From: Pyrinomonadaceae bacterium
Lineage (GTDB): Bacteria; Acidobacteriota; Blastocatellia; Pyrinomonadales; Pyrinomonadaceae
Direction: 5' to 3'
Assembly (NCBI GenBank): GCA_965214585.1
Contig: OZ243957.1
Location: 567,331 to 631,330 of the forward strand
Length of the DNA stretch: 64,000 bases
Shown here: one piece after another, positions 1-64,000 of the stretch
Layout: each line of letters starts with the position of its first letter
Numbering within the stretch: the first letter of the stretch is position 1
Program-made: the position numbers and the translations under genes
The notes under the pieces: generated by a model
Databases searched by the model: none
What the model was told of the DNA's origin: nothing
What the model saw: only the letters and a program-made list of their open reading frames with translations

Positions 1-248
1 GGACGCGTCTTTGGCGAAGAGCGTCGGCAGCATCGCATTTTTCAGAAACTCTCTTAAATTCGTGCCGTATTTTTTATCGAATGCTTCAACGTCGTCCCTC
101 TTAAAACCCAAAGCGGAAAGCAGGACTTCGGTTTTTTCCGCCGGGGACGCGTCAGCACTCGAAAGCGTTACGAGAATATCTTTTGTGCCGCCGCCGGATG
201 CTGAATTTTGAACGGGCGGCGAGCCGTAATTGGAAATCGGTCTGGTCA
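1..248 (-). CDS. hypothetical protein, N-terminal part only; gene runs off the window start
   Basis: Minus-strand ATG at 248 preceded by AAGGAG at -10; open frame continues to position 1 without stop (MTRPISNYGSPPVQ...). Confidence 0.4.
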
Positions 249-485
249 TTTGAAAAACTCCTTTTGAGAAATGATTTTACTTTATTTAAAAGCCAAAAGA
301 TAAAATTAAGCCTTTGTAAAGGTTATCGCCAAAAAGTCTGATTTGTTTCCTATTTTTTTCAAATTATTTTCTTACTTACGAATTTCCGCTGATTAAAAAT
401 TTTATGTGCCTGCATTTTTAAGAATTTTGCGGTAAAATCAAATCGTTTTTATCCGAAAAGTTTATAAATCAGAGGAAAATAATTA

Positions 486-1493
486 GTGATAATCGAATCA
501 TCCGCGCCAACCAGAGTAGATTTAGCGGGCGGAACAATTGACATTCCGCCGCTTTTTTTGTTTCACGAAAATGCGGCAACCGTAAATTTCGCCGTTGATC
601 TGCTGGCGAAATGCCGTATTGAAACCAACGACGACGATAAAATCGTTCTTGAATCAATTGACCGCCGGGAAAAATTTGAAACTTTGCTGGAAAATATAGG
701 CGATCTGGCAAACGAGCCGCGTCTTGAACTGCTTTCAAAACTCGTCTATTTTTTCAAACCCGAAAAAGGTTTTACGATGACAACCGAATCGGAAGCACCG
801 GCGGGCGCGGGACTTGCGGGTTCTTCGACCTTGAATATTGCCTGCATCGGCGCGTTAAATAAATTCGTCGGCAATCGTTACCAGCCCGAAAAATTTATTC
901 CGATAGCGGCAAACATCGAATGTCAGGTGATTAAAGTTCCGACCGGATTTCAGGATTATTATTCGGCGCAATACGGCGGCGTGGCGTGCATTCATTTTCG
1001 CCCCGACGGAATCGAGCGCGAAGCATTAAAATTTGACACGAAAACGCTCGAAGAGCGAATCGTCGTAATTTACACGGGCGAGCCGCGTAATTCCGGCACG
1101 AATAACTGGGAAATCACAAAAAATCATATTGACGGCGACCGGAAGATTTTCGATATTTTTGAAAATATCCGCGACACATCGCTTGCTCTGCGCCATTCTC
1201 TGCTCGAAAATGATTGGCAGAAAACGGGCGAAGTGCTAAAAATCGCGCATCCGCAGCGTCTGCGGCTTTCGCCGAATATCACCACTCCGCGAATGGATTT
1301 GCTGATCGCCAAAGCGGAAACGAACGGCGCGATGGCAACCAAAGTCTGCGGCGCGGGCGGCGGCGGCTGTATCGCTTTTTTCTGCGAAAAAGACCGTAGG
1401 AGCGATGTTGAAAAGGCTCTGCGCGAAGAAGCGGACGTAAAAGTTTTAGACTGGAGATTATACGACGAAGGCTTACTGGTAAAAGAATTTTGA
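486..1493 (+). CDS. GHMP-family sugar kinase (heptose/fucose-kinase-like)
   Basis: 335 aa; GTG start; GHMP ATP-binding motif PAGAGLAGSSTL, and C-terminal GHMP motif VCGAGGGG. Confidence 0.75.
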   Translation: MIIESSAPTRVDLAGGTIDIPPLFLFHENAATVNFAVDLLAKCRIETNDDDKIVLESIDRREKFETLLENIGDLANEPRLELLSKLVYFFKPEKGFTMTTESEAPAGAGLAGSSTLNIACIGALNKFVGNRYQPEKFIPIAANIECQVIKVPTGFQDYYSAQYGGVACIHFRPDGIEREALKFDTKTLEERIVVIYTGEPRNSGTNNWEITKNHIDGDRKIFDIFENIRDTSLALRHSLLENDWQKTGEVLKIAHPQRLRLSPNITTPRMDLLIAKAETNGAMATKVCGAGGGGCIAFFCEKDRRSDVEKALREEADVKVLDWRLYDEGLLVKEF

Positions 1494-1579
1494 TAATAAA
1501 AGCAAACGCGATTTGTTTTTTTGTCTTCCAATAACCGTTCGCCTTTCCCCGAAACCACTTACTTTCAAGGAGAAAATTT

Positions 1580-2344
1580 ATGAAAAAATTATTTTTATTG
1601 ACGATAATTTCTATCTTCGCTCTAAGTTTGGCTGTGCAGGCGCAGATAGATGATTCCAATTACTATTCGAGAAATTTGGACAATTACGCCCGCGATTTAA
1701 AGCGTTATTCGGTTGATTTAGTTGACGCAACCGAACGCGATCTGCGGCGCGGGCGCAGAAATAATTCACGCGCCGAAGTGCAGAACGCTTTTCGCGCCCG
1801 TCAACTCGATGCCAGCGCAGGACTTCTCCAGCAAATGATTTCCGATAATCGTCCGGCGGATGAATTGCGCTATGCGACTTCAGCCATTTCCGATTTACTG
1901 CGCGGCGCACCGAATTATGGTTTGGGCGGAAATCTCTGGCGCAGCGCGGCAAATTCTCTGAATGACATTAATCGTGAATTAGGCGGCGGTAATTTCGGCG
2001 GCGGCAGAGATAACGACAGGGACAGAGACAGAGGCAGAGATAGAAATTCAAGCGGAAGCGTCGTCTGGCGCGGAGTTGTTGACAACAGAATCCAGCTTGA
2101 AATCAGCGGACGCAGAATCACACAGCGCACGACTGCCGGAAAAACTTATCCGAACGGAACTTATAATTTTACCTCGTCGCTTCCCAGAGGAAATGTGAAT
2201 ATTGATGTTGATAAAAAGGACGGACGCGGAAAAGTTCGTGTTTTGCAGCGACCTGATCGCTCGAACAATTACACGGCGGTAATCGAAATCGAAGACGACG
2301 ACGGCGGCGCGGATAATTATCAACTGGAAATTTTCTGGAATTGA
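1580..2344 (+). CDS. secreted hypothetical protein, Gly/Asp/Arg-rich
   Basis: 254 aa; AAGGAG SD 8 nt upstream; N-terminal signal peptide MKKLFLLTIISIFALSLAVQA; DRDRDRGRDR low-complexity tract. Confidence 0.65.
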   Translation: MKKLFLLTIISIFALSLAVQAQIDDSNYYSRNLDNYARDLKRYSVDLVDATERDLRRGRRNNSRAEVQNAFRARQLDASAGLLQQMISDNRPADELRYATSAISDLLRGAPNYGLGGNLWRSAANSLNDINRELGGGNFGGGRDNDRDRDRGRDRNSSGSVVWRGVVDNRIQLEISGRRITQRTTAGKTYPNGTYNFTSSLPRGNVNIDVDKKDGRGKVRVLQRPDRSNNYTAVIEIEDDDGGADNYQLEIFWN

Positions 2345-2361
2345 GGTTTCGAGTAATTTAA

Positions 2362-2542
2362 GAAGCTGTTTGGTAATTGTATCGCAGGCTTCCAGCCGGC
2401 AGTCTTGGCGGCTTCCAGCCGCCAAATTTATCTGTTTTTCCCGCCAATTCGAGTAAATAAGGCTCGAATTGGCGGCTGGAAGCCGCCAAGACTGCCGGCA
2501 AGACGGGCGGCGTTACGTTTTTTTTGAGTTTCCAAACAGCTT
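2362..2542. repeat. nested palindromic element: perfect 30-bp inverted arms (2396-2425 / 2469-2498) inside outer 12-bp arms (2362-2373 / 2531-2542), inner 11-bp IR in spacer
   Basis: ccggcagtcttggcggcttccagccgccaa and its exact reverse complement ttggcggctggaagccgccaagactgccgg read directly from sequence; lies between convergent genes. Confidence 0.8.
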
Positions 2543-2548
2543 CTAATA

Positions 2549-2586
2549 TAAAAAAAGCGGTTGGTGAAAATCAGCCGCTTTCTTTA
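2549..2586 (-). terminator. rho-independent terminator downstream of purQ (bidirectional; A-run/T-run on both sides)
   Basis: hairpin aagcgg...ccgctt (2555-2580) flanked by aaaaaaa and T-rich run; immediately 3' of purQ stop. Confidence 0.55.
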
Positions 2587-3291
2587 TTTTTCGTTGTTTA
2601 TCTTATCAATCGAATTGGTCAGCGAGCGAAAAATATCGCGTCCGTCATTTGAACCGAGCAGATTTTCGCAGGCTCTTTCCGGGTGCGGCATCATTCCGAG
2701 AACATTTCCCCGCACGTTGCAGATTCCGGCGATGTTCGAGCGCGAACCGTTCGGATTCGCTTCATCTGTAACTTCCCCGTTTTCGTCGGAATAACGAAAA
2801 ACAATCTGATTATTTTCCTCCAGTTCCGCAAAAGTTTCGTCGTCGCAAACGTAATTCCCTTCGGCGTGTGCGACGGGAATTGACAAAACTTCGCCCTTTT
2901 CGAGTTCATTCGTAAACGGCGTTTCCGCATTTTCAACTTTTATATCAGCGTGGCGGCAAATAAAGTGCAGATTTTTATTTCGCATCAACGCGCCGGGCAA
3001 AAGTCCGCTTTCGCAGAGAATCTGAAAGCCGTTGCAGATTCCGAAAACAAATTTTCCTTCCGCTGCAAAATCCTTAACTGCCTTCATCACGGGCGAAAAA
3101 CGCGCCAACGCTCCGGCACGCAAATAGTCGCCGTAGGAAAAACCGCCCGGCACGATCACCGCGTCGTAACCTTTCAGATCGGTTTCCTTGTGCCAAACGA
3201 AATCAACCGGCTGACCGACGTGCTTGCTAATAACGTGATAAGCGTCGTGGTCGCAATTTGAACCGGGAAAAACTATAACTCCGAATTTCAT
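2584..3291 (-). CDS. purQ: phosphoribosylformylglycinamidine synthase subunit PurQ (glutamine amidotransferase)
   Basis: Start chosen at [14 protein letters not shown] (canonical PurQ N-terminus); catalytic GICNGFQ and HPER motifs; longer ORF to 3366 would overlap purS. Confidence 0.85.
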
Positions 3292-3355
3292 AAATTTATT
3301 GATAGTTCGTTGTTCATTGGTCATTGTTTTCACAATCTTTACAATTAACAATGAA

Positions 3356-3607
3356 CTATGAACCATTCACCAATTCCACCCGATAATCTTCGATCACCGG
3401 ATTTGCCAAAACGTCCTTAGCGATTCGTTCCGCCGTTTCTCTCGCCTTTTCTTCCGAGAGATTTTTATCAAGAGCGATCTCGAAATATTTGCCCTGCCGC
3501 ACGTCTTCTATTTTCTCGAATCCGAGCAGTTCCGCCGAATGATGAATCGCTTTGCCCTGCGGATCGAGAACGCCCGGTTTTAACGTAACATAAACTTTTG
3601 CTTTCAT
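3356..3607 (-). CDS. purS: phosphoribosylformylglycinamidine synthase subunit PurS
   Basis: Start at [18 protein letters not shown] (canonical PurS); AAGGAAA SD-like upstream; ~83 aa. Confidence 0.85.
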
Positions 3608-3752
3608 AATTTTCCTTTGGCGAAAAATAAATTTTACGCAAATTCTTGAGTTTTGCAACGTCTTTGTGATAAATTCTCGTTACACAAAAGTTTTAACGCC
3701 TAAATTTACCAACTTTAAACAAAACAAAAAAAAAGGAGATTCAGAAAAAATT

Positions 3753-4142
3753 ATGCAAAATACAGAAGGAAAAACTGCACTCGGACTTGATGCAAATGTC
3801 GGGGCAATGTTGTGTTATATACCGATTTGCCTTATTGGTTTAATTTTCAGCATTATCGTAATAGTTCAGGATAAATCAAACAAACTCGCGCGATTTCACG
3901 CTTTTCAGGCACTTCTGCTGATGGCTGTCGGAATTGTATTAGGATTAGGATTCGGTTTACTTATGGGAATTTTTTCCGCCATAACAGGTTCTACAATAAT
4001 CGGTTTGCTTGGCACTCTGGTAAATATAGTTATCTCGTTAGGGCTTCTTATTGCTTTCATATTTTGCGCTGTCAAAGCATTTCAAGGGGAAATGTTTAAA
4101 CTTCCCGTGATCGGCGATATGGCTGATAAATGGTCGAGTTAA
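3753..4142 (+). CDS. small integral membrane protein, DUF4870-like
   Basis: ATG at 3753 preceded by AAAGGAG at -13; two long hydrophobic helices; ARFHAFQALLL motif typical of DUF4870/TM2-like small membrane proteins. Confidence 0.55.
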   Translation: MQNTEGKTALGLDANVGAMLCYIPICLIGLIFSIIVIVQDKSNKLARFHAFQALLLMAVGIVLGLGFGLLMGIFSAITGSTIIGLLGTLVNIVISLGLLIAFIFCAVKAFQGEMFKLPVIGDMADKWSS

Positions 4143-4173
4143 TATATTGAGAACAATAAAAATTATGTGAAAA

Positions 4174-4202
4174 AGGCAGGCTTTCAAAGTCTGCCTTTTT
4201 TA
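4174..4202. terminator. bidirectional rho-independent terminator between convergent genes
   Basis: 8-bp stem aggcaggc/gtctgcct with 7-nt loop, A-run upstream and TTTTTT downstream. Confidence 0.65.
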
Positions 4203-5387
4203 TTTGACGGATACGGCGTGATATTTTCTGAGAATTTCCAAAGTCTTTTCAATCGGAATCGCTTCGATTTTATTGCCGTCGCGTCCCGTCATTGTTGATG
4301 CTCGAAACAGCGAATTGTAGATCGCTTCTTCCGTTGCTTCCACAGCGGCGAGAAAAAGCGGCGACATCAAATCGTTTGCCAGAACTCTCGTTTGACGGAC
4401 ATTTTCGCCCGCGCGAATGCGGTTTTCCGTCGCCGTGCTGAACGCGATGACATAATCGCCGCTGCCGTTCGTCGCAGGCGAACCCGTCCGCGCCAAGCCT
4501 AAAATTGCTCGTGCCGCAAGCCGTTCGAGATTTCGCGCGTCGAGAGGCGCATCTGTTGCCACAACAATAATTATCGAGCCGTCCGCTTTGTCGCTAACAT
4601 CTTTTGAGATATTTTTACCGCCCGATTCAATTTGTTCTTTCAAATAATACTTCCCTAATTCGCGTCCGACAGGCGCACCGTTGATCGTCAAAACGCCGCC
4701 GAAATTCGTCTGCACCAAAACGCCGATTGTGTAACCGCCCGCCGATTGCGGCACGATGCGCGAAGACGTGCCGATTCCGCCTTTGAACCCGAACGCGATT
4801 GTTCCCGTTCCCGCGCCAACCGAACCTTCTTCAACCGCGCCCGATTTTGCCGATTTTATCGCTTCAAAAACTTCTTTTTGTCCAACGTGCCGCCCGCGTA
4901 TGTCATTTAGAAAACCGTCATTCGTTTCCGCCACAATCGGATTTACCGAGCGCACATTTTCATTTCCCGAAAGCCCAAGCATATATTCAATTAAAGCGTC
5001 GGCAACGCGCGGAACATTCAGCGTATTCGTCAGCAAAATCGGCGTTTCGATCTCGCCGAGTTCCTTAACCTGCGTCGAACCCACGAGTTTCCCGAAACCG
5101 TTTCCGACGAAAATCGCCGCCGGAACTTTTTTTTGGAAAAGATTTTCACCGTGCGGCAAAATCGCGGTAATGCCCGTTCTAATGTTGTCGCCTTTTATCA
5201 GTGTCGAATGTCCGACTTTCACGCCGTCAACGTCCGTAATCGCATTGAGTTTTCCCGTCGGCAAAATTCCGACCTCAACGCCCAAATCTCTGGCTCGCGG
5301 GCGTTCTTTTTCCGTTTGAGCGAAAATCTGCGTCATAAAAATCAGAATTGAAAAAACTGCGATAAATTTTTGAAGAAAATCAGCCAT
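4200..5387 (-). CDS. DmpA/OAT-family (peptidase S58) L-aminopeptidase/D-Ala-esterase-like protein, secreted
   Basis: 395 aa; signal peptide; S58/DmpA-like Gly-rich motifs (SVGAGTGTIAFGFKGGIGTSSR). Confidence 0.7.
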   Translation of the reverse strand: MADFLQKFIAVFSILIFMTQIFAQTEKERPRARDLGVEVGILPTGKLNAITDVDGVKVGHSTLIKGDNIRTGITAILPHGENLFQKKVPAAIFVGNGFGKLVGSTQVKELGEIETPILLTNTLNVPRVADALIEYMLGLSGNENVRSVNPIVAETNDGFLNDIRGRHVGQKEVFEAIKSAKSGAVEEGSVGAGTGTIAFGFKGGIGTSSRIVPQSAGGYTIGVLVQTNFGGVLTINGAPVGRELGKYYLKEQIESGGKNISKDVSDKADGSIIIVVATDAPLDARNLERLAARAILGLARTGSPATNGSGDYVIAFSTATENRIRAGENVRQTRVLANDLMSPLFLAAVEATEEAIYNSLFRASTMTGRDGNKIEAIPIEKTLEILRKYHAVSVK

Positions 5388-5669
5388 AAGTTATTTTTAA
5401 ATGTATCCGATTTAGAAGTTATGAGAATTAAAATAAAGACAGTTTCGGAATAGCTGATAAATTATAGATAAAGGATGATAACTGCACCCGTTTTATCTAT
5501 CAGTTTTCATCTTTCATCTATAATCTATTCCGAAATAAATTCCTCGACTGCGTAACTTCTGAGATTATAAAAACTGCTTTGAAATATTTCCTATAATTCT
5601 AAGCCAAGTTACAATGTTTATCGAAAGATATTTTCTTGAAGAATCGGTTAGCAACAAATTAAACTTTTT

Positions 5670-5744
5670 GTCAGTAGCGTCGGCGTGAGCCGATGCGCTC
5701 GTCGCGTCCGCATTGACGCATCGGCTCACGCCGACGCTACTGAC
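5670..5744. repeat. palindromic repeat family A copy 1 (28-bp perfect inverted arms gtcagtagcgtcggcgtgagccgatgcg, 19-bp loop)
   Basis: exact reverse-complement arms at 5670-5697 and 5717-5744; related copies at 34986-35063 and 55521-55615. Confidence 0.8.
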
Positions 5745-5777
5745 TTGCACACTATTTCTTAAAATAAAGGGAAACAT

Positions 5778-7145
5778 TTGAACGAAATCAAACCGACAGT
5801 AATGAAATTCGGTGGAACGAGCGTCAAAGACGCGGCGGCTTTTGCGCGTGTCGCCGGGATCGTCGCGGGGCAAAAAGACTTTTCGCCCGTTGTCGTAACT
5901 TCCGCGATGGCAAGATTTACGGACGCTTTGCTGAACGCCTTTGAAACGGCAAAAAAAGGCGACTCAAGCGTTGCGTTTTCTTCTTTGACGGAACATTTCG
6001 ACAGGCACGAAAAAGTTTCAGACGAACTTCTCGAAGAAACGCAAAAAACCGCTTTTGAAATAGAATTAAGACTTGCCAGAGGCGAACTTTCCGATCTGCT
6101 TTTGCGCGTTGAACGCCGAAGTTTGCCGCTTTCGATGCTTAAAGACGCGATTGTTTCCTACGGCGAACAGCTATCTTCGCATCTTTTGGCGGAAGTCTGT
6201 AAGGTAAATAGAATAAACGCCAGACAAATGGACGCACGGCGTTTGATCGTAACGGACGAAGAATACGGCGCGGCGCATCCCGTTTGGAGCGAAACGGAAA
6301 AGTTAATAAATTTAGAATTGGAAAATTTGATCGCGGACGGCGAAGTTCCCGTTCTCGGCGGTTTTATCGCGGCGAGCAGAACAGGCGAAACGACGACTTT
6401 GGGGCGCGGCGGTTCGGATTATTCGGCGGCACTAATCGGCGCGGCACTTCGCGCAAGGGAAATTCAAATTTGGACGGACGTAACCGGCGTTTTGACGTGC
6501 GATCCGCGAATTTGCCCCGAAGCCGAAACTTTGGACGTGCTTTCCTACGAAGAAGCGGCGGAACTCGCCTATTTCGGCGCGAAAGTTCTGCATCCCAAGA
6601 CGATAAAACCCGCCGTTGATTACGAAATCCCCGTCCGCGTCTGCAACTCCAATCAGCCGCACGAAAAAGGCACGATGATCTTAGCCGAAAGCAAAGTTTC
6701 GCCGAATAAGATCAAATCAATCGCGCACAAAACGGGAATTACGATTGTGCGAATCTCGTCGGCGCGGATGCTCGGCTCTTACGGTTTTATGAGCGCGTTA
6801 TTCCAGATTTTTGAACGCTTCCGCACCGTGATTGACGTAATTTCAACGTCCGAAGTTTCCGTCGCTTTAACGCTTGACAACACCGATTCGCTTGACAAAA
6901 TAATCATCGAATTAGAACGGCTCGGCGAAACCGAAGTCGAGCATAACAACGCCGTCATCTGCGTCGTCGGCGAAGGTCTGCGCTCGACTTCCGGCTTGGC
7001 TTCAAAACTTTTTTCGACCATCGAAGACATCCCGATTTCGCTTATCTCCCACGGCGCGTCGAGCGTAAATTTAACTTTTGTCGTCAAGGAAGAAAAAGTT
7101 GCGGACGTAATAAAAAGGCTGCATAATAAATTTTTTAATGAATAA
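5778..7145 (+). CDS. lysC: aspartate kinase
   Basis: 455 aa; VMKFGGTSV N-terminal kinase motif, C-terminal ACT domains; TTG start with AAGGGA upstream. Confidence 0.85.
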   Translation: MNEIKPTVMKFGGTSVKDAAAFARVAGIVAGQKDFSPVVVTSAMARFTDALLNAFETAKKGDSSVAFSSLTEHFDRHEKVSDELLEETQKTAFEIELRLARGELSDLLLRVERRSLPLSMLKDAIVSYGEQLSSHLLAEVCKVNRINARQMDARRLIVTDEEYGAAHPVWSETEKLINLELENLIADGEVPVLGGFIAASRTGETTTLGRGGSDYSAALIGAALRAREIQIWTDVTGVLTCDPRICPEAETLDVLSYEEAAELAYFGAKVLHPKTIKPAVDYEIPVRVCNSNQPHEKGTMILAESKVSPNKIKSIAHKTGITIVRISSARMLGSYGFMSALFQIFERFRTVIDVISTSEVSVALTLDNTDSLDKIIIELERLGETEVEHNNAVICVVGEGLRSTSGLASKLFSTIEDIPISLISHGASSVNLTFVVKEEKVADVIKRLHNKFFNE

Positions 7146-7256
7146 TTGCTCTTGACACAATCGGCTTAAACATAGAGTAAATGCTGAACAAATAAAATTA
7201 TTGCGGCGCATCCCAAATGGAATAATATATACATTCCTTGCAGAACATAAAATTTT

Positions 7257-7303
7257 GAGAAAAGGGCTTTTGGATTTGATAATTTCCAAAAGCCCTTTTC
7301 TAC
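7257..7303. terminator. bidirectional terminator hairpin (16-bp stem) between convergent lysC and M16 peptidase genes
   Basis: gaaaagggcttttgga / tccaaaagcccttttc inverted arms separated by 11 nt. Confidence 0.6.
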
Positions 7304-7319
7304 AATTAAATTTCCCGCA

Positions 7320-10088
7320 TTATCTAATTACTTCCCCGTCAGCGTTCAATTTAATAACTTCGCCGAAACCCAAACTGCGAACGCCTGTTTCGATTTTTGA
7401 AACGTCGCCGACGATCAGCCAGATTATTTCGTCGGGACGGACAAATTTTCGTCCGGCGGTTTCAAGCTGCGTTTCGGTCAAACCGCGCATCTTTGCACCG
7501 TAGTTTGCCCAATAATTGTCGGGCAAATTGTAATTTACAAGGTCAATCGCCGCCGATTCGAGCGACGAAAGTGTTTCAAATCTGCCCGGTAATCTCAAGG
7601 TCATATTTCGCATAATGCTTTGGAATTCTTCGCCCGTTACGGGACGATTTCCGGCGACATCGGCGATCTCTTTTTTGACTTCGACGATTGATTCCTTCGT
7701 TTTGTCCGTCTGCACGGGCGCGAGAACGAGAAATGTTCTTTGCCCACGAGCGTCGCGCAATGCGCCGGAAGTTCCGTAACTCCAATGTTTGTCGAGCCGC
7801 AAATTGCGATTCAGACGCGACGTTGACATTCCGCCAAAGTTGCGGAAAAGCGGTTCGCCCGCAAGGTCTTCCGGTTGTCCGCTGGCTTCGGAAATGTGCG
7901 CGGCGACGATGGTTGATTGCGGTGCGCCGGGTTTATCAATCAAGTAGATTTTTTTGCCCGCCGTTTTCGCCACGTTCGAGATGTTTTTCTTCGGCGCAGT
8001 TCCGGCTTTCCAATTGCCGAACGCTTCTTCGAGCATCGGCGTAACTTTTGCCAGCGTCGTGTCGCCCGTAACAATAATCGTCGAACTTCCCGGTTTGAAC
8101 CAATCGGAATGCCATTTTATTAAATCTTCGCGTGAAATTGTTTGTATAGTTTCTTCCGTTCCCGAATTTGTCGTGCCGTAAGCGTGATTTGCGCCGTAGA
8201 GAATCGCGGGCAGAATCCGCAGAGCAAGCTGGTTTGCCGTCGCTTTTTCCTGTCCGATCTGCGCGATGCGGTTTTGTTTTTGAATCGTAAAAAGTTCGTT
8301 CGGAAACGCCGGATTCAAAACGACATCCGACATAATTCCGAGCGACGGTTTCAGATTTTCCGAAGTCGCCTGAAGGCGAACAAACGACAAATCGAGCGAA
8401 CTTCCGGTATTCAAACGCGCTCCCAAAGAATCCAATTGATTGACAATTTCAAACGCATCGCGCGTTTTCGTGCCTTCGTCCATCAAACTCAAAGCAAGCG
8501 AAGCAAGTCCGGCTTTCGACGGCGAATCCGAAGCGTAGCCCGCATCAACCGCGAGCGCGACATTTACAATCGGCGCGGAATGTCTTTCAAGTAAAATCAC
8601 ATTCAAACCGTTTTTGAGTTTCGCGCGTTGAACTTCGGGAAATTTGATTTCCGGCGCATTACTAAGCGGCGGCAAAATCTTGCGGTCAATTTCCGTTTTT
8701 CCGGCAGTCAAATTATCGAACGGTTTGACGAGCATCGTGTAATGATTCGCCTTCAACCATTTATTCGCCGTCATTTTAACCATTTCCGGCGTTGCCGTCG
8801 CCATCGCTTCCAGACGTTTCAAATAAAAATCGGGTTCGCCGCCGTAAGTCATACTTTCCGCCAAAATATCCGAACGTCCGCCGAAACCGCCGAGCCGTTC
8901 CGTGCCGCGCAAAAAGCCTGAAAGATTGCGGCTTTGCGCTCTTTGTAATTCTTCATTTGTAACGCCTTTTTCCAATGCTTCATTGATAATCGCGTCCATT
9001 TCCCTTTCGACATCCGCCGGATTGACGTTCGGTTTGACCGTTGCGATAAAAATCACGCTGCTCGCCAATTCGCCGTCGTTGACAAACGCCGAAACGTCCG
9101 TCGCCAACTCTTTTTCGTAAATCAGTTTTTTATTAAGCCGCGCACTTTTTGAACCGGAAAGAACATCGGCAAAAAGACCGAGATTCTGCAATTCCAAATC
9201 TTTCCAAGCCGGAGCGTGATAAACGCGGTAAATCCTCGCTTGCGGAACTCTGTCCTGCATTTCGTCGCGGATATTTCTGTCTAACGCCGGAATCCATTTT
9301 TCCGTTCTCGGAAGCGGCGGTCCCGGTTTTATGCCGTCGAAATATTTTTTGACAAGTTCCAAAGCTCTCTGCGGCGTAATGTCGCCCGCTAAAGAAATGA
9401 CGGCGTTGTTCGGTCCGTAATAAGTCCGATACCATTCTTTAACATCTTCCAAAGACGCGGCATTCAAATCTTCCATCGAACCGATGGTTGACCACGAATA
9501 AGGATGCGAATACGGATAAATCTTCGCGCTGATCTCGGAAAAAACGCCGCCGTAAGGACGATTTTCACCCTGCCGTTTTTCGTTTTTTACAACTCCGCGC
9601 TCGCGCTCAAGCATTTCTTTTGAAATATAATTTTCCAGAAAACCCATTCTGTCCGCTTCCAGATAAAGCGTTCTTTCTAAAGCGGATGTCGGCACGTCTT
9701 CAAAAAAATTCGTCCGATCCGTGTTCGTCGTCCCGTTCCGATTATTCGCGCCGATGTCGTCCATCGCTTCGCGGAAACCCGACGGGAAATTTTCCGAACC
9801 GTTAAAAAAGAAATGTTCAAAAAGATGTGCAAATCCCGTCTTGCCGCGTTTTTCGTTGCGCGAACCGACGTGATACCACATATTTACGCCGACAACGGGA
9901 ACGCTCTTGTCTTCGTGAACAAGCAGAGTCAAACCGTTGTCGAGAACAAATTTTTCGTATTTGATGTTGTAACGGCTTTTGTCGAATTTTTGTTTGTTGT
10001 TCATCTGCTGTGCAAAAACAGGCGTTTGCGCCAATTGTGCCGCAACTAAAAATAGAGCGACGAAAAAGATAAAAAATTGTCTTTTCAT
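7320..10088 (-). CDS. secreted double-unit M16 (pitrilysin/insulinase-family) zinc metallopeptidase
   Basis: 922 aa; signal peptide; inverted zinc motif HLFEH(x)nE; two tandem M16 units; AAGGA SD. Confidence 0.8.
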   Translation of the reverse strand: MKRQFFIFFVALFLVAAQLAQTPVFAQQMNNKQKFDKSRYNIKYEKFVLDNGLTLLVHEDKSVPVVGVNMWYHVGSRNEKRGKTGFAHLFEHFFFNGSENFPSGFREAMDDIGANNRNGTTNTDRTNFFEDVPTSALERTLYLEADRMGFLENYISKEMLERERGVVKNEKRQGENRPYGGVFSEISAKIYPYSHPYSWSTIGSMEDLNAASLEDVKEWYRTYYGPNNAVISLAGDITPQRALELVKKYFDGIKPGPPLPRTEKWIPALDRNIRDEMQDRVPQARIYRVYHAPAWKDLELQNLGLFADVLSGSKSARLNKKLIYEKELATDVSAFVNDGELASSVIFIATVKPNVNPADVEREMDAIINEALEKGVTNEELQRAQSRNLSGFLRGTERLGGFGGRSDILAESMTYGGEPDFYLKRLEAMATATPEMVKMTANKWLKANHYTMLVKPFDNLTAGKTEIDRKILPPLSNAPEIKFPEVQRAKLKNGLNVILLERHSAPIVNVALAVDAGYASDSPSKAGLASLALSLMDEGTKTRDAFEIVNQLDSLGARLNTGSSLDLSFVRLQATSENLKPSLGIMSDVVLNPAFPNELFTIQKQNRIAQIGQEKATANQLALRILPAILYGANHAYGTTNSGTEETIQTISREDLIKWHSDWFKPGSSTIIVTGDTTLAKVTPMLEEAFGNWKAGTAPKKNISNVAKTAGKKIYLIDKPGAPQSTIVAAHISEASGQPEDLAGEPLFRNFGGMSTSRLNRNLRLDKHWSYGTSGALRDARGQRTFLVLAPVQTDKTKESIVEVKKEIADVAGNRPVTGEEFQSIMRNMTLRLPGRFETLSSLESAAIDLVNYNLPDNYWANYGAKMRGLTETQLETAGRKFVRPDEIIWLIVGDVSKIETGVRSLGFGEVIKLNADGEVIR

Positions 10089-10178
10089 AGAATTTTCCTT
10101 GATTTTGTTTATTAAAAATTGTCCGAATTATTTACGGAATATAGCAAAAAATTGTTTCAGTAAGTATAAGTAAATGAT

Positions 10179-10360
10179 TAGGTCAAATTCGCGGAGCGGA
10201 CTGGAGCGCAAGCGTCCCCGCTTGCAATGAGCGCAGAGCGCGAAAAAATGTTGATTATCTGCGGCGTTTAAGTTATCAAACATCTTTTCGCGTCGAAGCG
10301 ACGCTCAATGCAACCGGGACGGATTGCGCTCCAGTCCGCTCCGCGTTTTTTTAAGACCTA
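10179..10360. repeat. MITE-like repeat family B copy 1 (TIR gcggagcggactggagcgc / gcgctccagtccgctccgc)
   Basis: 19-bp terminal inverted repeats at 10191-10209 and 10327-10345; internal cgcttgcaatgagcgc...gcgaaaaaatgttgattat shared with copy at 30950-31059. Confidence 0.75.
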
Positions 10361-10380
10361 ACCATTTACAAAATCGGTTC

Positions 10381-12708
10381 TCATACCGAGAAAGTTAAGA
10401 TACCGCTTTTGTCTAACTTTACGCTGACTTTACGAATTTTCCGTTCGTGATTTTCCAACAAAAACTTCGCCAACGGCGCACTCAAAAGCGTTTCAATCGT
10501 GCGCTGCAAAGGTCTCGCGCCGTAACTCGGATCAAAACCTTTTTCTGCTAAAAATTCGATTATTTCTTTTGTCCAGACGAGTTCGATATTTTTCTCCGTC
10601 AAGCCTTCGCGCTTCATTATCGCACCGATTTCCTTTTCCGTAATTTCATAAAGCGCATTTTTATCAAGCGTTTTAAATTGCACGACGGCATCGAGCCGAT
10701 TAAAAAATTCGGGACGAAAAAACTGTTTTATTTCCTTCAGATTCAAGATGTTTTCGTTTTCATTAAAACCGATTTCGCCCTTTGCAAACCGCTTCGCGCC
10801 GAGATTTGAAGTCATAATAACAACGCTCGACGTAAAATTCGTAACGCGCCCGAAACGGTCTGTCAATCTGCCTTCGTCAAACAAACCCAAAAGCACGTCA
10901 AAAACCTGCGCGTCCGCTTTTTCGACCTCATCAAAAAGCACGACGCTAAACGGATTTTCGCGCACTTTTTGAATCAAATCCGAAGGCGAACCGTGCGATT
11001 TCGTCAACAGCCGCGTCGCCGAACCGATACCAGAATACTCGCTCATATCAACGCGCACGATTTTCTCTTTCTGCTCATCAGTTTCGCCGAAAAAGAAACG
11101 CGCCAAAACTTTTGCAAGTTCGGTTTTCCCAACGCCCGTCGGACCCGTAAAAAGCAAAACTCCAAGCGGACGCGCTTTGTCATTCAAACCTGCTTTAAAT
11201 GTCGTAACAATTCCCGCAACTTGCTCGCACGCCTGCGGCTGCCCGATAACCTGACGCTCGAACTCCGCGACAACATCTTCAAAATTCAGAGTGATTTCAT
11301 CCAGCAAAAACAGTTCGGGCAAACCCGTCAATTTTATAAAATTTTCAATGACATCTTCGTTCGTAATCTCTTTTTTCCCCTTTTCAAAAACCTGCGCTAA
11401 AAACTGCGTCGTTCGTCCGGGAAATTTTTGATACGGCACGAAGCGCGAAAAAAGTCTGTAAATCAAATTTATCGAGTTTGCCGAATATGAAATGTGCCGA
11501 TTTCGCGCCTGAATTTCGGCAATCTGCGTCAAAACGTCCAACGCCGCTTCCGCCGTAAATTCCGGCAGATGAACAATCTGAAACTGCGCCGCAAAATTCG
11601 GCAGCATTCGCCGGCAAGCGTCCAATTCGGCGGATGTAGCTTCGCAAATCAGACGAAGTTCATTGCGCTCCAAATACGGCACGAGAAACGCCGCCAAACT
11701 TTCATTCGCATCGCGCCCGCCGTATCGCACCAAATCAAGCAGATTTTCCGCGCACAAAACGCCGTCAATATCGGAAAGTTCGCCGATTACTAATTCAAGT
11801 CGCTCTTCCCATTGCCCCAAATACTGCATTCCGGCGATCAATCTGCCGCCGTTCGTCTGCCAAAAACGATGCTTCGGATTTTTGTCTTCCCAATCTTCCT
11901 GCGCTTCCGTTTTGCCGCTTAAATCCCTTTCAATATTTCGCACCGCTTCTGTCAAAACGGTAGTTTTCCCCGTTCCGTTTTCGCCCAAAATTATCACGCT
12001 CGCCCGTTCATTCGTCAGACGTTTTACCAAATCATTAACTTCCGCGTCGCGCCCGTAAGCCTTTGAAATTTTTTTGTTTAAATATTTCGCGCCAAGCGGT
12101 TCGGCGACTTTTTCGAGATTCGGAATTTCCTTAAAAGTTTCCGTTTCCTTTTTCCTGCGCCGCGACTGAAACGAGATTTCTTCGAGCCAAAACTCTTTCG
12201 GCGGCAAAACGCTTGCCAAATCAAGCGGCGTTTGCCCGCGCAATTCTTCCTGAACTTTCATCCGCACCAGATTTTTCAATTCGCTCTCCCGATTAAAAAC
12301 AAATTCGATGTCAAACAACGGCAAACTCGCATAAAAATCGCCGCCCGCATTTTTCCAATACACACACGCCACGCGCAGCGGAAAAACTTCTTCCGCCGTA
12401 AAAGTCCTTTTTTTCAACGGACGCTTGCTCTTTTTCCGCCGCCCTTCGTCATCGGTTTTGATCTCGAATTCCGGGCGCAGTTCAACACGAAATTCCAACA
12501 ATTTCGCCTCCGAATATTCCGGCTGTTCGCGCCAATATTCATCTTCAAAAAGCCATTGCAAATGCTCTTTGAGTTCCGAAACAGCACGATCTTTCTTCGC
12601 ATTAAAAGCCGCCGGAGGAAAATATTCACCTTCGCCCGTAATCGCGTGCGCGGTAAAATTTCCGCCGAAATCCTGCCAGATTAAAATTGGAATGCGAAAT
12701 GTCGCCAT
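10381..12708 (-). CDS. ClpA/ClpB-family double-ring AAA+ ATPase paralog 1 (novel N-domain, degenerate D1 Walker B, no M-domain)
   Basis: 775 aa from MATFRIPIL (ORF extends to 12747). D1 Walker A GENGTGKTT, Walker-B position LCAENL. D2 Walker A GPTGVGKTE, Walker B VVLFDEVEKA, sensor SNLG, arginine finger/sensor-2 GARPLQR. IGF tripeptide at the ClpA IGL-loop position. Confidence 0.8.
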   Translation of the reverse strand: MATFRIPILIWQDFGGNFTAHAITGEGEYFPPAAFNAKKDRAVSELKEHLQWLFEDEYWREQPEYSEAKLLEFRVELRPEFEIKTDDEGRRKKSKRPLKKRTFTAEEVFPLRVACVYWKNAGGDFYASLPLFDIEFVFNRESELKNLVRMKVQEELRGQTPLDLASVLPPKEFWLEEISFQSRRRKKETETFKEIPNLEKVAEPLGAKYLNKKISKAYGRDAEVNDLVKRLTNERASVIILGENGTGKTTVLTEAVRNIERDLSGKTEAQEDWEDKNPKHRFWQTNGGRLIAGMQYLGQWEERLELVIGELSDIDGVLCAENLLDLVRYGGRDANESLAAFLVPYLERNELRLICEATSAELDACRRMLPNFAAQFQIVHLPEFTAEAALDVLTQIAEIQARNRHISYSANSINLIYRLFSRFVPYQKFPGRTTQFLAQVFEKGKKEITNEDVIENFIKLTGLPELFLLDEITLNFEDVVAEFERQVIGQPQACEQVAGIVTTFKAGLNDKARPLGVLLFTGPTGVGKTELAKVLARFFFGETDEQKEKIVRVDMSEYSGIGSATRLLTKSHGSPSDLIQKVRENPFSVVLFDEVEKADAQVFDVLLGLFDEGRLTDRFGRVTNFTSSVVIMTSNLGAKRFAKGEIGFNENENILNLKEIKQFFRPEFFNRLDAVVQFKTLDKNALYEITEKEIGAIMKREGLTEKNIELVWTKEIIEFLAEKGFDPSYGARPLQRTIETLLSAPLAKFLLENHERKIRKVSVKLDKSGILTFSV

Positions 12709-12709
12709 A

Positions 12710-12952
12710 TTATGTGATGAGAACGTCAAAGATTGAGCCGAAATCAACTACTTTGGAAGCAAATAAAAGACACGCCTTCAAATCTTCTTCCTCTAAATCA
12801 GGATAATCATTCAAAATTTCCTCAAACGTCATATCCGAAGCGAGCATTTCCAGAATATCTACCACCCGATAACGCAAACCGCGAACCGTTAAGTTTCCGT
12901 GACAGATTTCTGGATTCATCGTGATTCGTTTTAGTAAATCTCTTTCGCTCAT
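12710..12952 (-). CDS. DUF433 domain protein (antitoxin-like), translationally coupled to Clp-like ATPase 1
   Basis: MNPEICHGNLTVRGLRYRVVDILEMLASDMTFEEILNDYPDLEEEDL matches DUF433 consensus; stop TAA 1 nt before the ATG of the downstream ATPase gene; ORF is open up to 13126 so start uncertain. Confidence 0.55.
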   Translation of the reverse strand: MSERDLLKRITMNPEICHGNLTVRGLRYRVVDILEMLASDMTFEEILNDYPDLEEEDLKACLLFASKVVDFGSIFDVLIT

Positions 12953-13377
12953 AAAGAAAAATTCTAACTCGTTTTCGGTTTCATTCCAAACAAATTTGCC
13001 TTTTACTTTCTCACGCTGTAATCTTTCCGAATTTTTTATCACTAATAGACGAGTCGGCAAATTAAACGCCGTTTGAAAATTTAAAGGAGAATTTCCAAAC
13101 CACATAATTTGTCCGCCAATTCTCACAAATTCGCCGTTTTTGTTGTTAAAGCGGCGGCGATTATCTCACCGATCATATCCTCCGGCGGCACGAGTTTTTC
13201 GGAACGCGCTTTCTGCAATAAAAACCGTTCCGAAAAACTCGTGCCGCTTTCAGCAAACGACGAACATAAAAATTATTGCTTTTCGTCGTTTGAAAATGTA
13301 TATTTGGCAAAGTATCTTTTCCATAAAATTTGTTCACCGCCGAAAAAATAAAAAACTGTAAAAGAGGTTTTAAACAA

Positions 13378-13620
13378 ATGGATTTAGTAAAAGAAATTAC
13401 CGTTAAATCAAATTCGCTGCCGTTCGATCTTCAGCGTGAGGTGTTGGATTTTGTCGAGTTTATCGCGCATAAAAATCGTTCCGCAAATGAAGCGAAACCG
13501 TCCGCATTTCGGAGTGTGCGGGGAATTTTGAAAAACCGGAACTTAGAAAATCTTGAACGGGATTTAGCCGAAGTGCGCCGCGAGATGTGGCAAAACTTTC
13601 CGCGTGAGGAAATGAAATGA
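13378..13620 (+). CDS. DUF2281-like type II antitoxin
   Basis: 80 aa; AGAGG SD; LPFDLQREVLDFVEFIAHK motif shared with antitoxins at 39031 and 39405; ATGA overlap with following PIN gene. Confidence 0.6.
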   Translation: MDLVKEITVKSNSLPFDLQREVLDFVEFIAHKNRSANEAKPSAFRSVRGILKNRNLENLERDLAEVRREMWQNFPREEMK

Positions 13621-14024
13621 GCGCGATTGTTTCCGACACACATTCGCTTTTGTGGTATCTAAACGATTCCGCCAAACTTTCGGCTGACGCGCTTTTTTCT
13701 TTTGAACAAGCCGAAACGGATGGTCAACCGATTTATATTCCGGCGATTGTTTTAGTCGAAATACGTTATCTCGTCGAAAAGGGGCGCAATATTTTGGAGA
13801 GTGATTTTCAGTTGATAATCGGCGAAATGAAGAATCATCTGTCGGCTTTGACCTTTGCGCCGTTAAATCAACCGATCGCCGAAAATTTAGAACAAATTCA
13901 GCGCACTATTGTGCCGGATATGCCTGATAGAATTATTGCCGCAACCGCTTTTACATTGGGTGTGCCGCTTATCAGCAAAGACAGCCAAATTCAAAATCTG
14001 ACGAATATCAAAGTTGTTTGGTGA
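13617..14024 (+). CDS. PIN-domain ribonuclease toxin (VapC-like)
   Basis: 135 aa; PIN acidic residues (D6, E-x, D near C-term IIAATAF motif); 4-nt overlap with upstream antitoxin. Confidence 0.75.
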   Translation: MSAIVSDTHSLLWYLNDSAKLSADALFSFEQAETDGQPIYIPAIVLVEIRYLVEKGRNILESDFQLIIGEMKNHLSALTFAPLNQPIAENLEQIQRTIVPDMPDRIIAATAFTLGVPLISKDSQIQNLTNIKVVW

Positions 14025-14057
14025 TAATTTGGGAGAGGAGATTATAAACGACAAAAT

Positions 14058-17000
14058 TCAATCATTTATAAAATACGCATTTTTTGTCGCTAAACCGCTT
14101 AAAACAAAACTCCTAAGTTCACGAAAAGTCAGATTTTCCTTCGTAATCAAACCGGAACGAAAATCTAAAGCGATACCGCGTTCGTTGTAAATTCGGACGA
14201 CGGAAAAATCTTTTTCGGACTTTTTCTTGAGGTTTTCCGCGTAGATTTTTGAAAAACTTTCACTTGTTTTTAATTCGATAACATCAATTTCAATCGGCGT
14301 AAAATCGCCGCGTTTGGAAACGAAAATGTGATTGCCTGTTTCCGCGTTTGCCAAATCAAAAGCGAACATTCCTTCGAGCATCAGAAACATTTCAAAATAA
14401 TCGGTTTCAATCTCGTCGCCGTTTAATTCCGAAATTTTCAAACCCAATTCCTGTGCGAAAAATCGGCGATAGTTTTCCATAAATAAAGGAATTTTTTCCT
14501 TGCCGAAATAAACATCGGCACAACGAAAAATCATCACACATTTCGCGCTCAGAGGCTTTTCCAAATTTCCCGCAACTGCTTCTAAAAACGCCGTTTCGCG
14601 CCAAACGTCCTGCACATATTCTTCCGCCGCATTTCCAAAATCGGGATTTTCGAGCGCGAGATTTTTCAATTTGTTCGACAAATTTGAACCGCTTAAAAAC
14701 CTGCCGAAATCAATTTCCGCGTTTTTCAAAGAAACCAGACTCCGCCTTCCGGCTCTGGACTTTGGACTACGGACTCTGGACTCTTTCCAGCCGTCAGCGC
14801 GTTCGATCATTCGTTCGACGCGCTTGACGTATTCCTGCGCGAGAAAATATTTCGCCTGATTTTCGTCGTTCGGATCAATTTCTCCGTCGGGTTTAAGATG
14901 CAAAATCCCGGCTTCGATGCGGTCTAAAACGTCTTCGATTTTGTCGAGTTCCGCCGAAACATCCGAAAAATCGTGTGTTTGCCAAACGCTCGCGTCAAAA
15001 GCGAGAGGTTTGATTTCTTCGACGTTTGTTACAAATTCTTCTTTGAGGCGCGAAATTTTCACAATCGTCGGCGCGTTCGTATCAATCGCGGCGAGTCTAT
15101 TGGCAACGGGCTGAATTAAATTTCTCTCAATCGCACGTTTCAACGCCCGCGCACCGAGTTCCGCGTTGTAACCTTCATCAACAATTTTCTCCAGCGCGGA
15201 AGGTTCGAGTTCGATGCGGCAATTTCGGCGGACAAAACCTTCGCGGGCGAAAACTTTCTGCAATTGCAGACGCGCAATTCGCCCGACTTCTTCGCGGCGC
15301 AGATTTTCAAACGGAATAATTTTGTCCAGACGGTTAAAAAATTCCGGTCTGAAAAATTTCTCCGCCGCTTGCCGGTAAATGTTGGCGTTTGATTCGTTTG
15401 TTTCACGAAAACCGAGTTTGATATTCGCTTCGCGCGTGCCGAGATTCGATGTCAAAATTATCAACGCATTTGAAAAATCCGCCGTCCGCCCGAACGCATC
15501 GGTCAGGCGACCTTCGCCCAAAACCTGCAAAAGCAAATTAAAAACATCCGCGTCGGCTTTTTCGATTTCATCCAAAAGCACGACGGAAAAAGGCTGTCGT
15601 CGAATTGCACTCGTCAAAAGTCCTTCCGGTTGGTCAAACGTGCCGACCAGCCGCGCCACGTCAAACGGCGACACAAATTCGTTCATATCAAACCTAAGGA
15701 GTTTTTCTTCCGCACCGTAAAGATACGCGGCGATCTGCTTGGCGGCTTCGGTTTTCCCAACGCCCGTCGCGCCGAGAAACAGAAACGACGCAAGCGGTCT
15801 GCCCGTGTCATTTAGCCGCGCTTTGGCGATTGAAATAACATCGGCGGCGGCTTCGATTGCGGGTTTTTGTCCGATTAAGTTTTCGGAAATCTTTTCGACG
15901 ATTTCCGTCTTTTCCAGTTTTTCGCGGTCATCCAAAAACGCCACTTTCAAACCGCTTTTCGCCTCAAATTCTTTTAAAACATCGTCGCGTGAAATTTCGG
16001 AATCTTGAAATTTATTGGCGATTTGTTTCAAAAAACTCGCCGCCTTTCCGGGAAACGACGCTTCGCGGTTATAACGTCTTTGCAAATCGAGCGCGGTTGG
16101 TAAAACGTCCAAATCGAAACGGCAATCGTGTTTGTGTTCGGCTTCGCGCCTGACCGAAAGCGCGATTTTCAGAGTCTTTTCTTCGCTCGTTTCTTCGAGC
16201 CGGAAAACGTGAAAAAGTTCAGCAAAACTGCGGTCTTTTTCCTTCAAAACGCGAAAAGTTTCCGGCGTAATTTCGCCGACAACGCGAACGTCGCGGCGTT
16301 CGATATACGGTTTTAAAACCTGCGCGACATTCAAATCCGAATTCGCGCTCACGCCCGCGAAAAACAGTCCGAGCAAATCATCAAAATACAACAAATGATT
16401 GTGTTTTTGCGCCGTCTTCAAAATCGCCGTCAGCCGATTTTCCCATTGCCCGACAAACGACATTCCCGAAATCAGACGCTGCGGCGAAATCAGCCACGTC
16501 AGATTTTTGTCCGAACTTTTATTTTTGCGGCTGGTCAATTTTTGAAAAACGTATTCGTGAATCAAATTTGTCTTCCCGACCTGATTTTTACCGACGACGA
16601 TCACCGGGCGTTTGTCCTTTGATTCCAACAACTTAGTAAGTTCGTCTAACTCGTTTTCACGCCCGTTCGCGCGTTCCAAATCGTTGGGAAAAAGTTCGTC
16701 CAAGCTGCGTCCGACGCGCCGCAATTCGCGTCCGCCGTCGAGATGCGATTCGCCGCCGAGCATCGCAAACAGATTTTCCTCTTGGGCTTCATATTTTTGC
16801 GGCAGATGCACATTCAATTCGAGCGTCGTAACAAACGCTTTAACTATAAAAGTATTATCTTCCGGGGTTTGCGAATCTTCCCCGTCGCGCCGTTCGAGAT
16901 GGCGAAAATGTTCGGTCAAAACTTCCACGGCGCGAGTCTGCAAATCTTCGCCGCGCTCGATTTCAAACCAGATTTCCGGCACATTCGGCGTGAACGCGAT

Positions 17001-17318
17001 TTTTTTGCCGAATGCGTCAAGGATCACGAAAAGATATTCGCAATCGAAACTTTTTGAAGCGAGAAACAGACGAAATTTCAAAATCTTCGACGAAAAAACG
17101 GGCGAAAATGTGAACCACGCAAGATCGTAATGACGCGGCTTTTTCCCGTGTTCTTCAAACTGATTTCGCAAACTCTGCGTCAATTTATTGATCGCTCTCT
17201 GCAAACTTTTTCCTTGCTCGGAGGTGTTCAAATTAAAAAGCGGACGCACTACAACCGTCGGCGCGGAATTCTTCAGCGGTTTATGTTCGGTTGCCAAAAT
17301 TGGAATTGTCAGCAGCAT
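14058..17318 (-). CDS. ClpA/ClpB-family double-ring AAA+ ATPase paralog 2 with ~230-aa unique N-domain and ~330-aa C-terminal extension
   Basis: 1086 aa. D1 GKNQVGKTN with Walker B LLYFDDLL (DD not DE). D2 GATGVGKTE, VVLLDEIEKA, SNLG, GARALKR. LGF at the IGL-loop position. N- and C-domains are paralogous to those of the gene at 17990-21229. Confidence 0.8.
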   Translation of the reverse strand: MLLTIPILATEHKPLKNSAPTVVVRPLFNLNTSEQGKSLQRAINKLTQSLRNQFEEHGKKPRHYDLAWFTFSPVFSSKILKFRLFLASKSFDCEYLFVILDAFGKKIAFTPNVPEIWFEIERGEDLQTRAVEVLTEHFRHLERRDGEDSQTPEDNTFIVKAFVTTLELNVHLPQKYEAQEENLFAMLGGESHLDGGRELRRVGRSLDELFPNDLERANGRENELDELTKLLESKDKRPVIVVGKNQVGKTNLIHEYVFQKLTSRKNKSSDKNLTWLISPQRLISGMSFVGQWENRLTAILKTAQKHNHLLYFDDLLGLFFAGVSANSDLNVAQVLKPYIERRDVRVVGEITPETFRVLKEKDRSFAELFHVFRLEETSEEKTLKIALSVRREAEHKHDCRFDLDVLPTALDLQRRYNREASFPGKAASFLKQIANKFQDSEISRDDVLKEFEAKSGLKVAFLDDREKLEKTEIVEKISENLIGQKPAIEAAADVISIAKARLNDTGRPLASFLFLGATGVGKTEAAKQIAAYLYGAEEKLLRFDMNEFVSPFDVARLVGTFDQPEGLLTSAIRRQPFSVVLLDEIEKADADVFNLLLQVLGEGRLTDAFGRTADFSNALIILTSNLGTREANIKLGFRETNESNANIYRQAAEKFFRPEFFNRLDKIIPFENLRREEVGRIARLQLQKVFAREGFVRRNCRIELEPSALEKIVDEGYNAELGARALKRAIERNLIQPVANRLAAIDTNAPTIVKISRLKEEFVTNVEEIKPLAFDASVWQTHDFSDVSAELDKIEDVLDRIEAGILHLKPDGEIDPNDENQAKYFLAQEYVKRVERMIERADGWKESRVRSPKSRAGRRSLVSLKNAEIDFGRFLSGSNLSNKLKNLALENPDFGNAAEEYVQDVWRETAFLEAVAGNLEKPLSAKCVMIFRCADVYFGKEKIPLFMENYRRFFAQELGLKISELNGDEIETDYFEMFLMLEGMFAFDLANAETGNHIFVSKRGDFTPIEIDVIELKTSESFSKIYAENLKKKSEKDFSVVRIYNERGIALDFRSGLITKENLTFRELRSFVLSGLATKNAYFIND

Positions 17319-17330
17319 TCTTTTTCGATT

Positions 17331-17463
17331 TTCACCACGGAGGCGCGGAGGACACGGAGTTTTTTAAAGTAAAGACATTAAAATTTGGAACTTCAAACGA
17401 AACTCGGCAAATTTAAAATATCACTTTAAAAACCTCCCGTGTTCTCCGCGCCTCCGTGGTGAA
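17331..17463. repeat. hairpin element D copy 1 (29-30-nt inverted arms ttcaccacggaggcgcggag[g/a]acacggag, ~74-nt loop)
   Basis: arms at 17331-17359 and 17434-17463; begins 13 nt upstream of ATPase-2 start codon. Confidence 0.8.
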
Positions 17464-17469
17464 CCCGTC

Positions 17470-17841
17470 TTAGTTCACAACTCTTTTGATACCTTGTTTC
17501 AAAAGCACTACATTAAAATTCATCAATAAACCTACCTTTTTTTGTGCCAACTTCAGATATGTCAAAAGTTGCGCCTGATGAATCGGTAATAATTCACGAA
17601 CTGATTTTATTTCGAGGATAATTTTATCTTCGACGATAATATCAAGTCGGTAATCCACATCAATTGAAACACCTTCATAAATTATCGGCAAATAAACCTG
17701 AGTTTCAATATTTAAGCCCGCTTTTCTCAACTCATACGCCAAACATTTTTCGTAAGCACTTTCTAAAAGTCCGGGACCTAAAATCCTGTGAACTTTAATC
17801 GCACATTCAATAATTTTTCCGCTGATTTCGCTAAATTCCAT
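17470..17841 (-). CDS. GxxExxY family protein (PD-(D/E)xK nuclease-like fold)
   Basis: ATG at 17841 with perfect AAGGAG SD; GPGLLESAY = GxxExxY signature; D...EIK nuclease-like motif (RLDIIVEDKIILEIK); 123 aa. Confidence 0.8.
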   Translation of the reverse strand: MEFSEISGKIIECAIKVHRILGPGLLESAYEKCLAYELRKAGLNIETQVYLPIIYEGVSIDVDYRLDIIVEDKIILEIKSVRELLPIHQAQLLTYLKLAQKKVGLLMNFNVVLLKQGIKRVVN

Positions 17842-17857
17842 AAATCTCCTTTTATTT

Positions 17858-17986
17858 TTCACCACGGAGGCGCGGAGAACACGGAGATTTTTTATTGATA
17901 TTTTGATTGGTTAAAATCTAACTGAATCTTAAATCTTAGAATCCCACTTTAAAAAACTCCGTGTTCTCCGCGCCTCCGTGGTGAAA
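17858..17986. repeat. hairpin element D copy 2 (29-nt near-perfect inverted arms, ~71-nt loop)
   Basis: arms at 17858-17886 and 17958-17986; ends 4 nt before the stop codon of ATPase 3. Confidence 0.8.
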
Positions 17987-17989
17987 TAT

Positions 17990-20900
17990 TCATCCAATCA
18001 AATTTTCCGATGTTTCAATTAAATTCGTTTCAATCCACTCGATTAAAACCGTTTGCAAATCAATATTTTCAAGCGAAAAAGTCTTTTCCAAAAACAAATC
18101 TTTGACCTTATTTTGTGCCAAATCATAAACGCGCCGTTCGGTTTGAAACTTTACGGAATCGCGTTTTATCAAATCTTCGGGAAGTTCGTATTTTACAAAT
18201 TCCGCTTCGGTTAAATCAATCAAAACGCGGTTGCTTCGCGTGCCGTGAACAAAGCGGTGAACGCCCGTTTCTGCGCCGAAACGCGGCAGAGCGAGTTCGC
18301 CTTCGATGGAAAGCAAAACGCCGAAAGTTTCCTGTGATGCGGACTTTATAAATTTTTCCGCGTCCGCGATTTCCTTGCGATAGACGGCGCGATTAAAAAG
18401 CAGTTTGTCTTCGATTTTAACGTCTTTTTGTTTTTCCGTCGTGAACGCCAGACAATTTGTGATTTCCGCTTTTGAATGTTTGAAACAAACCGCGAACAGA
18501 CGCAAAAGTTTGAATAACTCGCTCGCGTTTTCGCTGAAAAATGCGAGTTTTATTTCGTTCGGATTTTGATATTGGAATTTCAAAAGTTTAAAAAGATAAT
18601 CTTGAAACTGATTTTCTTTTTTAATTATTTCATCGGCGTATTTTCGGTTTTCGCCCGCCGATTTTCCGTAGATTTCAAGCAGAATTTCATCTTCCGTTCG
18701 GCTGACTTCAAAGGCAAAATCTTTAACATTTTTCAAAAATTTTTCGATTTTCAATTTGCGTTCGATGCGTTTTCGGTCTTCGTCATAAATCCATTTCCCG
18801 CGTTTTTGGGCGGCTTCAAGCCGAATAATTTGATAAATTTCATCGCTTAATTCGGTCAAACGATAACTGGTGAGAAGTTTCTGCGTTCGGCGGCGAAGTT
18901 CGGCGATGCGTTCGGCATTTGTCGCTAAAATTGCCGTCGCCGTTTTACGCTTTTTCGGTTCGTCTTCGCGGATAAAATCGAGCGCGATTTTTCCGTTTTT
19001 AACTGCGGTTTCGACAATCAATTTTTCATCCGTCGGGCGCAAATTGAGTTCGGCGGAAAGCGGCGCGAGCAGATTTTTTTCAATAATCCGTTTCAGCGGA
19101 CGCGCTCCGTAACGAATGTCGTAACCCGTTTTTGCTAAATGCTTTAACACATCTTTGCCGATTTCCAATTTAACGGGACGAAACCGCAAACCGTCGCGCA
19201 TTTTCAGTTTTTCGATTTCCAAATCGGCGATTTTCAACACGGTTTTTTCGTCCAGCGGCGCGAACGGAACGATGCGGTCAAGCCGATTAAAAATTTCCGG
19301 TCTGAGAAAATCACGGACGGCGGAATCGAAATGTTTAACGGCGGCTTGTTTTTGCCGCGAATTATTTACAAAACCGGACTTTCCGCGCTGAAATTCGCTC
19401 GCGCCGAGATTTGATGTCATTACGATAATCGAATTTGTAAAATCCGCCGTGCGTCCGGCGGAATCGGTCAGACGACCTTCGCCGAGCATCTGCAAAAGCA
19501 GATCGAAAAACGAAGAATGCGCTTTTTCAAATTCGTCTAAAAGCACAACCGAGAAAGGCTGTTCGCGCACCTTCGCCGTTAAAAGTCCTTCCGCTTCGCC
19601 CGTTCCGCCGATCAGACGCTGCACCGAAATTGCGTTTGAAAATTCGCTCATATCAAAACGAATCATTCTCGATTCGTCGGAAAAGAAAAATTTGGCGAGC
19701 GATTTTGTCAATTCGGTTTTGCCGACTCCGGTTGGACCGATAAATAAAAGCGAAGCAATCGGTTTTCGCGGGCGCGTGAGTTTTGCTTTAACCGTTGCAA
19801 TCAAATCGGTTATCAGTTTCACGGCTTCATTTTGTCCGATGACTTTTTCCGCAAAAAACTTTTCCGTTTGCGATAAATTGAGCCGGATTTCGTCATTTAA
19901 AAGCAGTTCGGGCAAACCTGTTTCGTTTGAAAATTCCGCGTAAACTTTTTTTATCGAAAGTGTTTCGCCGTTTTCCAAACCGGCAAAAACATTTCGCAAA
20001 AATCTGGCAGGTCTGCCGGGAAAAGCCGAATATGTCGAATATCGGCGATGAATTTGGTCAATCGTTTTTATCGCGTTTGTGTCGGCTTTGTTTGAAAATT
20101 CCTTCGCCGCCGATTCTAAAATTTTCCGGCTCGTTTTTTTGTTCGGTTCTTCGATGCGGATTTGCTGAAACGCGCTCAAAAGATTCGGGTCGCTTTTTTC
20201 CAGAACCGGAATTTGTTCGGGTGTGCATTCGACGGCGACGACGATTTCGCCGCGGGCGATTTTCGGGCGCAGAAACGACGCGATGCCTTGCGTCGAATGG
20301 CTGCTTTTGCCGACTTCGAGCAGTTCGATCAAGTTTCCCAAATGCAAAATCGCGTTTTCTTTTTTCGCCTCGTCAATCAATTTTGAAGCGCGTTCCTGCC
20401 ACATTCCGAATCCGGTTTGTCCGGCGATCAGACGCGCACCGCTTGTCGCCCAAAACTTAAATTCCTTCAAACCGAGTTTTTCACGACGGCGCACCATTTC
20501 ATTGAAAATTGCCGTTTTTCCAACGCCCGCCGCGCCGACTAATAAAACGCCCGTCCGCTGATTTCCTTTGAAAATCTCCGCTAGAAGTTCCGTCTGTTTT
20601 TCCGTTTCGTAAGCGGTTTTTAGTTTTACGTTTGTTAAATCCGTGCCGATTTCTTCTAAAACGGATTTCTTTTCCGCTTCGTCTTTTTCTTCGGCAATCG
20701 CGCGTTGCTTCGCCGTCGGAAGATTGACGGCGAGTTCGTTTTTTTCGATGGAAATATTTTCGGTGCGTTCGAGCCAGCGCAGATATTGCAGAGATTTCGT
20801 CCAACCGTCGCGTTTGAGCGCGGCGAGAATTTCCGTTTCTATTTTCGCTTCAAAATCCTTTTGTTTTCTGGATAAAACAGCGATGTGAAGCGCGGGAATA

Positions 20901-21229
20901 TATGCGTAAAAATAACCGTCTTCGCGCTCGATTTTTACATAGTGAATTTTTACTTTCACCGCATCGCGCCACATTTCCGTCTTTTTCGGCGGTTCGATTT
21001 CCAATTCGATTTCCTTGATCTCCGCGTTTTCCGGCACGATTCGCTTGTATAAATTCGCGGCGTAATCGGCTTTTAAAATCACGTCTGCGTTAACACGGGC
21101 GTTATGTTTTGCCGAATCTTCTTTTGTGTGAAAGCGCGATATTTCGGGAAAATTCAACGCTTCGGAAATGAAAGTTTCGTCTTCGAGATGCTGCGTCAAA
21201 ATTATGAGCGAAAAAAAATGTGTCGGCAT
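17990..21229 (-). CDS. ClpA/ClpB-family double-ring AAA+ ATPase paralog 3 with unique N-domain and ~330-aa C-terminal extension
   Basis: 1079 aa. D1 GAAGVGKTA with degenerate Walker B LHLGNLIE. D2 GPTGVGKTE, VVLLDEFEKA, SNLG, GARPLKR. SGF at the IGL-loop position. C-terminal AETGxHxFV motif shared with paralog 2. Confidence 0.8.
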   Translation of the reverse strand: MPTHFFSLIILTQHLEDETFISEALNFPEISRFHTKEDSAKHNARVNADVILKADYAANLYKRIVPENAEIKEIELEIEPPKKTEMWRDAVKVKIHYVKIEREDGYFYAYIPALHIAVLSRKQKDFEAKIETEILAALKRDGWTKSLQYLRWLERTENISIEKNELAVNLPTAKQRAIAEEKDEAEKKSVLEEIGTDLTNVKLKTAYETEKQTELLAEIFKGNQRTGVLLVGAAGVGKTAIFNEMVRRREKLGLKEFKFWATSGARLIAGQTGFGMWQERASKLIDEAKKENAILHLGNLIELLEVGKSSHSTQGIASFLRPKIARGEIVVAVECTPEQIPVLEKSDPNLLSAFQQIRIEEPNKKTSRKILESAAKEFSNKADTNAIKTIDQIHRRYSTYSAFPGRPARFLRNVFAGLENGETLSIKKVYAEFSNETGLPELLLNDEIRLNLSQTEKFFAEKVIGQNEAVKLITDLIATVKAKLTRPRKPIASLLFIGPTGVGKTELTKSLAKFFFSDESRMIRFDMSEFSNAISVQRLIGGTGEAEGLLTAKVREQPFSVVLLDEFEKAHSSFFDLLLQMLGEGRLTDSAGRTADFTNSIIVMTSNLGASEFQRGKSGFVNNSRQKQAAVKHFDSAVRDFLRPEIFNRLDRIVPFAPLDEKTVLKIADLEIEKLKMRDGLRFRPVKLEIGKDVLKHLAKTGYDIRYGARPLKRIIEKNLLAPLSAELNLRPTDEKLIVETAVKNGKIALDFIREDEPKKRKTATAILATNAERIAELRRRTQKLLTSYRLTELSDEIYQIIRLEAAQKRGKWIYDEDRKRIERKLKIEKFLKNVKDFAFEVSRTEDEILLEIYGKSAGENRKYADEIIKKENQFQDYLFKLLKFQYQNPNEIKLAFFSENASELFKLLRLFAVCFKHSKAEITNCLAFTTEKQKDVKIEDKLLFNRAVYRKEIADAEKFIKSASQETFGVLLSIEGELALPRFGAETGVHRFVHGTRSNRVLIDLTEAEFVKYELPEDLIKRDSVKFQTERRVYDLAQNKVKDLFLEKTFSLENIDLQTVLIEWIETNLIETSENLIG

Positions 21230-21385
21230 ATTTTTTGGATTTTAGCAGAGATTTTGGAAATGATGAAGATAAAAATTTTTAGCGATGGTCAGGATGAATA
21301 AATTATTCGTCTTTTACAAAATTTGCGAAATTAAAATTTTCGCGCGGATTTTACTAAAAACCGGCTCGCAGTTATTATTTATTTT

Positions 21386-22534
21386 ATGCAAACTGCCGAA
21401 AAGATAAAAGAATTTCAATTACCGAATCGCCTGCAAAAAGTTCAACCGACTTTGATCAGACAGATTTTCAACCGCGCTCTGCCCGATTCGATAAATTTCG
21501 GTTTGGGCGAACCGGATTTGCCGACTCCGCGTTTTATCCGTGAGGAAGCGGCGCGTGTAACTCTTGACGAACAAAACGGTTATACGGCGCACGCGGGACT
21601 TCCTGAGCTTAGAAAAAAAATTGCCGAGCAGTATCCGCATCTCGATTTGGGCTTGGAGCAGGTTTGCGTCTGCGTCGGTTCGCAGGAAGCGATGACCGCC
21701 GCGTTTTTGGCGACTATTGATAAAGGCGACGAAGTTCTGATTCCGAATCCGGCATTTCCGGCTTATGTTAATTGCGTAAATTTAGCGCAGGGCGTTCCGG
21801 TTTTTTATAATTTGCCTGCGGAAAATGATTTTGCTTTTGATGTTGAAGATTTTAAAGCGAAAATCACGCCGAAAACAAAAGCCGCAGTTGTTATTTCGCC
21901 TTCAAATCCGACGGGGAAAATTTTTACAAAAGAGGATTTAGAGCAAATTGCCGACGTTTTAAAAGATACGGGAATTTATCTGATTTCCGACGAAATTTAT
22001 TCGGAACTTTATTTTACGGACGAAAAACCGCGTTCGGCTTCGGAATTTTACGACAGAACTCTGATCGTTTCGGGTTTGTCGAAATCTCTGAGTATGACGG
22101 GTTGGCGAATGGGCTGGCTGGCTGGCGCAGACACCGATGTTGTCAAAGCGGTTTTGACAATTCACGGATTTTTGACCGTCTGCACCTCGACCATTACGCA
22201 GAAGGCTTCGCTTTTGGGTTGGACGGACGAAGCCGAAAAAGCGAAAGCCGAAGCGCGTGAAATTTATAAAAAACGCGGAGAATTTTTGATAAAACTTCTT
22301 GATGAAGAATTGGGCTTACGCGGAACTTCGCCGGAAGGCGCGTTTTATACGATGGTTGACGTGCGAAAACTCGGCGATGATTTTGAACTTGCCGAAAAGT
22401 TTCTGGCAAACCGCGTTATCACAGTTCCCGGCGTGGCGTTCGGTTCGGAAGCGAAAGGTTTTTTGCGCGTTTCGTTTTGCAATAATGAAGAAAAAATTGC
22501 GGAAGGCGTAAGGCGTATGAAAGAAGTTTTGTGA
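21386..22534 (+). CDS. pyridoxal-phosphate-dependent aminotransferase, class I/II (aspartate aminotransferase-like)
   Basis: 382 aa; PLP lysine motif SGLSKSLSMTGWRMGW. Confidence 0.8.
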   Translation: MQTAEKIKEFQLPNRLQKVQPTLIRQIFNRALPDSINFGLGEPDLPTPRFIREEAARVTLDEQNGYTAHAGLPELRKKIAEQYPHLDLGLEQVCVCVGSQEAMTAAFLATIDKGDEVLIPNPAFPAYVNCVNLAQGVPVFYNLPAENDFAFDVEDFKAKITPKTKAAVVISPSNPTGKIFTKEDLEQIADVLKDTGIYLISDEIYSELYFTDEKPRSASEFYDRTLIVSGLSKSLSMTGWRMGWLAGADTDVVKAVLTIHGFLTVCTSTITQKASLLGWTDEAEKAKAEAREIYKKRGEFLIKLLDEELGLRGTSPEGAFYTMVDVRKLGDDFELAEKFLANRVITVPGVAFGSEAKGFLRVSFCNNEEKIAEGVRRMKEVL

Positions 22535-22679
22535 TAAATCGTAAAATCGGGAAAAGGTTAAAAAATTTCAGACGAGCGCGGCAGATTTAATAAATAAATC
22601 GTCGCGCTTTCTTTTTTGGTGCGGTTAAATTAAACTTAGCACTTTTAATAATCATATTAATTCGGACAAATTTAATAAA

Positions 22680-23720
22680 ATGAGCAGAAAATATCGAGTA
22701 GGAATTTTAGGAGCGACAGGCACAGTCGGGCAGCGTTTTGTCCAGCTTCTTGAAAATCATCCGCAGTTTGAGATAACGGCACTTGCGGCTTCGGAGCGTT
22801 CGGCGGACAAGTCGTATCGTGAAGCGTGCGCTTGGAAACTGACGGGCGATATGCCGGAAAGCGTAAAGGAAATCAGAGTTCAGCCGATTGAGCCGCCGCT
22901 TGACTGCGATCTGGTTTTTTCGAGCCTGCCGTCGAGTGCGGCGCGTGAAGCGGAAGAAAAATTTGCCCGCGCGGGTTATCCGGTTATCAGCAATTCTTCG
23001 GCATATCGGATGGACAACGACATTCCGCTTTTAATTCCCGAAATCAATGCCGAACATCTCGGTCTGATTGATTTCCAGCGGGAAAAACGCGGTTTCGACA
23101 AAGGTTTTATCGTAACGAATCCGAACTGCTCGGTTGTTACATTTGCTCCGCCGCTTGCCGCTTTGCACGGAAAATTCGGCGTTGAATCGGTTTTTATAAC
23201 GACTTTGCAGGCGATCTCCGGCGCGGGTTATCCGGGCGTTTCCTCGTTTGATATTATGGATAATGTTTTGCCGTATATCGCCGGCGAAGAGCCGAAAGTG
23301 GAAACCGAAGCGCAGAAAATTCTCGGCGAATTAAAGGGCGAACAAATTGAAAAAGCTGATTTTACCGTGAGCGCACAATGTTTTCGCGTTCACGTTCTCG
23401 ACGGACACACGGCTTCGGTTCGCGTAAAACTAAAGCAGACCTCGACGCTCGAAGGCGTAACCGATGCAATGGTTAATTTTCCGAAACTCGCTCTGCACTC
23501 TTCGCCCGAACAATTTATATACGTTTGCGACGAGCCTTCGCGCCCGCAGCCGCGCCTTGACCGCGACAACGGCGGCGGAATGACGATCACCGTCGGCAGG
23601 CTTTTCCCGGACAATATTTTCGATTACCGTTTTGTTTGCCTGAGCCATAACACCGTGCGCGGCGCGGCGGGTTCGGCAATTCTGAATGCGGAACTCTTAA
23701 TTGACAAAAATTTGATTTGA
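22680..23720 (+). CDS. asd: aspartate-semialdehyde dehydrogenase
   Basis: 346 aa; N-terminal Rossmann GILGATGTVGQ; catalytic Cys in NPNCS motif. Confidence 0.85.
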   Translation: MSRKYRVGILGATGTVGQRFVQLLENHPQFEITALAASERSADKSYREACAWKLTGDMPESVKEIRVQPIEPPLDCDLVFSSLPSSAAREAEEKFARAGYPVISNSSAYRMDNDIPLLIPEINAEHLGLIDFQREKRGFDKGFIVTNPNCSVVTFAPPLAALHGKFGVESVFITTLQAISGAGYPGVSSFDIMDNVLPYIAGEEPKVETEAQKILGELKGEQIEKADFTVSAQCFRVHVLDGHTASVRVKLKQTSTLEGVTDAMVNFPKLALHSSPEQFIYVCDEPSRPQPRLDRDNGGGMTITVGRLFPDNIFDYRFVCLSHNTVRGAAGSAILNAELLIDKNLI

Positions 23721-23800
23721 AAAAATATTAGTAGTTAGCTGCTCGCTGCTAAATACGGCGAACTATCTTAACAACGAACTACAAAACATTAACAAAAAAA

Positions 23801-24910
23801 ATGCTTATTGCCCCGAAACCAAAACAGAGATTTGCCGGAAAGGTATTGATTGCCGCGGCGATAATCGCCGCCGTCATACTATTTTTCCTGCTGTTTTATT
23901 ACGCGATAGACGTAATTTTATCGCTCTTTGCGGGCGTTCTGATGGCGATATTTTTTCGTAAATTGGGCAACAAGCTGAGTCACTACACGAACTTGCCGAT
24001 AACCGTATCGGTTATTTTCGTCGCTTTTCTTTTGATTGGTATTCTCGGCTGGGGCGCGTGGACGCTCGCTCCGAAAGTCGCCGATCAGATAATGAATCTG
24101 CGCGGCGAATTTCCGCTGGTGATGGAAACGGTTAGAACGAGATTAGCCGCATATAATTGGGGAAGATTGATTCTCGAACAGATTCCCGAATGGGATACGA
24201 TCATTGACACGGTTATTTCGGGAGCTTTTCTCAGACGCATCGGCGGATTTTTCTCAACCGGAGTCGGAATCTTCGTAAATTTTATAATCGTCGTTTTGGT
24301 GGCGATTTATCTGGCAATTGAACCGAAAACATACATTGAAGGATTTATAAAACTTTTCCCGTTCGAGCGGCGCGAGCGAATGCGCGAAGTTATCTATGTA
24401 ATCGGCGACACTCTGTTCTGGTGGCTGCTCGGAAGATTTGCCGCGATGATTCTGATCGGCATTTTGATAACCCTGGGCTTGATGTATCTGAATGTTCCTC
24501 TCGCTTTAACGCTCGGAATTATCGCCGCGCTTTTCGATTTTATACCGAACTTCGGTCCGATTCTGTCGGTCATTCCCGCCGCGCTGATCGCTCTCGCCGA
24601 AAGTCCGACGACTGCTTTATATGTCGTGATCTTATACGTTGTCATACAATTTATGGAAAGCTATCTGATAACGCCTCTGATTAACAAAAAGACAATCGAA
24701 CTACCGCCCGTTCTGACCATTGTTTTCCAGATTCTGCTCGGCGTTCTCATCGGCGGACTCGGACTTATTTTGGCATCACCGATCTTAGCCGTAATAATAG
24801 TTTCGGTCAAAATGCTCTACATCGAAGACGTTTTGGGCGACAAAGCGGAAGTTCCGGTTGAAATACCCGATATTGAAGCAGAGAAAGAAAAGGAAGAATC
24901 GGAAAACTGA
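23801..24910 (+). CDS. AI-2E family transporter (PerM-like)
   Basis: 369 aa polytopic membrane protein; paralog of next gene (FIPNFGPILS motif in both). Confidence 0.75.
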   Translation: MLIAPKPKQRFAGKVLIAAAIIAAVILFFLLFYYAIDVILSLFAGVLMAIFFRKLGNKLSHYTNLPITVSVIFVAFLLIGILGWGAWTLAPKVADQIMNLRGEFPLVMETVRTRLAAYNWGRLILEQIPEWDTIIDTVISGAFLRRIGGFFSTGVGIFVNFIIVVLVAIYLAIEPKTYIEGFIKLFPFERRERMREVIYVIGDTLFWWLLGRFAAMILIGILITLGLMYLNVPLALTLGIIAALFDFIPNFGPILSVIPAALIALAESPTTALYVVILYVVIQFMESYLITPLINKKTIELPPVLTIVFQILLGVLIGGLGLILASPILAVIIVSVKMLYIEDVLGDKAEVPVEIPDIEAEKEKEESEN

Positions 24911-24958
24911 GGAGATTTACAATTTTTCCGTATTAACTCGGAAATTTCAATAAATTAA

Positions 24959-26095
24959 ATGACGGAAATCGTTAAACAAAACCACTTTATCAAACGCCTT
25001 TTAATTATCTGCGCGGTAATCACGCTGATAATTCTCTTAGTATTTTTCTTTATCAATGTTATAGACGTATTGATGCTGGCGTTTGCGGCTGTTTTGCTGG
25101 CTGTTTTTCTAAACGGTCTGGGAAATCTTTTAAGCCGTTTCGTCAATATCTCCGAAGGCAAATCCGTTCTGCTCGTTTCGTTAATCTTGCTCGTAGTTTT
25201 GGGAATAAGCATCGCTTTGCTTGCGCCGAGCGTTGCCGAGCAGGTCAGGCATCTGCGCGAGGAACTTCCCGAATCCGCCCGAACTTTGAGCGCGAATTTA
25301 TCCGAATACAGTTGGGGCAGAGCGATTATCGAAAATCTGCCAAGCACCGACGACATTATCAACAGAATCAGTTCGGCAAACATTTTATCGAGCGTCGGCG
25401 GATTTTTCTCTTCGACGGTAGGAATGATCGCCAATTTTTTTATAACTATTTTGGTGGCGATTTATCTGGCAACCGAACCGCAGACATATCTGAATGGATT
25501 TGCAAAACTTTTTCCGATCAAACGCCGCCGACGCGTGCGCGAAGTTACGGCTGAAATCGGCGAAACTCTGCAATGGTGGCTGATCGGCAAGTTCGGCTCG
25601 ATGCTGGTGATCGGCGTTTTAACTTGGATCGGTTTGTCAATTATCGGCGTTCCACTCGCCTTAACGCTCGGTCTGATCGCCGGACTTTTATCGTTTATTC
25701 CGAATTTCGGTCCCATTTTATCGGCGATTCCGGCAATTTTGCTGGCGTTCATCGAAAGTCCCGTTACCGCGCTTTACGTTATCGGTTTGTATATCGCCGT
25801 TCAACTGATCGAATCGAATCTGGTCACGCCCTGGATTGAACGGCAAACCGTCGAAATGCCGCCTGCTCTGACGATTCTGGCGCAATTGATCTTAGCCGTT
25901 TTGATCGGCGGATTAGGCTTGGTTTTGGCAACTCCGATTGTCGCAGTCGGAATGGTTTTAGTGCAGATGCTTTACATTGAAGACGTTCTGGGCGACGCGG
26001 ATACGGAAATTAATCAAGAAAATAATCTGGTTGATATAGCCGAAGAAAAAATCACGGACGCAAAAGACGCGGTTGTAAATTTAACTCACGAATAA
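24959..26095 (+). CDS. AI-2E family transporter (PerM-like), tandem paralog
   Basis: 378 aa; same architecture and shared motifs with 23801-24910. Confidence 0.75.
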   Translation: MTEIVKQNHFIKRLLIICAVITLIILLVFFFINVIDVLMLAFAAVLLAVFLNGLGNLLSRFVNISEGKSVLLVSLILLVVLGISIALLAPSVAEQVRHLREELPESARTLSANLSEYSWGRAIIENLPSTDDIINRISSANILSSVGGFFSSTVGMIANFFITILVAIYLATEPQTYLNGFAKLFPIKRRRRVREVTAEIGETLQWWLIGKFGSMLVIGVLTWIGLSIIGVPLALTLGLIAGLLSFIPNFGPILSAIPAILLAFIESPVTALYVIGLYIAVQLIESNLVTPWIERQTVEMPPALTILAQLILAVLIGGLGLVLATPIVAVGMVLVQMLYIEDVLGDADTEINQENNLVDIAEEKITDAKDAVVNLTHE

Positions 26096-26167
26096 GGTCA
26101 GATCAAAAACTTTTTTTCATAATGATTAATTGGTCTGATTTTTAAGTTTTTTGGTAATTGAAGTTTT

Positions 26168-26305
26168 GCGGGCGAGAGAGCAACCCTTCCTGACCTGCCA
26201 TCTTTTTATTCTTGAGCAGTTAATTGTAGTAATCTGTTCAAGATAAAGTGAAAAAGCAACAGGTTATCAAATTTACAGGTTTGGAAGGGTTGCTCTCTCG
26301 CCCGC
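26168..26305. repeat. MITE-like repeat family E copy 1 (23-bp TIR gcgggcgagagagcaacccttcc)
   Basis: perfect TIRs 26168-26190 / 26283-26305; second copy in inverted orientation at 55346-55488. Confidence 0.75.
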
Positions 26306-26339
26306 TGTGTAACAAGTAAAAACGCCGGATAATTTAAAG

Positions 26340-26489
26340 ATTGCTCTATTAATTACAAATTAGGCATTGATAATTTTGGCATTATGTCACGAAAAAATCT
26401 AATACGGCTTACCAGTAAATAGGTTCGATATAATGCAGAAACACGCACGAAGTAAGTGTGTCTTTTGCACACTTACTTCGTGCGTGTTT
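26340..26489. repeat. repeat family F copy (aggcattgataatt...tgtcacgaaaaaa) followed by 25-bp-stem perfect hairpin (26431-26489)
   Basis: shared motif with 35085-35160; gcagaaacacgcacgaagtaagtgtg / cacacttacttcgtgcgtgtttctgc exact inverted arms. Confidence 0.65.
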
Positions 26490-26559
26490 CTGCAAAACCG
26501 ACTTATCATACCTGCCAAATGATTCTCGGTATAAAACATACAAGAGATAAAACAAAGGT

Positions 26560-26700
26560 GCTGTCTGCAAATACGCGAATCAGTAGTTGAAAATAGCTTC
26601 GTTCTTATTCTTTCAGCCTGTTAAGACAGGTTGAAACGCCGACTCAACATTTATTTTTCAACTACTGATTCGCATAAATGAATTTTTGCCTGTGATTAAA
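26560..26700. repeat. palindromic element H (21-bp arms gcgaatcagtagttgaaaata / tatttttcaactactgattcgc)
   Basis: arms around 26573-26593 and 26652-26672 read directly. Confidence 0.6.
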
Positions 26701-26749
26701 CGGCAATCCCCATAACTGTCGCGCTTTCAACCTTTATCTACGCTCTTAC

Positions 26750-27742
26750 TCACTTAATTTTTTTCCAATTATCCAAAATATAACCCGCAATTCCGGGAAT
26801 AATATTGCGGTCATTCGCTTGGTTTTCCGTAAAAACTACCAACACGAATTTCAAACCGTCCGCCGTTTCGATGTAAGCCGCATCGTGGCGCGTTTTGGAA
26901 GTCCAACCGGCTTTTGACCATAACTTTGCGTTTTTCATATCGCGGTTTATCAACGCGATGCCCGTAAAACCGTGCGCTTGGTCTTCGATGTCGTCTGTTT
27001 TTGAAAACGGATCGCGTTTCATCAACTCCAACATTTTTCGGCTTTTTTCCGGCGAAACTGCTCTGCCTAAAGCGATTTCCGCCATTAATTTTGCGGCTGC
27101 TTTGGTCGTCAGCATATTGCGGTTTTCGCCCGCGTAATTGCGAAACTGCTGTTCGCGCCCGTAAGCGTCTTCGCAGTGAGTTTTCTGGTTGACGTTGATA
27201 TTCGCGTAGCCGCGTGAAGCGAAATAACGATTGACCGCGTTTCGTTTGTAAGCCCAGTTTTTAAACTCTTTTTCGGGCAGTTCGCCGCCGCTTGCCGTGT
27301 CGGTTATCACGTCTAAAATATACTGCGTCGCTTCGTTTGACGAAACTTCGATCATATCTTTTAAGCCGCGTTCGAGTTCGCCGGTCATCTTGATTTTGCC
27401 GTCTTTTAATTGCTGCTCAAGCGCGACCATATAAAACATTTTTACGACGCTCGCCGGATAAATCTGCGAATCGCCTTTGAAACTCGCGGTTGTAAGATTG
27501 TTCGGATCGCGCAGATCAATCAGAGTCGCGGCAACTTCGTCGGGTTTCACTTTTCCGCTTGCGAATTTTTCAGCCAGCGCGTGCGTTACGGCATCACCTA
27601 TAAGCGTTTGAAGTTCGTCGGATTCGACGAGTTTTAGCGGTTTGTAATTTTTATCCGCCGAATCGGATTTTTGCGCGAATGAATTGCTGTAAATTCCGCC
27701 GATGCAAAATAAAGCGACGAGCAAAAAAGTTAATTTTTTCAT
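26750..27742 (-). CDS. secreted class A beta-lactamase-related serine hydrolase
   Basis: 330 aa; signal peptide; S-x-x-K (ASVVK), SSN-like (SSNEAT) and KxG-like motifs. Confidence 0.65.
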   Translation of the reverse strand: MKKLTFLLVALFCIGGIYSNSFAQKSDSADKNYKPLKLVESDELQTLIGDAVTHALAEKFASGKVKPDEVAATLIDLRDPNNLTTASFKGDSQIYPASVVKMFYMVALEQQLKDGKIKMTGELERGLKDMIEVSSNEATQYILDVITDTASGGELPEKEFKNWAYKRNAVNRYFASRGYANINVNQKTHCEDAYGREQQFRNYAGENRNMLTTKAAAKLMAEIALGRAVSPEKSRKMLELMKRDPFSKTDDIEDQAHGFTGIALINRDMKNAKLWSKAGWTSKTRHDAAYIETADGLKFVLVVFTENQANDRNIIPGIAGYILDNWKKIK

Positions 27743-27835
27743 AGAAATCTCCTCTAAAGTCTTTACGAAAACATTTTTTCAGAGTATAAACGAAAAACCA
27801 ATAAATTTCTAAATTCGGGGAAAAACATCAAAATT

Positions 27836-29140
27836 ATGACTGACGAAAAACTCGTTCGCGGCATCAGCCGTTGGGATTTGACGGCGATCACGATCAACAC
27901 GATTATCGGCGCGGGAATTTTCGGTCTGCCATCAAAAGTCGCCGCGCTGATCGGCACATACAGCCTCGTCGCGTTCGCCGTCTGCGCCGTGATTACGGCG
28001 TTTCTCGTAATTTGTTTTGCCGAAGTCGCCAGCCGTTTTCGCACAACCGGCGGAATGTATCTCTACGCGCACGAAGCGTTCGGCTCGCTCGCCGGTTTTG
28101 AAGTCGGCTGGCTTTACTGGGTCGTGCGCGTGACGACTTTCGCCGCCAACTGCAATTTACTGCTCGCTTATCTCGGTTTTTTCTACCCGTCGGCAAATGA
28201 AGGCGGCGTTCGCATTTTGCTGATCGCCGTAATAATTCTGGTAATAACGTGGGTAAATTTTATCGGCGTAAAAGAATCGGCGATTGTTACAAACATTTTT
28301 ACAGTCGGAAAAATCGTGCCTTTGCTGATTTTTGCACTTGTCGGGATGTTTTTCATTCAACCGGAAAATTTCAATTTTACCGCTTCGCCCGGATACGGAA
28401 ATTTTTCCGAAGCCGTTTTGATTTTAATTTACGCCTTCGTCGGCTTTGAAGCGGCGGTAATTCCGGCGGGCGAAACGAAAGACCCGCAAAAAAACGTCCC
28501 GTTCGCGCTTTTAACCGCGCTCGCAATTTGCGCCGTTTTGTATATTTTAATTCAAATCGTTTCCATCGGAACGCTGCCGAATTTAGCAAGTTCCGAACGC
28601 CCGATTGCCGATGCCGCAAGCATATTTCTCGGCACATTCGGCGCGTCATTTATTACAATCGGCGCGTTAATTTCGATTTTCGGCAACTTAAACGGCGGTT
28701 TTCTAACCGCTTCGCGCATCCCGTTTGCGATGGCGGAACACAGAGAACTTCCCCAAGTTTTGGCAAAAACGCACGACAAATTTAAAACGCCGTTCGTTTC
28801 CCTGTTTCTGACATCAATCGTAATTTTCATTTTCACCCTGCAAACATCGTTCATCGCCGCTTTAACAATCAGCACGATCACGCGCTTGATCGTCTATTCG
28901 ACAACCTGCGCCGCGCTGCCCGTTTTCCGCAACCGCGAAAACGCGCCGAAAGCCGAATTTCTCGTTCCGTTCGGCGTAATCGCTTCGATTTTATCTCTGA
29001 TTTTAGTCATTTGGCTGCTGACCAATGTTGATTTTCGCAAAGAAGGTCTGGCGATTTTAGCCGTCGCGCTCGTCGGTTTGGTTTTATATTTCGTCAACAA
29101 ATTTTTCAGTAATAAAGACGAAGAAATTGCCCGCGAATAA
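27836..29140 (+). CDS. APC-family amino acid permease
   Basis: 434 aa; ~12 TM helices; APC signature region GAGIFGLPSKVAALIGTYS. Confidence 0.75.
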   Translation: MTDEKLVRGISRWDLTAITINTIIGAGIFGLPSKVAALIGTYSLVAFAVCAVITAFLVICFAEVASRFRTTGGMYLYAHEAFGSLAGFEVGWLYWVVRVTTFAANCNLLLAYLGFFYPSANEGGVRILLIAVIILVITWVNFIGVKESAIVTNIFTVGKIVPLLIFALVGMFFIQPENFNFTASPGYGNFSEAVLILIYAFVGFEAAVIPAGETKDPQKNVPFALLTALAICAVLYILIQIVSIGTLPNLASSERPIADAASIFLGTFGASFITIGALISIFGNLNGGFLTASRIPFAMAEHRELPQVLAKTHDKFKTPFVSLFLTSIVIFIFTLQTSFIAALTISTITRLIVYSTTCAALPVFRNRENAPKAEFLVPFGVIASILSLILVIWLLTNVDFRKEGLAILAVALVGLVLYFVNKFFSNKDEEIARE

Positions 29141-29376
29141 ACGCGAATAAGCGCGAATAAGAAAAGAAATATTTAACAGGGATGAAGGGAATTAACGGGA
29201 TGGAAAATGATTCAAAATTCAAACTCAAAAAATCAAAAACTAAATCCTATAAAATAAAAATCCCTGTAAACCTCCTTCATCCCTGTTAAATATTTCTTAA
29301 AAATCTGTGTTTATCCGTATCTATCTGCGGCTAAAATTTCTTTTCTTATTCGCGCTTATTCGCGCCGATTCGCGGG
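29125..29376. repeat. nested palindromic element: outer ~40-bp inverted arms (cgcgaataa x3 tract) enclosing MITE-like family C copy 1 (29166-29297)
   Basis: gcccgcgaataaacgcgaataagcgcgaataagaaaagaaat vs atttcttttcttattcgcgcttattcgcgccgattcgcgggc; inner TIR tttaacagggatgaagg / ccttcatccctgttaaa. Confidence 0.8.
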
Positions 29377-29386
29377 CAAAATATCT

Positions 29387-30190
29387 TCATTTCAGACGAT
29401 AAACGCCAACTGACAATCTTTCCGCGAAACCTTCTTTGACTAATTGATGATTGGCTCGTCCCGCTTCCTTGCGCGTGATTCCGATTGCTTTGGCAAATTC
29501 GCCGCGAAGCGTTAAACCGCACATTTTGAGGAAAGCTTTGGCGAGTTCCAAAACGGCTTTTTCGCGTGAAACTTTTTTTGCGAGTTCGGCGGGAAAACGC
29601 GCCTCACTAAGCGTCCAGAGATATGTAAATTTCGGTTTATACAAAACTTCGTAAGGAATAACTTTCAACGCACGCTGTAATTTATCGAGTTCTTTCGTCA
29701 AATTCGCTTTCTTTTCGATCTTTGCATCTTCGCGCAAATCCGCCGTTGATGATTCCCATTCGCGCCGCAAAACTTTTAAAATTTTCTGTGCATCGTCCGA
29801 AAAAACTTCTTTTTCCTTTGATTTCGGAACGCCGTAAATCGCATTAAAGTAAGCAATCAAACGAGGCGCAACGAACATCGCGCGTCCCTTTACCAGTTTT
29901 GAATAATAAACTTTTCCGCCGCGCATCACCTCGTCTTTAAGCGTCCACGCCAAACTCATTTCGTAATCCTTCTGCACATTTCTCGGCGAATGCGCGTCGC
30001 GTCTGCCGCAAACGGCGATATAAACGCTCGGCAAATTCGTGCGCGAATCCGTGAGCGCGAGGCAAAATCCCAAATCTTCAACGAGCGTTTCGACCTGCGA
30101 AGCCGTTTCGATTTTCAAAATCTCCTCGCGCCGCCATTTTTTATCGCGGTAGTGGACAAATTCTTCGGGTAATTCAGTTATTATGCTCAT
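29387..30190 (-). CDS. hypothetical protein with C-terminal winged-helix-like segment
   Basis: 267 aa ORF in strong coding frame; C-terminal AKAIGITRKEAGRANHQLVKEGF resembles wHTH; no firm family call. Confidence 0.5.
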   Translation of the reverse strand: MSIITELPEEFVHYRDKKWRREEILKIETASQVETLVEDLGFCLALTDSRTNLPSVYIAVCGRRDAHSPRNVQKDYEMSLAWTLKDEVMRGGKVYYSKLVKGRAMFVAPRLIAYFNAIYGVPKSKEKEVFSDDAQKILKVLRREWESSTADLREDAKIEKKANLTKELDKLQRALKVIPYEVLYKPKFTYLWTLSEARFPAELAKKVSREKAVLELAKAFLKMCGLTLRGEFAKAIGITRKEAGRANHQLVKEGFAERLSVGVYRLK

Positions 30191-30378
30191 TTTTTTTATT
30201 TCTTAAATTGTTGATATTGATATATTGTTGAATTTGTCGGGTTATAATCAAGCGTGGAAATTGTTTTCAAAACGAAAAATCCGATTTTTGAAACTTACAA
30301 TATATGTTTTTTCGTTATATATTATGGGAAACATATTTCAAATTGTTTTTGAAATGCGCGTGGAACGGGAGATTTACA

Positions 30379-30942
30379 ATGTTTAATTCTCTGATAATTT
30401 TTTTGGCAGTCGGCGGACTCGGTTTCTTGTTTTTAGTCGTGTCGCTCATTCTCGGCGATTTGTTCGAGGCATTCGATCTTGATTTTGACGCGGATTTTGA
30501 CGCGGACGGCGGAATGGAGATTGGAATTCTCGACAGCCGCGTTATCAGCGTGTTTTTAACGGCTTTCGGATTCGTCGGCGCGGCGGCTTTGAAATTCGGT
30601 TTGACCGTTTTGGTCAGCACCGCGCTTGGCGTTGGAAGCGGGATTTTATTCGGCGCGTTGATTTTCGGATTCGGCTATCTGCTTCATACGCAGCAGGCTT
30701 CGAGTTCTGTTTCCGAAAGGGATTTGATCGGACGCACGGCAAAGGTCGTCGTCGCCATCAAACCCGGAACTGTCGGGCAGATTTCGTGTCGAATCGGCGA
30801 AGAAAGAGTCGAAAAACTGGCGAGAACGCGCAACGGCGAAGAATTAAAAGAAGGCGTGACGGTTTTTATCGAAGAAGCGGCGGGAAATTCGTTTATCGTC
30901 AGCAGTATGGAAAATCACGCGCTTTTATCTGATGAAATTTAG
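30379..30942 (+). CDS. NfeD-family membrane protein (short form) upstream of flotillin
   Basis: ATG at 30379 with GGGAG SD; N-terminal TM helices; C-terminal OB-fold-like segment; operon with SPFH gene. Confidence 0.65.
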   Translation: MFNSLIIFLAVGGLGFLFLVVSLILGDLFEAFDLDFDADFDADGGMEIGILDSRVISVFLTAFGFVGAAALKFGLTVLVSTALGVGSGILFGALIFGFGYLLHTQQASSSVSERDLIGRTAKVVVAIKPGTVGQISCRIGEERVEKLARTRNGEELKEGVTVFIEEAAGNSFIVSSMENHALLSDEI

Positions 30943-30949
30943 AGCAAAA

Positions 30950-31059
30950 TGACTGGAGCGCGGGGCGTTCCCGCTTGCAATGAGCGCGTAGCGCGAAAAA
31001 ATGTTTGATTATTAGAATTTCCAGTTATTAACGTCTGTTTTGCCGCTCGCGCTCCAGTC
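30950..31059. repeat. MITE-like repeat family B copy 2 (TIR gactggagcgc / gcgctccagtc)
   Basis: shares gactggagcgc...cgcttgcaatgagcgc...gcgaaaaaatgtttgattat with 10179-10360. Confidence 0.75.
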
Positions 31060-31154
31060 GTTTTTCAAAGTTATAAAAGTTTTCTTACAGGAAAAGGCGT
31101 TTGCGCCTAGAGGTTCTGACTTGCAAACCGCAAGTTTAATTTGAGGTAAATAAA

Positions 31155-32846
31155 ATGTTTGAATTTGGAATTTTCGCGCTCGTCGCAATTGCTGCCGTAG
31201 TGCTTGCCTTAGTTGCCGCGTTTTGGATTATCAGCGGCTATTATATAAAAGTTTCGCCGAACAAAGCGGCGGTAATTTCAGGTAAAAAACGGAAATTAGC
31301 CGACGGCACGACTGTCGGTTATCGGCTTGTGCGCGGCGGCGCGACGCTTGTTAAACCGTTTCTCGAAAAGGTCGAATATCTGGATTTGAATGTTATCACC
31401 GTTCCGCTTTCGACGAATCGCGCCTACACGGTCGAAGGCGTTCCCGTTTCGGTCAAAGCCGTCGCCAACGTCAAAATTAAAGGCGATGATACTTCCCTAC
31501 GTTCAGCGGCTGAGAGATTTCTCGGAATGAGCGATAACGAATTTCACCAACTCGTTTTTCAAACGCTCGAAGGTCATCTTCGCGCGATTTTGGGAACTTT
31601 GACGGTTGAGGAAATTAACAATGACCGCTTGAGTTTCGCGCAGAAACTGACAACGGAAGCGGCGGGCGATTTAGAAAAAATGGGAATCGGTCTGGACGCT
31701 CTGACGATTCAGGAAATTTCCGACGACGAAGGTTATTTGGACGCGCTCGGCAAACGTAGAACGGCGGAAGTCAAGCGCGATGCCGAGATCGGACAGGCGG
31801 AAGCGAACCGCGATTCAAAAATCAAAGCGTCGCTCGCGCTGCAGGAAGGCGAAAAAGTGCGGCTTGAAACTGAGGCGTTGATCGCGCAATCGAACCGCGA
31901 AACGGAAATTCAAAAAGCGCAGGTTGCGGCGGAAATTGAAAAGGAACGCGCCCGCGCCAGACAAGCCGGACCGCTTTCCGAAGCGCAGGCGAAACAGGAA
32001 GTTGTCGCCGAAGAAGTCCGCATCGAAAGAATTCGCACGCAAGAGCAGATCGCCGTTCAGGAACAGGAAGTTTTGCGGAAGGAAAAAGAACTCGAAGCGA
32101 CGGTTGTGAAACAAGCCGAAGCCGAAAGAACCGCGTCGGTTTTGCGGGCGCGTGGCGAACAGGAAGCGCAGATTCTGCAAGCCGAAGGTCGCAAACAGGC
32201 GGAAATTGCCAACGCCGAAGCCGAAGCGCAAAAATTACAGCGCGAAGGCGAAGGTCGCGCAAAAGCCGTCGAAGCCGAAGGTCGCGCCGAAGCGGAAAGA
32301 GTTCGCGCGTTAGGTTTGGCGCAAGCCGAACAATTGCAAGCGAAAGGCTTGGCGGAAGCGAAAGCGACGGAAGCGCAGGGACTTGCGGAAGCAAAGGCGA
32401 TTATGGAAAAAGCGGCGGCGTGGCGCGAATTTAACGATGCGGCGCGATTGCAGACGATTCTCGAAAAACTGCCCGAAATCATCGAATCTTCCGCGCCCGT
32501 TTTTCAAGCAATTGCCGAACCACTCGGCTCGATTGATAAAGTCGTAATGATCGAAAACGGAAACGGAAACGGCGATAATAAAAGTTCGGGTTTGAACAAA
32601 TTTGCCCAAACGAGTCCGAATCTGATTTTCGGTCTTTTGCAGCAAATGCAGGCACTCGGTTTGAGTTTGCCCGATGTTTTAGCGCAACTCGGAATTGAGC
32701 AGAAGGACGGCAAATTAGGTCTTGCGTCAAACGGCGAAGCGGAAAAAAATGTTTCGCCCAAGGAAAAACCCGTCGTTTCGTCGAATACGGAAAATGGCAA
32801 AGCGCGGATCATCGAAAAAACCGACGGCAAAGAAGAAAATATTTAA
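31155..32846 (+). CDS. flotillin-like SPFH/Band-7 protein (FloT/YuaG-like) with long Ala/Glu-rich coiled coil
   Basis: 563 aa; N-terminal TM; SPFH domain; EA-rich repeats (AEAKAxEAQGLAEAKA). Confidence 0.8.
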   Translation: MFEFGIFALVAIAAVVLALVAAFWIISGYYIKVSPNKAAVISGKKRKLADGTTVGYRLVRGGATLVKPFLEKVEYLDLNVITVPLSTNRAYTVEGVPVSVKAVANVKIKGDDTSLRSAAERFLGMSDNEFHQLVFQTLEGHLRAILGTLTVEEINNDRLSFAQKLTTEAAGDLEKMGIGLDALTIQEISDDEGYLDALGKRRTAEVKRDAEIGQAEANRDSKIKASLALQEGEKVRLETEALIAQSNRETEIQKAQVAAEIEKERARARQAGPLSEAQAKQEVVAEEVRIERIRTQEQIAVQEQEVLRKEKELEATVVKQAEAERTASVLRARGEQEAQILQAEGRKQAEIANAEAEAQKLQREGEGRAKAVEAEGRAEAERVRALGLAQAEQLQAKGLAEAKATEAQGLAEAKAIMEKAAAWREFNDAARLQTILEKLPEIIESSAPVFQAIAEPLGSIDKVVMIENGNGNGDNKSSGLNKFAQTSPNLIFGLLQQMQALGLSLPDVLAQLGIEQKDGKLGLASNGEAEKNVSPKEKPVVSSNTENGKARIIEKTDGKEENI

Positions 32847-32950
32847 CAGGGATAAAGGAGATGAATGGGATGAGAAAAAGTTAAAAATCAAAAATTTTAG
32901 ATTTAACTTTCATCCCTGTTCATCTCCTTTATCCCTGTTAAATGTTTCTT
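32838..32950. repeat. MITE-like repeat family C copy 2
   Basis: atatttaacagggataaaggag...ctcctttatccctgttaaatgtttc; begins within the last codons/stop of the flotillin gene. Confidence 0.75.
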
Positions 32951-33128
32951 ATTATCTGTATAAATTTGTGCATATTATCTGCGGCAGAAATTCCTGCATT
33001 TAATTTCGCGGTTATTCGCGGGCAATTTCTTATTTCTGTTAATGTATAAAGAAAAGGCGGGCTGCAATGCTCGCCTTTTCTTTATGCCTTCGCTTCGTGT
33101 AAAATTTATAGTTCGCTTTAACGGAAAA

Positions 33129-34409
33129 ATGAAAGAGAATATAAAAACAACACGGCTCGAAAACGGCTTGACGATTATCACGGAAAAAATGCCAGACGTG
33201 CGAAGCGCGACGCTCGGATTTTGGTTTAAGAAAGGCTCGCGCGACGAACCTGCGAATTTGAACGGCATTTGCCATTTTATCGAACACGCCGTTTTCAAAG
33301 GGACGCAAAAACGCAACGCGCTCGACATTGCCGTTGAATCCGACCGGCTCGGCGGAAATCTCAACGCTTTTACGTCGCACGAAGAAACCGCTTTTTTGAT
33401 AAAAGTCGTGGACAAAAAGATCGCGCCCGCCTTTGATTTGATCGCCGATATGCTCGCCAATCCGATTTTTGGCGAAAAGGAAATGCGACGCGAGCGCGGC
33501 GTTATTTTGGAAGAAATAAAAATGGTCGAAGACACGCCCGAAGAACTTTTGACCGAACTTTTTCTGCGCGATTTTTTCCCCTCTCACGCCATCGGCTTGC
33601 CGATTGAAGGCACAAGAAAAACCGTCAAAACCTTCAAAAGCGAAGTTGCCGCCGAATTTCATCGGGAAAATTACACATCTGAAAATCTAGTCATAACTTG
33701 CGCGGGAAATGTTTCGCATAAGGAAATCGTCGAACTTGCCGAAAAGAATTTTGTAAAAAACACAAAAGCCAAAAACCAAAAGCCAAAAACCAAAGACCAA
33801 AAGCCAAATGTTTCAAATCCGATTTTGCTCAAAAAAAAATCAAATCTCGAACAAGCGCACTTGATAATCGCCGTTCCGTGGATAAAATCAAGCGACGAAA
33901 AACGCTACGCTGCATCGCTTTTGACGAGCATTTTAGGCGACGGAAATTCTTCGCGCCTTTGGCAAAACGTCCGCGAAAAACGCGGTTTAGCATATTCCGT
34001 CGGCGCAAGCGGTGATTCGTTTGACGATTGCGGAGTTTTCTCGATCTACGCCGGAACTTCGCCCGAAAAACTCGCGGAAGTCATTGATTTATCAATCGGC
34101 GAAATGCGGAAAATAAAAAAATTCGGCGTTGCTGTCAACGAATTAGATTTAGCAAAAGAACAAACTGTTGCTTCGATCTTATTGAGTTTAGAATCGAGTT
34201 CCGCCCGCGCCGAAAATCTCGCGCACAATGAAATCGTTCACGGCAGACAAATTCCCGTCGAAGAAACTTTGCGAAAGATCGAAAATGTGGAAATTGAAGA
34301 AATCCAAGCAATTGCCGAAGAATTTTTCCAAACTGAGAAAATCGCGCTCGCGTGTTTAGGAAACTTGAACGGCTTGAAAATTAAAAGAGAAAGATTGGAC
34401 GTTTCATAA
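33129..34409 (+). CDS. M16-family zinc metallopeptidase (single unit)
   Basis: Start at MKENIKTTRLENGL (ORF extends to 33042); inverted zinc motif HFIEHAVFKG. Confidence 0.75.
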   Translation: MKENIKTTRLENGLTIITEKMPDVRSATLGFWFKKGSRDEPANLNGICHFIEHAVFKGTQKRNALDIAVESDRLGGNLNAFTSHEETAFLIKVVDKKIAPAFDLIADMLANPIFGEKEMRRERGVILEEIKMVEDTPEELLTELFLRDFFPSHAIGLPIEGTRKTVKTFKSEVAAEFHRENYTSENLVITCAGNVSHKEIVELAEKNFVKNTKAKNQKPKTKDQKPNVSNPILLKKKSNLEQAHLIIAVPWIKSSDEKRYAASLLTSILGDGNSSRLWQNVREKRGLAYSVGASGDSFDDCGVFSIYAGTSPEKLAEVIDLSIGEMRKIKKFGVAVNELDLAKEQTVASILLSLESSSARAENLAHNEIVHGRQIPVEETLRKIENVEIEEIQAIAEEFFQTEKIALACLGNLNGLKIKRERLDVS

Positions 34410-34410
34410 A

Positions 34411-34962
34411 ATGAGAGAAGAAATCAAAGGCGAAAAAATTATTCTGCGAAAGTATGAAAGCGATTTCGCGCCGCTTTTGTTTGAAGCCGCGCTCGAATCG
34501 CAGGGCGGAGAATTTACACATTGGATGCCTTGGTGTCACAAAGATTATGCGATCAAAGACAGCGAATCTTTTCTCAAAGAGTCTGCTGAGAATTGGAAAG
34601 AAGAAACGCAGTTTGCCTTTGCGATTTTCGATGCGGAAACAGACGAATTTCTCGGCGGCATCGGACTAAATCAGCCGAATACGGTTCACAGAATGTTCAA
34701 TCTCGGTTATTGGGTTCGCACGTCTTGCCAAAAACGCGGAATTGCAAGCACGGCGACTAGACTTTTGGCGCAGGCGGCGTTTGAAGATTTAATTATCAAC
34801 CGCATCGAAATTTTAACGGCGGTTGAAAATAAACCGAGCCAAAAAGTCGCCGAAAACGCGGGCGCGGTTCGTGAAGGAATTCAGCGCAAACGCCTTGTTA
34901 TCGGCGACAAAATTCACGATGCGGTGATTTTTTCTTTAATTAGAGAAGATTTTGAAAGCTAG
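34411..34962 (+). CDS. GNAT-family N-acetyltransferase (RimJ/RimL-like)
   Basis: 183 aa; GNAT acetyl-CoA motif region QKRGIASTATRLLAQAAFEDL. Confidence 0.7.
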   Translation: MREEIKGEKIILRKYESDFAPLLFEAALESQGGEFTHWMPWCHKDYAIKDSESFLKESAENWKEETQFAFAIFDAETDEFLGGIGLNQPNTVHRMFNLGYWVRTSCQKRGIASTATRLLAQAAFEDLIINRIEILTAVENKPSQKVAENAGAVREGIQRKRLVIGDKIHDAVIFSLIREDFES

Positions 34963-34985
34963 GGCGGATTTAGATTGATTGTAGA

Positions 34986-35160
34986 GTCAGTAGCGTCGGC
35001 GTGAGCCGACGCGTTTTGTGCAGACAAACATTGACCAATCGGCTCACCTCGGACGCTGCTGACAATTTATTCCTTTTATAAACTGCTCTAATTAGGCATT
35101 AGGCATCAGGCATTGATAATTATGTCACGATAAAAAACATCTAAAATATGCTGATTGTAA
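34986..35160. repeat. repeat family A copy 2 (34986-35063, imperfect arms) followed by family F copy (35085-35160)
   Basis: gtcagtagcgtcggcgtgagccgacgcg ... aatcggctcacctcggacgctgctgac; aggcattgataattatgtcacgataaaaaacatctaaaata. Confidence 0.65.
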
Positions 35161-35185
35161 ACCTTATATCAATTCTTAATTCGCT

Positions 35186-35890
35186 CTAATTTTTATAAGC
35201 AATCGGATCAATCGCGCCCGCCTTTTCAAATCCGCGCAGCCGCAAAGCGCACGAATCGCAAGTTCCGCAGGCTAAATCTTCGCTGCGGTAACACGACCAA
35301 CTCAAATGAATCGGCGCGTTCAATTCCAAGCCTTTCCGCACGATCTCGGCTTTTGAAAGATGAATAATCGGCGTTTCAATTTTTATATTCGTGTCGGGTT
35401 TTGTTCCCGTTTCGATAGTTTTCTCAAATGCGGCGTAAAATTCGGGACGACAATCTGGATAACCTGACGAATCTTCGGCAACCGCGCCGATGTAAATTGC
35501 ATTTGCCTTTAAGACTTCCGCCCAACTCGTCGCAATTGAAAGCATATTTGCATTGCGAAACGGCACATAACTCGTTGGAATTTCCTTCGACTGCAAATCC
35601 GCTTCCGAAACTTCGATTGCTTTATCAGTTAATGAAGAACCGCCGATTTTCGCTAAATATTCAATCGAAACATCGAGCCGTTTTTCAACATTATAAAAAT
35701 CCGCGATGTCGTTAAATGATTTTCGCTCCCGCTTTTCGGTTAATTGCCCGTAAGAAATGTGCAGAAACGCGATTTCGCCCGTTTCTTCTTTAGCAATTGC
35801 GGCGGTTACGCACGAATCCATTCCGCCCGAAACCAGAACGATTGCGGATTGCGAAGTGAAATTTGCGGATTTGTTTTCGGAATTTATCAA
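35186..35890 (-). CDS. queC: 7-cyano-7-deazaguanine synthase
   Basis: 234 aa; PP-loop SGGMDS; C-terminal zinc-binding CxxC...CxxC (CGTCDSCALR). Confidence 0.85.
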   Translation of the reverse strand: MINSENKSANFTSQSAIVLVSGGMDSCVTAAIAKEETGEIAFLHISYGQLTEKRERKSFNDIADFYNVEKRLDVSIEYLAKIGGSSLTDKAIEVSEADLQSKEIPTSYVPFRNANMLSIATSWAEVLKANAIYIGAVAEDSSGYPDCRPEFYAAFEKTIETGTKPDTNIKIETPIIHLSKAEIVRKGLELNAPIHLSWSCYRSEDLACGTCDSCALRLRGFEKAGAIDPIAYKN

Positions 35891-35892
35891 AC

Positions 35893-36516
35893 TTATGCGA
35901 CTTTTTTGATCTGTTCGGAATATTCTGAAATTTTCTTGACGGCTTTTTCCTTTTTGCCGACATTCTTAATGTTTTGAGCAATGTTAAATGCTTTCTTGAT
36001 TTTACCGTCAGTTGCAAAAACTTCGGCGATTTCCGCCAAGACACTTGAGCAATCTATTCTATTTTGAAGGTTTTCAGAATTTTCGCCGTTTTGAGCAATT
36101 GAAATCGCTTTTTTCCAAACTTCATCGGCTTTGAAAAGGGCGTTATTTTTTCGGAGCGATTTGGCGATATTATGTAAAAGTTCGGCTTGCTGCCAAGCGG
36201 CGAGATTTTCGTTTTCGCCGTTGTGTTCGGCTTCGGAAAAAACAAATAACGCGCGTTCGAGATGTCCGATTTCCGCCATTTTATCGGCAATTGTCCGCAA
36301 CGCTTCGCTTTTTTCGTAGCTTGCCGAAATCAATTGAGCAATCCCGTGTGCCTTTTGCCAGTCATCATTTTTTAATAACCATTCGATAATTTCAAATAAC
36401 TGCAAATCTCTATCTTCTTCATCTTTTATCGCCAAAGCCAGACTGACAATTTTAAAACTATTTTGATAATTGTCTGCTTGTAAAAGTCTTTCGATTTTTT
36501 CCACTTCGCTGTTCAT
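35893..36516 (-). CDS. hypothetical protein (alpha-helical repeat-like)
   Basis: 207 aa ORF between queC and queE; no recognisable catalytic motifs. Confidence 0.5.
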   Translation of the reverse strand: MNSEVEKIERLLQADNYQNSFKIVSLALAIKDEEDRDLQLFEIIEWLLKNDDWQKAHGIAQLISASYEKSEALRTIADKMAEIGHLERALFVFSEAEHNGENENLAAWQQAELLHNIAKSLRKNNALFKADEVWKKAISIAQNGENSENLQNRIDCSSVLAEIAEVFATDGKIKKAFNIAQNIKNVGKKEKAVKKISEYSEQIKKVA

Positions 36517-36521
36517 AATTT

Positions 36522-36839
36522 CTATTTAAGCACATTTTTTGCATATTTTGACAGTAATTTTTTAGTTTCCGCAACATCTAAATTTGGAAAACGCAAAGAC
36601 CAATGACCTTCGCCAAATTGCGGAGTAAATTCGGCAATACCGTTTTTCAATAAAGGCTCAATAATTTCGGCAATCGTTCCTTCAGTTTTCTCGCCTTCGT
36701 ATTTTGCTTGAATTTCAAGATTGAATTTATAATCAGGCAAAGGATTTTCAAAAACTGAAACGCCGTCTTCGTCAACACGAAATGCTCCCGGATTTGTGCC
36801 GTTCAAGCCGCGATAAAGAACGAGAGTGATTTTATTCAC
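36522..36839 (-). CDS. hypothetical protein occupying the usual queD position (not QueD-like)
   Basis: 105 aa; lacks QueD CxxxHGH zinc motif. Confidence 0.45.
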   Translation of the reverse strand: MNKITLVLYRGLNGTNPGAFRVDEDGVSVFENPLPDYKFNLEIQAKYEGEKTEGTIAEIIEPLLKNGIAEFTPQFGEGHWSLRFPNLDVAETKKLLSKYAKNVLK

Positions 36840-36842
36840 AAA

Positions 36843-37490
36843 TCAAACTCCGTGAACATTCGCGCCCCAAATGTATTTGTGAAGCTGCAAATTAAGCCGA
36901 ACTTTCAAACCGCTTCGCGCCACAGTTTCAGCAATTTTCTGCAAATTTTCAATGCCGAAAATCGGCGAAATTAAAATCTCTTTTGCGCGATTTTCCAAAT
37001 CATATTTTTCGATGATTTCTTTGGCAAATTCCCAATCGTTCAGATCGGCGATAACGAATTTTACTTCGTCTTTTTCCCCGTTCAATCTTTCCAGATTCGC
37101 CCAATGATTTCTTTCGGATTCGCCCGACGCGGGACATTTTACGTCCAAAATTATCTTCGCACGTTCGTCAACTTTTTCGGTTGACATAAACCCGCCAGTT
37201 TCGATCAAGACTTCATAATCTTTATCCAAAAGCTCGGAGATAAAAGGAAAAACATTTTTCTGCGCGAGCGGTTCGCCGCCTGTAACTTCGACCAAATCGC
37301 AGCCGAATTCTTCTAATTTTGCAAAAATCGCTTCAAACGAAATCCGCTCGCCGCCCGTAAAAGTGTATTCCGAATCGCACCAAACGCAGCGCATCGGGCA
37401 GCCCGTCAAACGCACAAAACTGCAAGGTCGTCCGGCGTGCGACGATTCGCCTTGGATTGATAAGAAGATTTCGGTAATTCGCAAATCCAT
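36843..37490 (-). CDS. queE: 7-carboxy-7-deazaguanine synthase (radical SAM)
   Basis: 215 aa; radical-SAM cluster motif CPMRCVWC. Confidence 0.85.
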   Translation of the reverse strand: MDLRITEIFLSIQGESSHAGRPCSFVRLTGCPMRCVWCDSEYTFTGGERISFEAIFAKLEEFGCDLVEVTGGEPLAQKNVFPFISELLDKDYEVLIETGGFMSTEKVDERAKIILDVKCPASGESERNHWANLERLNGEKDEVKFVIADLNDWEFAKEIIEKYDLENRAKEILISPIFGIENLQKIAETVARSGLKVRLNLQLHKYIWGANVHGV

Positions 37491-37492
37491 AA

Positions 37493-37630
37493 GAAATAAT
37501 TTTAACAGGGATGAAGGAGATAGTCAGGGATTGGAAGAAAATTTTATCGTCGGGACAAAACCCGAATCAAAATCCAATTCATTCGTTTATCCTCTTTATC
37601 GCCTCCATCCCTGTTAAAATTATTTCTTCC
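37493..37630. repeat. MITE-like repeat family C copy 3
   Basis: tttaacagggatgaaggagat...cctccatccctgttaaaattatttc immediately upstream of queE. Confidence 0.75.
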
Positions 37631-37692
37631 CCGTCTTTGCGCCTTTGCAACTTTGCGTTAAACTTTTGTTAATTCAAACAGGAGCAAATTTT

Positions 37693-39018
37693 ATGAAAAA
37701 ACAATTGAAGAAGTTTATCAAAGAGATCGGCAAGGACGCGGTGGCGATAATTCCGGCGGCTCACGAAAAGACGCGCAGTTATGATACGGAATATAAATTC
37801 CGGCAGGATTCGGATTTTTGGTATCTGACCGATTTTCCCGAACCGGACGCGATTGCGGTAATCGTGCCGAAAAACAGGAAAAATAAATTTAATCTGTTCG
37901 TCCGCCCGCGCGATCCGGCGATGGAAACTTGGTATGGACGGCGCGAAGGTGTGGAAGGCGCGAAGAAAAATTTCGGAGCGAACAAGGCTTTTCCGATTGA
38001 TAAATTCGACAACGAACTGCCGAAAATTCTCGACGGAGTTGACAAACTTTATTACCGTTTCGGCGTTGACCGCGAGCTTGACGAGAAGATTTTGGATTAT
38101 CTTTCAAAACAGCGTTTTAAGCGTTTGAAAACCGCTTATCCGCCGCACACGATTGTTGATCCGACCGTTTTGATTCACGAAATGCGGCTGCACAAAACCG
38201 AAGAAGAAATCGAATTGATGGAAAGAGCCGCCGAAATTGCCGCCGAAGCGCACATTTTAGCGATGAAAAACTGCAAACCGGGAATGAACGAATCAAACAT
38301 CGAATCAATTATCGAACATCATTTTCGGATGAACGACGCGAACGGCGTGGCGTATAATTCCATCGTCGGCGGCGGCGGAAACGCGACGATTCTGCACTAC
38401 GTCGAAAACAACGCCGAACTCAAAGACGGCGAACTGCTTTTAATTGATGCGGGCTGCGAATACAAAGGCTACGCTTCGGACATCACACGAACATTTCCCG
38501 TCGGCGGCAAATTCACCGAGGCGCAACGCGACGTTTACGACATAGTTTTAGACGTTCAAAAGGCTTGCGTCGAAGCGACAAAACCGGGAACGACGGTTAA
38601 AGAACGACAGGATTTATCAATCGAAATGCTCACCGAAGGAATGAAAAAACTCGGACTTCTCAAAGGGAAAACCGAAAAACTTATCAAAGATAAAAAATAC
38701 GAAAAATATTATATGCACGGAGTCGGACATTACATCGGAATGGACGTTCACGACGCGGGCAGATATTTTAACGACCAAACGGCAAAAGACTCGCGCCCGT
38801 TCGCCGCCGGAATGGTCTTAACCGTCGAACCCGGACTTTATATTCCGCTTGACGACAAAGACGCGCCCGCCAAATATCGCGGAATCGGCATCCGAATTGA
38901 AGACGACGTTTTAGTAACCGAAGACGGCAACCGCAATCTGACGACGAAAGTTCCGAAGGAAGCTGAAGAAATCGAGGAACTTATGAACAAAGGAAAATCC
39001 AAAAGCGCGAAAAAATAG
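37693..39018 (+). CDS. pepP: Xaa-Pro aminopeptidase (M24B)
   Basis: Start at MKKQLKKFIKE with AGGAG SD (ORF extends to 37645); M24 metal ligands (HGVGHYIGMDVHD, E...E). Confidence 0.85.
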   Translation: MKKQLKKFIKEIGKDAVAIIPAAHEKTRSYDTEYKFRQDSDFWYLTDFPEPDAIAVIVPKNRKNKFNLFVRPRDPAMETWYGRREGVEGAKKNFGANKAFPIDKFDNELPKILDGVDKLYYRFGVDRELDEKILDYLSKQRFKRLKTAYPPHTIVDPTVLIHEMRLHKTEEEIELMERAAEIAAEAHILAMKNCKPGMNESNIESIIEHHFRMNDANGVAYNSIVGGGGNATILHYVENNAELKDGELLLIDAGCEYKGYASDITRTFPVGGKFTEAQRDVYDIVLDVQKACVEATKPGTTVKERQDLSIEMLTEGMKKLGLLKGKTEKLIKDKKYEKYYMHGVGHYIGMDVHDAGRYFNDQTAKDSRPFAAGMVLTVEPGLYIPLDDKDAPAKYRGIGIRIEDDVLVTEDGNRNLTTKVPKEAEEIEELMNKGKSKSAKK

Positions 39019-39030
39019 AGGTAAAAACAA

Positions 39031-39279
39031 ATGCAGACGGAAATTGCAGATACAATTTATAAAAAGGTAAAAACTCTGCCGCCCGAAAAACAGGAAGAAG
39101 TTTTGGAATTTATCGAAGAAAAAATATCTTCTTCCGAAAAAAAGGATGCTCGTCCGATTTGGGAAGTGGCAAAAGAGATCAGCGAAAGCGTTCCGCTTGA
39201 GGAATGGGAAAAACTCCCTTCCGACGGTTCGATAAATCACGATTACTATCTTTACGGTGCGCCTAAGAAAGAAAAATGA
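39031..39279 (+). CDS. DUF2281-like antitoxin (cassette copy A)
   Basis: 82 aa; LPPEKQEEVLEFIEEK motif; 85%-type paralog of 39405-39650. Confidence 0.6.
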   Translation: MQTEIADTIYKKVKTLPPEKQEEVLEFIEEKISSSEKKDARPIWEVAKEISESVPLEEWEKLPSDGSINHDYYLYGAPKKEK

Positions 39280-39356
39280 AAAAAGTTTTTGCCGATACAT
39301 TTTATTGGGTGGCTCTCATCAACATTAAAGATCAATGGCGGGAACATATTTTATAA
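39276..39356 (+). pseudogene. internally deleted PIN-toxin remnant (26 codons) of cassette copy A
   Basis: MKKVFADTFYWVALINIKDQW matches N-terminus of intact PIN at 39647 then jumps to the PIN C-terminal/spacer sequence ttttataattttgctttagagatg. Confidence 0.6.
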
Positions 39357-39404
39357 TTTTGCTTTAGAGATGAAATTTATTCAGGAAAAATAGAGGTAAA
39401 TAAA

Positions 39405-39650
39405 ATGCAGAATGATCTATCAAAAGTCGTAGCGGAAAAAGTGGCGGTTTTGCCGATTGAAAAACAGCAAAAGGTTCTGGATTTTGTTGAATCAATCGAG
39501 GAAGCAAAAGAGCCGCAGAAAAAATCTTTGTTTGAAAAAATAGAGGAAAGAGTCAGCAGATTATCCGAAGAAACATTAGAGAAATTGCCAACCGACGGAG
39601 CGGAAAATCTTGATTATTATCTTTACGGTTCGCCGAAAAAATCAAAATGA
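39405..39650 (+). CDS. DUF2281-like antitoxin (cassette copy B)
   Basis: 81 aa; LPIEKQQKVLDFVESIEE; ATGA overlap with downstream PIN. Confidence 0.65.
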   Translation: MQNDLSKVVAEKVAVLPIEKQQKVLDFVESIEEAKEPQKKSLFEKIEERVSRLSEETLEKLPTDGAENLDYYLYGSPKKSK

Positions 39651-40054
39651 AAATGGTTTTCGCAGACACATTTTACTGGGCGGCTTTGCTAAATCCGAAA
39701 GATCAATGGCATCTGGAAGTTAAAACCGTTCAAAAAAATTTAGGAAAATTTCGATTGGCTACAACCGAAACCGTTCTGATCGAACTTCTTAACTTTTTTT
39801 CCGAATACGGAGCAGAAATGCGTCAAACCGTCGTTGATACTTCGCGCGATATTTTAACCGATTTAGAAATCGAATATATTTCACACTCGCCCGAAATATT
39901 TCTTGAAGCATTGGATTTTTACGAAAAACGTCTTGACAAAGGTTACAGTTTGACCGATTGTATTTCGATGCTGACAATGAAAAACTTGGATTTACAAGAA
40001 ATTCTCACGCACGACAATCATTTTGAGCAGGAAGGTTTTATAATTTTGCTTTAG
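39647..40054 (+). CDS. PIN-domain toxin (VapC-like), intact copy
   Basis: 135 aa; MKMVFADTFYWAALLNPKD N-terminal PIN Asp; C-terminal THDNHF. Confidence 0.7.
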   Translation: MKMVFADTFYWAALLNPKDQWHLEVKTVQKNLGKFRLATTETVLIELLNFFSEYGAEMRQTVVDTSRDILTDLEIEYISHSPEIFLEALDFYEKRLDKGYSLTDCISMLTMKNLDLQEILTHDNHFEQEGFIILL

Positions 40055-40157
40055 AGATGAAAATTTATTCGGGAAAAAATAAAGGTAAATAAAATGCAGA
40101 ATAATCTATCAAAAGTCGCAGTAGAAAGGTAATAGAGGCAGGTAAATACAGAAAACT

Positions 40158-41330
40158 ATGAAAATTACAAAAATATTTTTTTTGACATTTGTGTTGATTT
40201 TTTGTGCGAATGTCTTTGCACAAACGAAGCCAACGCCGTCGCCGACTCCCGAAGCCGAAATCAGAGAATCCATACTGACGATCAGAATGGCTCAGATCGG
40301 GACGGTTTCGGCTAAAACCCGCGAGGATTTTGAAAATGCCGCGAAATTGATGCAAAACAGCAGACACGAGGAAGCGATTTCCGCGTGGACGGATATTATC
40401 AAAACAAATCCGAAATTGATGACGGCTTTTAATAATCGCGGTTATTCGTATATGCAGTTGGGAAAACTCGATTCAGCCATTGAAGATTTCAATACGGCGT
40501 TGAAAATATCGCCGATGTCAATAACTTATAACAATCGCGGTATGGCTTTTTCCAATAAAGGTGATCTGCCGAAATCTCTGGCGGACTATTCAACTGCTAT
40601 CCGTTTAAATCCGAAAGAACCGCTTAATTATAATAATCGCGCGGATGTATATCTGAAAATGGGCGACTTTAAGCTCGCTCTGGCTGACCAAAATCAAGCG
40701 ATCTCGATTTCGCCGAATGAAGGATTATTTTTGTCCAATCGGTGTGCTACACATCTCAAAATGAAATCCGTCGAAGCGGCGATAAAAGACTGCAACAAAG
40801 CCATCGAATTAAACCCTAAATTATCGCTTGCCTATATGAATCGGGGCAATCTATATTTTCAGGTTTCGAGTTTCGAGTCCGCCTTAGATGATTTTAATTC
40901 TGCTCTGAAACTTGACGATTCGCTGAACGATCTATACGCTTCACGCGGAGTTGTTTTAAGTCAACTCGGACGATTTGAAGAAGCGGTTGAAAGTTTCAGC
41001 AAAGCGATAAACGCCCGACCTTCGGCTGTCGTCTATCTGCATCGCGCTTCGGCTTTTGCAAATCTCGGCAAAACCGTTTTAGAATCGGCTGATTATGACA
41101 AAGCACTTGAGATAGAGCCGAATAACGCGGTTGTTTACAACAATCGTGGAATTTATTATTTAAACAAGGGCGATTCCAAAAAGGCTTTATCTGATTTTAC
41201 CAAAGCAATCGAGCTAGACCCTAAGTTAATCATCGCTTATCAAAACCGGGCGTTTCTATACAAACAGATTGGCGAAACGGAAAAAGCCGAATCTGATGAA
41301 AAGTCTGTCGAAGCGATTCAGAAACAATAA
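40158..41330 (+). CDS. secreted tetratricopeptide-repeat protein
   Basis: 390 aa; signal peptide; ~9 TPR units (AxxxYNNRGxxYxxxGxxxxAxxDFxxAI). Confidence 0.75.
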   Translation: MKITKIFFLTFVLIFCANVFAQTKPTPSPTPEAEIRESILTIRMAQIGTVSAKTREDFENAAKLMQNSRHEEAISAWTDIIKTNPKLMTAFNNRGYSYMQLGKLDSAIEDFNTALKISPMSITYNNRGMAFSNKGDLPKSLADYSTAIRLNPKEPLNYNNRADVYLKMGDFKLALADQNQAISISPNEGLFLSNRCATHLKMKSVEAAIKDCNKAIELNPKLSLAYMNRGNLYFQVSSFESALDDFNSALKLDDSLNDLYASRGVVLSQLGRFEEAVESFSKAINARPSAVVYLHRASAFANLGKTVLESADYDKALEIEPNNAVVYNNRGIYYLNKGDSKKALSDFTKAIELDPKLIIAYQNRAFLYKQIGETEKAESDEKSVEAIQKQ

Positions 41331-41351
41331 ATGCTTTGAAAAATAAAGATT

Positions 41352-41768
41352 ATGACAATCGAAGAAATAGGCATAAATCTTCCCGCGCTGTTTTGTGCGC
41401 TTTTTGTGAGCGTGCTTTTCGTTCAATCGGGACTCGACAAGGTTTTCGATTGGAAGGGAAATCTCGAATGGCTGAACGGGCATTTTTCGGAAACTTTTTT
41501 AAGCGGTTTTGTGCCGATCTTGCTTGGGACGATTACCGTTTTGGAAATTGCGACTGGCGTTTTGAGCGGCGTTGCCGTCGTTTACTTTCTGATTTTCGGT
41601 TCAACCGTTTTGATATTTTACGCTTCGATTCTCGGCGCGTGTTCGGTTCTCGCCTTGTTTTTCGGGCAGAGAATCGCTAAGGATTACGCTGGCGCGGCGG
41701 TTCTCGTGCCGTATTTTATATTGCTGATAATTATGATGTTTTTGTCGAATCCATATTTGAAAGTTTAG
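41352..41768 (+). CDS. DoxX-family membrane protein
   Basis: 138 aa; 4 TM helices; SGLDKVFDW motif typical of DoxX. Confidence 0.55.
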   Translation: MTIEEIGINLPALFCALFVSVLFVQSGLDKVFDWKGNLEWLNGHFSETFLSGFVPILLGTITVLEIATGVLSGVAVVYFLIFGSTVLIFYASILGACSVLALFFGQRIAKDYAGAAVLVPYFILLIIMMFLSNPYLKV

Positions 41769-43120
41769 TTGTAATATTCGATTTTGCGGTATTCGATGTA
41801 TTTTTGTGCCGTGTAACCGTCGCCGAGTTTACCTTCTTTTACTTCGACAATTCGTTTTGTCCAGTTTCCATTTTTGTCAAAATCTTCATAAGTGTAACGG
41901 TAAACGCTGTCGGGACGATCTTTGTCATCGTGAACGTAAATTTTCTCGATGACATTTCCTTTGTCGTCAAAAATTTCAATCGTTTTTGAGGTTAGTTTTC
42001 TCGCTTTGTCAAAAGAAGATTTCGCAAGTTTTCCGTCCGCATATTCATAAACGGTTTTTTCGCTCAAATCGCCGTCGTTGCCGAATGTCTGTGCTTCCGA
42101 AAGGCGATTTTCCGAATCGTATTTGTAAAGCATTTTTGACGTGAAACGCTCGTCTTTCGGTTTTACGGGCGCGTCGGGATTTGACGGCAGACCGATTGCC
42201 ATAATTTGAAAAGAGTCGAAATCTACCGAGCTGTATTTTGAAACTCTCGCGCCGTCAATAAAGCCGTAAGCCGTAACGCTCATCGGCAAGCCTTTGAAAT
42301 TGTAGAAAATTCTCTTAGTGCGATTGCCGCTTTCGTTATAAAAATCTTCGCTGTCCGGGTTTCTGCCTTGCGAATACCATTCGCCCGATAAATCTTCGCT
42401 TTCTTCCAAAACGTATTTTATTTTTCCCTTTAGATTTTCTTCCTGTGCGTCGGACGTAAACCTTTCAGCAACCGGCGTTTGCGGAAGCGGCGCGGGCGTT
42501 GCTTGGTTTAATTTTTTCTCGATAATTTCTTTGGTCGAAATTAATTCTATCGAATCGAATCTTTTGAGAATCTGCGGCTTTTTATCGTCGGAAGCGAATT
42601 TCGCCATCAAAATATAAATTTTATCGTCGTCTAAAATGTGCCGCACGATAATATTTCCGCTCGGAACTTTGGCGGTAAACTGATCTGCCGGATATTTTTT
42701 GAACTTGAAATCCTTGACGCTTTTAACCGCTTTGTCGGCGGTGACGAACATTTTGTCAATCACGTTTTTCTGCAAATCGTCAAAAATCCGCCTCGTTTTT
42801 TTATCCGACAATTTTTCAACAGACGGTTTTAAGTTGATGTAACCGATCTGATATTCGGCTTCGGGCTGACTGAATTTGAAGATCGCGCCCGTTCCCAAAT
42901 TGTTCGTATCACGCAGGCGAAGTCCCGCATAGCCGCGCACATCGTTGGGAATATCAATCTTAAATTCGCCTTCGATTGAAGTAAAAATCGGCTCGATCTT
43001 TCTTTTTTCGGAGTTTCCGTCCGAAACAGGCGGCGGCACTTGGGCAATAATAAAAGAGCAAAAAATTAACGCTGAGAATGAAATGAAAATTAAGTTTTTT
43101 ATCATTGTAAAATCCTTCAA
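41765..43120 (-). CDS. secreted hypothetical protein
   Basis: 451 aa; signal peptide MIKNLIFISFSALIFCSFIIA; no assignable domain. Confidence 0.55.
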   Translation of the reverse strand: MKDFTMIKNLIFISFSALIFCSFIIAQVPPPVSDGNSEKRKIEPIFTSIEGEFKIDIPNDVRGYAGLRLRDTNNLGTGAIFKFSQPEAEYQIGYINLKPSVEKLSDKKTRRIFDDLQKNVIDKMFVTADKAVKSVKDFKFKKYPADQFTAKVPSGNIIVRHILDDDKIYILMAKFASDDKKPQILKRFDSIELISTKEIIEKKLNQATPAPLPQTPVAERFTSDAQEENLKGKIKYVLEESEDLSGEWYSQGRNPDSEDFYNESGNRTKRIFYNFKGLPMSVTAYGFIDGARVSKYSSVDFDSFQIMAIGLPSNPDAPVKPKDERFTSKMLYKYDSENRLSEAQTFGNDGDLSEKTVYEYADGKLAKSSFDKARKLTSKTIEIFDDKGNVIEKIYVHDDKDRPDSVYRYTYEDFDKNGNWTKRIVEVKEGKLGDGYTAQKYIEYRKIEYYN

Positions 43121-43304
43121 GTTGGTTATTTATGGATTAAATCTCAAAAACTAAGGTTGTATAAATTAGACAAATTTAGAAGTAGAAATTTATGCCCGCG
43201 AAAAACACGAAACAAACGAAAATAAAATAAAAAATGTTGTTAATTCTTTTTTTCGTAAATTTTCGTGTTTTTCGTGGGCAGTTTTCTTAAAATATACGAA
43301 GTTT

Positions 43305-44681
43305 TTAACGGTTTTTTAATTCATTTATTGCTTTCGCAAAATCGCTGTAAATTTTATCTTTTTCAATAAATTTTCCATTTTCCGTTATCCATTTTCCATT
43401 AACAATCGTTCCCTTTTGCATCGTTTCATCAGATGCGTAAACCATTGTGTTCAAAAGATTTTCGGGCGAAGAAGTGAAAAGCAAAGGATGCGTCGCGGAA
43501 ATTACGGAAGCATCAAAAGGCTCGCCGACGGCGAAGTATTTTTTCTCGAAATTACTCATCGCGCGTCTGCCCGCAATTGTCGCTTGATTTATCGCGTAAG
43601 CTGCGCTGTTTCCGTTTGATTTATCGGAAAATGTGTCGCGTTTGTGCGAAATCAGTCTTTGCCCGTAATCGAGCAGGCGCAATTCTTCAAACGGATTCAG
43701 AGAAACGTGCGAATCAGTTCCAATGCTCCAATTTCCGCCCGCTTTTTGAAACTCTCGAAGCGGGAAAATTCCATCGCCCAAATTCCCTTCCGTCGTCGGA
43801 CAAAGCACGACGTTTACGCCCGTTTCGGCTAAATCTTTTATTTCCGCTTCGTCCAAATGCGTCGCGTGAACAAAATGAAATCTGTCGGAATGTTCGACGT
43901 TTTCGAGCATCCAGCGAACAGGACGACTTCCCAAAAATTCGACGGAATCTTCAACTTCTTTTAACTGTTCGGAAATGTGTATGTGAAACGGAACATTTTT
44001 CGGAAAATTTGCCGCAACTTCTTTTATTGCTTCAATTTCCACCGCTCGCAGCGAATGAATGCCGATTCCAACATTCGCGCCGTCATAATTTCTGCAAACT
44101 TTTTCCGTCGCTTCGTATAATTTTCGGTAATCGTCAATTGTCTTTGAAATAAAACGTCTTTGATTCGATTCGGGCGATTTGTTTAAAAATCCGCCTTTTT
44201 GATAAAAGATCGGAATGAGCGTGATTTTAATTCCCGTTTTTTGTGCCGCAGAAACCAAACGCTCGCCCATTTCCGCCAAATTCGCATAAGGTTTTCCGTT
44301 TTTATCGTGATGCAGATAATGAAATTCGGCTACATTCGTGTAACCGTGTCTGAGCAATTCGTGGTAAAGCATCGCGGCAATCGCTTCAAATTGTTCGGGA
44401 TTTACATTAAGCGCGAGGCGATACATCTGTTCGCGCCAACTCCAGAAATCGCTCTTTTTCTTATTTCGCGGATGATTTTCCGCAAGCCCCGCCATCGCAT
44501 ATTGAAATGAATGCGAATGCGCGTTCTGAAATCCGGGAAGCGCGTAACCATCAATAAATTCGGCGTTTTTTTCTTCGGCGTTTTTCTTTATCGAAACTAT
44601 CGCGCCTTCGCCGTCCGTTTTAACAACGGCGTTTTCCAACCAGCCGTCGTTTTGTAATAATTTTTTGAAATAAAATTTCAT
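43305..44681 (-). CDS. amidohydrolase-superfamily deiminase (formimidoylglutamate deiminase HutF-like)
   Basis: 458 aa; metal-binding HSH motif (GFQNAHSHSFQ), downstream HxxxD region. Confidence 0.65.
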   Translation of the reverse strand: MKFYFKKLLQNDGWLENAVVKTDGEGAIVSIKKNAEEKNAEFIDGYALPGFQNAHSHSFQYAMAGLAENHPRNKKKSDFWSWREQMYRLALNVNPEQFEAIAAMLYHELLRHGYTNVAEFHYLHHDKNGKPYANLAEMGERLVSAAQKTGIKITLIPIFYQKGGFLNKSPESNQRRFISKTIDDYRKLYEATEKVCRNYDGANVGIGIHSLRAVEIEAIKEVAANFPKNVPFHIHISEQLKEVEDSVEFLGSRPVRWMLENVEHSDRFHFVHATHLDEAEIKDLAETGVNVVLCPTTEGNLGDGIFPLREFQKAGGNWSIGTDSHVSLNPFEELRLLDYGQRLISHKRDTFSDKSNGNSAAYAINQATIAGRRAMSNFEKKYFAVGEPFDASVISATHPLLFTSSPENLLNTMVYASDETMQKGTIVNGKWITENGKFIEKDKIYSDFAKAINELKNR

Positions 44682-44745
44682 TGAATAAATTTAAATAACA
44701 AGATTTGCCCGCGAAATACGCGAAATGACGCGGAAGAAAGAGGGA

Positions 44746-44850
44746 AATTTTTACAGGGATAAAGGAGATGAAGGAGATAAAAAATTTCACATTTCACATT
44801 TCAAAAAAATCCCTGTTCATCACCTTCATCCCTGTAAAAAAATCTTAAAT
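44746..44850. repeat. MITE-like repeat family C copy 4
   Basis: ttttacagggataaaggagatgaagg...caccttcatccctgtaaaaaaatc. Confidence 0.7.
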
Positions 44851-44875
44851 TTTCTTCTTTTCACAGACAATTTTT

Positions 44876-45688
44876 TTAAATGGTTTCCAACTCCGAAATT
44901 AAATTCTCAAATGTCCGTTTCAAAAGTTTCTTCACTTTCTCCGCCTTTTCAAAATCGTAATTTAATTCCTTTGCGTCCATATATAAATCCTTACTCATCT
45001 CAAGCTGCAAAGCGTGAACATTTTCAGACGGTTTTCCTTTCGAGCGCGTCAGAAAACCGCCTTTGAACGGTTCGTTATGATTTATTTGCCAATCGCTCGT
45101 TTTCAAAGTTTCGAGCGCGATTTCAATAAACTTTTTATCGGCGGTTCTTCCGTCATTGTCGCCCAAAATAAAATCGGGAAACGGCTCTTTTCTGATTGTT
45201 TCCACGCGCCTTCTGATCGAATGAGCGTCCCAAAATAAAACTTGTCCGAACTCGTTTTTCAAATCGCCGATAATGTCGTCAATCTTTTGATGATACGGAT
45301 GATAATAATTTTCTAAGCGTCTTTCGATTTCCGCTTCATTCGGCTCAAACTCTTTTTTCGCGTAAATATCTTCGCCGAAAAAATCCGTCGTCGGACAAAC
45401 GGCGGTGATAATTCTTCCGTCGTCATAAAGCGGTTTTCCCTTCGGCTCGCGGTTCAAATCAATCACCCGGCGCGAATATTTCGCGTAAATTGTCGTTATT
45501 CCGAGTTCGGCGGCGAAATCGTAAAGTTTCTCTAAATACCAATCCGTATCGTCCAAAACTTCGAGCGATTCGGCGGCGTATTGATTTATCAAATCTGCGG
45601 GAAATTCCGTTCCGCAATGCGGAATGCTCAAAACGAACGGCAGCTTTTCCGCTTTCGGTTCGATGATGTAAAAAGGATTTGAATTCAT
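44876..45688 (-). CDS. N-formylglutamate amidohydrolase family protein (HutG-like)
   Basis: 270 aa; N-terminal PFVLSIPHCGTEFP motif typical of FGase family. Confidence 0.7.
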   Translation of the reverse strand: MNSNPFYIIEPKAEKLPFVLSIPHCGTEFPADLINQYAAESLEVLDDTDWYLEKLYDFAAELGITTIYAKYSRRVIDLNREPKGKPLYDDGRIITAVCPTTDFFGEDIYAKKEFEPNEAEIERRLENYYHPYHQKIDDIIGDLKNEFGQVLFWDAHSIRRRVETIRKEPFPDFILGDNDGRTADKKFIEIALETLKTSDWQINHNEPFKGGFLTRSKGKPSENVHALQLEMSKDLYMDAKELNYDFEKAEKVKKLLKRTFENLISELETI

Positions 45689-45703
45689 TTGTTGATTTTA
45701 TTT

Positions 45704-46771
45704 TTATTGTAAAATTTTCTCAATCGCGGCAATTACGCTTTCGGTTTTCACGCTCAAAATACATTTCGGCTCGTCAAATTCCTTACAAAAATAACCCGCG
45801 CAAGGCTGACACGGAAGATTTTCAAAGACGATCTCATTCGGCTGGTTCGTCCAAGGTCGCCAGTGATCGCGGTTTGACGAACCGAAAATTACAACCGTCG
45901 GCGTTTTGACAGCCGCCGCGATGTGCGCGATTCCCGAATCGTTTCCGACGAAGATTTTTGCCCGCGAAGCCAGAGCAGTAATTTCGGGCAAAGTTAAATT
46001 ATCAAAAGTTAAAATCGGAATTTTAGAAAATTTTTCGAGTTTTTCTAAAACTTCGCGCTCTTTTTTTGTCGCAATGGCAATTGTCTGTAAGCCTTTTTCG
46101 CGCAGAAGTTCCGCGATTCGCGCAAAACTTTCCGTCGCCCATTGCTTTGTATCAAACGCGGCTGTCGGATGAAAAAGCGCGAATTTCCCGAAAAAATCTT
46201 CGTCCTTTTCACCAAAATAAACTTCGCGTTTCTGCGCCTCTACGGTTAATTTTTCCTTCAAAGAATATAAAGCGTTTTCCGTTACAGCCAAATGAGTTTT
46301 CGGTTTATCTTCAACGGGAACGCCGACGAAACCCAGAAGCGCAAGCTGCTGTTCGGCGGAATGTAATCTTTCTTTCTTCCAAAAATCCGTCGGCGAAGTC
46401 AAAAGATGATTGTAGAGAAACGAATATCTGTAATTTGAAAAACCGATGCGATGAGTTGCACCGCTTGCGCGAATCAGAAAGGTCGAAGTCGTTCCGCCGT
46501 GCAGATTAAACGCGACATCGTATTTTGTTCGGCGAATCTCACGCGCGATTTTTACGCGGTCTTTTGCGTCTTTTGAAACGGTCAGAATATTATCAACTTG
46601 CTCAAAACCATCCAAAACAGGTGCGACCCAATCTTCGAGCAAAACGTCAATCTGCGCATCGGGCAAAAACCGCCGAAGCGCGATGAGCGAAGGAGTTGAC
46701 AAAACCGTGTCGCCGATCGAACGAAGGCGGACGACCAGAACGCGGTTTACATTTTGCCAATTTATTTTCAT
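45704..46771 (-). CDS. glycosyltransferase family 9 (LPS heptosyltransferase-like)
   Basis: Start at MKINWQNVNRVLVVRLRSIGD (ORF extends to 46837 into tandem repeats); GT9 RxxxxGD motif. Confidence 0.7.
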   Translation of the reverse strand: MKINWQNVNRVLVVRLRSIGDTVLSTPSLIALRRFLPDAQIDVLLEDWVAPVLDGFEQVDNILTVSKDAKDRVKIAREIRRTKYDVAFNLHGGTTSTFLIRASGATHRIGFSNYRYSFLYNHLLTSPTDFWKKERLHSAEQQLALLGFVGVPVEDKPKTHLAVTENALYSLKEKLTVEAQKREVYFGEKDEDFFGKFALFHPTAAFDTKQWATESFARIAELLREKGLQTIAIATKKEREVLEKLEKFSKIPILTFDNLTLPEITALASRAKIFVGNDSGIAHIAAAVKTPTVVIFGSSNRDHWRPWTNQPNEIVFENLPCQPCAGYFCKEFDEPKCILSVKTESVIAAIEKILQ

Positions 46772-46772
46772 C

Positions 46773-46842
46773 GAGTTGGAGAGTTCGGAGAGTTCGGAGA
46801 GTTTTCTTTTAACTCTCAAAACTCTCAAAACTCTCAAAATTC
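46773..46842. repeat. tandem nonamer/heptamer repeat palindrome (ggagagttc x3 facing aaactctca x3)
   Basis: gagttggagagttcggagagttcggagagtt ... aactctcaaaactctcaaaactctcaa read directly. Confidence 0.8.
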
Positions 46843-46849
46843 TATAAAC

Positions 46850-47026
46850 TCAATTTTCAACCGTCGCTTCGTCAACAAGCATCACGGGAATTTCGTCGCG
46901 GATCGGATAAACTAAATTACAATCGGAATTTGTGCATTTCAAACCGCTTTCGTCATCTTTAATTTTAACTTCCGATTTGCATTTCGGACATCTCAAAATT
47001 TCTAAAAGTTCGGGACTGATCGCCAT
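46850..47026 (-). CDS. Trm112/YcaR-like (UPF0434) zinc-ribbon mini-protein
   Basis: 58 aa; MAISPELLEILRCPKCKSEV...CTNSDCNLVYPIRDEIPVML matches Trm112-like CPxC motif pair; below the 60-aa ORF-track cutoff. Confidence 0.55.
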   Translation of the reverse strand: MAISPELLEILRCPKCKSEVKIKDDESGLKCTNSDCNLVYPIRDEIPVMLVDEATVEN

Positions 47027-47343
47027 AAATTATTACTCCAGATTTTATAAAATTTAAATCAGAACCGTGAGCGGCAGCGAATAAATTAAATAATTGGTGT
47101 AGGGTTAAGAGTAACGGCTTTAGCCGTGAAAACGCCAGCGAAGCGCGGCGTTTTCTCACCACTAAAAGCGTTACTCTTACTACATATTCAAAAAAAGGTT
47201 GAGGACTTACCAAGTCGCTATCGCTCCCTGTTCTGATTTAAATTTTAACTCAAACGCGCCTTAGCGCAAAACCGCAAAAAAGGGACGAGAGATAAATTTC
47301 CCTCGCCCTTCTCATTTCTCACTTCTCACTTCTCACTTCTCAT

Positions 47344-48516
47344 TTATTCTTCTGCCGCATCTGCGGTTTTCGTGCCGCATTCGGGGCAGAATTTCGCGCC
47401 CGGCGCGAGTTCGTGTCCGCATTCGGCACATTTTTGTTTTTCCTGCGACGAGCCGCATTCGGAACAGAATTTCGCGCCTTCTCTTAGCTGCGCTCCGCAT
47501 TTAACGCACGGAACTGTTTCGACTTGCATTTTCGCTCCGCAATCGGCGCAGAATTTTGCGTTCGGATTGTTTTGTTTTCCGCAGCTTGGGCAAGCGACGG
47601 TTTGTGTCTGTCCGCCGCTTCCGCCTTGCTGTTGATTTACGCCCTGACCGCCGCCGAAGGCGTTGACCATTTGATTTCCGACGGCAAAACCCGCGCCTAA
47701 GCCCGCGCCTAAACCTGCGCCGCCGCCTTCGTTTTGCGCCGCGTCACGCATCGCGTCCGCTGCTTGAAACTGCGCGTAGGTTTGCGCGTCGCCGAGTGCG
47801 CCCATTGAAGCGCGTCTGTCCATTGCTTCTTCGACCTCTTTCGGAAGGCTGACGTTTTCGACGTAGAATTTTGTAACTTCGAGTCCGTAATCGGAAAAAT
47901 CTTCGTTGATCTTGGCGCGAATTGATTCACCGATTTCTTTGTATTGCGCGGCAAGATCGAGCGCGGGAATCTGCATTTCCCCGATTGCGTCGGAAAACTC
48001 GGTAACAATCGAGCGTTTTAATTGCGCGTCAATATCTTCCGTGTCGAAATGCGCGTTTGTTCCGGCGACTTCCTTGATAAACTGCTGCGGATTGGCAACG
48101 CGCAGACTGTATGCGCCGAAAGCCCGCAAACGCACGATGCCGAAATCTTTGTCGCGCAGCATAATCGGGTTCGATGTTCCCCATTTCATATCGGTAAACT
48201 GCTTTGTGTTGACAAAATAAACTTCCGATTTGATCGGCGAATTAAAACCGTGTTTCCACGCGCCGATCTTTGAAAGAATCGGCGTATTTCCGCCGTCAAC
48301 CGTGTATCTTCCGGGACCGAAAACGTCCGCCACCTGTCCTTCGTGAACAAAAACCGCCGCCTGCGATTCGCGCACGATTAATTGCGCTCCGTTTTTGATT
48401 TCCTGTCCGTGAACCGGAAAACGATACAAAATTGTATCCTGAGTTTCGTCGAGCCATTCGATAACTTCGATAAACTGATTTAACGCTTCATTTTTAACTT
48501 TATCCCAAATTCCCAT
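47344..48516 (-). CDS. SPFH/Band-7 domain protein with Gly-rich linker and four C-terminal zinc ribbons
   Basis: 390 aa; SPFH core; CPSCG...CADCG, CVKCG...CSECG, CAECG...CPECG motif pairs. Confidence 0.7.
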   Translation of the reverse strand: MGIWDKVKNEALNQFIEVIEWLDETQDTILYRFPVHGQEIKNGAQLIVRESQAAVFVHEGQVADVFGPGRYTVDGGNTPILSKIGAWKHGFNSPIKSEVYFVNTKQFTDMKWGTSNPIMLRDKDFGIVRLRAFGAYSLRVANPQQFIKEVAGTNAHFDTEDIDAQLKRSIVTEFSDAIGEMQIPALDLAAQYKEIGESIRAKINEDFSDYGLEVTKFYVENVSLPKEVEEAMDRRASMGALGDAQTYAQFQAADAMRDAAQNEGGGAGLGAGLGAGFAVGNQMVNAFGGGQGVNQQQGGSGGQTQTVACPSCGKQNNPNAKFCADCGAKMQVETVPCVKCGAQLREGAKFCSECGSSQEKQKCAECGHELAPGAKFCPECGTKTADAAEE

Positions 48517-48628
48517 TTTTAATCTCCTTTTTTTCTAAAAACATCAATTGATATACGGCTTTGATTTATAGATTGTTCGCTATAAATATGACACAAAAAT
48601 CTTCCTAAGCAAAATTTTGAACAGCAAA

Positions 48629-49120
48629 TCAATTTTTATAAACTTTGTTTTTACGATTTTCCCAAAAGATTTTGTATGTGTAAAACATTAGAATCACAAG
48701 AGTTGCGCCAAAAGCATCAATCAGAACATCGTAAACCGAACCCGTTCTGGCAGGATTAAAACTTTGATTGTATTCATCAATCGAGGCAATCGTGATAACT
48801 AAAATAAAAGACGCTGAAAACCAGTATTTTTGCAAAAAACGGGCGGAAGAACTCCAAAAAGCGCGGGAAGCAAAAAAAGCCAAAATTCCGTATTCGGTCA
48901 GATGCGCGAGTTTGCGTATATAGCCGTGATAAATTATCAAAGTTTCTTCGGGCGCGTTCGGAAAAATAAATTGCAGAAACGGACGAATAATGCGCGATGT
49001 GTTCGACATCGAAGCCGTCGTCGTCGAAGCAAAAAGCACGACGCAAATCCACAAAATTAAAGGCGCGTAACGAAAAAATCGTCCGCGCCAAACGGGTTTC
49101 TGAAAAAATATTTTTGCCAT
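48629..49120 (-). CDS. VanZ-family membrane protein
   Basis: 163 aa; 4 TM helices with VanZ-like pattern. Confidence 0.55.
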   Translation of the reverse strand: MAKIFFQKPVWRGRFFRYAPLILWICVVLFASTTTASMSNTSRIIRPFLQFIFPNAPEETLIIYHGYIRKLAHLTEYGILAFFASRAFWSSSARFLQKYWFSASFILVITIASIDEYNQSFNPARTGSVYDVLIDAFGATLVILMFYTYKIFWENRKNKVYKN

Positions 49121-49149
49121 TTACTTAGGCATAGTTTCGTAAACCGACC

Positions 49150-49431
49150 TTAATCTATCGTTTCGGGAACGGACATAAGCCCTCCGGCAGCCCCGCTTAA
49201 AACGAGGATCAGCCAACCGACGATTACCATAATCAGCGGAATCAAACCCTGCTTTTTCATCACATAAAATATGATGCCGCTAAGAGGTTGGCAAAAGAAA
49301 TTTACAACCGCCCAAATAGCTTTCTCAGCCGTCGTTTCGCCCGTTTGAATAGCGACGATGATTAGCCAAATCATACCGGCTAACAGCAATATAAAACCAA
49401 GCAATCCAAGAATACCTACTCCTGCTATCAT
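49150..49431 (-). CDS. small hydrophobic membrane protein
   Basis: 93 aa, three predicted TM helices. Confidence 0.45.
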   Translation of the reverse strand: MIAGVGILGLLGFILLLAGMIWLIIVAIQTGETTAEKAIWAVVNFFCQPLSGIIFYVMKKQGLIPLIMVIVGWLILVLSGAAGGLMSVPETID

Positions 49432-49645
49432 AATTTTCTCCTTACAAATGTTTTGAACCTTCTAAAATTTGAAAAACAAATAAAGTTTATCTGAAAATCG
49501 CAGAGATTTCAAATATTTTCGCTTATTTTAACATTTTGTCCAACCCGACATTTCACAAAATCGTGCCGAAAACGATTTTGATAAAAAAACGCAATCTCGT
49601 AAAAGATTGAGTTTTTCTCATTCATTGCTGAATTATCTCGATCTA

Positions 49646-50524
49646 TTAAACCGACGCGCCGGAAACGACTTCGATGATTTCTTTAGTAATCGCCGCTTGT
49701 CTGATGCGGTTCATATTCAGCGTCAGATCGTCAATCAATTCGCCCGCGTTTTTTGATGCCGCGTCCATCGCCGTCATACGCGAGCCTTGTTCGGACGCGA
49801 CGGATTCGAGCATTGCGCGGTAAATCTGCGTTTCGACCTGTTTTGGCAGGAGTTTGCCGAAAATCTCGGCGGGCGGCTGTTCGTAAATATATTCGGCTTC
49901 CGCCGCGTTTTCCGCTTGAGTTTCTTCCTGGGCGGCGATTGCCGGAATCGGCAAAAGCTGTTCGATTCTGATGTATTGCGTCATCACGGTTTTGAATTCG
50001 GTGAAAACGATGAAAACCTTGTCAACGCTCGCGTCTTCGGTAAATGTTTTGATAATTTTTCGCGCAACTTCCATCGCGTCCGAATGCTCCGCGCGACCCG
50101 ATCCGGTTAAATTTACATATTCTTCGACGAATTCCATCTCGCGCCGCTTAAAAAAATCGCGCCCTTTGCGTCCGACGGGAATCATTTCCGTTTGTTTACC
50201 GGAATTTTCCTTTAGAAAAGTCTGCGTCGCTTTCATCAGATTGGCGTTAAAACCGCCACACAAACCTTTGTCCGCGCTGACCAAAACGATCAGATATTTT
50301 TCGTCGCCGCGTTCGTCGAGCAGCGGATGCGAAAATTCGCCGCCGATCTTCGCGCTCAGACTGCCGAGAACTTCGCTCATTTTCACGGCAAACGGACGCG
50401 CCGCCGTTACGCTGTCCTGCGCTCTTTTTAATTTCGCCGCCGCGACCATTTTCATCGCTTTGGTGATCTGCTGTGTGTTTTTGACGGACTTAATCCGCCT
50501 TCGCATATCTAATAAACTTGGCAT
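49646..50524 (-). CDS. atpG: F0F1 ATP synthase gamma subunit
   Basis: 292 aa; N-terminal MPSLLDMRRRIKSVKNTQQITKAMKMVAAAKLKRAQ and C-terminal helix typical of AtpG. Confidence 0.9.
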   Translation of the reverse strand: MPSLLDMRRRIKSVKNTQQITKAMKMVAAAKLKRAQDSVTAARPFAVKMSEVLGSLSAKIGGEFSHPLLDERGDEKYLIVLVSADKGLCGGFNANLMKATQTFLKENSGKQTEMIPVGRKGRDFFKRREMEFVEEYVNLTGSGRAEHSDAMEVARKIIKTFTEDASVDKVFIVFTEFKTVMTQYIRIEQLLPIPAIAAQEETQAENAAEAEYIYEQPPAEIFGKLLPKQVETQIYRAMLESVASEQGSRMTAMDAASKNAGELIDDLTLNMNRIRQAAITKEIIEVVSGASV

Positions 50525-50530
50525 ATTTCT

Positions 50531-50917
50531 TTATAATTTCCGATAAGGCACAAAAACTTTTGACAACATCGGAAAATGTTTTTTATTTAATGTAACTAAA
50601 ACGACATCTTCCGCTTCCACCGTCGCCGCGATTATTGCGTCGGCTAAACCTACGCCGTGACTTTTGAAATAATCCCGCCGAAATAATCCGCCATTTATTG
50701 CAATCTCAACCGTGATTGGAATAACCTTTAAGTTTTTAACGAACTCGTCCAAAACTTTTCACTCTTTATTTTCACGAACTCCAGAATATAATTCGGCGAC
50801 TGTTACGGAAGATACAAGCGGAATTTCAATCAGATTTTCTAAATAGTTGACGGCTTCGATACGATTTCGCAAGTAATCAATCAAAACATCCGTATCAAGC
50901 AAAAGAATATCTTCCAT
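50531..50917 (-). pseudogene. PIN-domain toxin gene interrupted by an in-frame TGA at codon 53
   Basis: MEDILLLDTDVLIDYL...VRENKE-TGA-KVLDEFVKNLKV...GLADAIIAATVEAE; both halves in the same frame (50917-50761 = 156 nt, a multiple of 3). Confidence 0.6.
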
Positions 50918-51183
50918 TATTCTTCATTCCATTGCGAAAATCTGTCAAATTCTTTTCTGATTTGCGTAAAATCCGGCAAATCTTCTCGGTCTTTCCAGAT
51001 TCCTTTCGCTTGTTTCAGACTTTTCAGCCACTTTTGTTTTTCAACTTCCTTTGCGCTTTCTTCACCGATCAGTTTTTCAACCGCTTCCTGCAAAAGATCA
51101 TCCTCAGTTTTACCCGTGCGCCGCGAAAGTTCGCGCAAAAGTTCGGTTTGTGAATCAGTTAGATTGATTTGTGCCGTTGTCAT
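50917..51183 (-). CDS. ribbon-helix-helix (CopG-like) antitoxin
   Basis: 88 aa; INLTDSQTELLRELSRRTGKTEDDLLQEAVEKLI RHH fold signature; stop overlaps PIN start by 1 nt. Confidence 0.6.
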   Translation of the reverse strand: MTTAQINLTDSQTELLRELSRRTGKTEDDLLQEAVEKLIGEESAKEVEKQKWLKSLKQAKGIWKDREDLPDFTQIRKEFDRFSQWNEE

Positions 51184-51188
51184 TTTCT

Positions 51189-51569
51189 TTATTTAACAAG
51201 TGCCTGCGGATAATTCGGACTTTCGGGATTAACCGTTACCGAACGCCTCGACGGATTTAAAACCAAATCCATATCTTCCATTGGAACTGAACCTAAAAGC
51301 ACTTCGTTTCCCAAAACCAACGCGCCGACAAAACAGGAACGGTTTTCAAATCTGACACGAACCGGACCGACATACGGAACTAAATGTTTATCTCCGGTGG
51401 CGGTTATTATCTCGCGCTTTTCCGCTTCTTCAAGATTTAACTGAATTTGTATGTGCTTGGGAATACAGAGCATCAACGCGCCCGTGTCCGCCAGCGAATT
51501 TACCGTAATCGGCTTGAGATCGGTTTCTCTCGGATTTCCCAATTCGATTTCAGCATATACATAACCCAT
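51189..51569 (-). CDS. retropepsin-like (clan AA) aspartic protease
   Basis: 126 aa; catalytic ADTGA motif; located between atpA and TA pair. Confidence 0.65.
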   Translation of the reverse strand: MGYVYAEIELGNPRETDLKPITVNSLADTGALMLCIPKHIQIQLNLEEAEKREIITATGDKHLVPYVGPVRVRFENRSCFVGALVLGNEVLLGSVPMEDMDLVLNPSRRSVTVNPESPNYPQALVK

Positions 51570-51649
51570 AATTTTTGCGAAAAATTAAACTAAAAACTAA
51601 AAAAAGTAGAGCATCTTGCTTAAACTTTTCATCTTTAGTTTCTCACTAT

Positions 51650-53248
51650 TTAAGCACTTGCCATAACCGCTTCATTTTCAGACATTTCCGGCGAACTTGC
51701 GACGATTGCCGCATTCGTTTCTTCGGCGGTTTCGGCTTTATTCCAGCGAGTCGCTTTGAAATCTTCAATTGCTTCACGCAAAGACGCTTTCAAATCGTCG
51801 TCAATTGATTTTTTGTCGCGCAAAGTCTGCAAAACGCCCGGATGCGAATTTTTTATGTAATCCAGCATTTCCGATTCAAAGCGTTTCAAATCTTCGACCT
51901 CGACATCATCAACCAAACCGTTTGTCGCCGACCAGATTATCAGAACCTGATTTTCAACCTCCATCGGCTGATATTGTCCCTGCTTCAAAATCTCGGTCAT
52001 ACGTTTCCCGCGTTCGAGTTGATTTTGTGTCGCTTTGTCCAAATCCGAACCGAATTGAGCAAATGCGGCAAGTTCGCGGTATTGCGCCAAATCAATTCGC
52101 AGAGTTCCTGCAACTTGTTTCATTGCTTTAACTTGCGCCGCGCCGCCAACCCGCGAAACCGAGTTTCCGACATTGATCGCCGGACGCACGCCGGAGTTGA
52201 AAAGGTCGGCTTCGAGAAAGATTTGACCGTCGGTGATCGAGATCACATTGGTCGGAATATACGCCGAAATGTCGCCCGCCTGCGTTTCGATGATCGGCAG
52301 AGAAGTCAAACTTCCGCCGCCTCTCGCGTCCGACATTTTCGCGGCGCGTTCCAAAAGGCGCGAGTGCAGATAAAAAACGTCGCCCGGATACGCTTCGCGC
52401 CCCGGCGGTCTTCTCAAAAGCAGGGAAATCTCCCGGTAAGCCGCCGCCTGTTTTGATAAATCGTCGTAAATTGTCAGCGCGTGTCTGCCGTTATCGCGGA
52501 AATATTCGCCGATGGCGACTCCCGCATACGGCGCGAGAAACTGCATCGCCGCCGGATCGGAAGCCGTCGCGGAAACGACAATTGTGTAATCCATCGCGCC
52601 GTTGTCTTCGAGTTTTTTGACAACCTGCGCCACCGTCGAAGCCTTCTGCCCGATGGCGACGTAAACGCAGATCACGTCTTTTCCTTTCTGGTTAATGATC
52701 GCGTCAATCGCCACGGCGGTTTTTCCCGTCTGGCGGTCGCCAATGATAAGTTCCCTCTGTCCGCGACCAATCGGCACCATCGCGTCAATCGCTTTGAGTC
52801 CGGTTTGAAGCGGTTCGCTCACCGGCTGGCGGTCAATAATTCCGGGCGCGATTCTTTCAATCGGATTATAATCGTCGGTGATGATCTCGCCTTTTCCGTC
52901 AATCGGATTTCCGAGCGCGTCAACCACGCGACCAACCATCGCGTCGCCGACGGGAACGCTCATAATGCGGCGCGTGCGCTTAACTTCGTCGCCTTCTTTG
53001 ATCTTCTGAAAATCTCCGAAAAGCACCGCGCCGACCTTATCTTCTTCAAGGTTGAGCGCGAGTCCGCGCACGTCGAACGGAAATTCGAGCAGTTCGCCCG
53101 CCATAACCTTTTCGAGTCCGTGAATTTCGGCAATTCCGTCGCCCACTTTGATAACCGTCCCGACTTCCGCAACGGTCATACTCGCGTCAAAATTCTCGAT
53201 CTGTGAACGAATAATTTCGTTTATTTCGTTAGCTTTTATCGCTTCCAT
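51650..53248 (-). CDS. atpA: F0F1 ATP synthase alpha subunit
   Basis: 532 aa; P-loop GDRQTGKTA. Confidence 0.9.
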
Positions 53249-53322
53249 ATTGTTTTAAAGGTGAATGGTGAAAATGAATGAGTAAATGACGAATCTTAAA
53301 ATCAACCATTTACAATTTACTA

Positions 53323-53865
53323 TTAACCATTTACTAATTTATATTTAAGTTCTTCTAATTTTGTTTTCACAGAGCCGTCGTAAACGGTTGAACCGATACG
53401 GGTTACGACTCCGCCGATAATAGTTTCGTCAATTTCGTAATTCAAGCGCACGTCCTTTCCGGTCATTTTATTTAAACTGGTCTGAAATTCCGCTTTCTGC
53501 GTTTCGGAAAGCGGACGCGCGGAAATGATCTTTGCGGACGTGATGCCGCTTCGCTCTTCTAAAACTCCGTCCAGACGCTCGTTTATTTCGCTGATTTGGC
53601 TCAAACGGTCATTTTTCAGCAGAACGCGCAAAAAGTTTGCGGTGGTTTTCGTCGGCTTTGTTCTGGAGATCAAACTTTCCAGAACTTTAACTTTATTTTC
53701 CTGTGCAATCGAGGGATTGCCGAATGCGGTTTGCAGATCGGCGTTTGAATTTATCATCTCTTCCCAAGATTTCAGTTCCGCTTTGACCGAATCGGTTTCG
53801 CCGGATTTCATAACGACATCGGCAAGCGCGTGGGCATAGCGGCGGGCAACTGTTTCAACGCTCAT
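53323..53865 (-). CDS. atpH: F0F1 ATP synthase delta subunit
   Basis: 180 aa; OSCP/delta pattern (ARRYAHALADV). Confidence 0.8.
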   Translation of the reverse strand: MSVETVARRYAHALADVVMKSGETDSVKAELKSWEEMINSNADLQTAFGNPSIAQENKVKVLESLISRTKPTKTTANFLRVLLKNDRLSQISEINERLDGVLEERSGITSAKIISARPLSETQKAEFQTSLNKMTGKDVRLNYEIDETIIGGVVTRIGSTVYDGSVKTKLEELKYKLVNG

Positions 53866-53866
53866 T

Positions 53867-54454
53867 TTAGCTTAAACCTCCGATTGATTGAATATTGTTT
53901 CGGACAAGCTGCGCGTCTTTTTGTTCGTTCATTTGCCCTCTGATCTTTTCTTCGGCAAGGCGCACGCTTTCTTCGGCTGAGAAACGGCGAAGTTTCATCT
54001 GCACCTGCTTGTTTTTGCGCTCGACTTCGCTTTTCGCCTGTTCGCGCATCTTCGTCGTTTGAAACGCGGTTTGTTCGAGAATTCTCGCTTTTTCGGCTTC
54101 GGCTTCGGCTTTCGCGTTTTCGTGAATCTGCCTGCTTTCAACGTCCAAATTTGAAAGCTGGGTTTCCGCCGCGCCCAGTTTTTCAAGTGCGGCTTGTTTT
54201 TCTTCTTCCGCCTTTATCAACTCGGCGCGAATCATTTCGCGTTTTGCTTTAAATGCTTTTGACAGAGGTTTTTTCAAAAGATAGATCAATATGAGGACGA
54301 AAACCGCCAAATTGAAAAACCGCCACGCTTCAAAACCCGGATAATTCGCGTAAACGTCCCAAAAATGAACGGATTTCCCCCACACCGAATCGGGATCAGC
54401 CGCTTCACCGCCGGCTGCGGCAAACAGTAAAAAATTAAATAAAAAAGCTGTCAT
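53867..54454 (-). CDS. atpF: F0F1 ATP synthase subunit b
   Basis: 195 aa; single N-terminal TM then long charged helix. Confidence 0.7.
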   Translation of the reverse strand: MTAFLFNFLLFAAAGGEAADPDSVWGKSVHFWDVYANYPGFEAWRFFNLAVFVLILIYLLKKPLSKAFKAKREMIRAELIKAEEEKQAALEKLGAAETQLSNLDVESRQIHENAKAEAEAEKARILEQTAFQTTKMREQAKSEVERKNKQVQMKLRRFSAEESVRLAEEKIRGQMNEQKDAQLVRNNIQSIGGLS

Positions 54455-54467
54455 ATAAATACGTATG

Positions 54468-54676
54468 GTTAATTGTTGATAGTTAATTGTTCATTGTTAA
54501 AAAGCCAATTATCGAAATCTTTATAAAAGTAAACGGCTCGTTCAGGTTAAGAAAAACAATGAACAATTAACTATCAACAATGAACGAATTACAATTAACT
54601 ATCAACAATGAACGAATTACAATTAACTATCAACAATGAACGAATTACAATTAACTATCAACAATGAACGAATTTA
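54468..54676. repeat. 28-bp tandem direct repeat (aattacaattaactatcaacaatgaacg x ~4, 54555-54676) with an inverted partial copy at 54468-54500
   Basis: four head-to-tail identical units read directly; no unique spacers. Confidence 0.85.
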
Positions 54677-54688
54677 GAATAAATTTCA

Positions 54689-55141
54689 TCAAGCCGTTTT
54701 CAGTATATTCTGACTGATCTTATCAGCCATAATTTTCGCTTCGTCGGCGATCTGTGCTTCGGCTTTAGTGGTTTGCGCTTGTAATTCGGCAAGTTCCGCC
54801 GCCGTTCTCTGTTCGACTTCGGATTTTACGCGGCTGATCTCCGCTTCTCTCTGCAAAACGGCTTCGCGGCGTTCTCTCTCGATCAGATCGTAACTTTCCG
54901 AACGCGCTTCGAGCAGTTTCTGATTGTAAAGTTCCTGCTTTTCCTCAACGTCGCGCAGAATTTCTTCCGACTCGGTAAACCTGCCGCCGCTGCTTTTCTC
55001 GCGCTCTTCGATAACGCGATTGATCGGGCGGAAAAATGTGCGGTTCAAAATCCAGATCATCAGCAAAATCAGCGCGATATGTATAAATATCGTGCCGTCC
55101 GGCATAATCGAAACGCTTTCCTGAAAGGCAAACAAAACCAT
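54689..55141 (-). CDS. F0F1 ATP synthase subunit b' (second b-type subunit)
   Basis: 150 aa; N-terminal TM then charged helix; alternative start MPDGT at 55105 has an AGGAAA SD. Confidence 0.6.
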   Translation of the reverse strand: MVLFAFQESVSIMPDGTIFIHIALILLMIWILNRTFFRPINRVIEEREKSSGGRFTESEEILRDVEEKQELYNQKLLEARSESYDLIERERREAVLQREAEISRVKSEVEQRTAAELAELQAQTTKAEAQIADEAKIMADKISQNILKTA

Positions 55142-55345
55142 ATTCTTTTAGATAAAAATTTTTATATTAAATTGAAAGTTTGATAAACAGAACGGAAACG
55201 CTCGTCAGTTTTCAAAAGAGAAAGAATATCACGCCTGTTTTTAACGGTCAAGCAAGCCTGCAAAGTTAGAATTCGTCTTTTTGTAAGTTAATAAAGCGAG
55301 CGTCAGTTGATGCTCTAATTTTTCAAGTTTTTTTATAAAATTATA

Positions 55346-55615
55346 AGTTTTGCGAGCGCAGAACAACCCTTCCAAATCTGCTAATTTGATTATCCTAACT
55401 TTTTTCACTTGATCTTGAATAGATCATCACCAATAACTGCTCAAGATAATACAGATTGCAGGTCAGGAAGGGTTGTTCTACGCCCGCTTTTTGCAAAAGT
55501 GAAATTGCAATAAAATGATTTCGTCGCGTCCGTATTTACGCATCGGCTCACGCCGAAGCTGCCGACAAGAAACGCCGAAGCTGCCGACAAGAAACGTCGA
55601 AACTGCTGATAAGAG
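55346..55615. repeat. repeat family E copy 2 (55346-55488, inverted orientation) plus degenerate family A half-copy with 22-bp tandem duplication (55521-55615)
   Basis: aagttttgcgagcgcagaacaacccttcc...ggaagggttgttctacgcccgc; cgcatcggctcacgccgaagctgccgacaagaaac x2. Confidence 0.7.
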
Positions 55616-55695
55616 TTTCAATCAACTTGACAGTAAATCATCCGAACGCTTAATTTTAAGCGTATGAATTTCTTCAAGTCATAAATAATTTTTCA

Positions 55696-55795
55696 GGAGG
55701 CGCATCTCGTCTGGTGGCGGGCGCGGTCTTCAAAACCGTCTGCGAGATTGCGAGAGCAAATCTTGGGTGGGTTCGATTCCCACACGCCTCCGCCA
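55696..55795 (+). tRNA. selC: tRNA-Sec (anticodon TCA), selC candidate
   Basis: 8-bp acceptor GGAGGCGC/cGCCTCC. 6-bp D-stem CTCGTC/GGCGGG with wobble pairs, as in E. coli selC. Anticodon loop cTTCAAAa. Long 7-bp variable arm. T-loop GGTTCGATTCC; discriminator G then CCA. Confidence 0.7.
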
Positions 55796-55796
55796 C

Positions 55797-55835
55797 GCCG
55801 ATTTTGGATTTGGGATTTGGGATTTGGGATTTGTT
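55797..55835. repeat. tandem heptamer repeat gatttgg x4
   Basis: gattttggatttgggatttgggatttgggatttg. Confidence 0.8.
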
Positions 55836-55857
55836 GATTTGAATTTAGAGGTTTATT

Positions 55858-56247
55858 ATGACGCAGGAGGAGATGAAAACGCGGACGAAAAAATTTGCGT
55901 TACGGGTGATTAAGTTGGTTGAGAGTTTGCCGAAAACTAAGACGGCGGATGTTATTGGTCGTCAACTTTTACGCAGCGGAACTTCGGTTGGGGCGAATTA
56001 TCGGGCGGCTTGTCGCGGAAAATCAACGGCGGATTTTATTTCAAAATTGAGCATTGTTGAAGAAGAAGCGGACGAATCAATGTATTGGATGGAACTTTTA
56101 ATCGAGGCGGAAATTGTTAAGGAAACTTTGTTGTCAAATCTTTTGGATGAAGCAAATCAGATTCTTTCAATAATCGTTTCAACAATCAAAACTTCCAAAG
56201 AAAAACAAAATCCCGAATCCCGAATCCCAAATCCTAAATCGTTATGA
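55858..56247 (+). CDS. four-helix-bundle protein (23S rRNA intervening-sequence protein family)
   Basis: 129 aa; characteristic LLRSGTSVGANYRAA and EEADESMYWMELL motifs. Confidence 0.7.
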   Translation: MTQEEMKTRTKKFALRVIKLVESLPKTKTADVIGRQLLRSGTSVGANYRAACRGKSTADFISKLSIVEEEADESMYWMELLIEAEIVKETLLSNLLDEANQILSIIVSTIKTSKEKQNPESRIPNPKSL

Positions 56248-57374
56248 AAGAATGGATTTCCCTAAATATGACTCCCGGCATCGGACCGCGCAAGGCGACG
56301 CAGCTGCTTGAAAGGTTCGGTTCGGCGGAAAATGTTTTTAACGCGCGTCGAAGTGAATTGGAAAGTTTACGGCTCAAACCGGAAACGATTTTGAGTATTT
56401 TGAATCGTGAACTGCACGAAAAAGCCGTCGAAGAATTGGAAAACGTGAAAAAACTCGGCGGCGACGTTTTGATTTTGGACGACGGAAGTTATCCGTTTTT
56501 GCTGCGGGAAATTCCCGATCCGCCGATCACGCTTTATGTTTTGGGAAATTGGCAGGAATGTTTTGAAATGCCGTGCATCGGAGTTGTCGGCTCGCGCCGC
56601 TGCTCGACTTACGGGCAAAACGCTTCGGAAATGCTCGGACGCGATTTGGCGGCTCACGGAATTTGCGTCGTTTCCGGTTTTGCACGCGGAATTGATTCAG
56701 CCGCGCATCAGGGCGCGATTGACGCAAAGGGGAAGACAATCGCCGTTTTCGGAACTGGAATTGACAAAATTTATCCGAAAGAAAATGCCAAACTCGTCAG
56801 ACTGATTTTGGATTCGGGCGGCGCAATCGTTTCGCAATTTCCTCTCGGAACGCCGCCGCTTCGGGAAAATTTCCCGTATCGCAACCGCATTATTTCCGGT
56901 TTGAGTCTTGGAATTTTGGTCGTCGAAGCGTCGGAAAGAAGCGGCTCTCTGATAACGGCGCGGCTGGCGATGGAACAAAACCGCGAAGTTTTAGCCGTTC
57001 CGGGAAATATCACTTCAAAAAATTCTTTCGGCACAAATTATTTAATAAAATCGGGCGCGAAACTCGTTCAGCAATGGCAGGATGTCGTTGCCGAACTGCC
57101 TTCGGAAATCGCCGCCGAGATTTTGCCGCCGCCTGTTGATGATAAAAAATCCGTCGAAAAAACGGCGCAAAAAGAAGAGAAAATGCCCGCCGGAATCGGC
57201 GAAAATGAAAAGAAAATCTACGAAATTTTGCGAGCCGACCAAGAAACGCACATTGACGTTTTGCTGGAAAAAACCGAATTGGAATTCGGCGAATTGAACA
57301 AAGCGATTGTTGATCTGGATTTGAAAGATTTGATTCGCGTTTTGCCGGGAAACAATTATGCGAGGAAAATGTAA
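56244..57374 (+). CDS. dprA: DNA-processing protein A
   Basis: 376 aa; N-terminal SAM-like GIGPRKATQLLERFGS, Rossmann-like core, C-terminal wH; 4-nt overlap with upstream gene. Confidence 0.85.
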   Translation: MKEWISLNMTPGIGPRKATQLLERFGSAENVFNARRSELESLRLKPETILSILNRELHEKAVEELENVKKLGGDVLILDDGSYPFLLREIPDPPITLYVLGNWQECFEMPCIGVVGSRRCSTYGQNASEMLGRDLAAHGICVVSGFARGIDSAAHQGAIDAKGKTIAVFGTGIDKIYPKENAKLVRLILDSGGAIVSQFPLGTPPLRENFPYRNRIISGLSLGILVVEASERSGSLITARLAMEQNREVLAVPGNITSKNSFGTNYLIKSGAKLVQQWQDVVAELPSEIAAEILPPPVDDKKSVEKTAQKEEKMPAGIGENEKKIYEILRADQETHIDVLLEKTELEFGELNKAIVDLDLKDLIRVLPGNNYARKM

Positions 57375-57410
57375 GTGAAAAGGCAGACTATTTTGTGCTA
57401 AAATCAAACA

Positions 57411-57746
57411 ATGAACACGATAACTTCAAGCACGGAAATTACGTTTACAAAAACAAATGCGGGAGTTTTGCGAATCGGAAAAACGCGCGTTTCGCTCGAT
57501 TCGGTGATAATCGCTTTTAATTCGGGAGCAACGCCCGAACAGATTATTCAGGATTTTGACACGCTGACGCTGGCGGAAATTTACGCGGCGATTAGCTATT
57601 ATTTGAATAATCGTGAAGAAGTAAATTCTTATCTGGCAAAGCGGGAAAAACGGAATAAAGAACTTCGCAAAATCAACGACGAGCGGTTTAATCATCAAGG
57701 ATTACGCACAAGACTCTTAGCGCGTCGCCGCAAAGTTGGTAAATAA
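57411..57746 (+). CDS. DUF433 antitoxin-like protein
   Basis: 111 aa; VLRIGKTRVSLDSVIIAFNSGATPEQIIQDFDTLTLAEIYAAISYY matches DUF433. Confidence 0.65.
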   Translation: MNTITSSTEITFTKTNAGVLRIGKTRVSLDSVIIAFNSGATPEQIIQDFDTLTLAEIYAAISYYLNNREEVNSYLAKREKRNKELRKINDERFNHQGLRTRLLARRRKVGK

Positions 57747-57757
57747 GTTTTTGGACT

Positions 57758-58111
57758 ATGAAATTTCTTTCCGACGAAGATTTCAATAATCATATTGTGC
57801 GCGGTTTATTTCGGCATTTTCCACATCTTGATTTGATCAGAGTTCAAGATACCGAATTGATGGAAAAACACGATAAAGAAATTCTGGCTTGGGCGGGAAA
57901 AGAAAATCGTCTGATTTTAACTCACGATTTTGCAACAATACTTGATTTTGCTTATGAAAGAATCAGTAAAAATTTACCGATGGCGGGCGTGGTCGCTGTT
58001 CCTCAAAATTTGTCAATAGGCAAAGCAATAAATGAACTTTCCATACTAATCGAATTTAGCTTGGAAAATGAATGGGAAAGCCAAGTTGTTTTTATTCCAT
58101 TAAAAACATAA
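57758..58111 (+). CDS. DUF5615 (PIN-like) toxin partner of DUF433
   Basis: 117 aa; adjacent to DUF433 in canonical order; LILTHDFATILDFA pattern. Confidence 0.6.
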   Translation: MKFLSDEDFNNHIVRGLFRHFPHLDLIRVQDTELMEKHDKEILAWAGKENRLILTHDFATILDFAYERISKNLPMAGVVAVPQNLSIGKAINELSILIEFSLENEWESQVVFIPLKT

Positions 58112-58245
58112 ATCTTATTTTGTCAAAAGTTTGAAAGACAACGAATCGTGAAAAGTTCTCATCGGTTGTAATGCAATTTGGAAATTTACCTTTTATAGAG
58201 TAAGTTGTAAAAAAGTTTGACAGATGCAAATTTCAAATGATACAA

Positions 58246-58276
58246 GTCAGACATTGGATTGATGTCTGACTTTTTA
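58246..58276 (+). terminator. rho-independent terminator
   Basis: 10-bp stem agtcagacat/atgtctgact, 6-nt loop, TTTTT tail. Confidence 0.7.
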
Positions 58277-58358
58277 GTGACTTCGGAAGAAAAGTTTTAC
58301 AATTTCGGATTTGGAAATATTACGAAAATCGGTTTTATCAAGCGGGAAATAATAAAAA

Positions 58359-60878
58359 ATGAGTAAAAATTTAGTTATCGTAGAATCGCCGGCGAAGGCG
58401 AAAACAATCAATAAATATCTGGGAAGCGATTACAAAGTAATGGCTTCAATCGGGCATATCAAAGATTTGCCGACGAAGGAACTCGGCGTTGATGTCGAGA
58501 ACAATTTCGAGCCGACTTATGAAATTATTCCCGATAAACGCAAGCGAAATAATAAAAAAACCGTTTCCGAATTGAAAAAGGCGGCGAAGGCTTCGGACGC
58601 GATCTATCTGGCGGGCGATCCTGACCGCGAAGGCGAGGCGATTTGTCAGCATTTGGCGGAAGAATTGACCAAAAGGAATAAAAAACCCGTGCATCGCGTG
58701 ATGTTCAACGAGATCACGAAAAAGGCGATTCTCGAAGCGTTTAAGCATCCGACGGAAGTTGATCAAAACTTGGTTGACGCGCAGCAGGCGAGGCGCGTTT
58801 TGGATCGGCTTGTCGGTTACAAAGTTTCGCCGATTTTGTGGAAAACTATCGGCGGAAGGCTTTCGGCGGGAAGAGTTCAGACGGTTGCCGTGCGCCTCGT
58901 TGTTGAACGCGAGCGCGAGATCGAGGCGTTTGTCAAAACTGAATACTGGTCAATTGTGGCAAATTTAGCCGCGAAACTGCCGCCGAATTTTGACGCGCGG
59001 CTTTATAAGGTCGAAGATCAAACGGTTAAACTCGGAAAATTTGACGAAGACGTAAAAGACACGGAAATTCACATCAAGGACGAAAAACAGGCGAAATCAA
59101 TTGTCGAAGAAGCCGAAAAGCAGGATTTTGTCGTTGAAAAAGTTGTGAAAAAGGAGCGCAAACGAAATCCGACACCGCCGTTTATCACTTCAAAATTGCA
59201 GCAGGACGCTTCGCGCCGATTCAGTTTTTCGGTCAAAAAAACGATGATGGTCGCGCAGAAACTTTACGAAGGAAAAGAACTCGGCTCGGAAGGCGCGGTC
59301 GGTTTGATAACTTATATGCGCTCGGATTCGACGAGAGTTTCGCCCGACGCGCTCGAAGGCGTGCGGGAATTTATCGGCAAAGATTACGGCGACGAATATC
59401 TGCCGAAAAAGCCCAGAATTTACAGTTCCAAAAAGGCTTCGCAAGACGCGCACGAAGCGATTCGTCCGACGGACGTGAACCGCACGCCCGAAAGTTTGAA
59501 AAAATATCTGAATGCGGAAGAACTCAAACTTTACACGCTTATTTGGCAGAGATTTGTTGCGTCGCAGATGATGCCCGCAATTTTCGATCAAACGACGATT
59601 GACATAAACGCCGGGCGTTTCACGTTTCGCGCAACGGGTTCGGTGCAGAAATTCGACGGGTTTCTAAAAGTTTATCAGGAAACTCGCGGACTTTCCGACA
59701 AAAAAGATGACGACGAGGACGAAGAAGAAAGAACGCTGCCGCTCGTTGAAGAAAAAGACAAACTGAAACTCAATTCGATCACGCCGAATCAGCATTCTAC
59801 CGAACCGCCGCCGCGTTATTCGGAAGCGTCGCTCGTCAAAGTTTTGGAAGAAAAAGGAATCGGCAGACCTTCGACTTACGCGGCGATTATGGCGACGATT
59901 CAGACTAGGGATTACGTCGAAAAGATCGAAGGGCGTTTTCATCCGACGGGACTCGGAACAACCGTTAATGATCTGCTCGTCAAGAATTTTGATGAGATTT
60001 TCGATACGACCTATACGGCGAAAATGGAACAGGATTTGGACGAGATCGAGGAAGGCAAACTCGATTGGCGCAATGCGATGAAGGATTTTTACGGGAAATT
60101 CTCCAAAAAACTGACAACCGCCGAAGAAAATATTAAAAACACGAAAAAACAGGCGATTCCGACCGATGAAGTTTGCGAAAATTGCGGCGCGGGAATGGTC
60201 ATAAAATTCGGCAGATTCGGGCAGTTTCTCGCCTGCGCGACTTATCCCGAATGTAAAACCACACGCGAAGTTACAAAAAAAGGCGACGGCGAAGCCGAAG
60301 GAGAAGCCGAAGAGATCGAACCGTGCGAACTTTGCGGAAAAGATATGGCTTTAAAGCGCGGGCGTTACGGCACATTTTACGGCTGCACGGGCTACCCGGA
60401 ATGCAAAAATATTCGCAAAATTGACAAGAAAAGCGGCGAAGCGATCTCGACTCCGCCGCCGGTTGAACTCGACGAAAAATGTCCGGTTGACGGCGCGAAT
60501 CTCGTTAAAAGAACCGGACGCTACGGCGAATTCGTCGCCTGCTCGAATTACCCGAAATGTAAATACGTCAAACGCGAAACAATCGGCATCGCCTGCCCGC
60601 GAGCCGGATGCAAAGGCGAACTCGTCGTCAAAAAAACACGGCGCGGCAAAGCGTTTTACGGCTGCTCGAATTATCCGAAATGCGACGAAGTTTTCTGGGA
60701 TAAACCGATTGACAAACCGTGTCCCGAATGCAAAGCTCCGTTCGTTTTGGAAAAGACGACGAAGAAAGAAGGCACGTTCCGCTATTGCAAAAATGATGAA
60801 TGTGATTATAAAATAAGCGTCAGCGATTCAACACCAAAATCCGAAAAAGAAGCGGAAGCGAAAACTTCCGCAAAATAA
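58359..60878 (+). CDS. topA: DNA topoisomerase I with C-terminal zinc ribbons
   Basis: 839 aa; Toprim N-terminus (LVIVESPAKAKTI), active-site Tyr region, four C4 zinc-ribbon repeats. Confidence 0.9.
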   Translation: MSKNLVIVESPAKAKTINKYLGSDYKVMASIGHIKDLPTKELGVDVENNFEPTYEIIPDKRKRNNKKTVSELKKAAKASDAIYLAGDPDREGEAICQHLAEELTKRNKKPVHRVMFNEITKKAILEAFKHPTEVDQNLVDAQQARRVLDRLVGYKVSPILWKTIGGRLSAGRVQTVAVRLVVEREREIEAFVKTEYWSIVANLAAKLPPNFDARLYKVEDQTVKLGKFDEDVKDTEIHIKDEKQAKSIVEEAEKQDFVVEKVVKKERKRNPTPPFITSKLQQDASRRFSFSVKKTMMVAQKLYEGKELGSEGAVGLITYMRSDSTRVSPDALEGVREFIGKDYGDEYLPKKPRIYSSKKASQDAHEAIRPTDVNRTPESLKKYLNAEELKLYTLIWQRFVASQMMPAIFDQTTIDINAGRFTFRATGSVQKFDGFLKVYQETRGLSDKKDDDEDEEERTLPLVEEKDKLKLNSITPNQHSTEPPPRYSEASLVKVLEEKGIGRPSTYAAIMATIQTRDYVEKIEGRFHPTGLGTTVNDLLVKNFDEIFDTTYTAKMEQDLDEIEEGKLDWRNAMKDFYGKFSKKLTTAEENIKNTKKQAIPTDEVCENCGAGMVIKFGRFGQFLACATYPECKTTREVTKKGDGEAEGEAEEIEPCELCGKDMALKRGRYGTFYGCTGYPECKNIRKIDKKSGEAISTPPPVELDEKCPVDGANLVKRTGRYGEFVACSNYPKCKYVKRETIGIACPRAGCKGELVVKKTRRGKAFYGCSNYPKCDEVFWDKPIDKPCPECKAPFVLEKTTKKEGTFRYCKNDECDYKISVSDSTPKSEKEAEAKTSAK

Positions 60879-60885
60879 GGTTTGG

Positions 60886-61467
60886 ATGAAAGAAAACATT
60901 CAATTTTTGCAGGCATTTATAAAAAATCCTCTAAAAGTCGGCTCGATTGCGCCGTCTTCGCCCGAACTCGCGCAAAAAATGGTTGAAGGAATCCGCCCGC
61001 AGAGAGATTCCGTCGTTTTGGAACTCGGAGTCGGAACGGGCGCAATCACCAAGTTCTTACAGGAAATCACGCCTGATTCGGAATCTTACCTCGGCATTGA
61101 ACTCGACAAAACGCTGGTCAAATCTCTGAATGAAAAATTCCCGAATCTAAAAATCATTCGCGGCAACGCCTGTAACTTGGCGATGATTCATAAAAAAACA
61201 AAAATGGGCAAAGTCGGCTGCATTATTTCGTGCCTTCCGTTCGTTTCGATTCCGAATGACATCGGCGAGAAAATCTTGTTTGAAATTGATAAATTTATGG
61301 AGCAGGGCTGCGTTTTCCGCACATTTCAATACGCTCACGGTTACTATTTCCCTTCCGCGATAAAACTGCGCGAACATATGCGCGAGCGTTACGGAAAATC
61401 GGAAAAAAGCTCTCTTGTCGTTAAAAATATGCCGCCCGCTTACACGCTGACGTGGCGGACAATTTGA
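60886..61467 (+). CDS. class I SAM-dependent methyltransferase
   Basis: 193 aa; SAM motif I VLELGVGTGAITKFL. Confidence 0.55.
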   Translation: MKENIQFLQAFIKNPLKVGSIAPSSPELAQKMVEGIRPQRDSVVLELGVGTGAITKFLQEITPDSESYLGIELDKTLVKSLNEKFPNLKIIRGNACNLAMIHKKTKMGKVGCIISCLPFVSIPNDIGEKILFEIDKFMEQGCVFRTFQYAHGYYFPSAIKLREHMRERYGKSEKSSLVVKNMPPAYTLTWRTI

Positions 61468-61531
61468 GAATTTTTTAAATTTTTGTGTTTGTTTCCGCGA
61501 AAGATGCGTTTAACTGTTTGCATTTACCACT

Positions 61532-62623
61532 TCAAAAATCCGTTTTATCAAGATCAGCCGCAATTTTCGCCAAATATTTCACCATTTCGTCAAATTTTGC
61601 AAACCTCGGATCGTCGGTTTGCCCTTTTTTGTAACGGTAAAAAATTTGCTGCAAGACAACGGCGAGTTTGAAAACGGCGAAAACTTCGTAAAATATGAAA
61701 TTTTCCAAATTTCGTTTGGATTTCTTTTGATAAAGTTCAATCATTTCTTCGCGCGAAAGCCAGCCGTCTTTTAGCGTTACGGCTTCGAGCGATTCGATTT
61801 TCGCGGCATCGGCAAGCTGCGCCCAATGCGTCCAGTAACAGATCAGAATTCCCAGATCAATCAGCGGATCGCCGATTGCGCTCATTTCCCAATCAAAAAC
61901 GCCGACGATTTTTTCGCCCGTTTCCGCGTCGAGCATCACATTATCCAACTTGAAATCGCCGTGAACAAGCGTCGGTTTTTCGCATTCGGCGGGCAGATTT
62001 TCGCCGAGCCATTCGGAAAGATATTCCATTTCCGCAAGTTCTTCCGTTTTTGAATTTTCCCAGCGTTTCGTCCAGCCTTTGACTTGTCTTGCGACAAACC
62101 CTTCGGCTTTTCCGAGAGTTGTCAGATTATGTTTTTCAATATCAATTTCGTGTAATTCAACCAAAGCATCAATCATCGCTTCGCTGATTTTACGGCGTTT
62201 CTCCGGTTTATTTTCAATTTCGGCAGGTTCTTTTGTGCGAACAATAATTCCGCCGCGCCGTTCCATCACATAAAACGTCGAGCCGATAATCTCCTCATTT
62301 TCGCATAACAAAAACGGACGCGGCGCAAGCGTATAAACCGGATGCACGCTTTCTAAAATGCTAAATTCCCTGCTCATATCGTGCGCTTTCGGCGGAACGC
62401 GACCAAACGGCGGACGGCGCAAGACAAATTCCCGTTCGCCGAACCGCAAAAGATAAGTCAAATTGGAATGCCCGCCGGAAAACTGCTCGACTTCGAGTTT
62501 CACATTCTCTTTAAAATCAACGCCCGAAATCTCTTTTAATTTCGGGCGAACATAATTTTCGAGTTTCGCCCAATCGAGATTTTCGCCTTCCCGCACGGGT
62601 TTTGTATCTTTTGAATCTTCCAT
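61532..62623 (-). CDS. aminoglycoside-phosphotransferase-like (APH/ACAD10-11 kinase-domain family) phosphotransferase
   Basis: Start at MEDSKDTK (ATG 62623; longer Arg-rich ORF to 62866 overlaps the SDR gene); Brenner motif HGDFKLDNVMLD and DWE motif. Confidence 0.7.
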   Translation of the reverse strand: MEDSKDTKPVREGENLDWAKLENYVRPKLKEISGVDFKENVKLEVEQFSGGHSNLTYLLRFGEREFVLRRPPFGRVPPKAHDMSREFSILESVHPVYTLAPRPFLLCENEEIIGSTFYVMERRGGIIVRTKEPAEIENKPEKRRKISEAMIDALVELHEIDIEKHNLTTLGKAEGFVARQVKGWTKRWENSKTEELAEMEYLSEWLGENLPAECEKPTLVHGDFKLDNVMLDAETGEKIVGVFDWEMSAIGDPLIDLGILICYWTHWAQLADAAKIESLEAVTLKDGWLSREEMIELYQKKSKRNLENFIFYEVFAVFKLAVVLQQIFYRYKKGQTDDPRFAKFDEMVKYLAKIAADLDKTDF

Positions 62624-62634
62624 TTTTCTACTCT

Positions 62635-63414
62635 CTAAACAATCGTCCCGCCGCCGTCCACAACGAGAATTTGTCCGGTGATGTAATTTGACGCTTCCGA
62701 CGCGAGAAAAACCGCCGCGCCTTTTAATTCGCCTTCTTTGCCGACGCGCGGAATCGGGTTCGTTTTTTCGATAAATCCTTCGAGATGCTCGATCACGGCA
62801 TCGGCGAGGCGCGAGTGAAAAAATCCCGGCGCAATGGCGTTGACGCGAATGTTTTGTCTGCCCCAAGTCGCCGCAAGTTCCCTAGTCAAACCGAAAAGTC
62901 CGGCTTTACTTGCCGCGTAACCGGCATAATGCGGACCGTTCGCGCTCGACATCAAACCGGCAACCGACGAGATATTTATAATGCTTCCGCCGCCGCCGTT
63001 TTCAATCATAATTTTTCCCGCCGCCTGCGCGAAAATAAACGCGCCCGTTAAATTTACATCCAAAACCTTCTGCCATTTTTCAAGCGGCATATCTTCCGGT
63101 TTTGCGCCCCAAGAAATGCCGGCGTTGTTGATCAAAATGTCAATCGTTCCGAATTTTTCGACGGTTTTTTCCACGACGTTTTGAACCTGTTCGATTTTTG
63201 TAACGTCGCATAATTCCGCTTCCGCCCGAAAACCTCTGCCGCGAAATTCCTCAATTGTCGGCGCAAGCCATTCGTCGCGTCTGGCGCACAACATCAAATT
63301 CGCGCCCGCTTCCGCCAAACCTTCCGCCATTTCCTTGCCAAGCCCGCGCGAACCGCCGGTTACAATCGCTGTTTTTCCGCTTAAATCGAATAATTCTTTG
63401 ATATTTTTTGTCAT
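62635..63414 (-). CDS. SDR-family oxidoreductase
   Basis: 259 aa; TGGSRGLG cofactor motif; NNAG; catalytic YxxxK (YAASK). Confidence 0.85.
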   Translation of the reverse strand: MTKNIKELFDLSGKTAIVTGGSRGLGKEMAEGLAEAGANLMLCARRDEWLAPTIEEFRGRGFRAEAELCDVTKIEQVQNVVEKTVEKFGTIDILINNAGISWGAKPEDMPLEKWQKVLDVNLTGAFIFAQAAGKIMIENGGGGSIINISSVAGLMSSANGPHYAGYAASKAGLFGLTRELAATWGRQNIRVNAIAPGFFHSRLADAVIEHLEGFIEKTNPIPRVGKEGELKGAAVFLASEASNYITGQILVVDGGGTIV

Positions 63415-63427
63415 AATATTTTATACA

Positions 63428-63573
63428 GAAAGGCGGAAACCCGACAGTTATGGAGGGTGCTGTTTATTAACCGAAATTTTAGTAAATAAACGGCACTTGC
63501 AACGTTTTTTTTTAAAATCAACATTCTTCTGTTCGATCAGCACCCTCCATAACTGTCGGGTTTCCGCCTTTCT
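63428..63573. repeat. palindromic element I (35-bp perfect inverted arms, 76-bp spacer)
   Basis: gaaaggcggaaacccgacagttatggagggtgctg and its exact reverse complement at 63539-63573. Confidence 0.8.
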
Positions 63574-63611
63574 CGTCAAATCAACTTTTACAAATCAACA
63601 ATTAACCTTCC

Positions 63612-63992
63612 CTACAATCTTTCCCTTTTCAAAACCTTCAGATTTTCGCGCCAGTTTTCCGCTAAATCAAATTTATAAATCTCAAGTTCGGGCGAGATTG
63701 TTTTGGCTAAAAACCAAAAATCCCAATGAAAACTCAGAGTCGGCGCGACCAAGTAAATTATCGTCGGATGATCGGAAATTTCCAAATCGCCGAAGATTTT
63801 TGCTTTTTGCAGATTGCCGTTTCGCCTCTGCCGTTCAATTTTTCGCCAGTAATCGGCGGCTTGAAAAATCATTTCGCGGTCTGGCGCAACTTTCAGTTCG
63901 ATAATAATTAAACGCCCGTCGCGGCGCAGCGCGAGCAGATCAATTTTATCGTTTGAAGCGCGAAATTGATTGTAGATCGGCGATAAGATCAA
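63612..63992 (-). CDS. hypothetical protein, C-terminal part (PD-(D/E)xK-like IIIELK motif); start probably beyond window end
   Basis: 126-aa open frame reaching the window edge; RLIIIELKV resembles ExK nuclease motif. Confidence 0.4.
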   Translation of the reverse strand: MILSPIYNQFRASNDKIDLLALRRDGRLIIIELKVAPDREMIFQAADYWRKIERQRRNGNLQKAKIFGDLEISDHPTIIYLVAPTLSFHWDFWFLAKTISPELEIYKFDLAENWRENLKVLKRERL

Positions 63993-64000
63993 GTTCGCGT

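What the first reader, a model, noticed from the sequence alone, without database searches (positions are those of the whole stretch)
55696..55795. Candidate selC (tRNA-Sec, anticodon TCA) embedded in a repeat-rich intergenic region
The stretch has selC features throughout. The acceptor stem is 8 bp. The 6-bp D-stem with wobble pairs nearly matches the E. coli selC pattern. The anticodon loop contains TCA. There is a long variable arm and a GGTTCGATTCC T-loop. A selC gene implies the organism makes selenoproteins, yet no selA, selB or selD is in this window. selC loci are classic integration hotspots. This one is immediately flanked by family E and family A repeat remnants upstream, and by a gatttgg x4 tandem repeat and a four-helix-bundle protein gene downstream.
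Basis: partly seen in the sequence, partly recalled or inferred. Interest (0 to 1): 0.55.

Follow-up and report, generated by a model that had tools for sequence, protein, structure and literature searches.

The report
Selenocysteine tRNA gene, confirmed
This is a genuine selenocysteine-tRNA gene of an uncultured soil acidobacterium, conserved next to dprA in its relatives. It is ordinary in kind, but a small hairpin-flanked gene cassette sits directly behind it.

Summary
ARAGORN calls tRNA-SeC (anticodon tca) at exactly 55696-55795. Rfam tRNA-Sec scores 70.9 bits against a threshold of 47. The same gene sits directly upstream of dprA in 72 of 80 related Pyrinomonadaceae loci. Across 58 distinct sequences the cloverleaf is backed by compensatory changes. 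One correction: the acceptor stem has 7 Watson-Crick pairs plus a conserved non-pair (C.A or A.A), not 8 bp.

No selA, selB or selD, integrase, or duplicate of the tRNA 3' end lies in the window, so this is not a classical selC island. The genome-wide check for selenium genes could not be run with these tools. Indirect support comes from a dead copy in one relative and clean deletions in four others, the patchy pattern typical of the selenocysteine trait.

The GATTTGG repeat and the four-helix-bundle gene form one unit. A 443-nt cassette carries a PF05635 gene enclosed by 34-nt inverted arms made of heptamer repeats. It is present in 26 and absent in 43 of 69 selC-dprA spacers. Related genes carry similar arms in at least 19 unrelated genomic contexts. 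The architecture matches 23S rRNA intervening sequences, but the location is outside rRNA.

Verdict: an ordinary tRNA-Sec gene, with a modestly interesting neighbour.

The parts
55627..55656 (+). Probable sigma-70-type promoter of selC: -35 TTGACA (55627-55632), 18-nt spacer, -10 TAATTT (55651-55656).
   Evidence: A TTGACA-N17/18-TAnnnT motif recurs at about the same place upstream of tRNA-Sec in the relatives that also have the atp operon upstream. Function is inferred. The simple consensus scan did not list it.
55696..55795 (+). tRNA-Sec gene (selC), anticodon UCA, G73, CCA encoded.
   Evidence: ARAGORN. Rfam RF01852 at 70.9 bits against 47. Cloverleaf in the minimum-energy fold. Covariation in 58 orthologues.
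55799..55832 (+). 5' arm of the cassette: tandem heptamers GATTTGG x4.9.
   Evidence: TRF. Inverted repeat I2: 34 nt, 91% complementary to 56208-56241. The arms pair in the RNA minimum-energy fold.
55858..56247 (+). Four-helix-bundle protein gene (129 aa; PF05635 23S_rRNA_IVP, TIGR02436), with a GAGG ribosome-binding motif upstream.
   Evidence: Pfam E 4.4e-18. NCBIfam E 3.2e-26. PDB 2RLD E 1.1e-21. Median dN/dS 0.15 among orthologues.
56208..56241 (+). 3' arm of the cassette: tandem heptamers (CCCAAAT type). It lies inside the last 13 codons of the four-helix gene and ends 2 nt before the dprA ATG.
   Evidence: TRF. Inverted repeat I2. The C-terminal tails NPKS.. are translations of the arm.
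56244..57374 (+). dprA (DNA-processing protein A). Its ATG overlaps the TGA stop of the four-helix gene (ATGA).
   Evidence: Pfam PF02481 E 4.3e-79. TIGR00732. The overlap occurs in 13 of 20 loci. In relatives dprA starts 6-17 nt after tRNA-Sec.
55352..55487 (.). Palindromic intergenic repeat element (43-nt arms) upstream of selC. A second copy lies at about 26170-26300.
   Evidence: Inverted repeat I1. I1 (120 nt, 79%). Pairwise alignment with 84% column identity.
55523..55615 (.). Half copy of a second palindromic repeat family. Its end, ACGCCGAAGCTGCCGACAAGAA, is triplicated in tandem (55550-55614).
   Evidence: TRF period 22 x3.0. Matches to full palindromes at 5665-5745 and 34985-35014.
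54689..55141 (-). atpF' (ATP synthase b'), first gene of the divergently transcribed atp operon. It marks the upstream boundary of the spacer.
   Evidence: Pfam PF00430. The atp operon lies upstream of selC in 31 of 80 relatives.
57411..58111 (+). DUF433/DUF5615 gene pair (a probable toxin-antitoxin type module) between dprA and topA.
   Evidence: Pfam. No homologue in any of the 80 related loci.
58359..60878 (+). topA (DNA topoisomerase I), the conserved downstream neighbour.
   Evidence: Pfam PF01131 E 2.8e-129. Found downstream of dprA in most relatives.

Best explanation
The segment is the functional selC gene (tRNA-Sec, anticodon UCA) of an uncultured Pyrinomonadaceae bacterium (Acidobacteriota, Blastocatellia).

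Shown here:
- The sequence folds as a bacterial-type tRNA-Sec. It has a 13-layer acceptor/T helix (7 Watson-Crick pairs, one conserved non-pair and a 5-bp T-stem), a 6-bp D-stem with a 4-nt loop, a long variable arm, G73 and an encoded CCA.
- The gene is kept at the same place, directly upstream of dprA, across the family, and base pairs are maintained by compensatory changes.

Inferred from established knowledge of the bacterial selenocysteine pathway:
- The gene is transcribed from a conserved TTGACA/TAnnnT promoter about 65 nt upstream, as the first gene of a selC-(four-helix gene)-dprA unit.
- The tRNA is released by RNase P and 3' processing and charged with serine by SerRS.
- SelA converts the serine to selenocysteine using selenophosphate made by SelD.
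- SelB carries the tRNA to UGA codons that are followed by a SECIS hairpin.

The repeats and the four-helix-bundle gene downstream are not part of the tRNA. They form a separate 443-nt hairpin-enclosed cassette lodged in the selC-dprA spacer.
For: - Program calls: ARAGORN finds tRNA-SeC at 55696-55795. Rfam tRNA-Sec scores 70.9 bits against 47, E 1.7e-12, over the full model.
- Distribution in relatives: ARAGORN finds the tRNA just upstream of dprA in 68 of 80 Pyrinomonadaceae loci. Four more loci have it cut by a contig end or an N-mask.
- Covariation: in 58 distinct sequences, 95% of cells pair, against 38-52% when partners are slid. Ten pairs change on both sides, in the D, variable and T stems. 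The anticodon loop CUUCAAA, G73 and CCA are invariant.
- UGA is an ordinary stop codon here: 17 of 52 window genes end in TGA. A UCA tRNA must therefore be restricted to special sites.
- A dead copy is easy to recognise. L070 has UCA changed to UAA, two stem-breaking changes and a replaced 3' end. Four relatives (L042, L060, L068, L079) have a clean deletion. The copy in the window is intact.
- Co-transcription: dprA starts only 6-17 nt after the tRNA in five relatives, leaving no room for a separate promoter.
- A conserved promoter motif lies upstream.
- Acidobacteria are already known to have selenoproteins (PMC1794560, Table 2).
Against: - No selA, selB, selD or recognisable selenoprotein gene lies in the 64-kb window.
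- No SelA or SelD signature motif was found in the 10-kb flanks of the 80 relatives.
- The rest of the genome could not be read, so the pathway partners are assumed, not shown.
- The eighth acceptor layer is never a standard pair, a departure from the textbook 8-bp stem.
- No paper in the searchable library links Pyrinomonadaceae or Blastocatellia to selenocysteine.
Confidence: 0.9

Rival explanations
1. It is a tRNA-Sec look-alike rather than a selenocysteine tRNA. Candidates are an 'allo-tRNA' or a selC*-type tRNA, of the kind described in Acidobacteria and other phyla. Such a tRNA would act as an opal suppressor or a regulatory RNA without SelA or SelB.
For: - Allo-tRNAs with tRNA-Sec-like D-arms and long variable arms are reported in Acidobacteria and are picked up in tRNA-Sec searches (PMC5389517).
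- The eighth acceptor pair here is a conserved mismatch.
- No sel genes were seen in the sequence available.
Against: - Allo-tRNAs have a 12-bp acceptor/T branch (8/4 or 9/3) and many different anticodons (PMC5389517).
- This tRNA has 8 residues on each acceptor strand plus a 5-bp T-stem whose middle pair covaries (GC 37, CG 13, UG 6, AU 2). That gives 13 layers.
- The anticodon is UCA in all 58 sequences.
- It scores 24 bits above the Rfam tRNA-Sec threshold.
- TGA is a common stop codon, so a free opal suppressor would be costly.
Confidence: 0.04
2. It is a relic: an intact-looking selC left behind after the selenocysteine machinery was lost, and no longer used.
For: - The selenocysteine trait is lost often in bacteria (PMC1794560).
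- This family shows losses of the tRNA itself.
- No sel genes were seen in the window.
Against: - The window's copy keeps every pair of the family consensus, the anticodon, G73 and CCA.
- Stems evolve by compensatory change, which points to purifying selection over the whole family.
- Where the gene is dispensable it decays visibly (L070) or is deleted.
Confidence: 0.05
3. The locus is a classical selC-associated integration site. On this reading, an integrase-borne island or prophage has inserted at the 3' end of the tRNA gene, and the repeats are its scars.
For: - selC is a known island site in enterobacteria (general knowledge).
- The spacers on both sides of selC are longer here than in relatives and hold repeats.
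- A cassette lies downstream, and a DUF433/DUF5615 pair found in none of the relatives lies between dprA and topA.
Against: - No integrase or transposase among about 50 window genes.
- No second copy of the tRNA 3' end within 64 kb, even allowing 3 mismatches.
- The atp | selC-dprA-topA gene order is that of 31 relatives.
- The extra DNA amounts to a few hundred bases per spacer, not an island.
Confidence: 0.02

Closest known systems
Escherichia coli selC / bacterial 8/5 tRNA-Sec (Rfam RF01852)
   Same: Anticodon UCA in a CUUCAAA loop, a 6-bp D-stem with a 4-nt loop, a long variable arm, a 5-bp T-stem, G73, an encoded CCA, and 8 residues per acceptor strand.
   Different: The eighth acceptor layer, next to the T-stem, is C.A (A.A in some relatives) instead of a Watson-Crick pair, in all 58 family members. 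The variable arm is longer. The gene sits upstream of dprA, not near sel or fdh genes.
Bacterial tRNA-Sec variants with a 12-bp acceptor/T helix (Secmarker paper, PMC5330540), and allo-tRNAs (PMC5389517)
   Same: They show that bacterial tRNA-Sec departs from the strict 8+5 rule in several lineages. Allo-tRNAs share the tRNA-Sec-like D-arm and long variable arm, and they occur in Acidobacteria.
   Different: Here the helix keeps 13 layers, and one layer is simply unpaired. The anticodon is fixed as UCA, whereas allo-tRNAs have 8/4 or 9/3 branches and varied anticodons.
23S rRNA intervening sequences carrying an S23p ORF (Coxiella burnetii, Leptospira; PMC4990558). This is the comparator for the neighbouring cassette.
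   Same: An element of about 430-445 nt, terminal inverted repeats forming a stem of about 28-35 bp, and a PF05635-family ORF in the loop. The window's cassette is 443 nt with 34-nt arms.
   Different: It lies between a tRNA gene and dprA, not in helix 9, 25 or 45 of 23S rRNA. The arms are built of tandem 7-8-nt units. The ORF runs into the 3' arm and overlaps the dprA start. RNase III cleavage is untested here.
Cyanobacterial STRR (short tandemly repeated repetitive) heptamers
   Same: Tandem 7-nt units in intergenic DNA, sometimes forming hairpins. Period 7 is the commonest period among the window's tandem arrays.
   Different: A different phylum and different unit sequences. The link is a resemblance recalled from the literature, not a tested relationship.

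Membership tests
Bacterial tRNA-Sec (selC) | Anticodon UCA in a 7-nt loop | tested here: met
   The loop is CUUCAAA. ARAGORN gives anticodon tca at position 35. It is invariant in 58 orthologues.
Bacterial tRNA-Sec (selC) | 13-layer acceptor/T helix in the 8+5 arrangement | tested here: inconclusive
   There are eight residues per acceptor strand plus a 5-bp T-stem, which gives the right length. However, layer 8 (C8:A89) is a non-standard pair in 58 of 58 sequences. The geometry is kept but the pairing is not.
Bacterial tRNA-Sec (selC) | 6-bp D-stem with a 4-nt D-loop | tested here: met
   C11-G26 to C16-G21 with loop UGGU. Pairing is 100% across relatives, and three pairs change on both sides.
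Bacterial tRNA-Sec (selC) | Long variable arm and G73 discriminator (SerRS and SelA identity elements) | tested here: met
   The variable arm is about 9 bp, with 6 covarying pairs. G97 of the alignment (G73) and CCA are invariant.
Bacterial tRNA-Sec (selC) | Score above the curated covariance-model threshold | tested here: met
   RF01852 scores 70.9 bits against a gathering score of 47.
Bacterial tRNA-Sec (selC) | Same genome encodes SelA, SelB and SelD, plus UGA/SECIS selenoprotein genes | not testable with these tools
   None in the window or in the flanks of relatives.
Allo-tRNA (8/4 or 9/3) | 12-bp acceptor/T branch with a 4- or 3-bp T-stem | tested here: not met
   The T-stem has 5 pairs, 100% paired, and the middle pair covaries.
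selC-associated genomic island | Integrase gene next to the tRNA, and a direct repeat of the tRNA 3' end bounding the insert | tested here: not met
   No integrase by Pfam. The 27-nt 3' end occurs once in 64 kb, even allowing 3 mismatches.
23S rRNA intervening sequence with S23p ORF (for the neighbouring cassette) | PF05635 ORF enclosed by terminal inverted repeats that form a long stem | tested here: met
   PF05635 E 4.4e-18. Arms of 34 nt, 91% complementary. The arms pair in the minimum-energy fold, z -3.65.
23S rRNA intervening sequence with S23p ORF (for the neighbouring cassette) | Located inside a 23S rRNA helix | tested here: not met
   No rRNA in the window. The cassette lies between tRNA-Sec and dprA. 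Twenty other contexts of related cassettes contain no Rfam family.
23S rRNA intervening sequence with S23p ORF (for the neighbouring cassette) | Excised from the transcript by RNase III | not testable with these tools
   This needs RNA end-mapping or in vitro cleavage.

The most novel reading that the evidence does not exclude
The cassette behind selC (55799-56241) may be an intervening-sequence-type element living outside rRNA. It is a PF05635 four-helix-bundle gene held in the loop of a roughly 35-bp stem built from tandem 7-8-nt units.

On this reading, the ORF-bearing 23S rRNA intervening sequences are only the rRNA-resident subset of a wider class of hairpin-loop gene cassettes. These cassettes settle in transcribed spacers, here a tRNA-Sec/dprA co-transcript. 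They are tolerated because the stem lets RNase III cut them out of the RNA.

The evidence does not exclude this:
- Arms accompany related genes in at least 19 unrelated contexts.
- The two arms co-evolve.
- In one pair of close relatives the difference is exactly the loop content.
- The gene is under purifying selection.
Probability: 0.3. Interest if true: 0.55.

Novelty: new member of a known kind. Interest (0 to 1): 0.22.

Why it matters
For the finding itself, the gain is modest. It places a well-supported selenocysteine tRNA in Pyrinomonadaceae, common soil Acidobacteriota for which I found no published link to selenocysteine. The gene is fixed at a selC-dprA-topA locus and has been lost repeatedly in some lineages. 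This gives a ready-made presence/absence panel for asking which selenoproteins these aerobic soil bacteria use.

The conserved non-pair at the junction of acceptor stem and T-stem is a small natural variant. It lies in the region that, in E. coli, separates SelB from EF-Tu recognition.

The neighbouring cassette is the more unusual item. If its stem is an RNase III site, it would link the long-unexplained ORF-bearing rRNA intervening sequences to a broader family of elements in ordinary operons.

Tried and rejected
1. An exact-sequence look-up of the window's DprA, meant to find the source contig, returned nothing. The source genome could therefore not be located or extended.
2. SelA (GDKLLGGPQ-type) and SelD (GxGCK) motifs were searched in six frames of the window and 80 loci. 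Only chance hits appeared.
3. A screen for ORFs joined by one in-frame TGA gave about 100 candidates, mostly shadow frames. The only coherent one is a PIN-domain gene at 50531-50923. It has a weak hairpin after the TGA (z -1.3). I read it as a probable pseudogene, not a selenoprotein.
4. Literature searches for Blastocatellia or Pyrinomonadaceae together with selenocysteine found nothing.
5. I first counted 8 relatives as lacking the tRNA. Reading the sequences showed one N-masked copy (L035), one contig-truncated copy (L016) and one pseudogene (L070). Five true absences remain: four clean deletions, plus L005, which has none in its 449 nt of upstream DNA.
6. I looked for proof of recent transposition, meaning near-identical cassettes with unrelated flanks. 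The similar pairs turned out to be orthologous or locally rearranged loci, so mobility rests only on patchy distribution and diversity of contexts.
7. A first dN/dS run picked up dprA by mistake. It was redone for the four-helix gene.
8. The consensus promoter scan missed the promoter that comparison with relatives suggests.

Full report
**1. The observation**

ARAGORN finds a single tRNA in the 64-kb window: tRNA-SeC, anticodon tca, at 55696-55795 on the + strand. Rfam's tRNA-Sec model (RF01852) matches 55696-55791 end to end at 70.9 bits, against a gathering score of 47, with E 1.7e-12. It is the only Rfam family to reach threshold in the window.

Features read from the sequence and the minimum-energy fold:
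- Acceptor pairs G1-C96 to G7-C90.
- An eighth layer, C8 opposite A89.
- A two-base linker, AU.
- A 6-bp D-stem (two G.U pairs) with loop UGGU.
- An anticodon stem with loop CUUCAAA.
- A variable arm of about nine pairs with one bulge.
- A 5-bp T-stem with loop UUCGAUU.
- Discriminator G, and an encoded CCA.

The description is therefore right. The one correction is that the acceptor stem has seven Watson-Crick pairs plus a mismatch, not 8 bp.

**2. Organism and conservation**

The adjacent DprA protein finds 80 loci, nearly all labelled Pyrinomonadaceae or Acidobacteriota MAGs, with a best identity of 83%. The window therefore comes from an uncultured member of that family whose own species is not in the collection.

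- ARAGORN finds a tRNA-SeC just upstream of dprA in 68 of these loci.
- Reading the remaining loci showed four more copies, cut by a contig end or hidden by an N-mask: L016, L035, L051 and L071.
- Fifty-eight distinct sequences align with 88% mean column identity.
- On the cloverleaf, 95% of cells form standard pairs, against 38-52% when the 3' partners are slid by 1-3 columns.
- Ten pairs change on both sides, in the D, variable and T stems.
- No shuffle out of 500 reaches the observed covariation score.
- The anticodon loop, G73 and CCA never vary.
- Layer 8 is never a standard pair. It is C.A or A.A in 58 of 58 sequences, so the mismatch is a family trait and not damage.

Published surveys show that bacterial tRNA-Sec departs from strict 8+5 in several lineages (PMC5330540). 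This one keeps the 13-layer length.

**3. Is it used?**

TGA ends 17 of 52 genes in the window. UGA is therefore a normal stop codon, and a UCA tRNA must be confined to special sites. This is what SelB and SECIS do (established knowledge).

The family also shows what disuse looks like:
- L070 carries a dead copy. Its anticodon is changed from UCA to UAA, it has two stem-breaking substitutions, and its 3' 18 nt are replaced.
- In L042, L060, L068 and L079 the upstream gene ends 10-20 nt before dprA, with no tRNA at all.

Strict conservation in most lineages, with decay or deletion in a few, is the pattern described for the selenocysteine trait (PMC1794560). That paper also lists selenoproteins in Acidobacteria.

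No selA, selB or selD lies among about 50 window genes. None of their signature motifs lies in the flanks of relatives. The rest of the genome is out of reach with these tools.

**4. Rivals**

- *Allo-tRNAs.* These tRNA-Sec look-alikes are reported in Acidobacteria. They have a 12-bp branch (8/4 or 9/3) and varied anticodons (PMC5389517). Here the T-stem has five pairs and the middle one covaries. The anticodon is fixed. That membership test fails.
- *A classical selC island.* There is no integrase or transposase in the window. There is no second copy of the tRNA 3' end, even with three mismatches allowed. The gene order atp operon | selC-dprA-topA is shared with 31 relatives.

**5. How the locus is organised**

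In the relatives that also have the atp operon upstream, a TTGACA-N17/18-TAnnnT motif precedes the tRNA. In the window it lies at 55627-55632 and 55651-55656.

In five relatives dprA starts only 6-17 nt after the tRNA. dprA must therefore be transcribed through selC. A tRNA-mRNA co-transcript is the likely ground state; this is an inference.

The window's upstream spacer is 554 nt, against roughly 170-290 nt in most relatives. The extra DNA consists of:
- A 136-nt palindromic element (55352-55487) with a second copy near 26170-26300.
- A half copy of another palindromic family, whose end is triplicated as a 22-nt tandem repeat.

**6. The downstream repeat and the four-helix gene are one unit**

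- The GATTTGG array (55799-55832) is 91% complementary over 34 nt to an array at 56208-56241.
- Between the two lies a 129-aa PF05635/TIGR02436 four-helix-bundle gene. Its closest solved structure is 2RLD.
- In the predicted RNA fold the arms pair and enclose the whole ORF (z -3.65).
- The 3' arm lies inside the last codons of the ORF.
- The TGA stop of the ORF overlaps the dprA ATG, both here and in 13 of 20 loci.

Distribution in the family:
- Among 69 selC-dprA spacers, the gene is present in 26 and absent in 43. Of the 26, 22 have such arms and four carry a divergent type without arms.
- Presence is scattered over a DprA tree, and very close relatives differ.
- In the pair L019/L053 both arms are kept almost base for base. 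The difference is exactly the interior: a gene in one, a 17-nt loop in the other.
- In other close pairs the whole spacer differs.
- The gene is under purifying selection, with median dN/dS 0.15. For comparison, dprA gives 0.14.
- Two copies, in L049 and L066, are frameshifted.

**7. The arms belong to the gene, not to selC**

- A metagenome scan with the protein returned 80 loci at 47-78% identity. Only the four closest are next to tRNA-Sec and dprA.
- Flanking inverted arms with a local score of at least 30 occur in 44 of the 80 loci. Most are tandem GATTTCGG, GATTGCGG or GAATGCGG units.
- The same score is reached in only 1 of 182 displaced control windows and 0 of 80 shuffles.
- Loci with at least 1 kb of flank fall into 30 unrelated context groups. 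Armed cassettes occur in at least 19 of them.
- Twenty representative loci contain no known RNA family.
- Within the selC-linked set, a locus's own arms match each other better than they match the arms of other loci: mean score 45.0 against 36.5, with no permutation out of 10,000 reaching it.

The size, the stem and the ORF family match the ORF-bearing 23S rRNA intervening sequence of Coxiella. That element is 428-444 nt, has a 28-bp stem, and is cut by RNase III (PMC4990558). The location here is not rRNA.

I found no pair of near-identical cassettes in clearly unrelated flanks. Mobility is therefore inferred, not shown.

**8. Verdict**

The finding is a correct call of an ordinary object: a new member of the bacterial tRNA-Sec family. 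It has one small conserved peculiarity, the unpaired eighth layer, and an unremarkable housekeeping neighbourhood. It scores low on surprise.

The side observation is the part worth a further look. It is an intervening-sequence-like, hairpin-enclosed four-helix-bundle gene cassette, recurrently gained or lost in a tRNA-mRNA spacer, with relatives in many other contexts.

Noticed in passing
window 55799-56241: A 443-nt cassette: a PF05635 four-helix-bundle gene enclosed by 34-nt inverted arms made of tandem heptamers. It is present in 26 and absent in 43 of 69 selC-dprA spacers. Related genes carry similar arms in at least 19 unrelated metagenomic contexts. The architecture is that of ORF-bearing 23S rRNA intervening sequences, but outside rRNA.
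   Followed up: yes
L070:9897-9976; L042, L060, L068, L079 just upstream of dprA: Repeated loss of selC in relatives. L070 has a pseudogene (UCA changed to UAA, broken stems, 3' end replaced). The other four loci have clean deletions, with the upstream gene ending 10-20 nt before dprA.
   Followed up: yes
window 55703 and 55784 (tRNA positions 8 and 89); alignment A1 columns 8 and 90: The eighth acceptor layer of tRNA-Sec is C.A or A.A in all 58 distinct Pyrinomonadaceae sequences. It is a conserved non-pair at the acceptor/T-stem junction.
   Followed up: partly
window-wide, e.g. 3341-3363, 33756-33808, 35091-35114, 44784-44803, 47308-47342, 53308-53341, 54468-54500: Period 7 is the commonest period among the tandem arrays TRF reports (about 18 of 63 rows). 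Many of these arrays are intergenic. In relatives the selC-dprA spacer is almost always made of heptamer arrays whose unit differs by lineage (AAGGATA, AGTGAAT, GGTCAGT and others). This is reminiscent of cyanobacterial STRR repeats.
   Followed up: partly
window 17330-17989: A GxxExxY / PD-(D/E)XK_3 gene (17470-17865, minus strand; TIGR04256) is bracketed by 41-nt arms that are 98% complementary (17330-17370 and 17946-17986). Each arm is itself part of a local hairpin. This is a second small gene held inside an inverted repeat.
   Followed up: partly
window 54465-54674: The spacer between atpF' and atpF inside the atp operon holds a 31-nt hairpin (97% complementary). It also holds four perfect tandem copies of a 28-nt unit (ACAATTAACTATCAACAATGAACGAATT).
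   Followed up: no
window 50531-51569: Between atpG and atpA, inside the atp operon, lie a PIN-domain gene, an 88-aa upstream partner and a 126-aa ORF. The PIN reading frame is interrupted by one in-frame TGA (codon at 50759-50761). It is followed by a weak hairpin (z -1.3). This is probably a pseudogene.
   Followed up: partly
window 57411-58111: A DUF433/DUF5615 gene pair lies between dprA and topA and has no counterpart in any of 80 related loci. Many relatives carry a roughly 250-aa Cys-rich protein gene or PIN-type toxin-antitoxin pairs there instead. The dprA-topA spacer is therefore another variable spot.
   Followed up: partly
window 55352-55487 and about 26170-26300; 55523-55615, 5665-5745, 34985-35014: Two families of palindromic intergenic repeats have copies upstream of selC. 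One is a 136-nt hairpin element. The other is a half copy of a roughly 80-nt palindrome whose end has been triplicated as a 22-nt tandem repeat.
   Followed up: partly
window 29127-29379: 47-nt inverted arms (91% complementary) built of 10-nt tandem units (CGCGAATAAG). They enclose a second, nested hairpin of the AGGGATGAAGG repeat family, which recurs at 32842, 37491 and 44749.
   Followed up: no
window 10381-12747, 14058-17318, 17990-21229 (all minus strand): Three paralogous ClpB-like AAA+ genes in a row (788, 1086 and 1079 aa). They share 63-78% identical DNA segments.
   Followed up: no
L016:81-557; L006, L009, L032, L040 between tRNA-Sec and dprA: The same spacer can hold other cargo. 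L016 has a 158-aa predicted membrane protein gene. Four other relatives carry a divergent four-helix-bundle gene (37-47% identical) without heptamer arms.
   Followed up: partly
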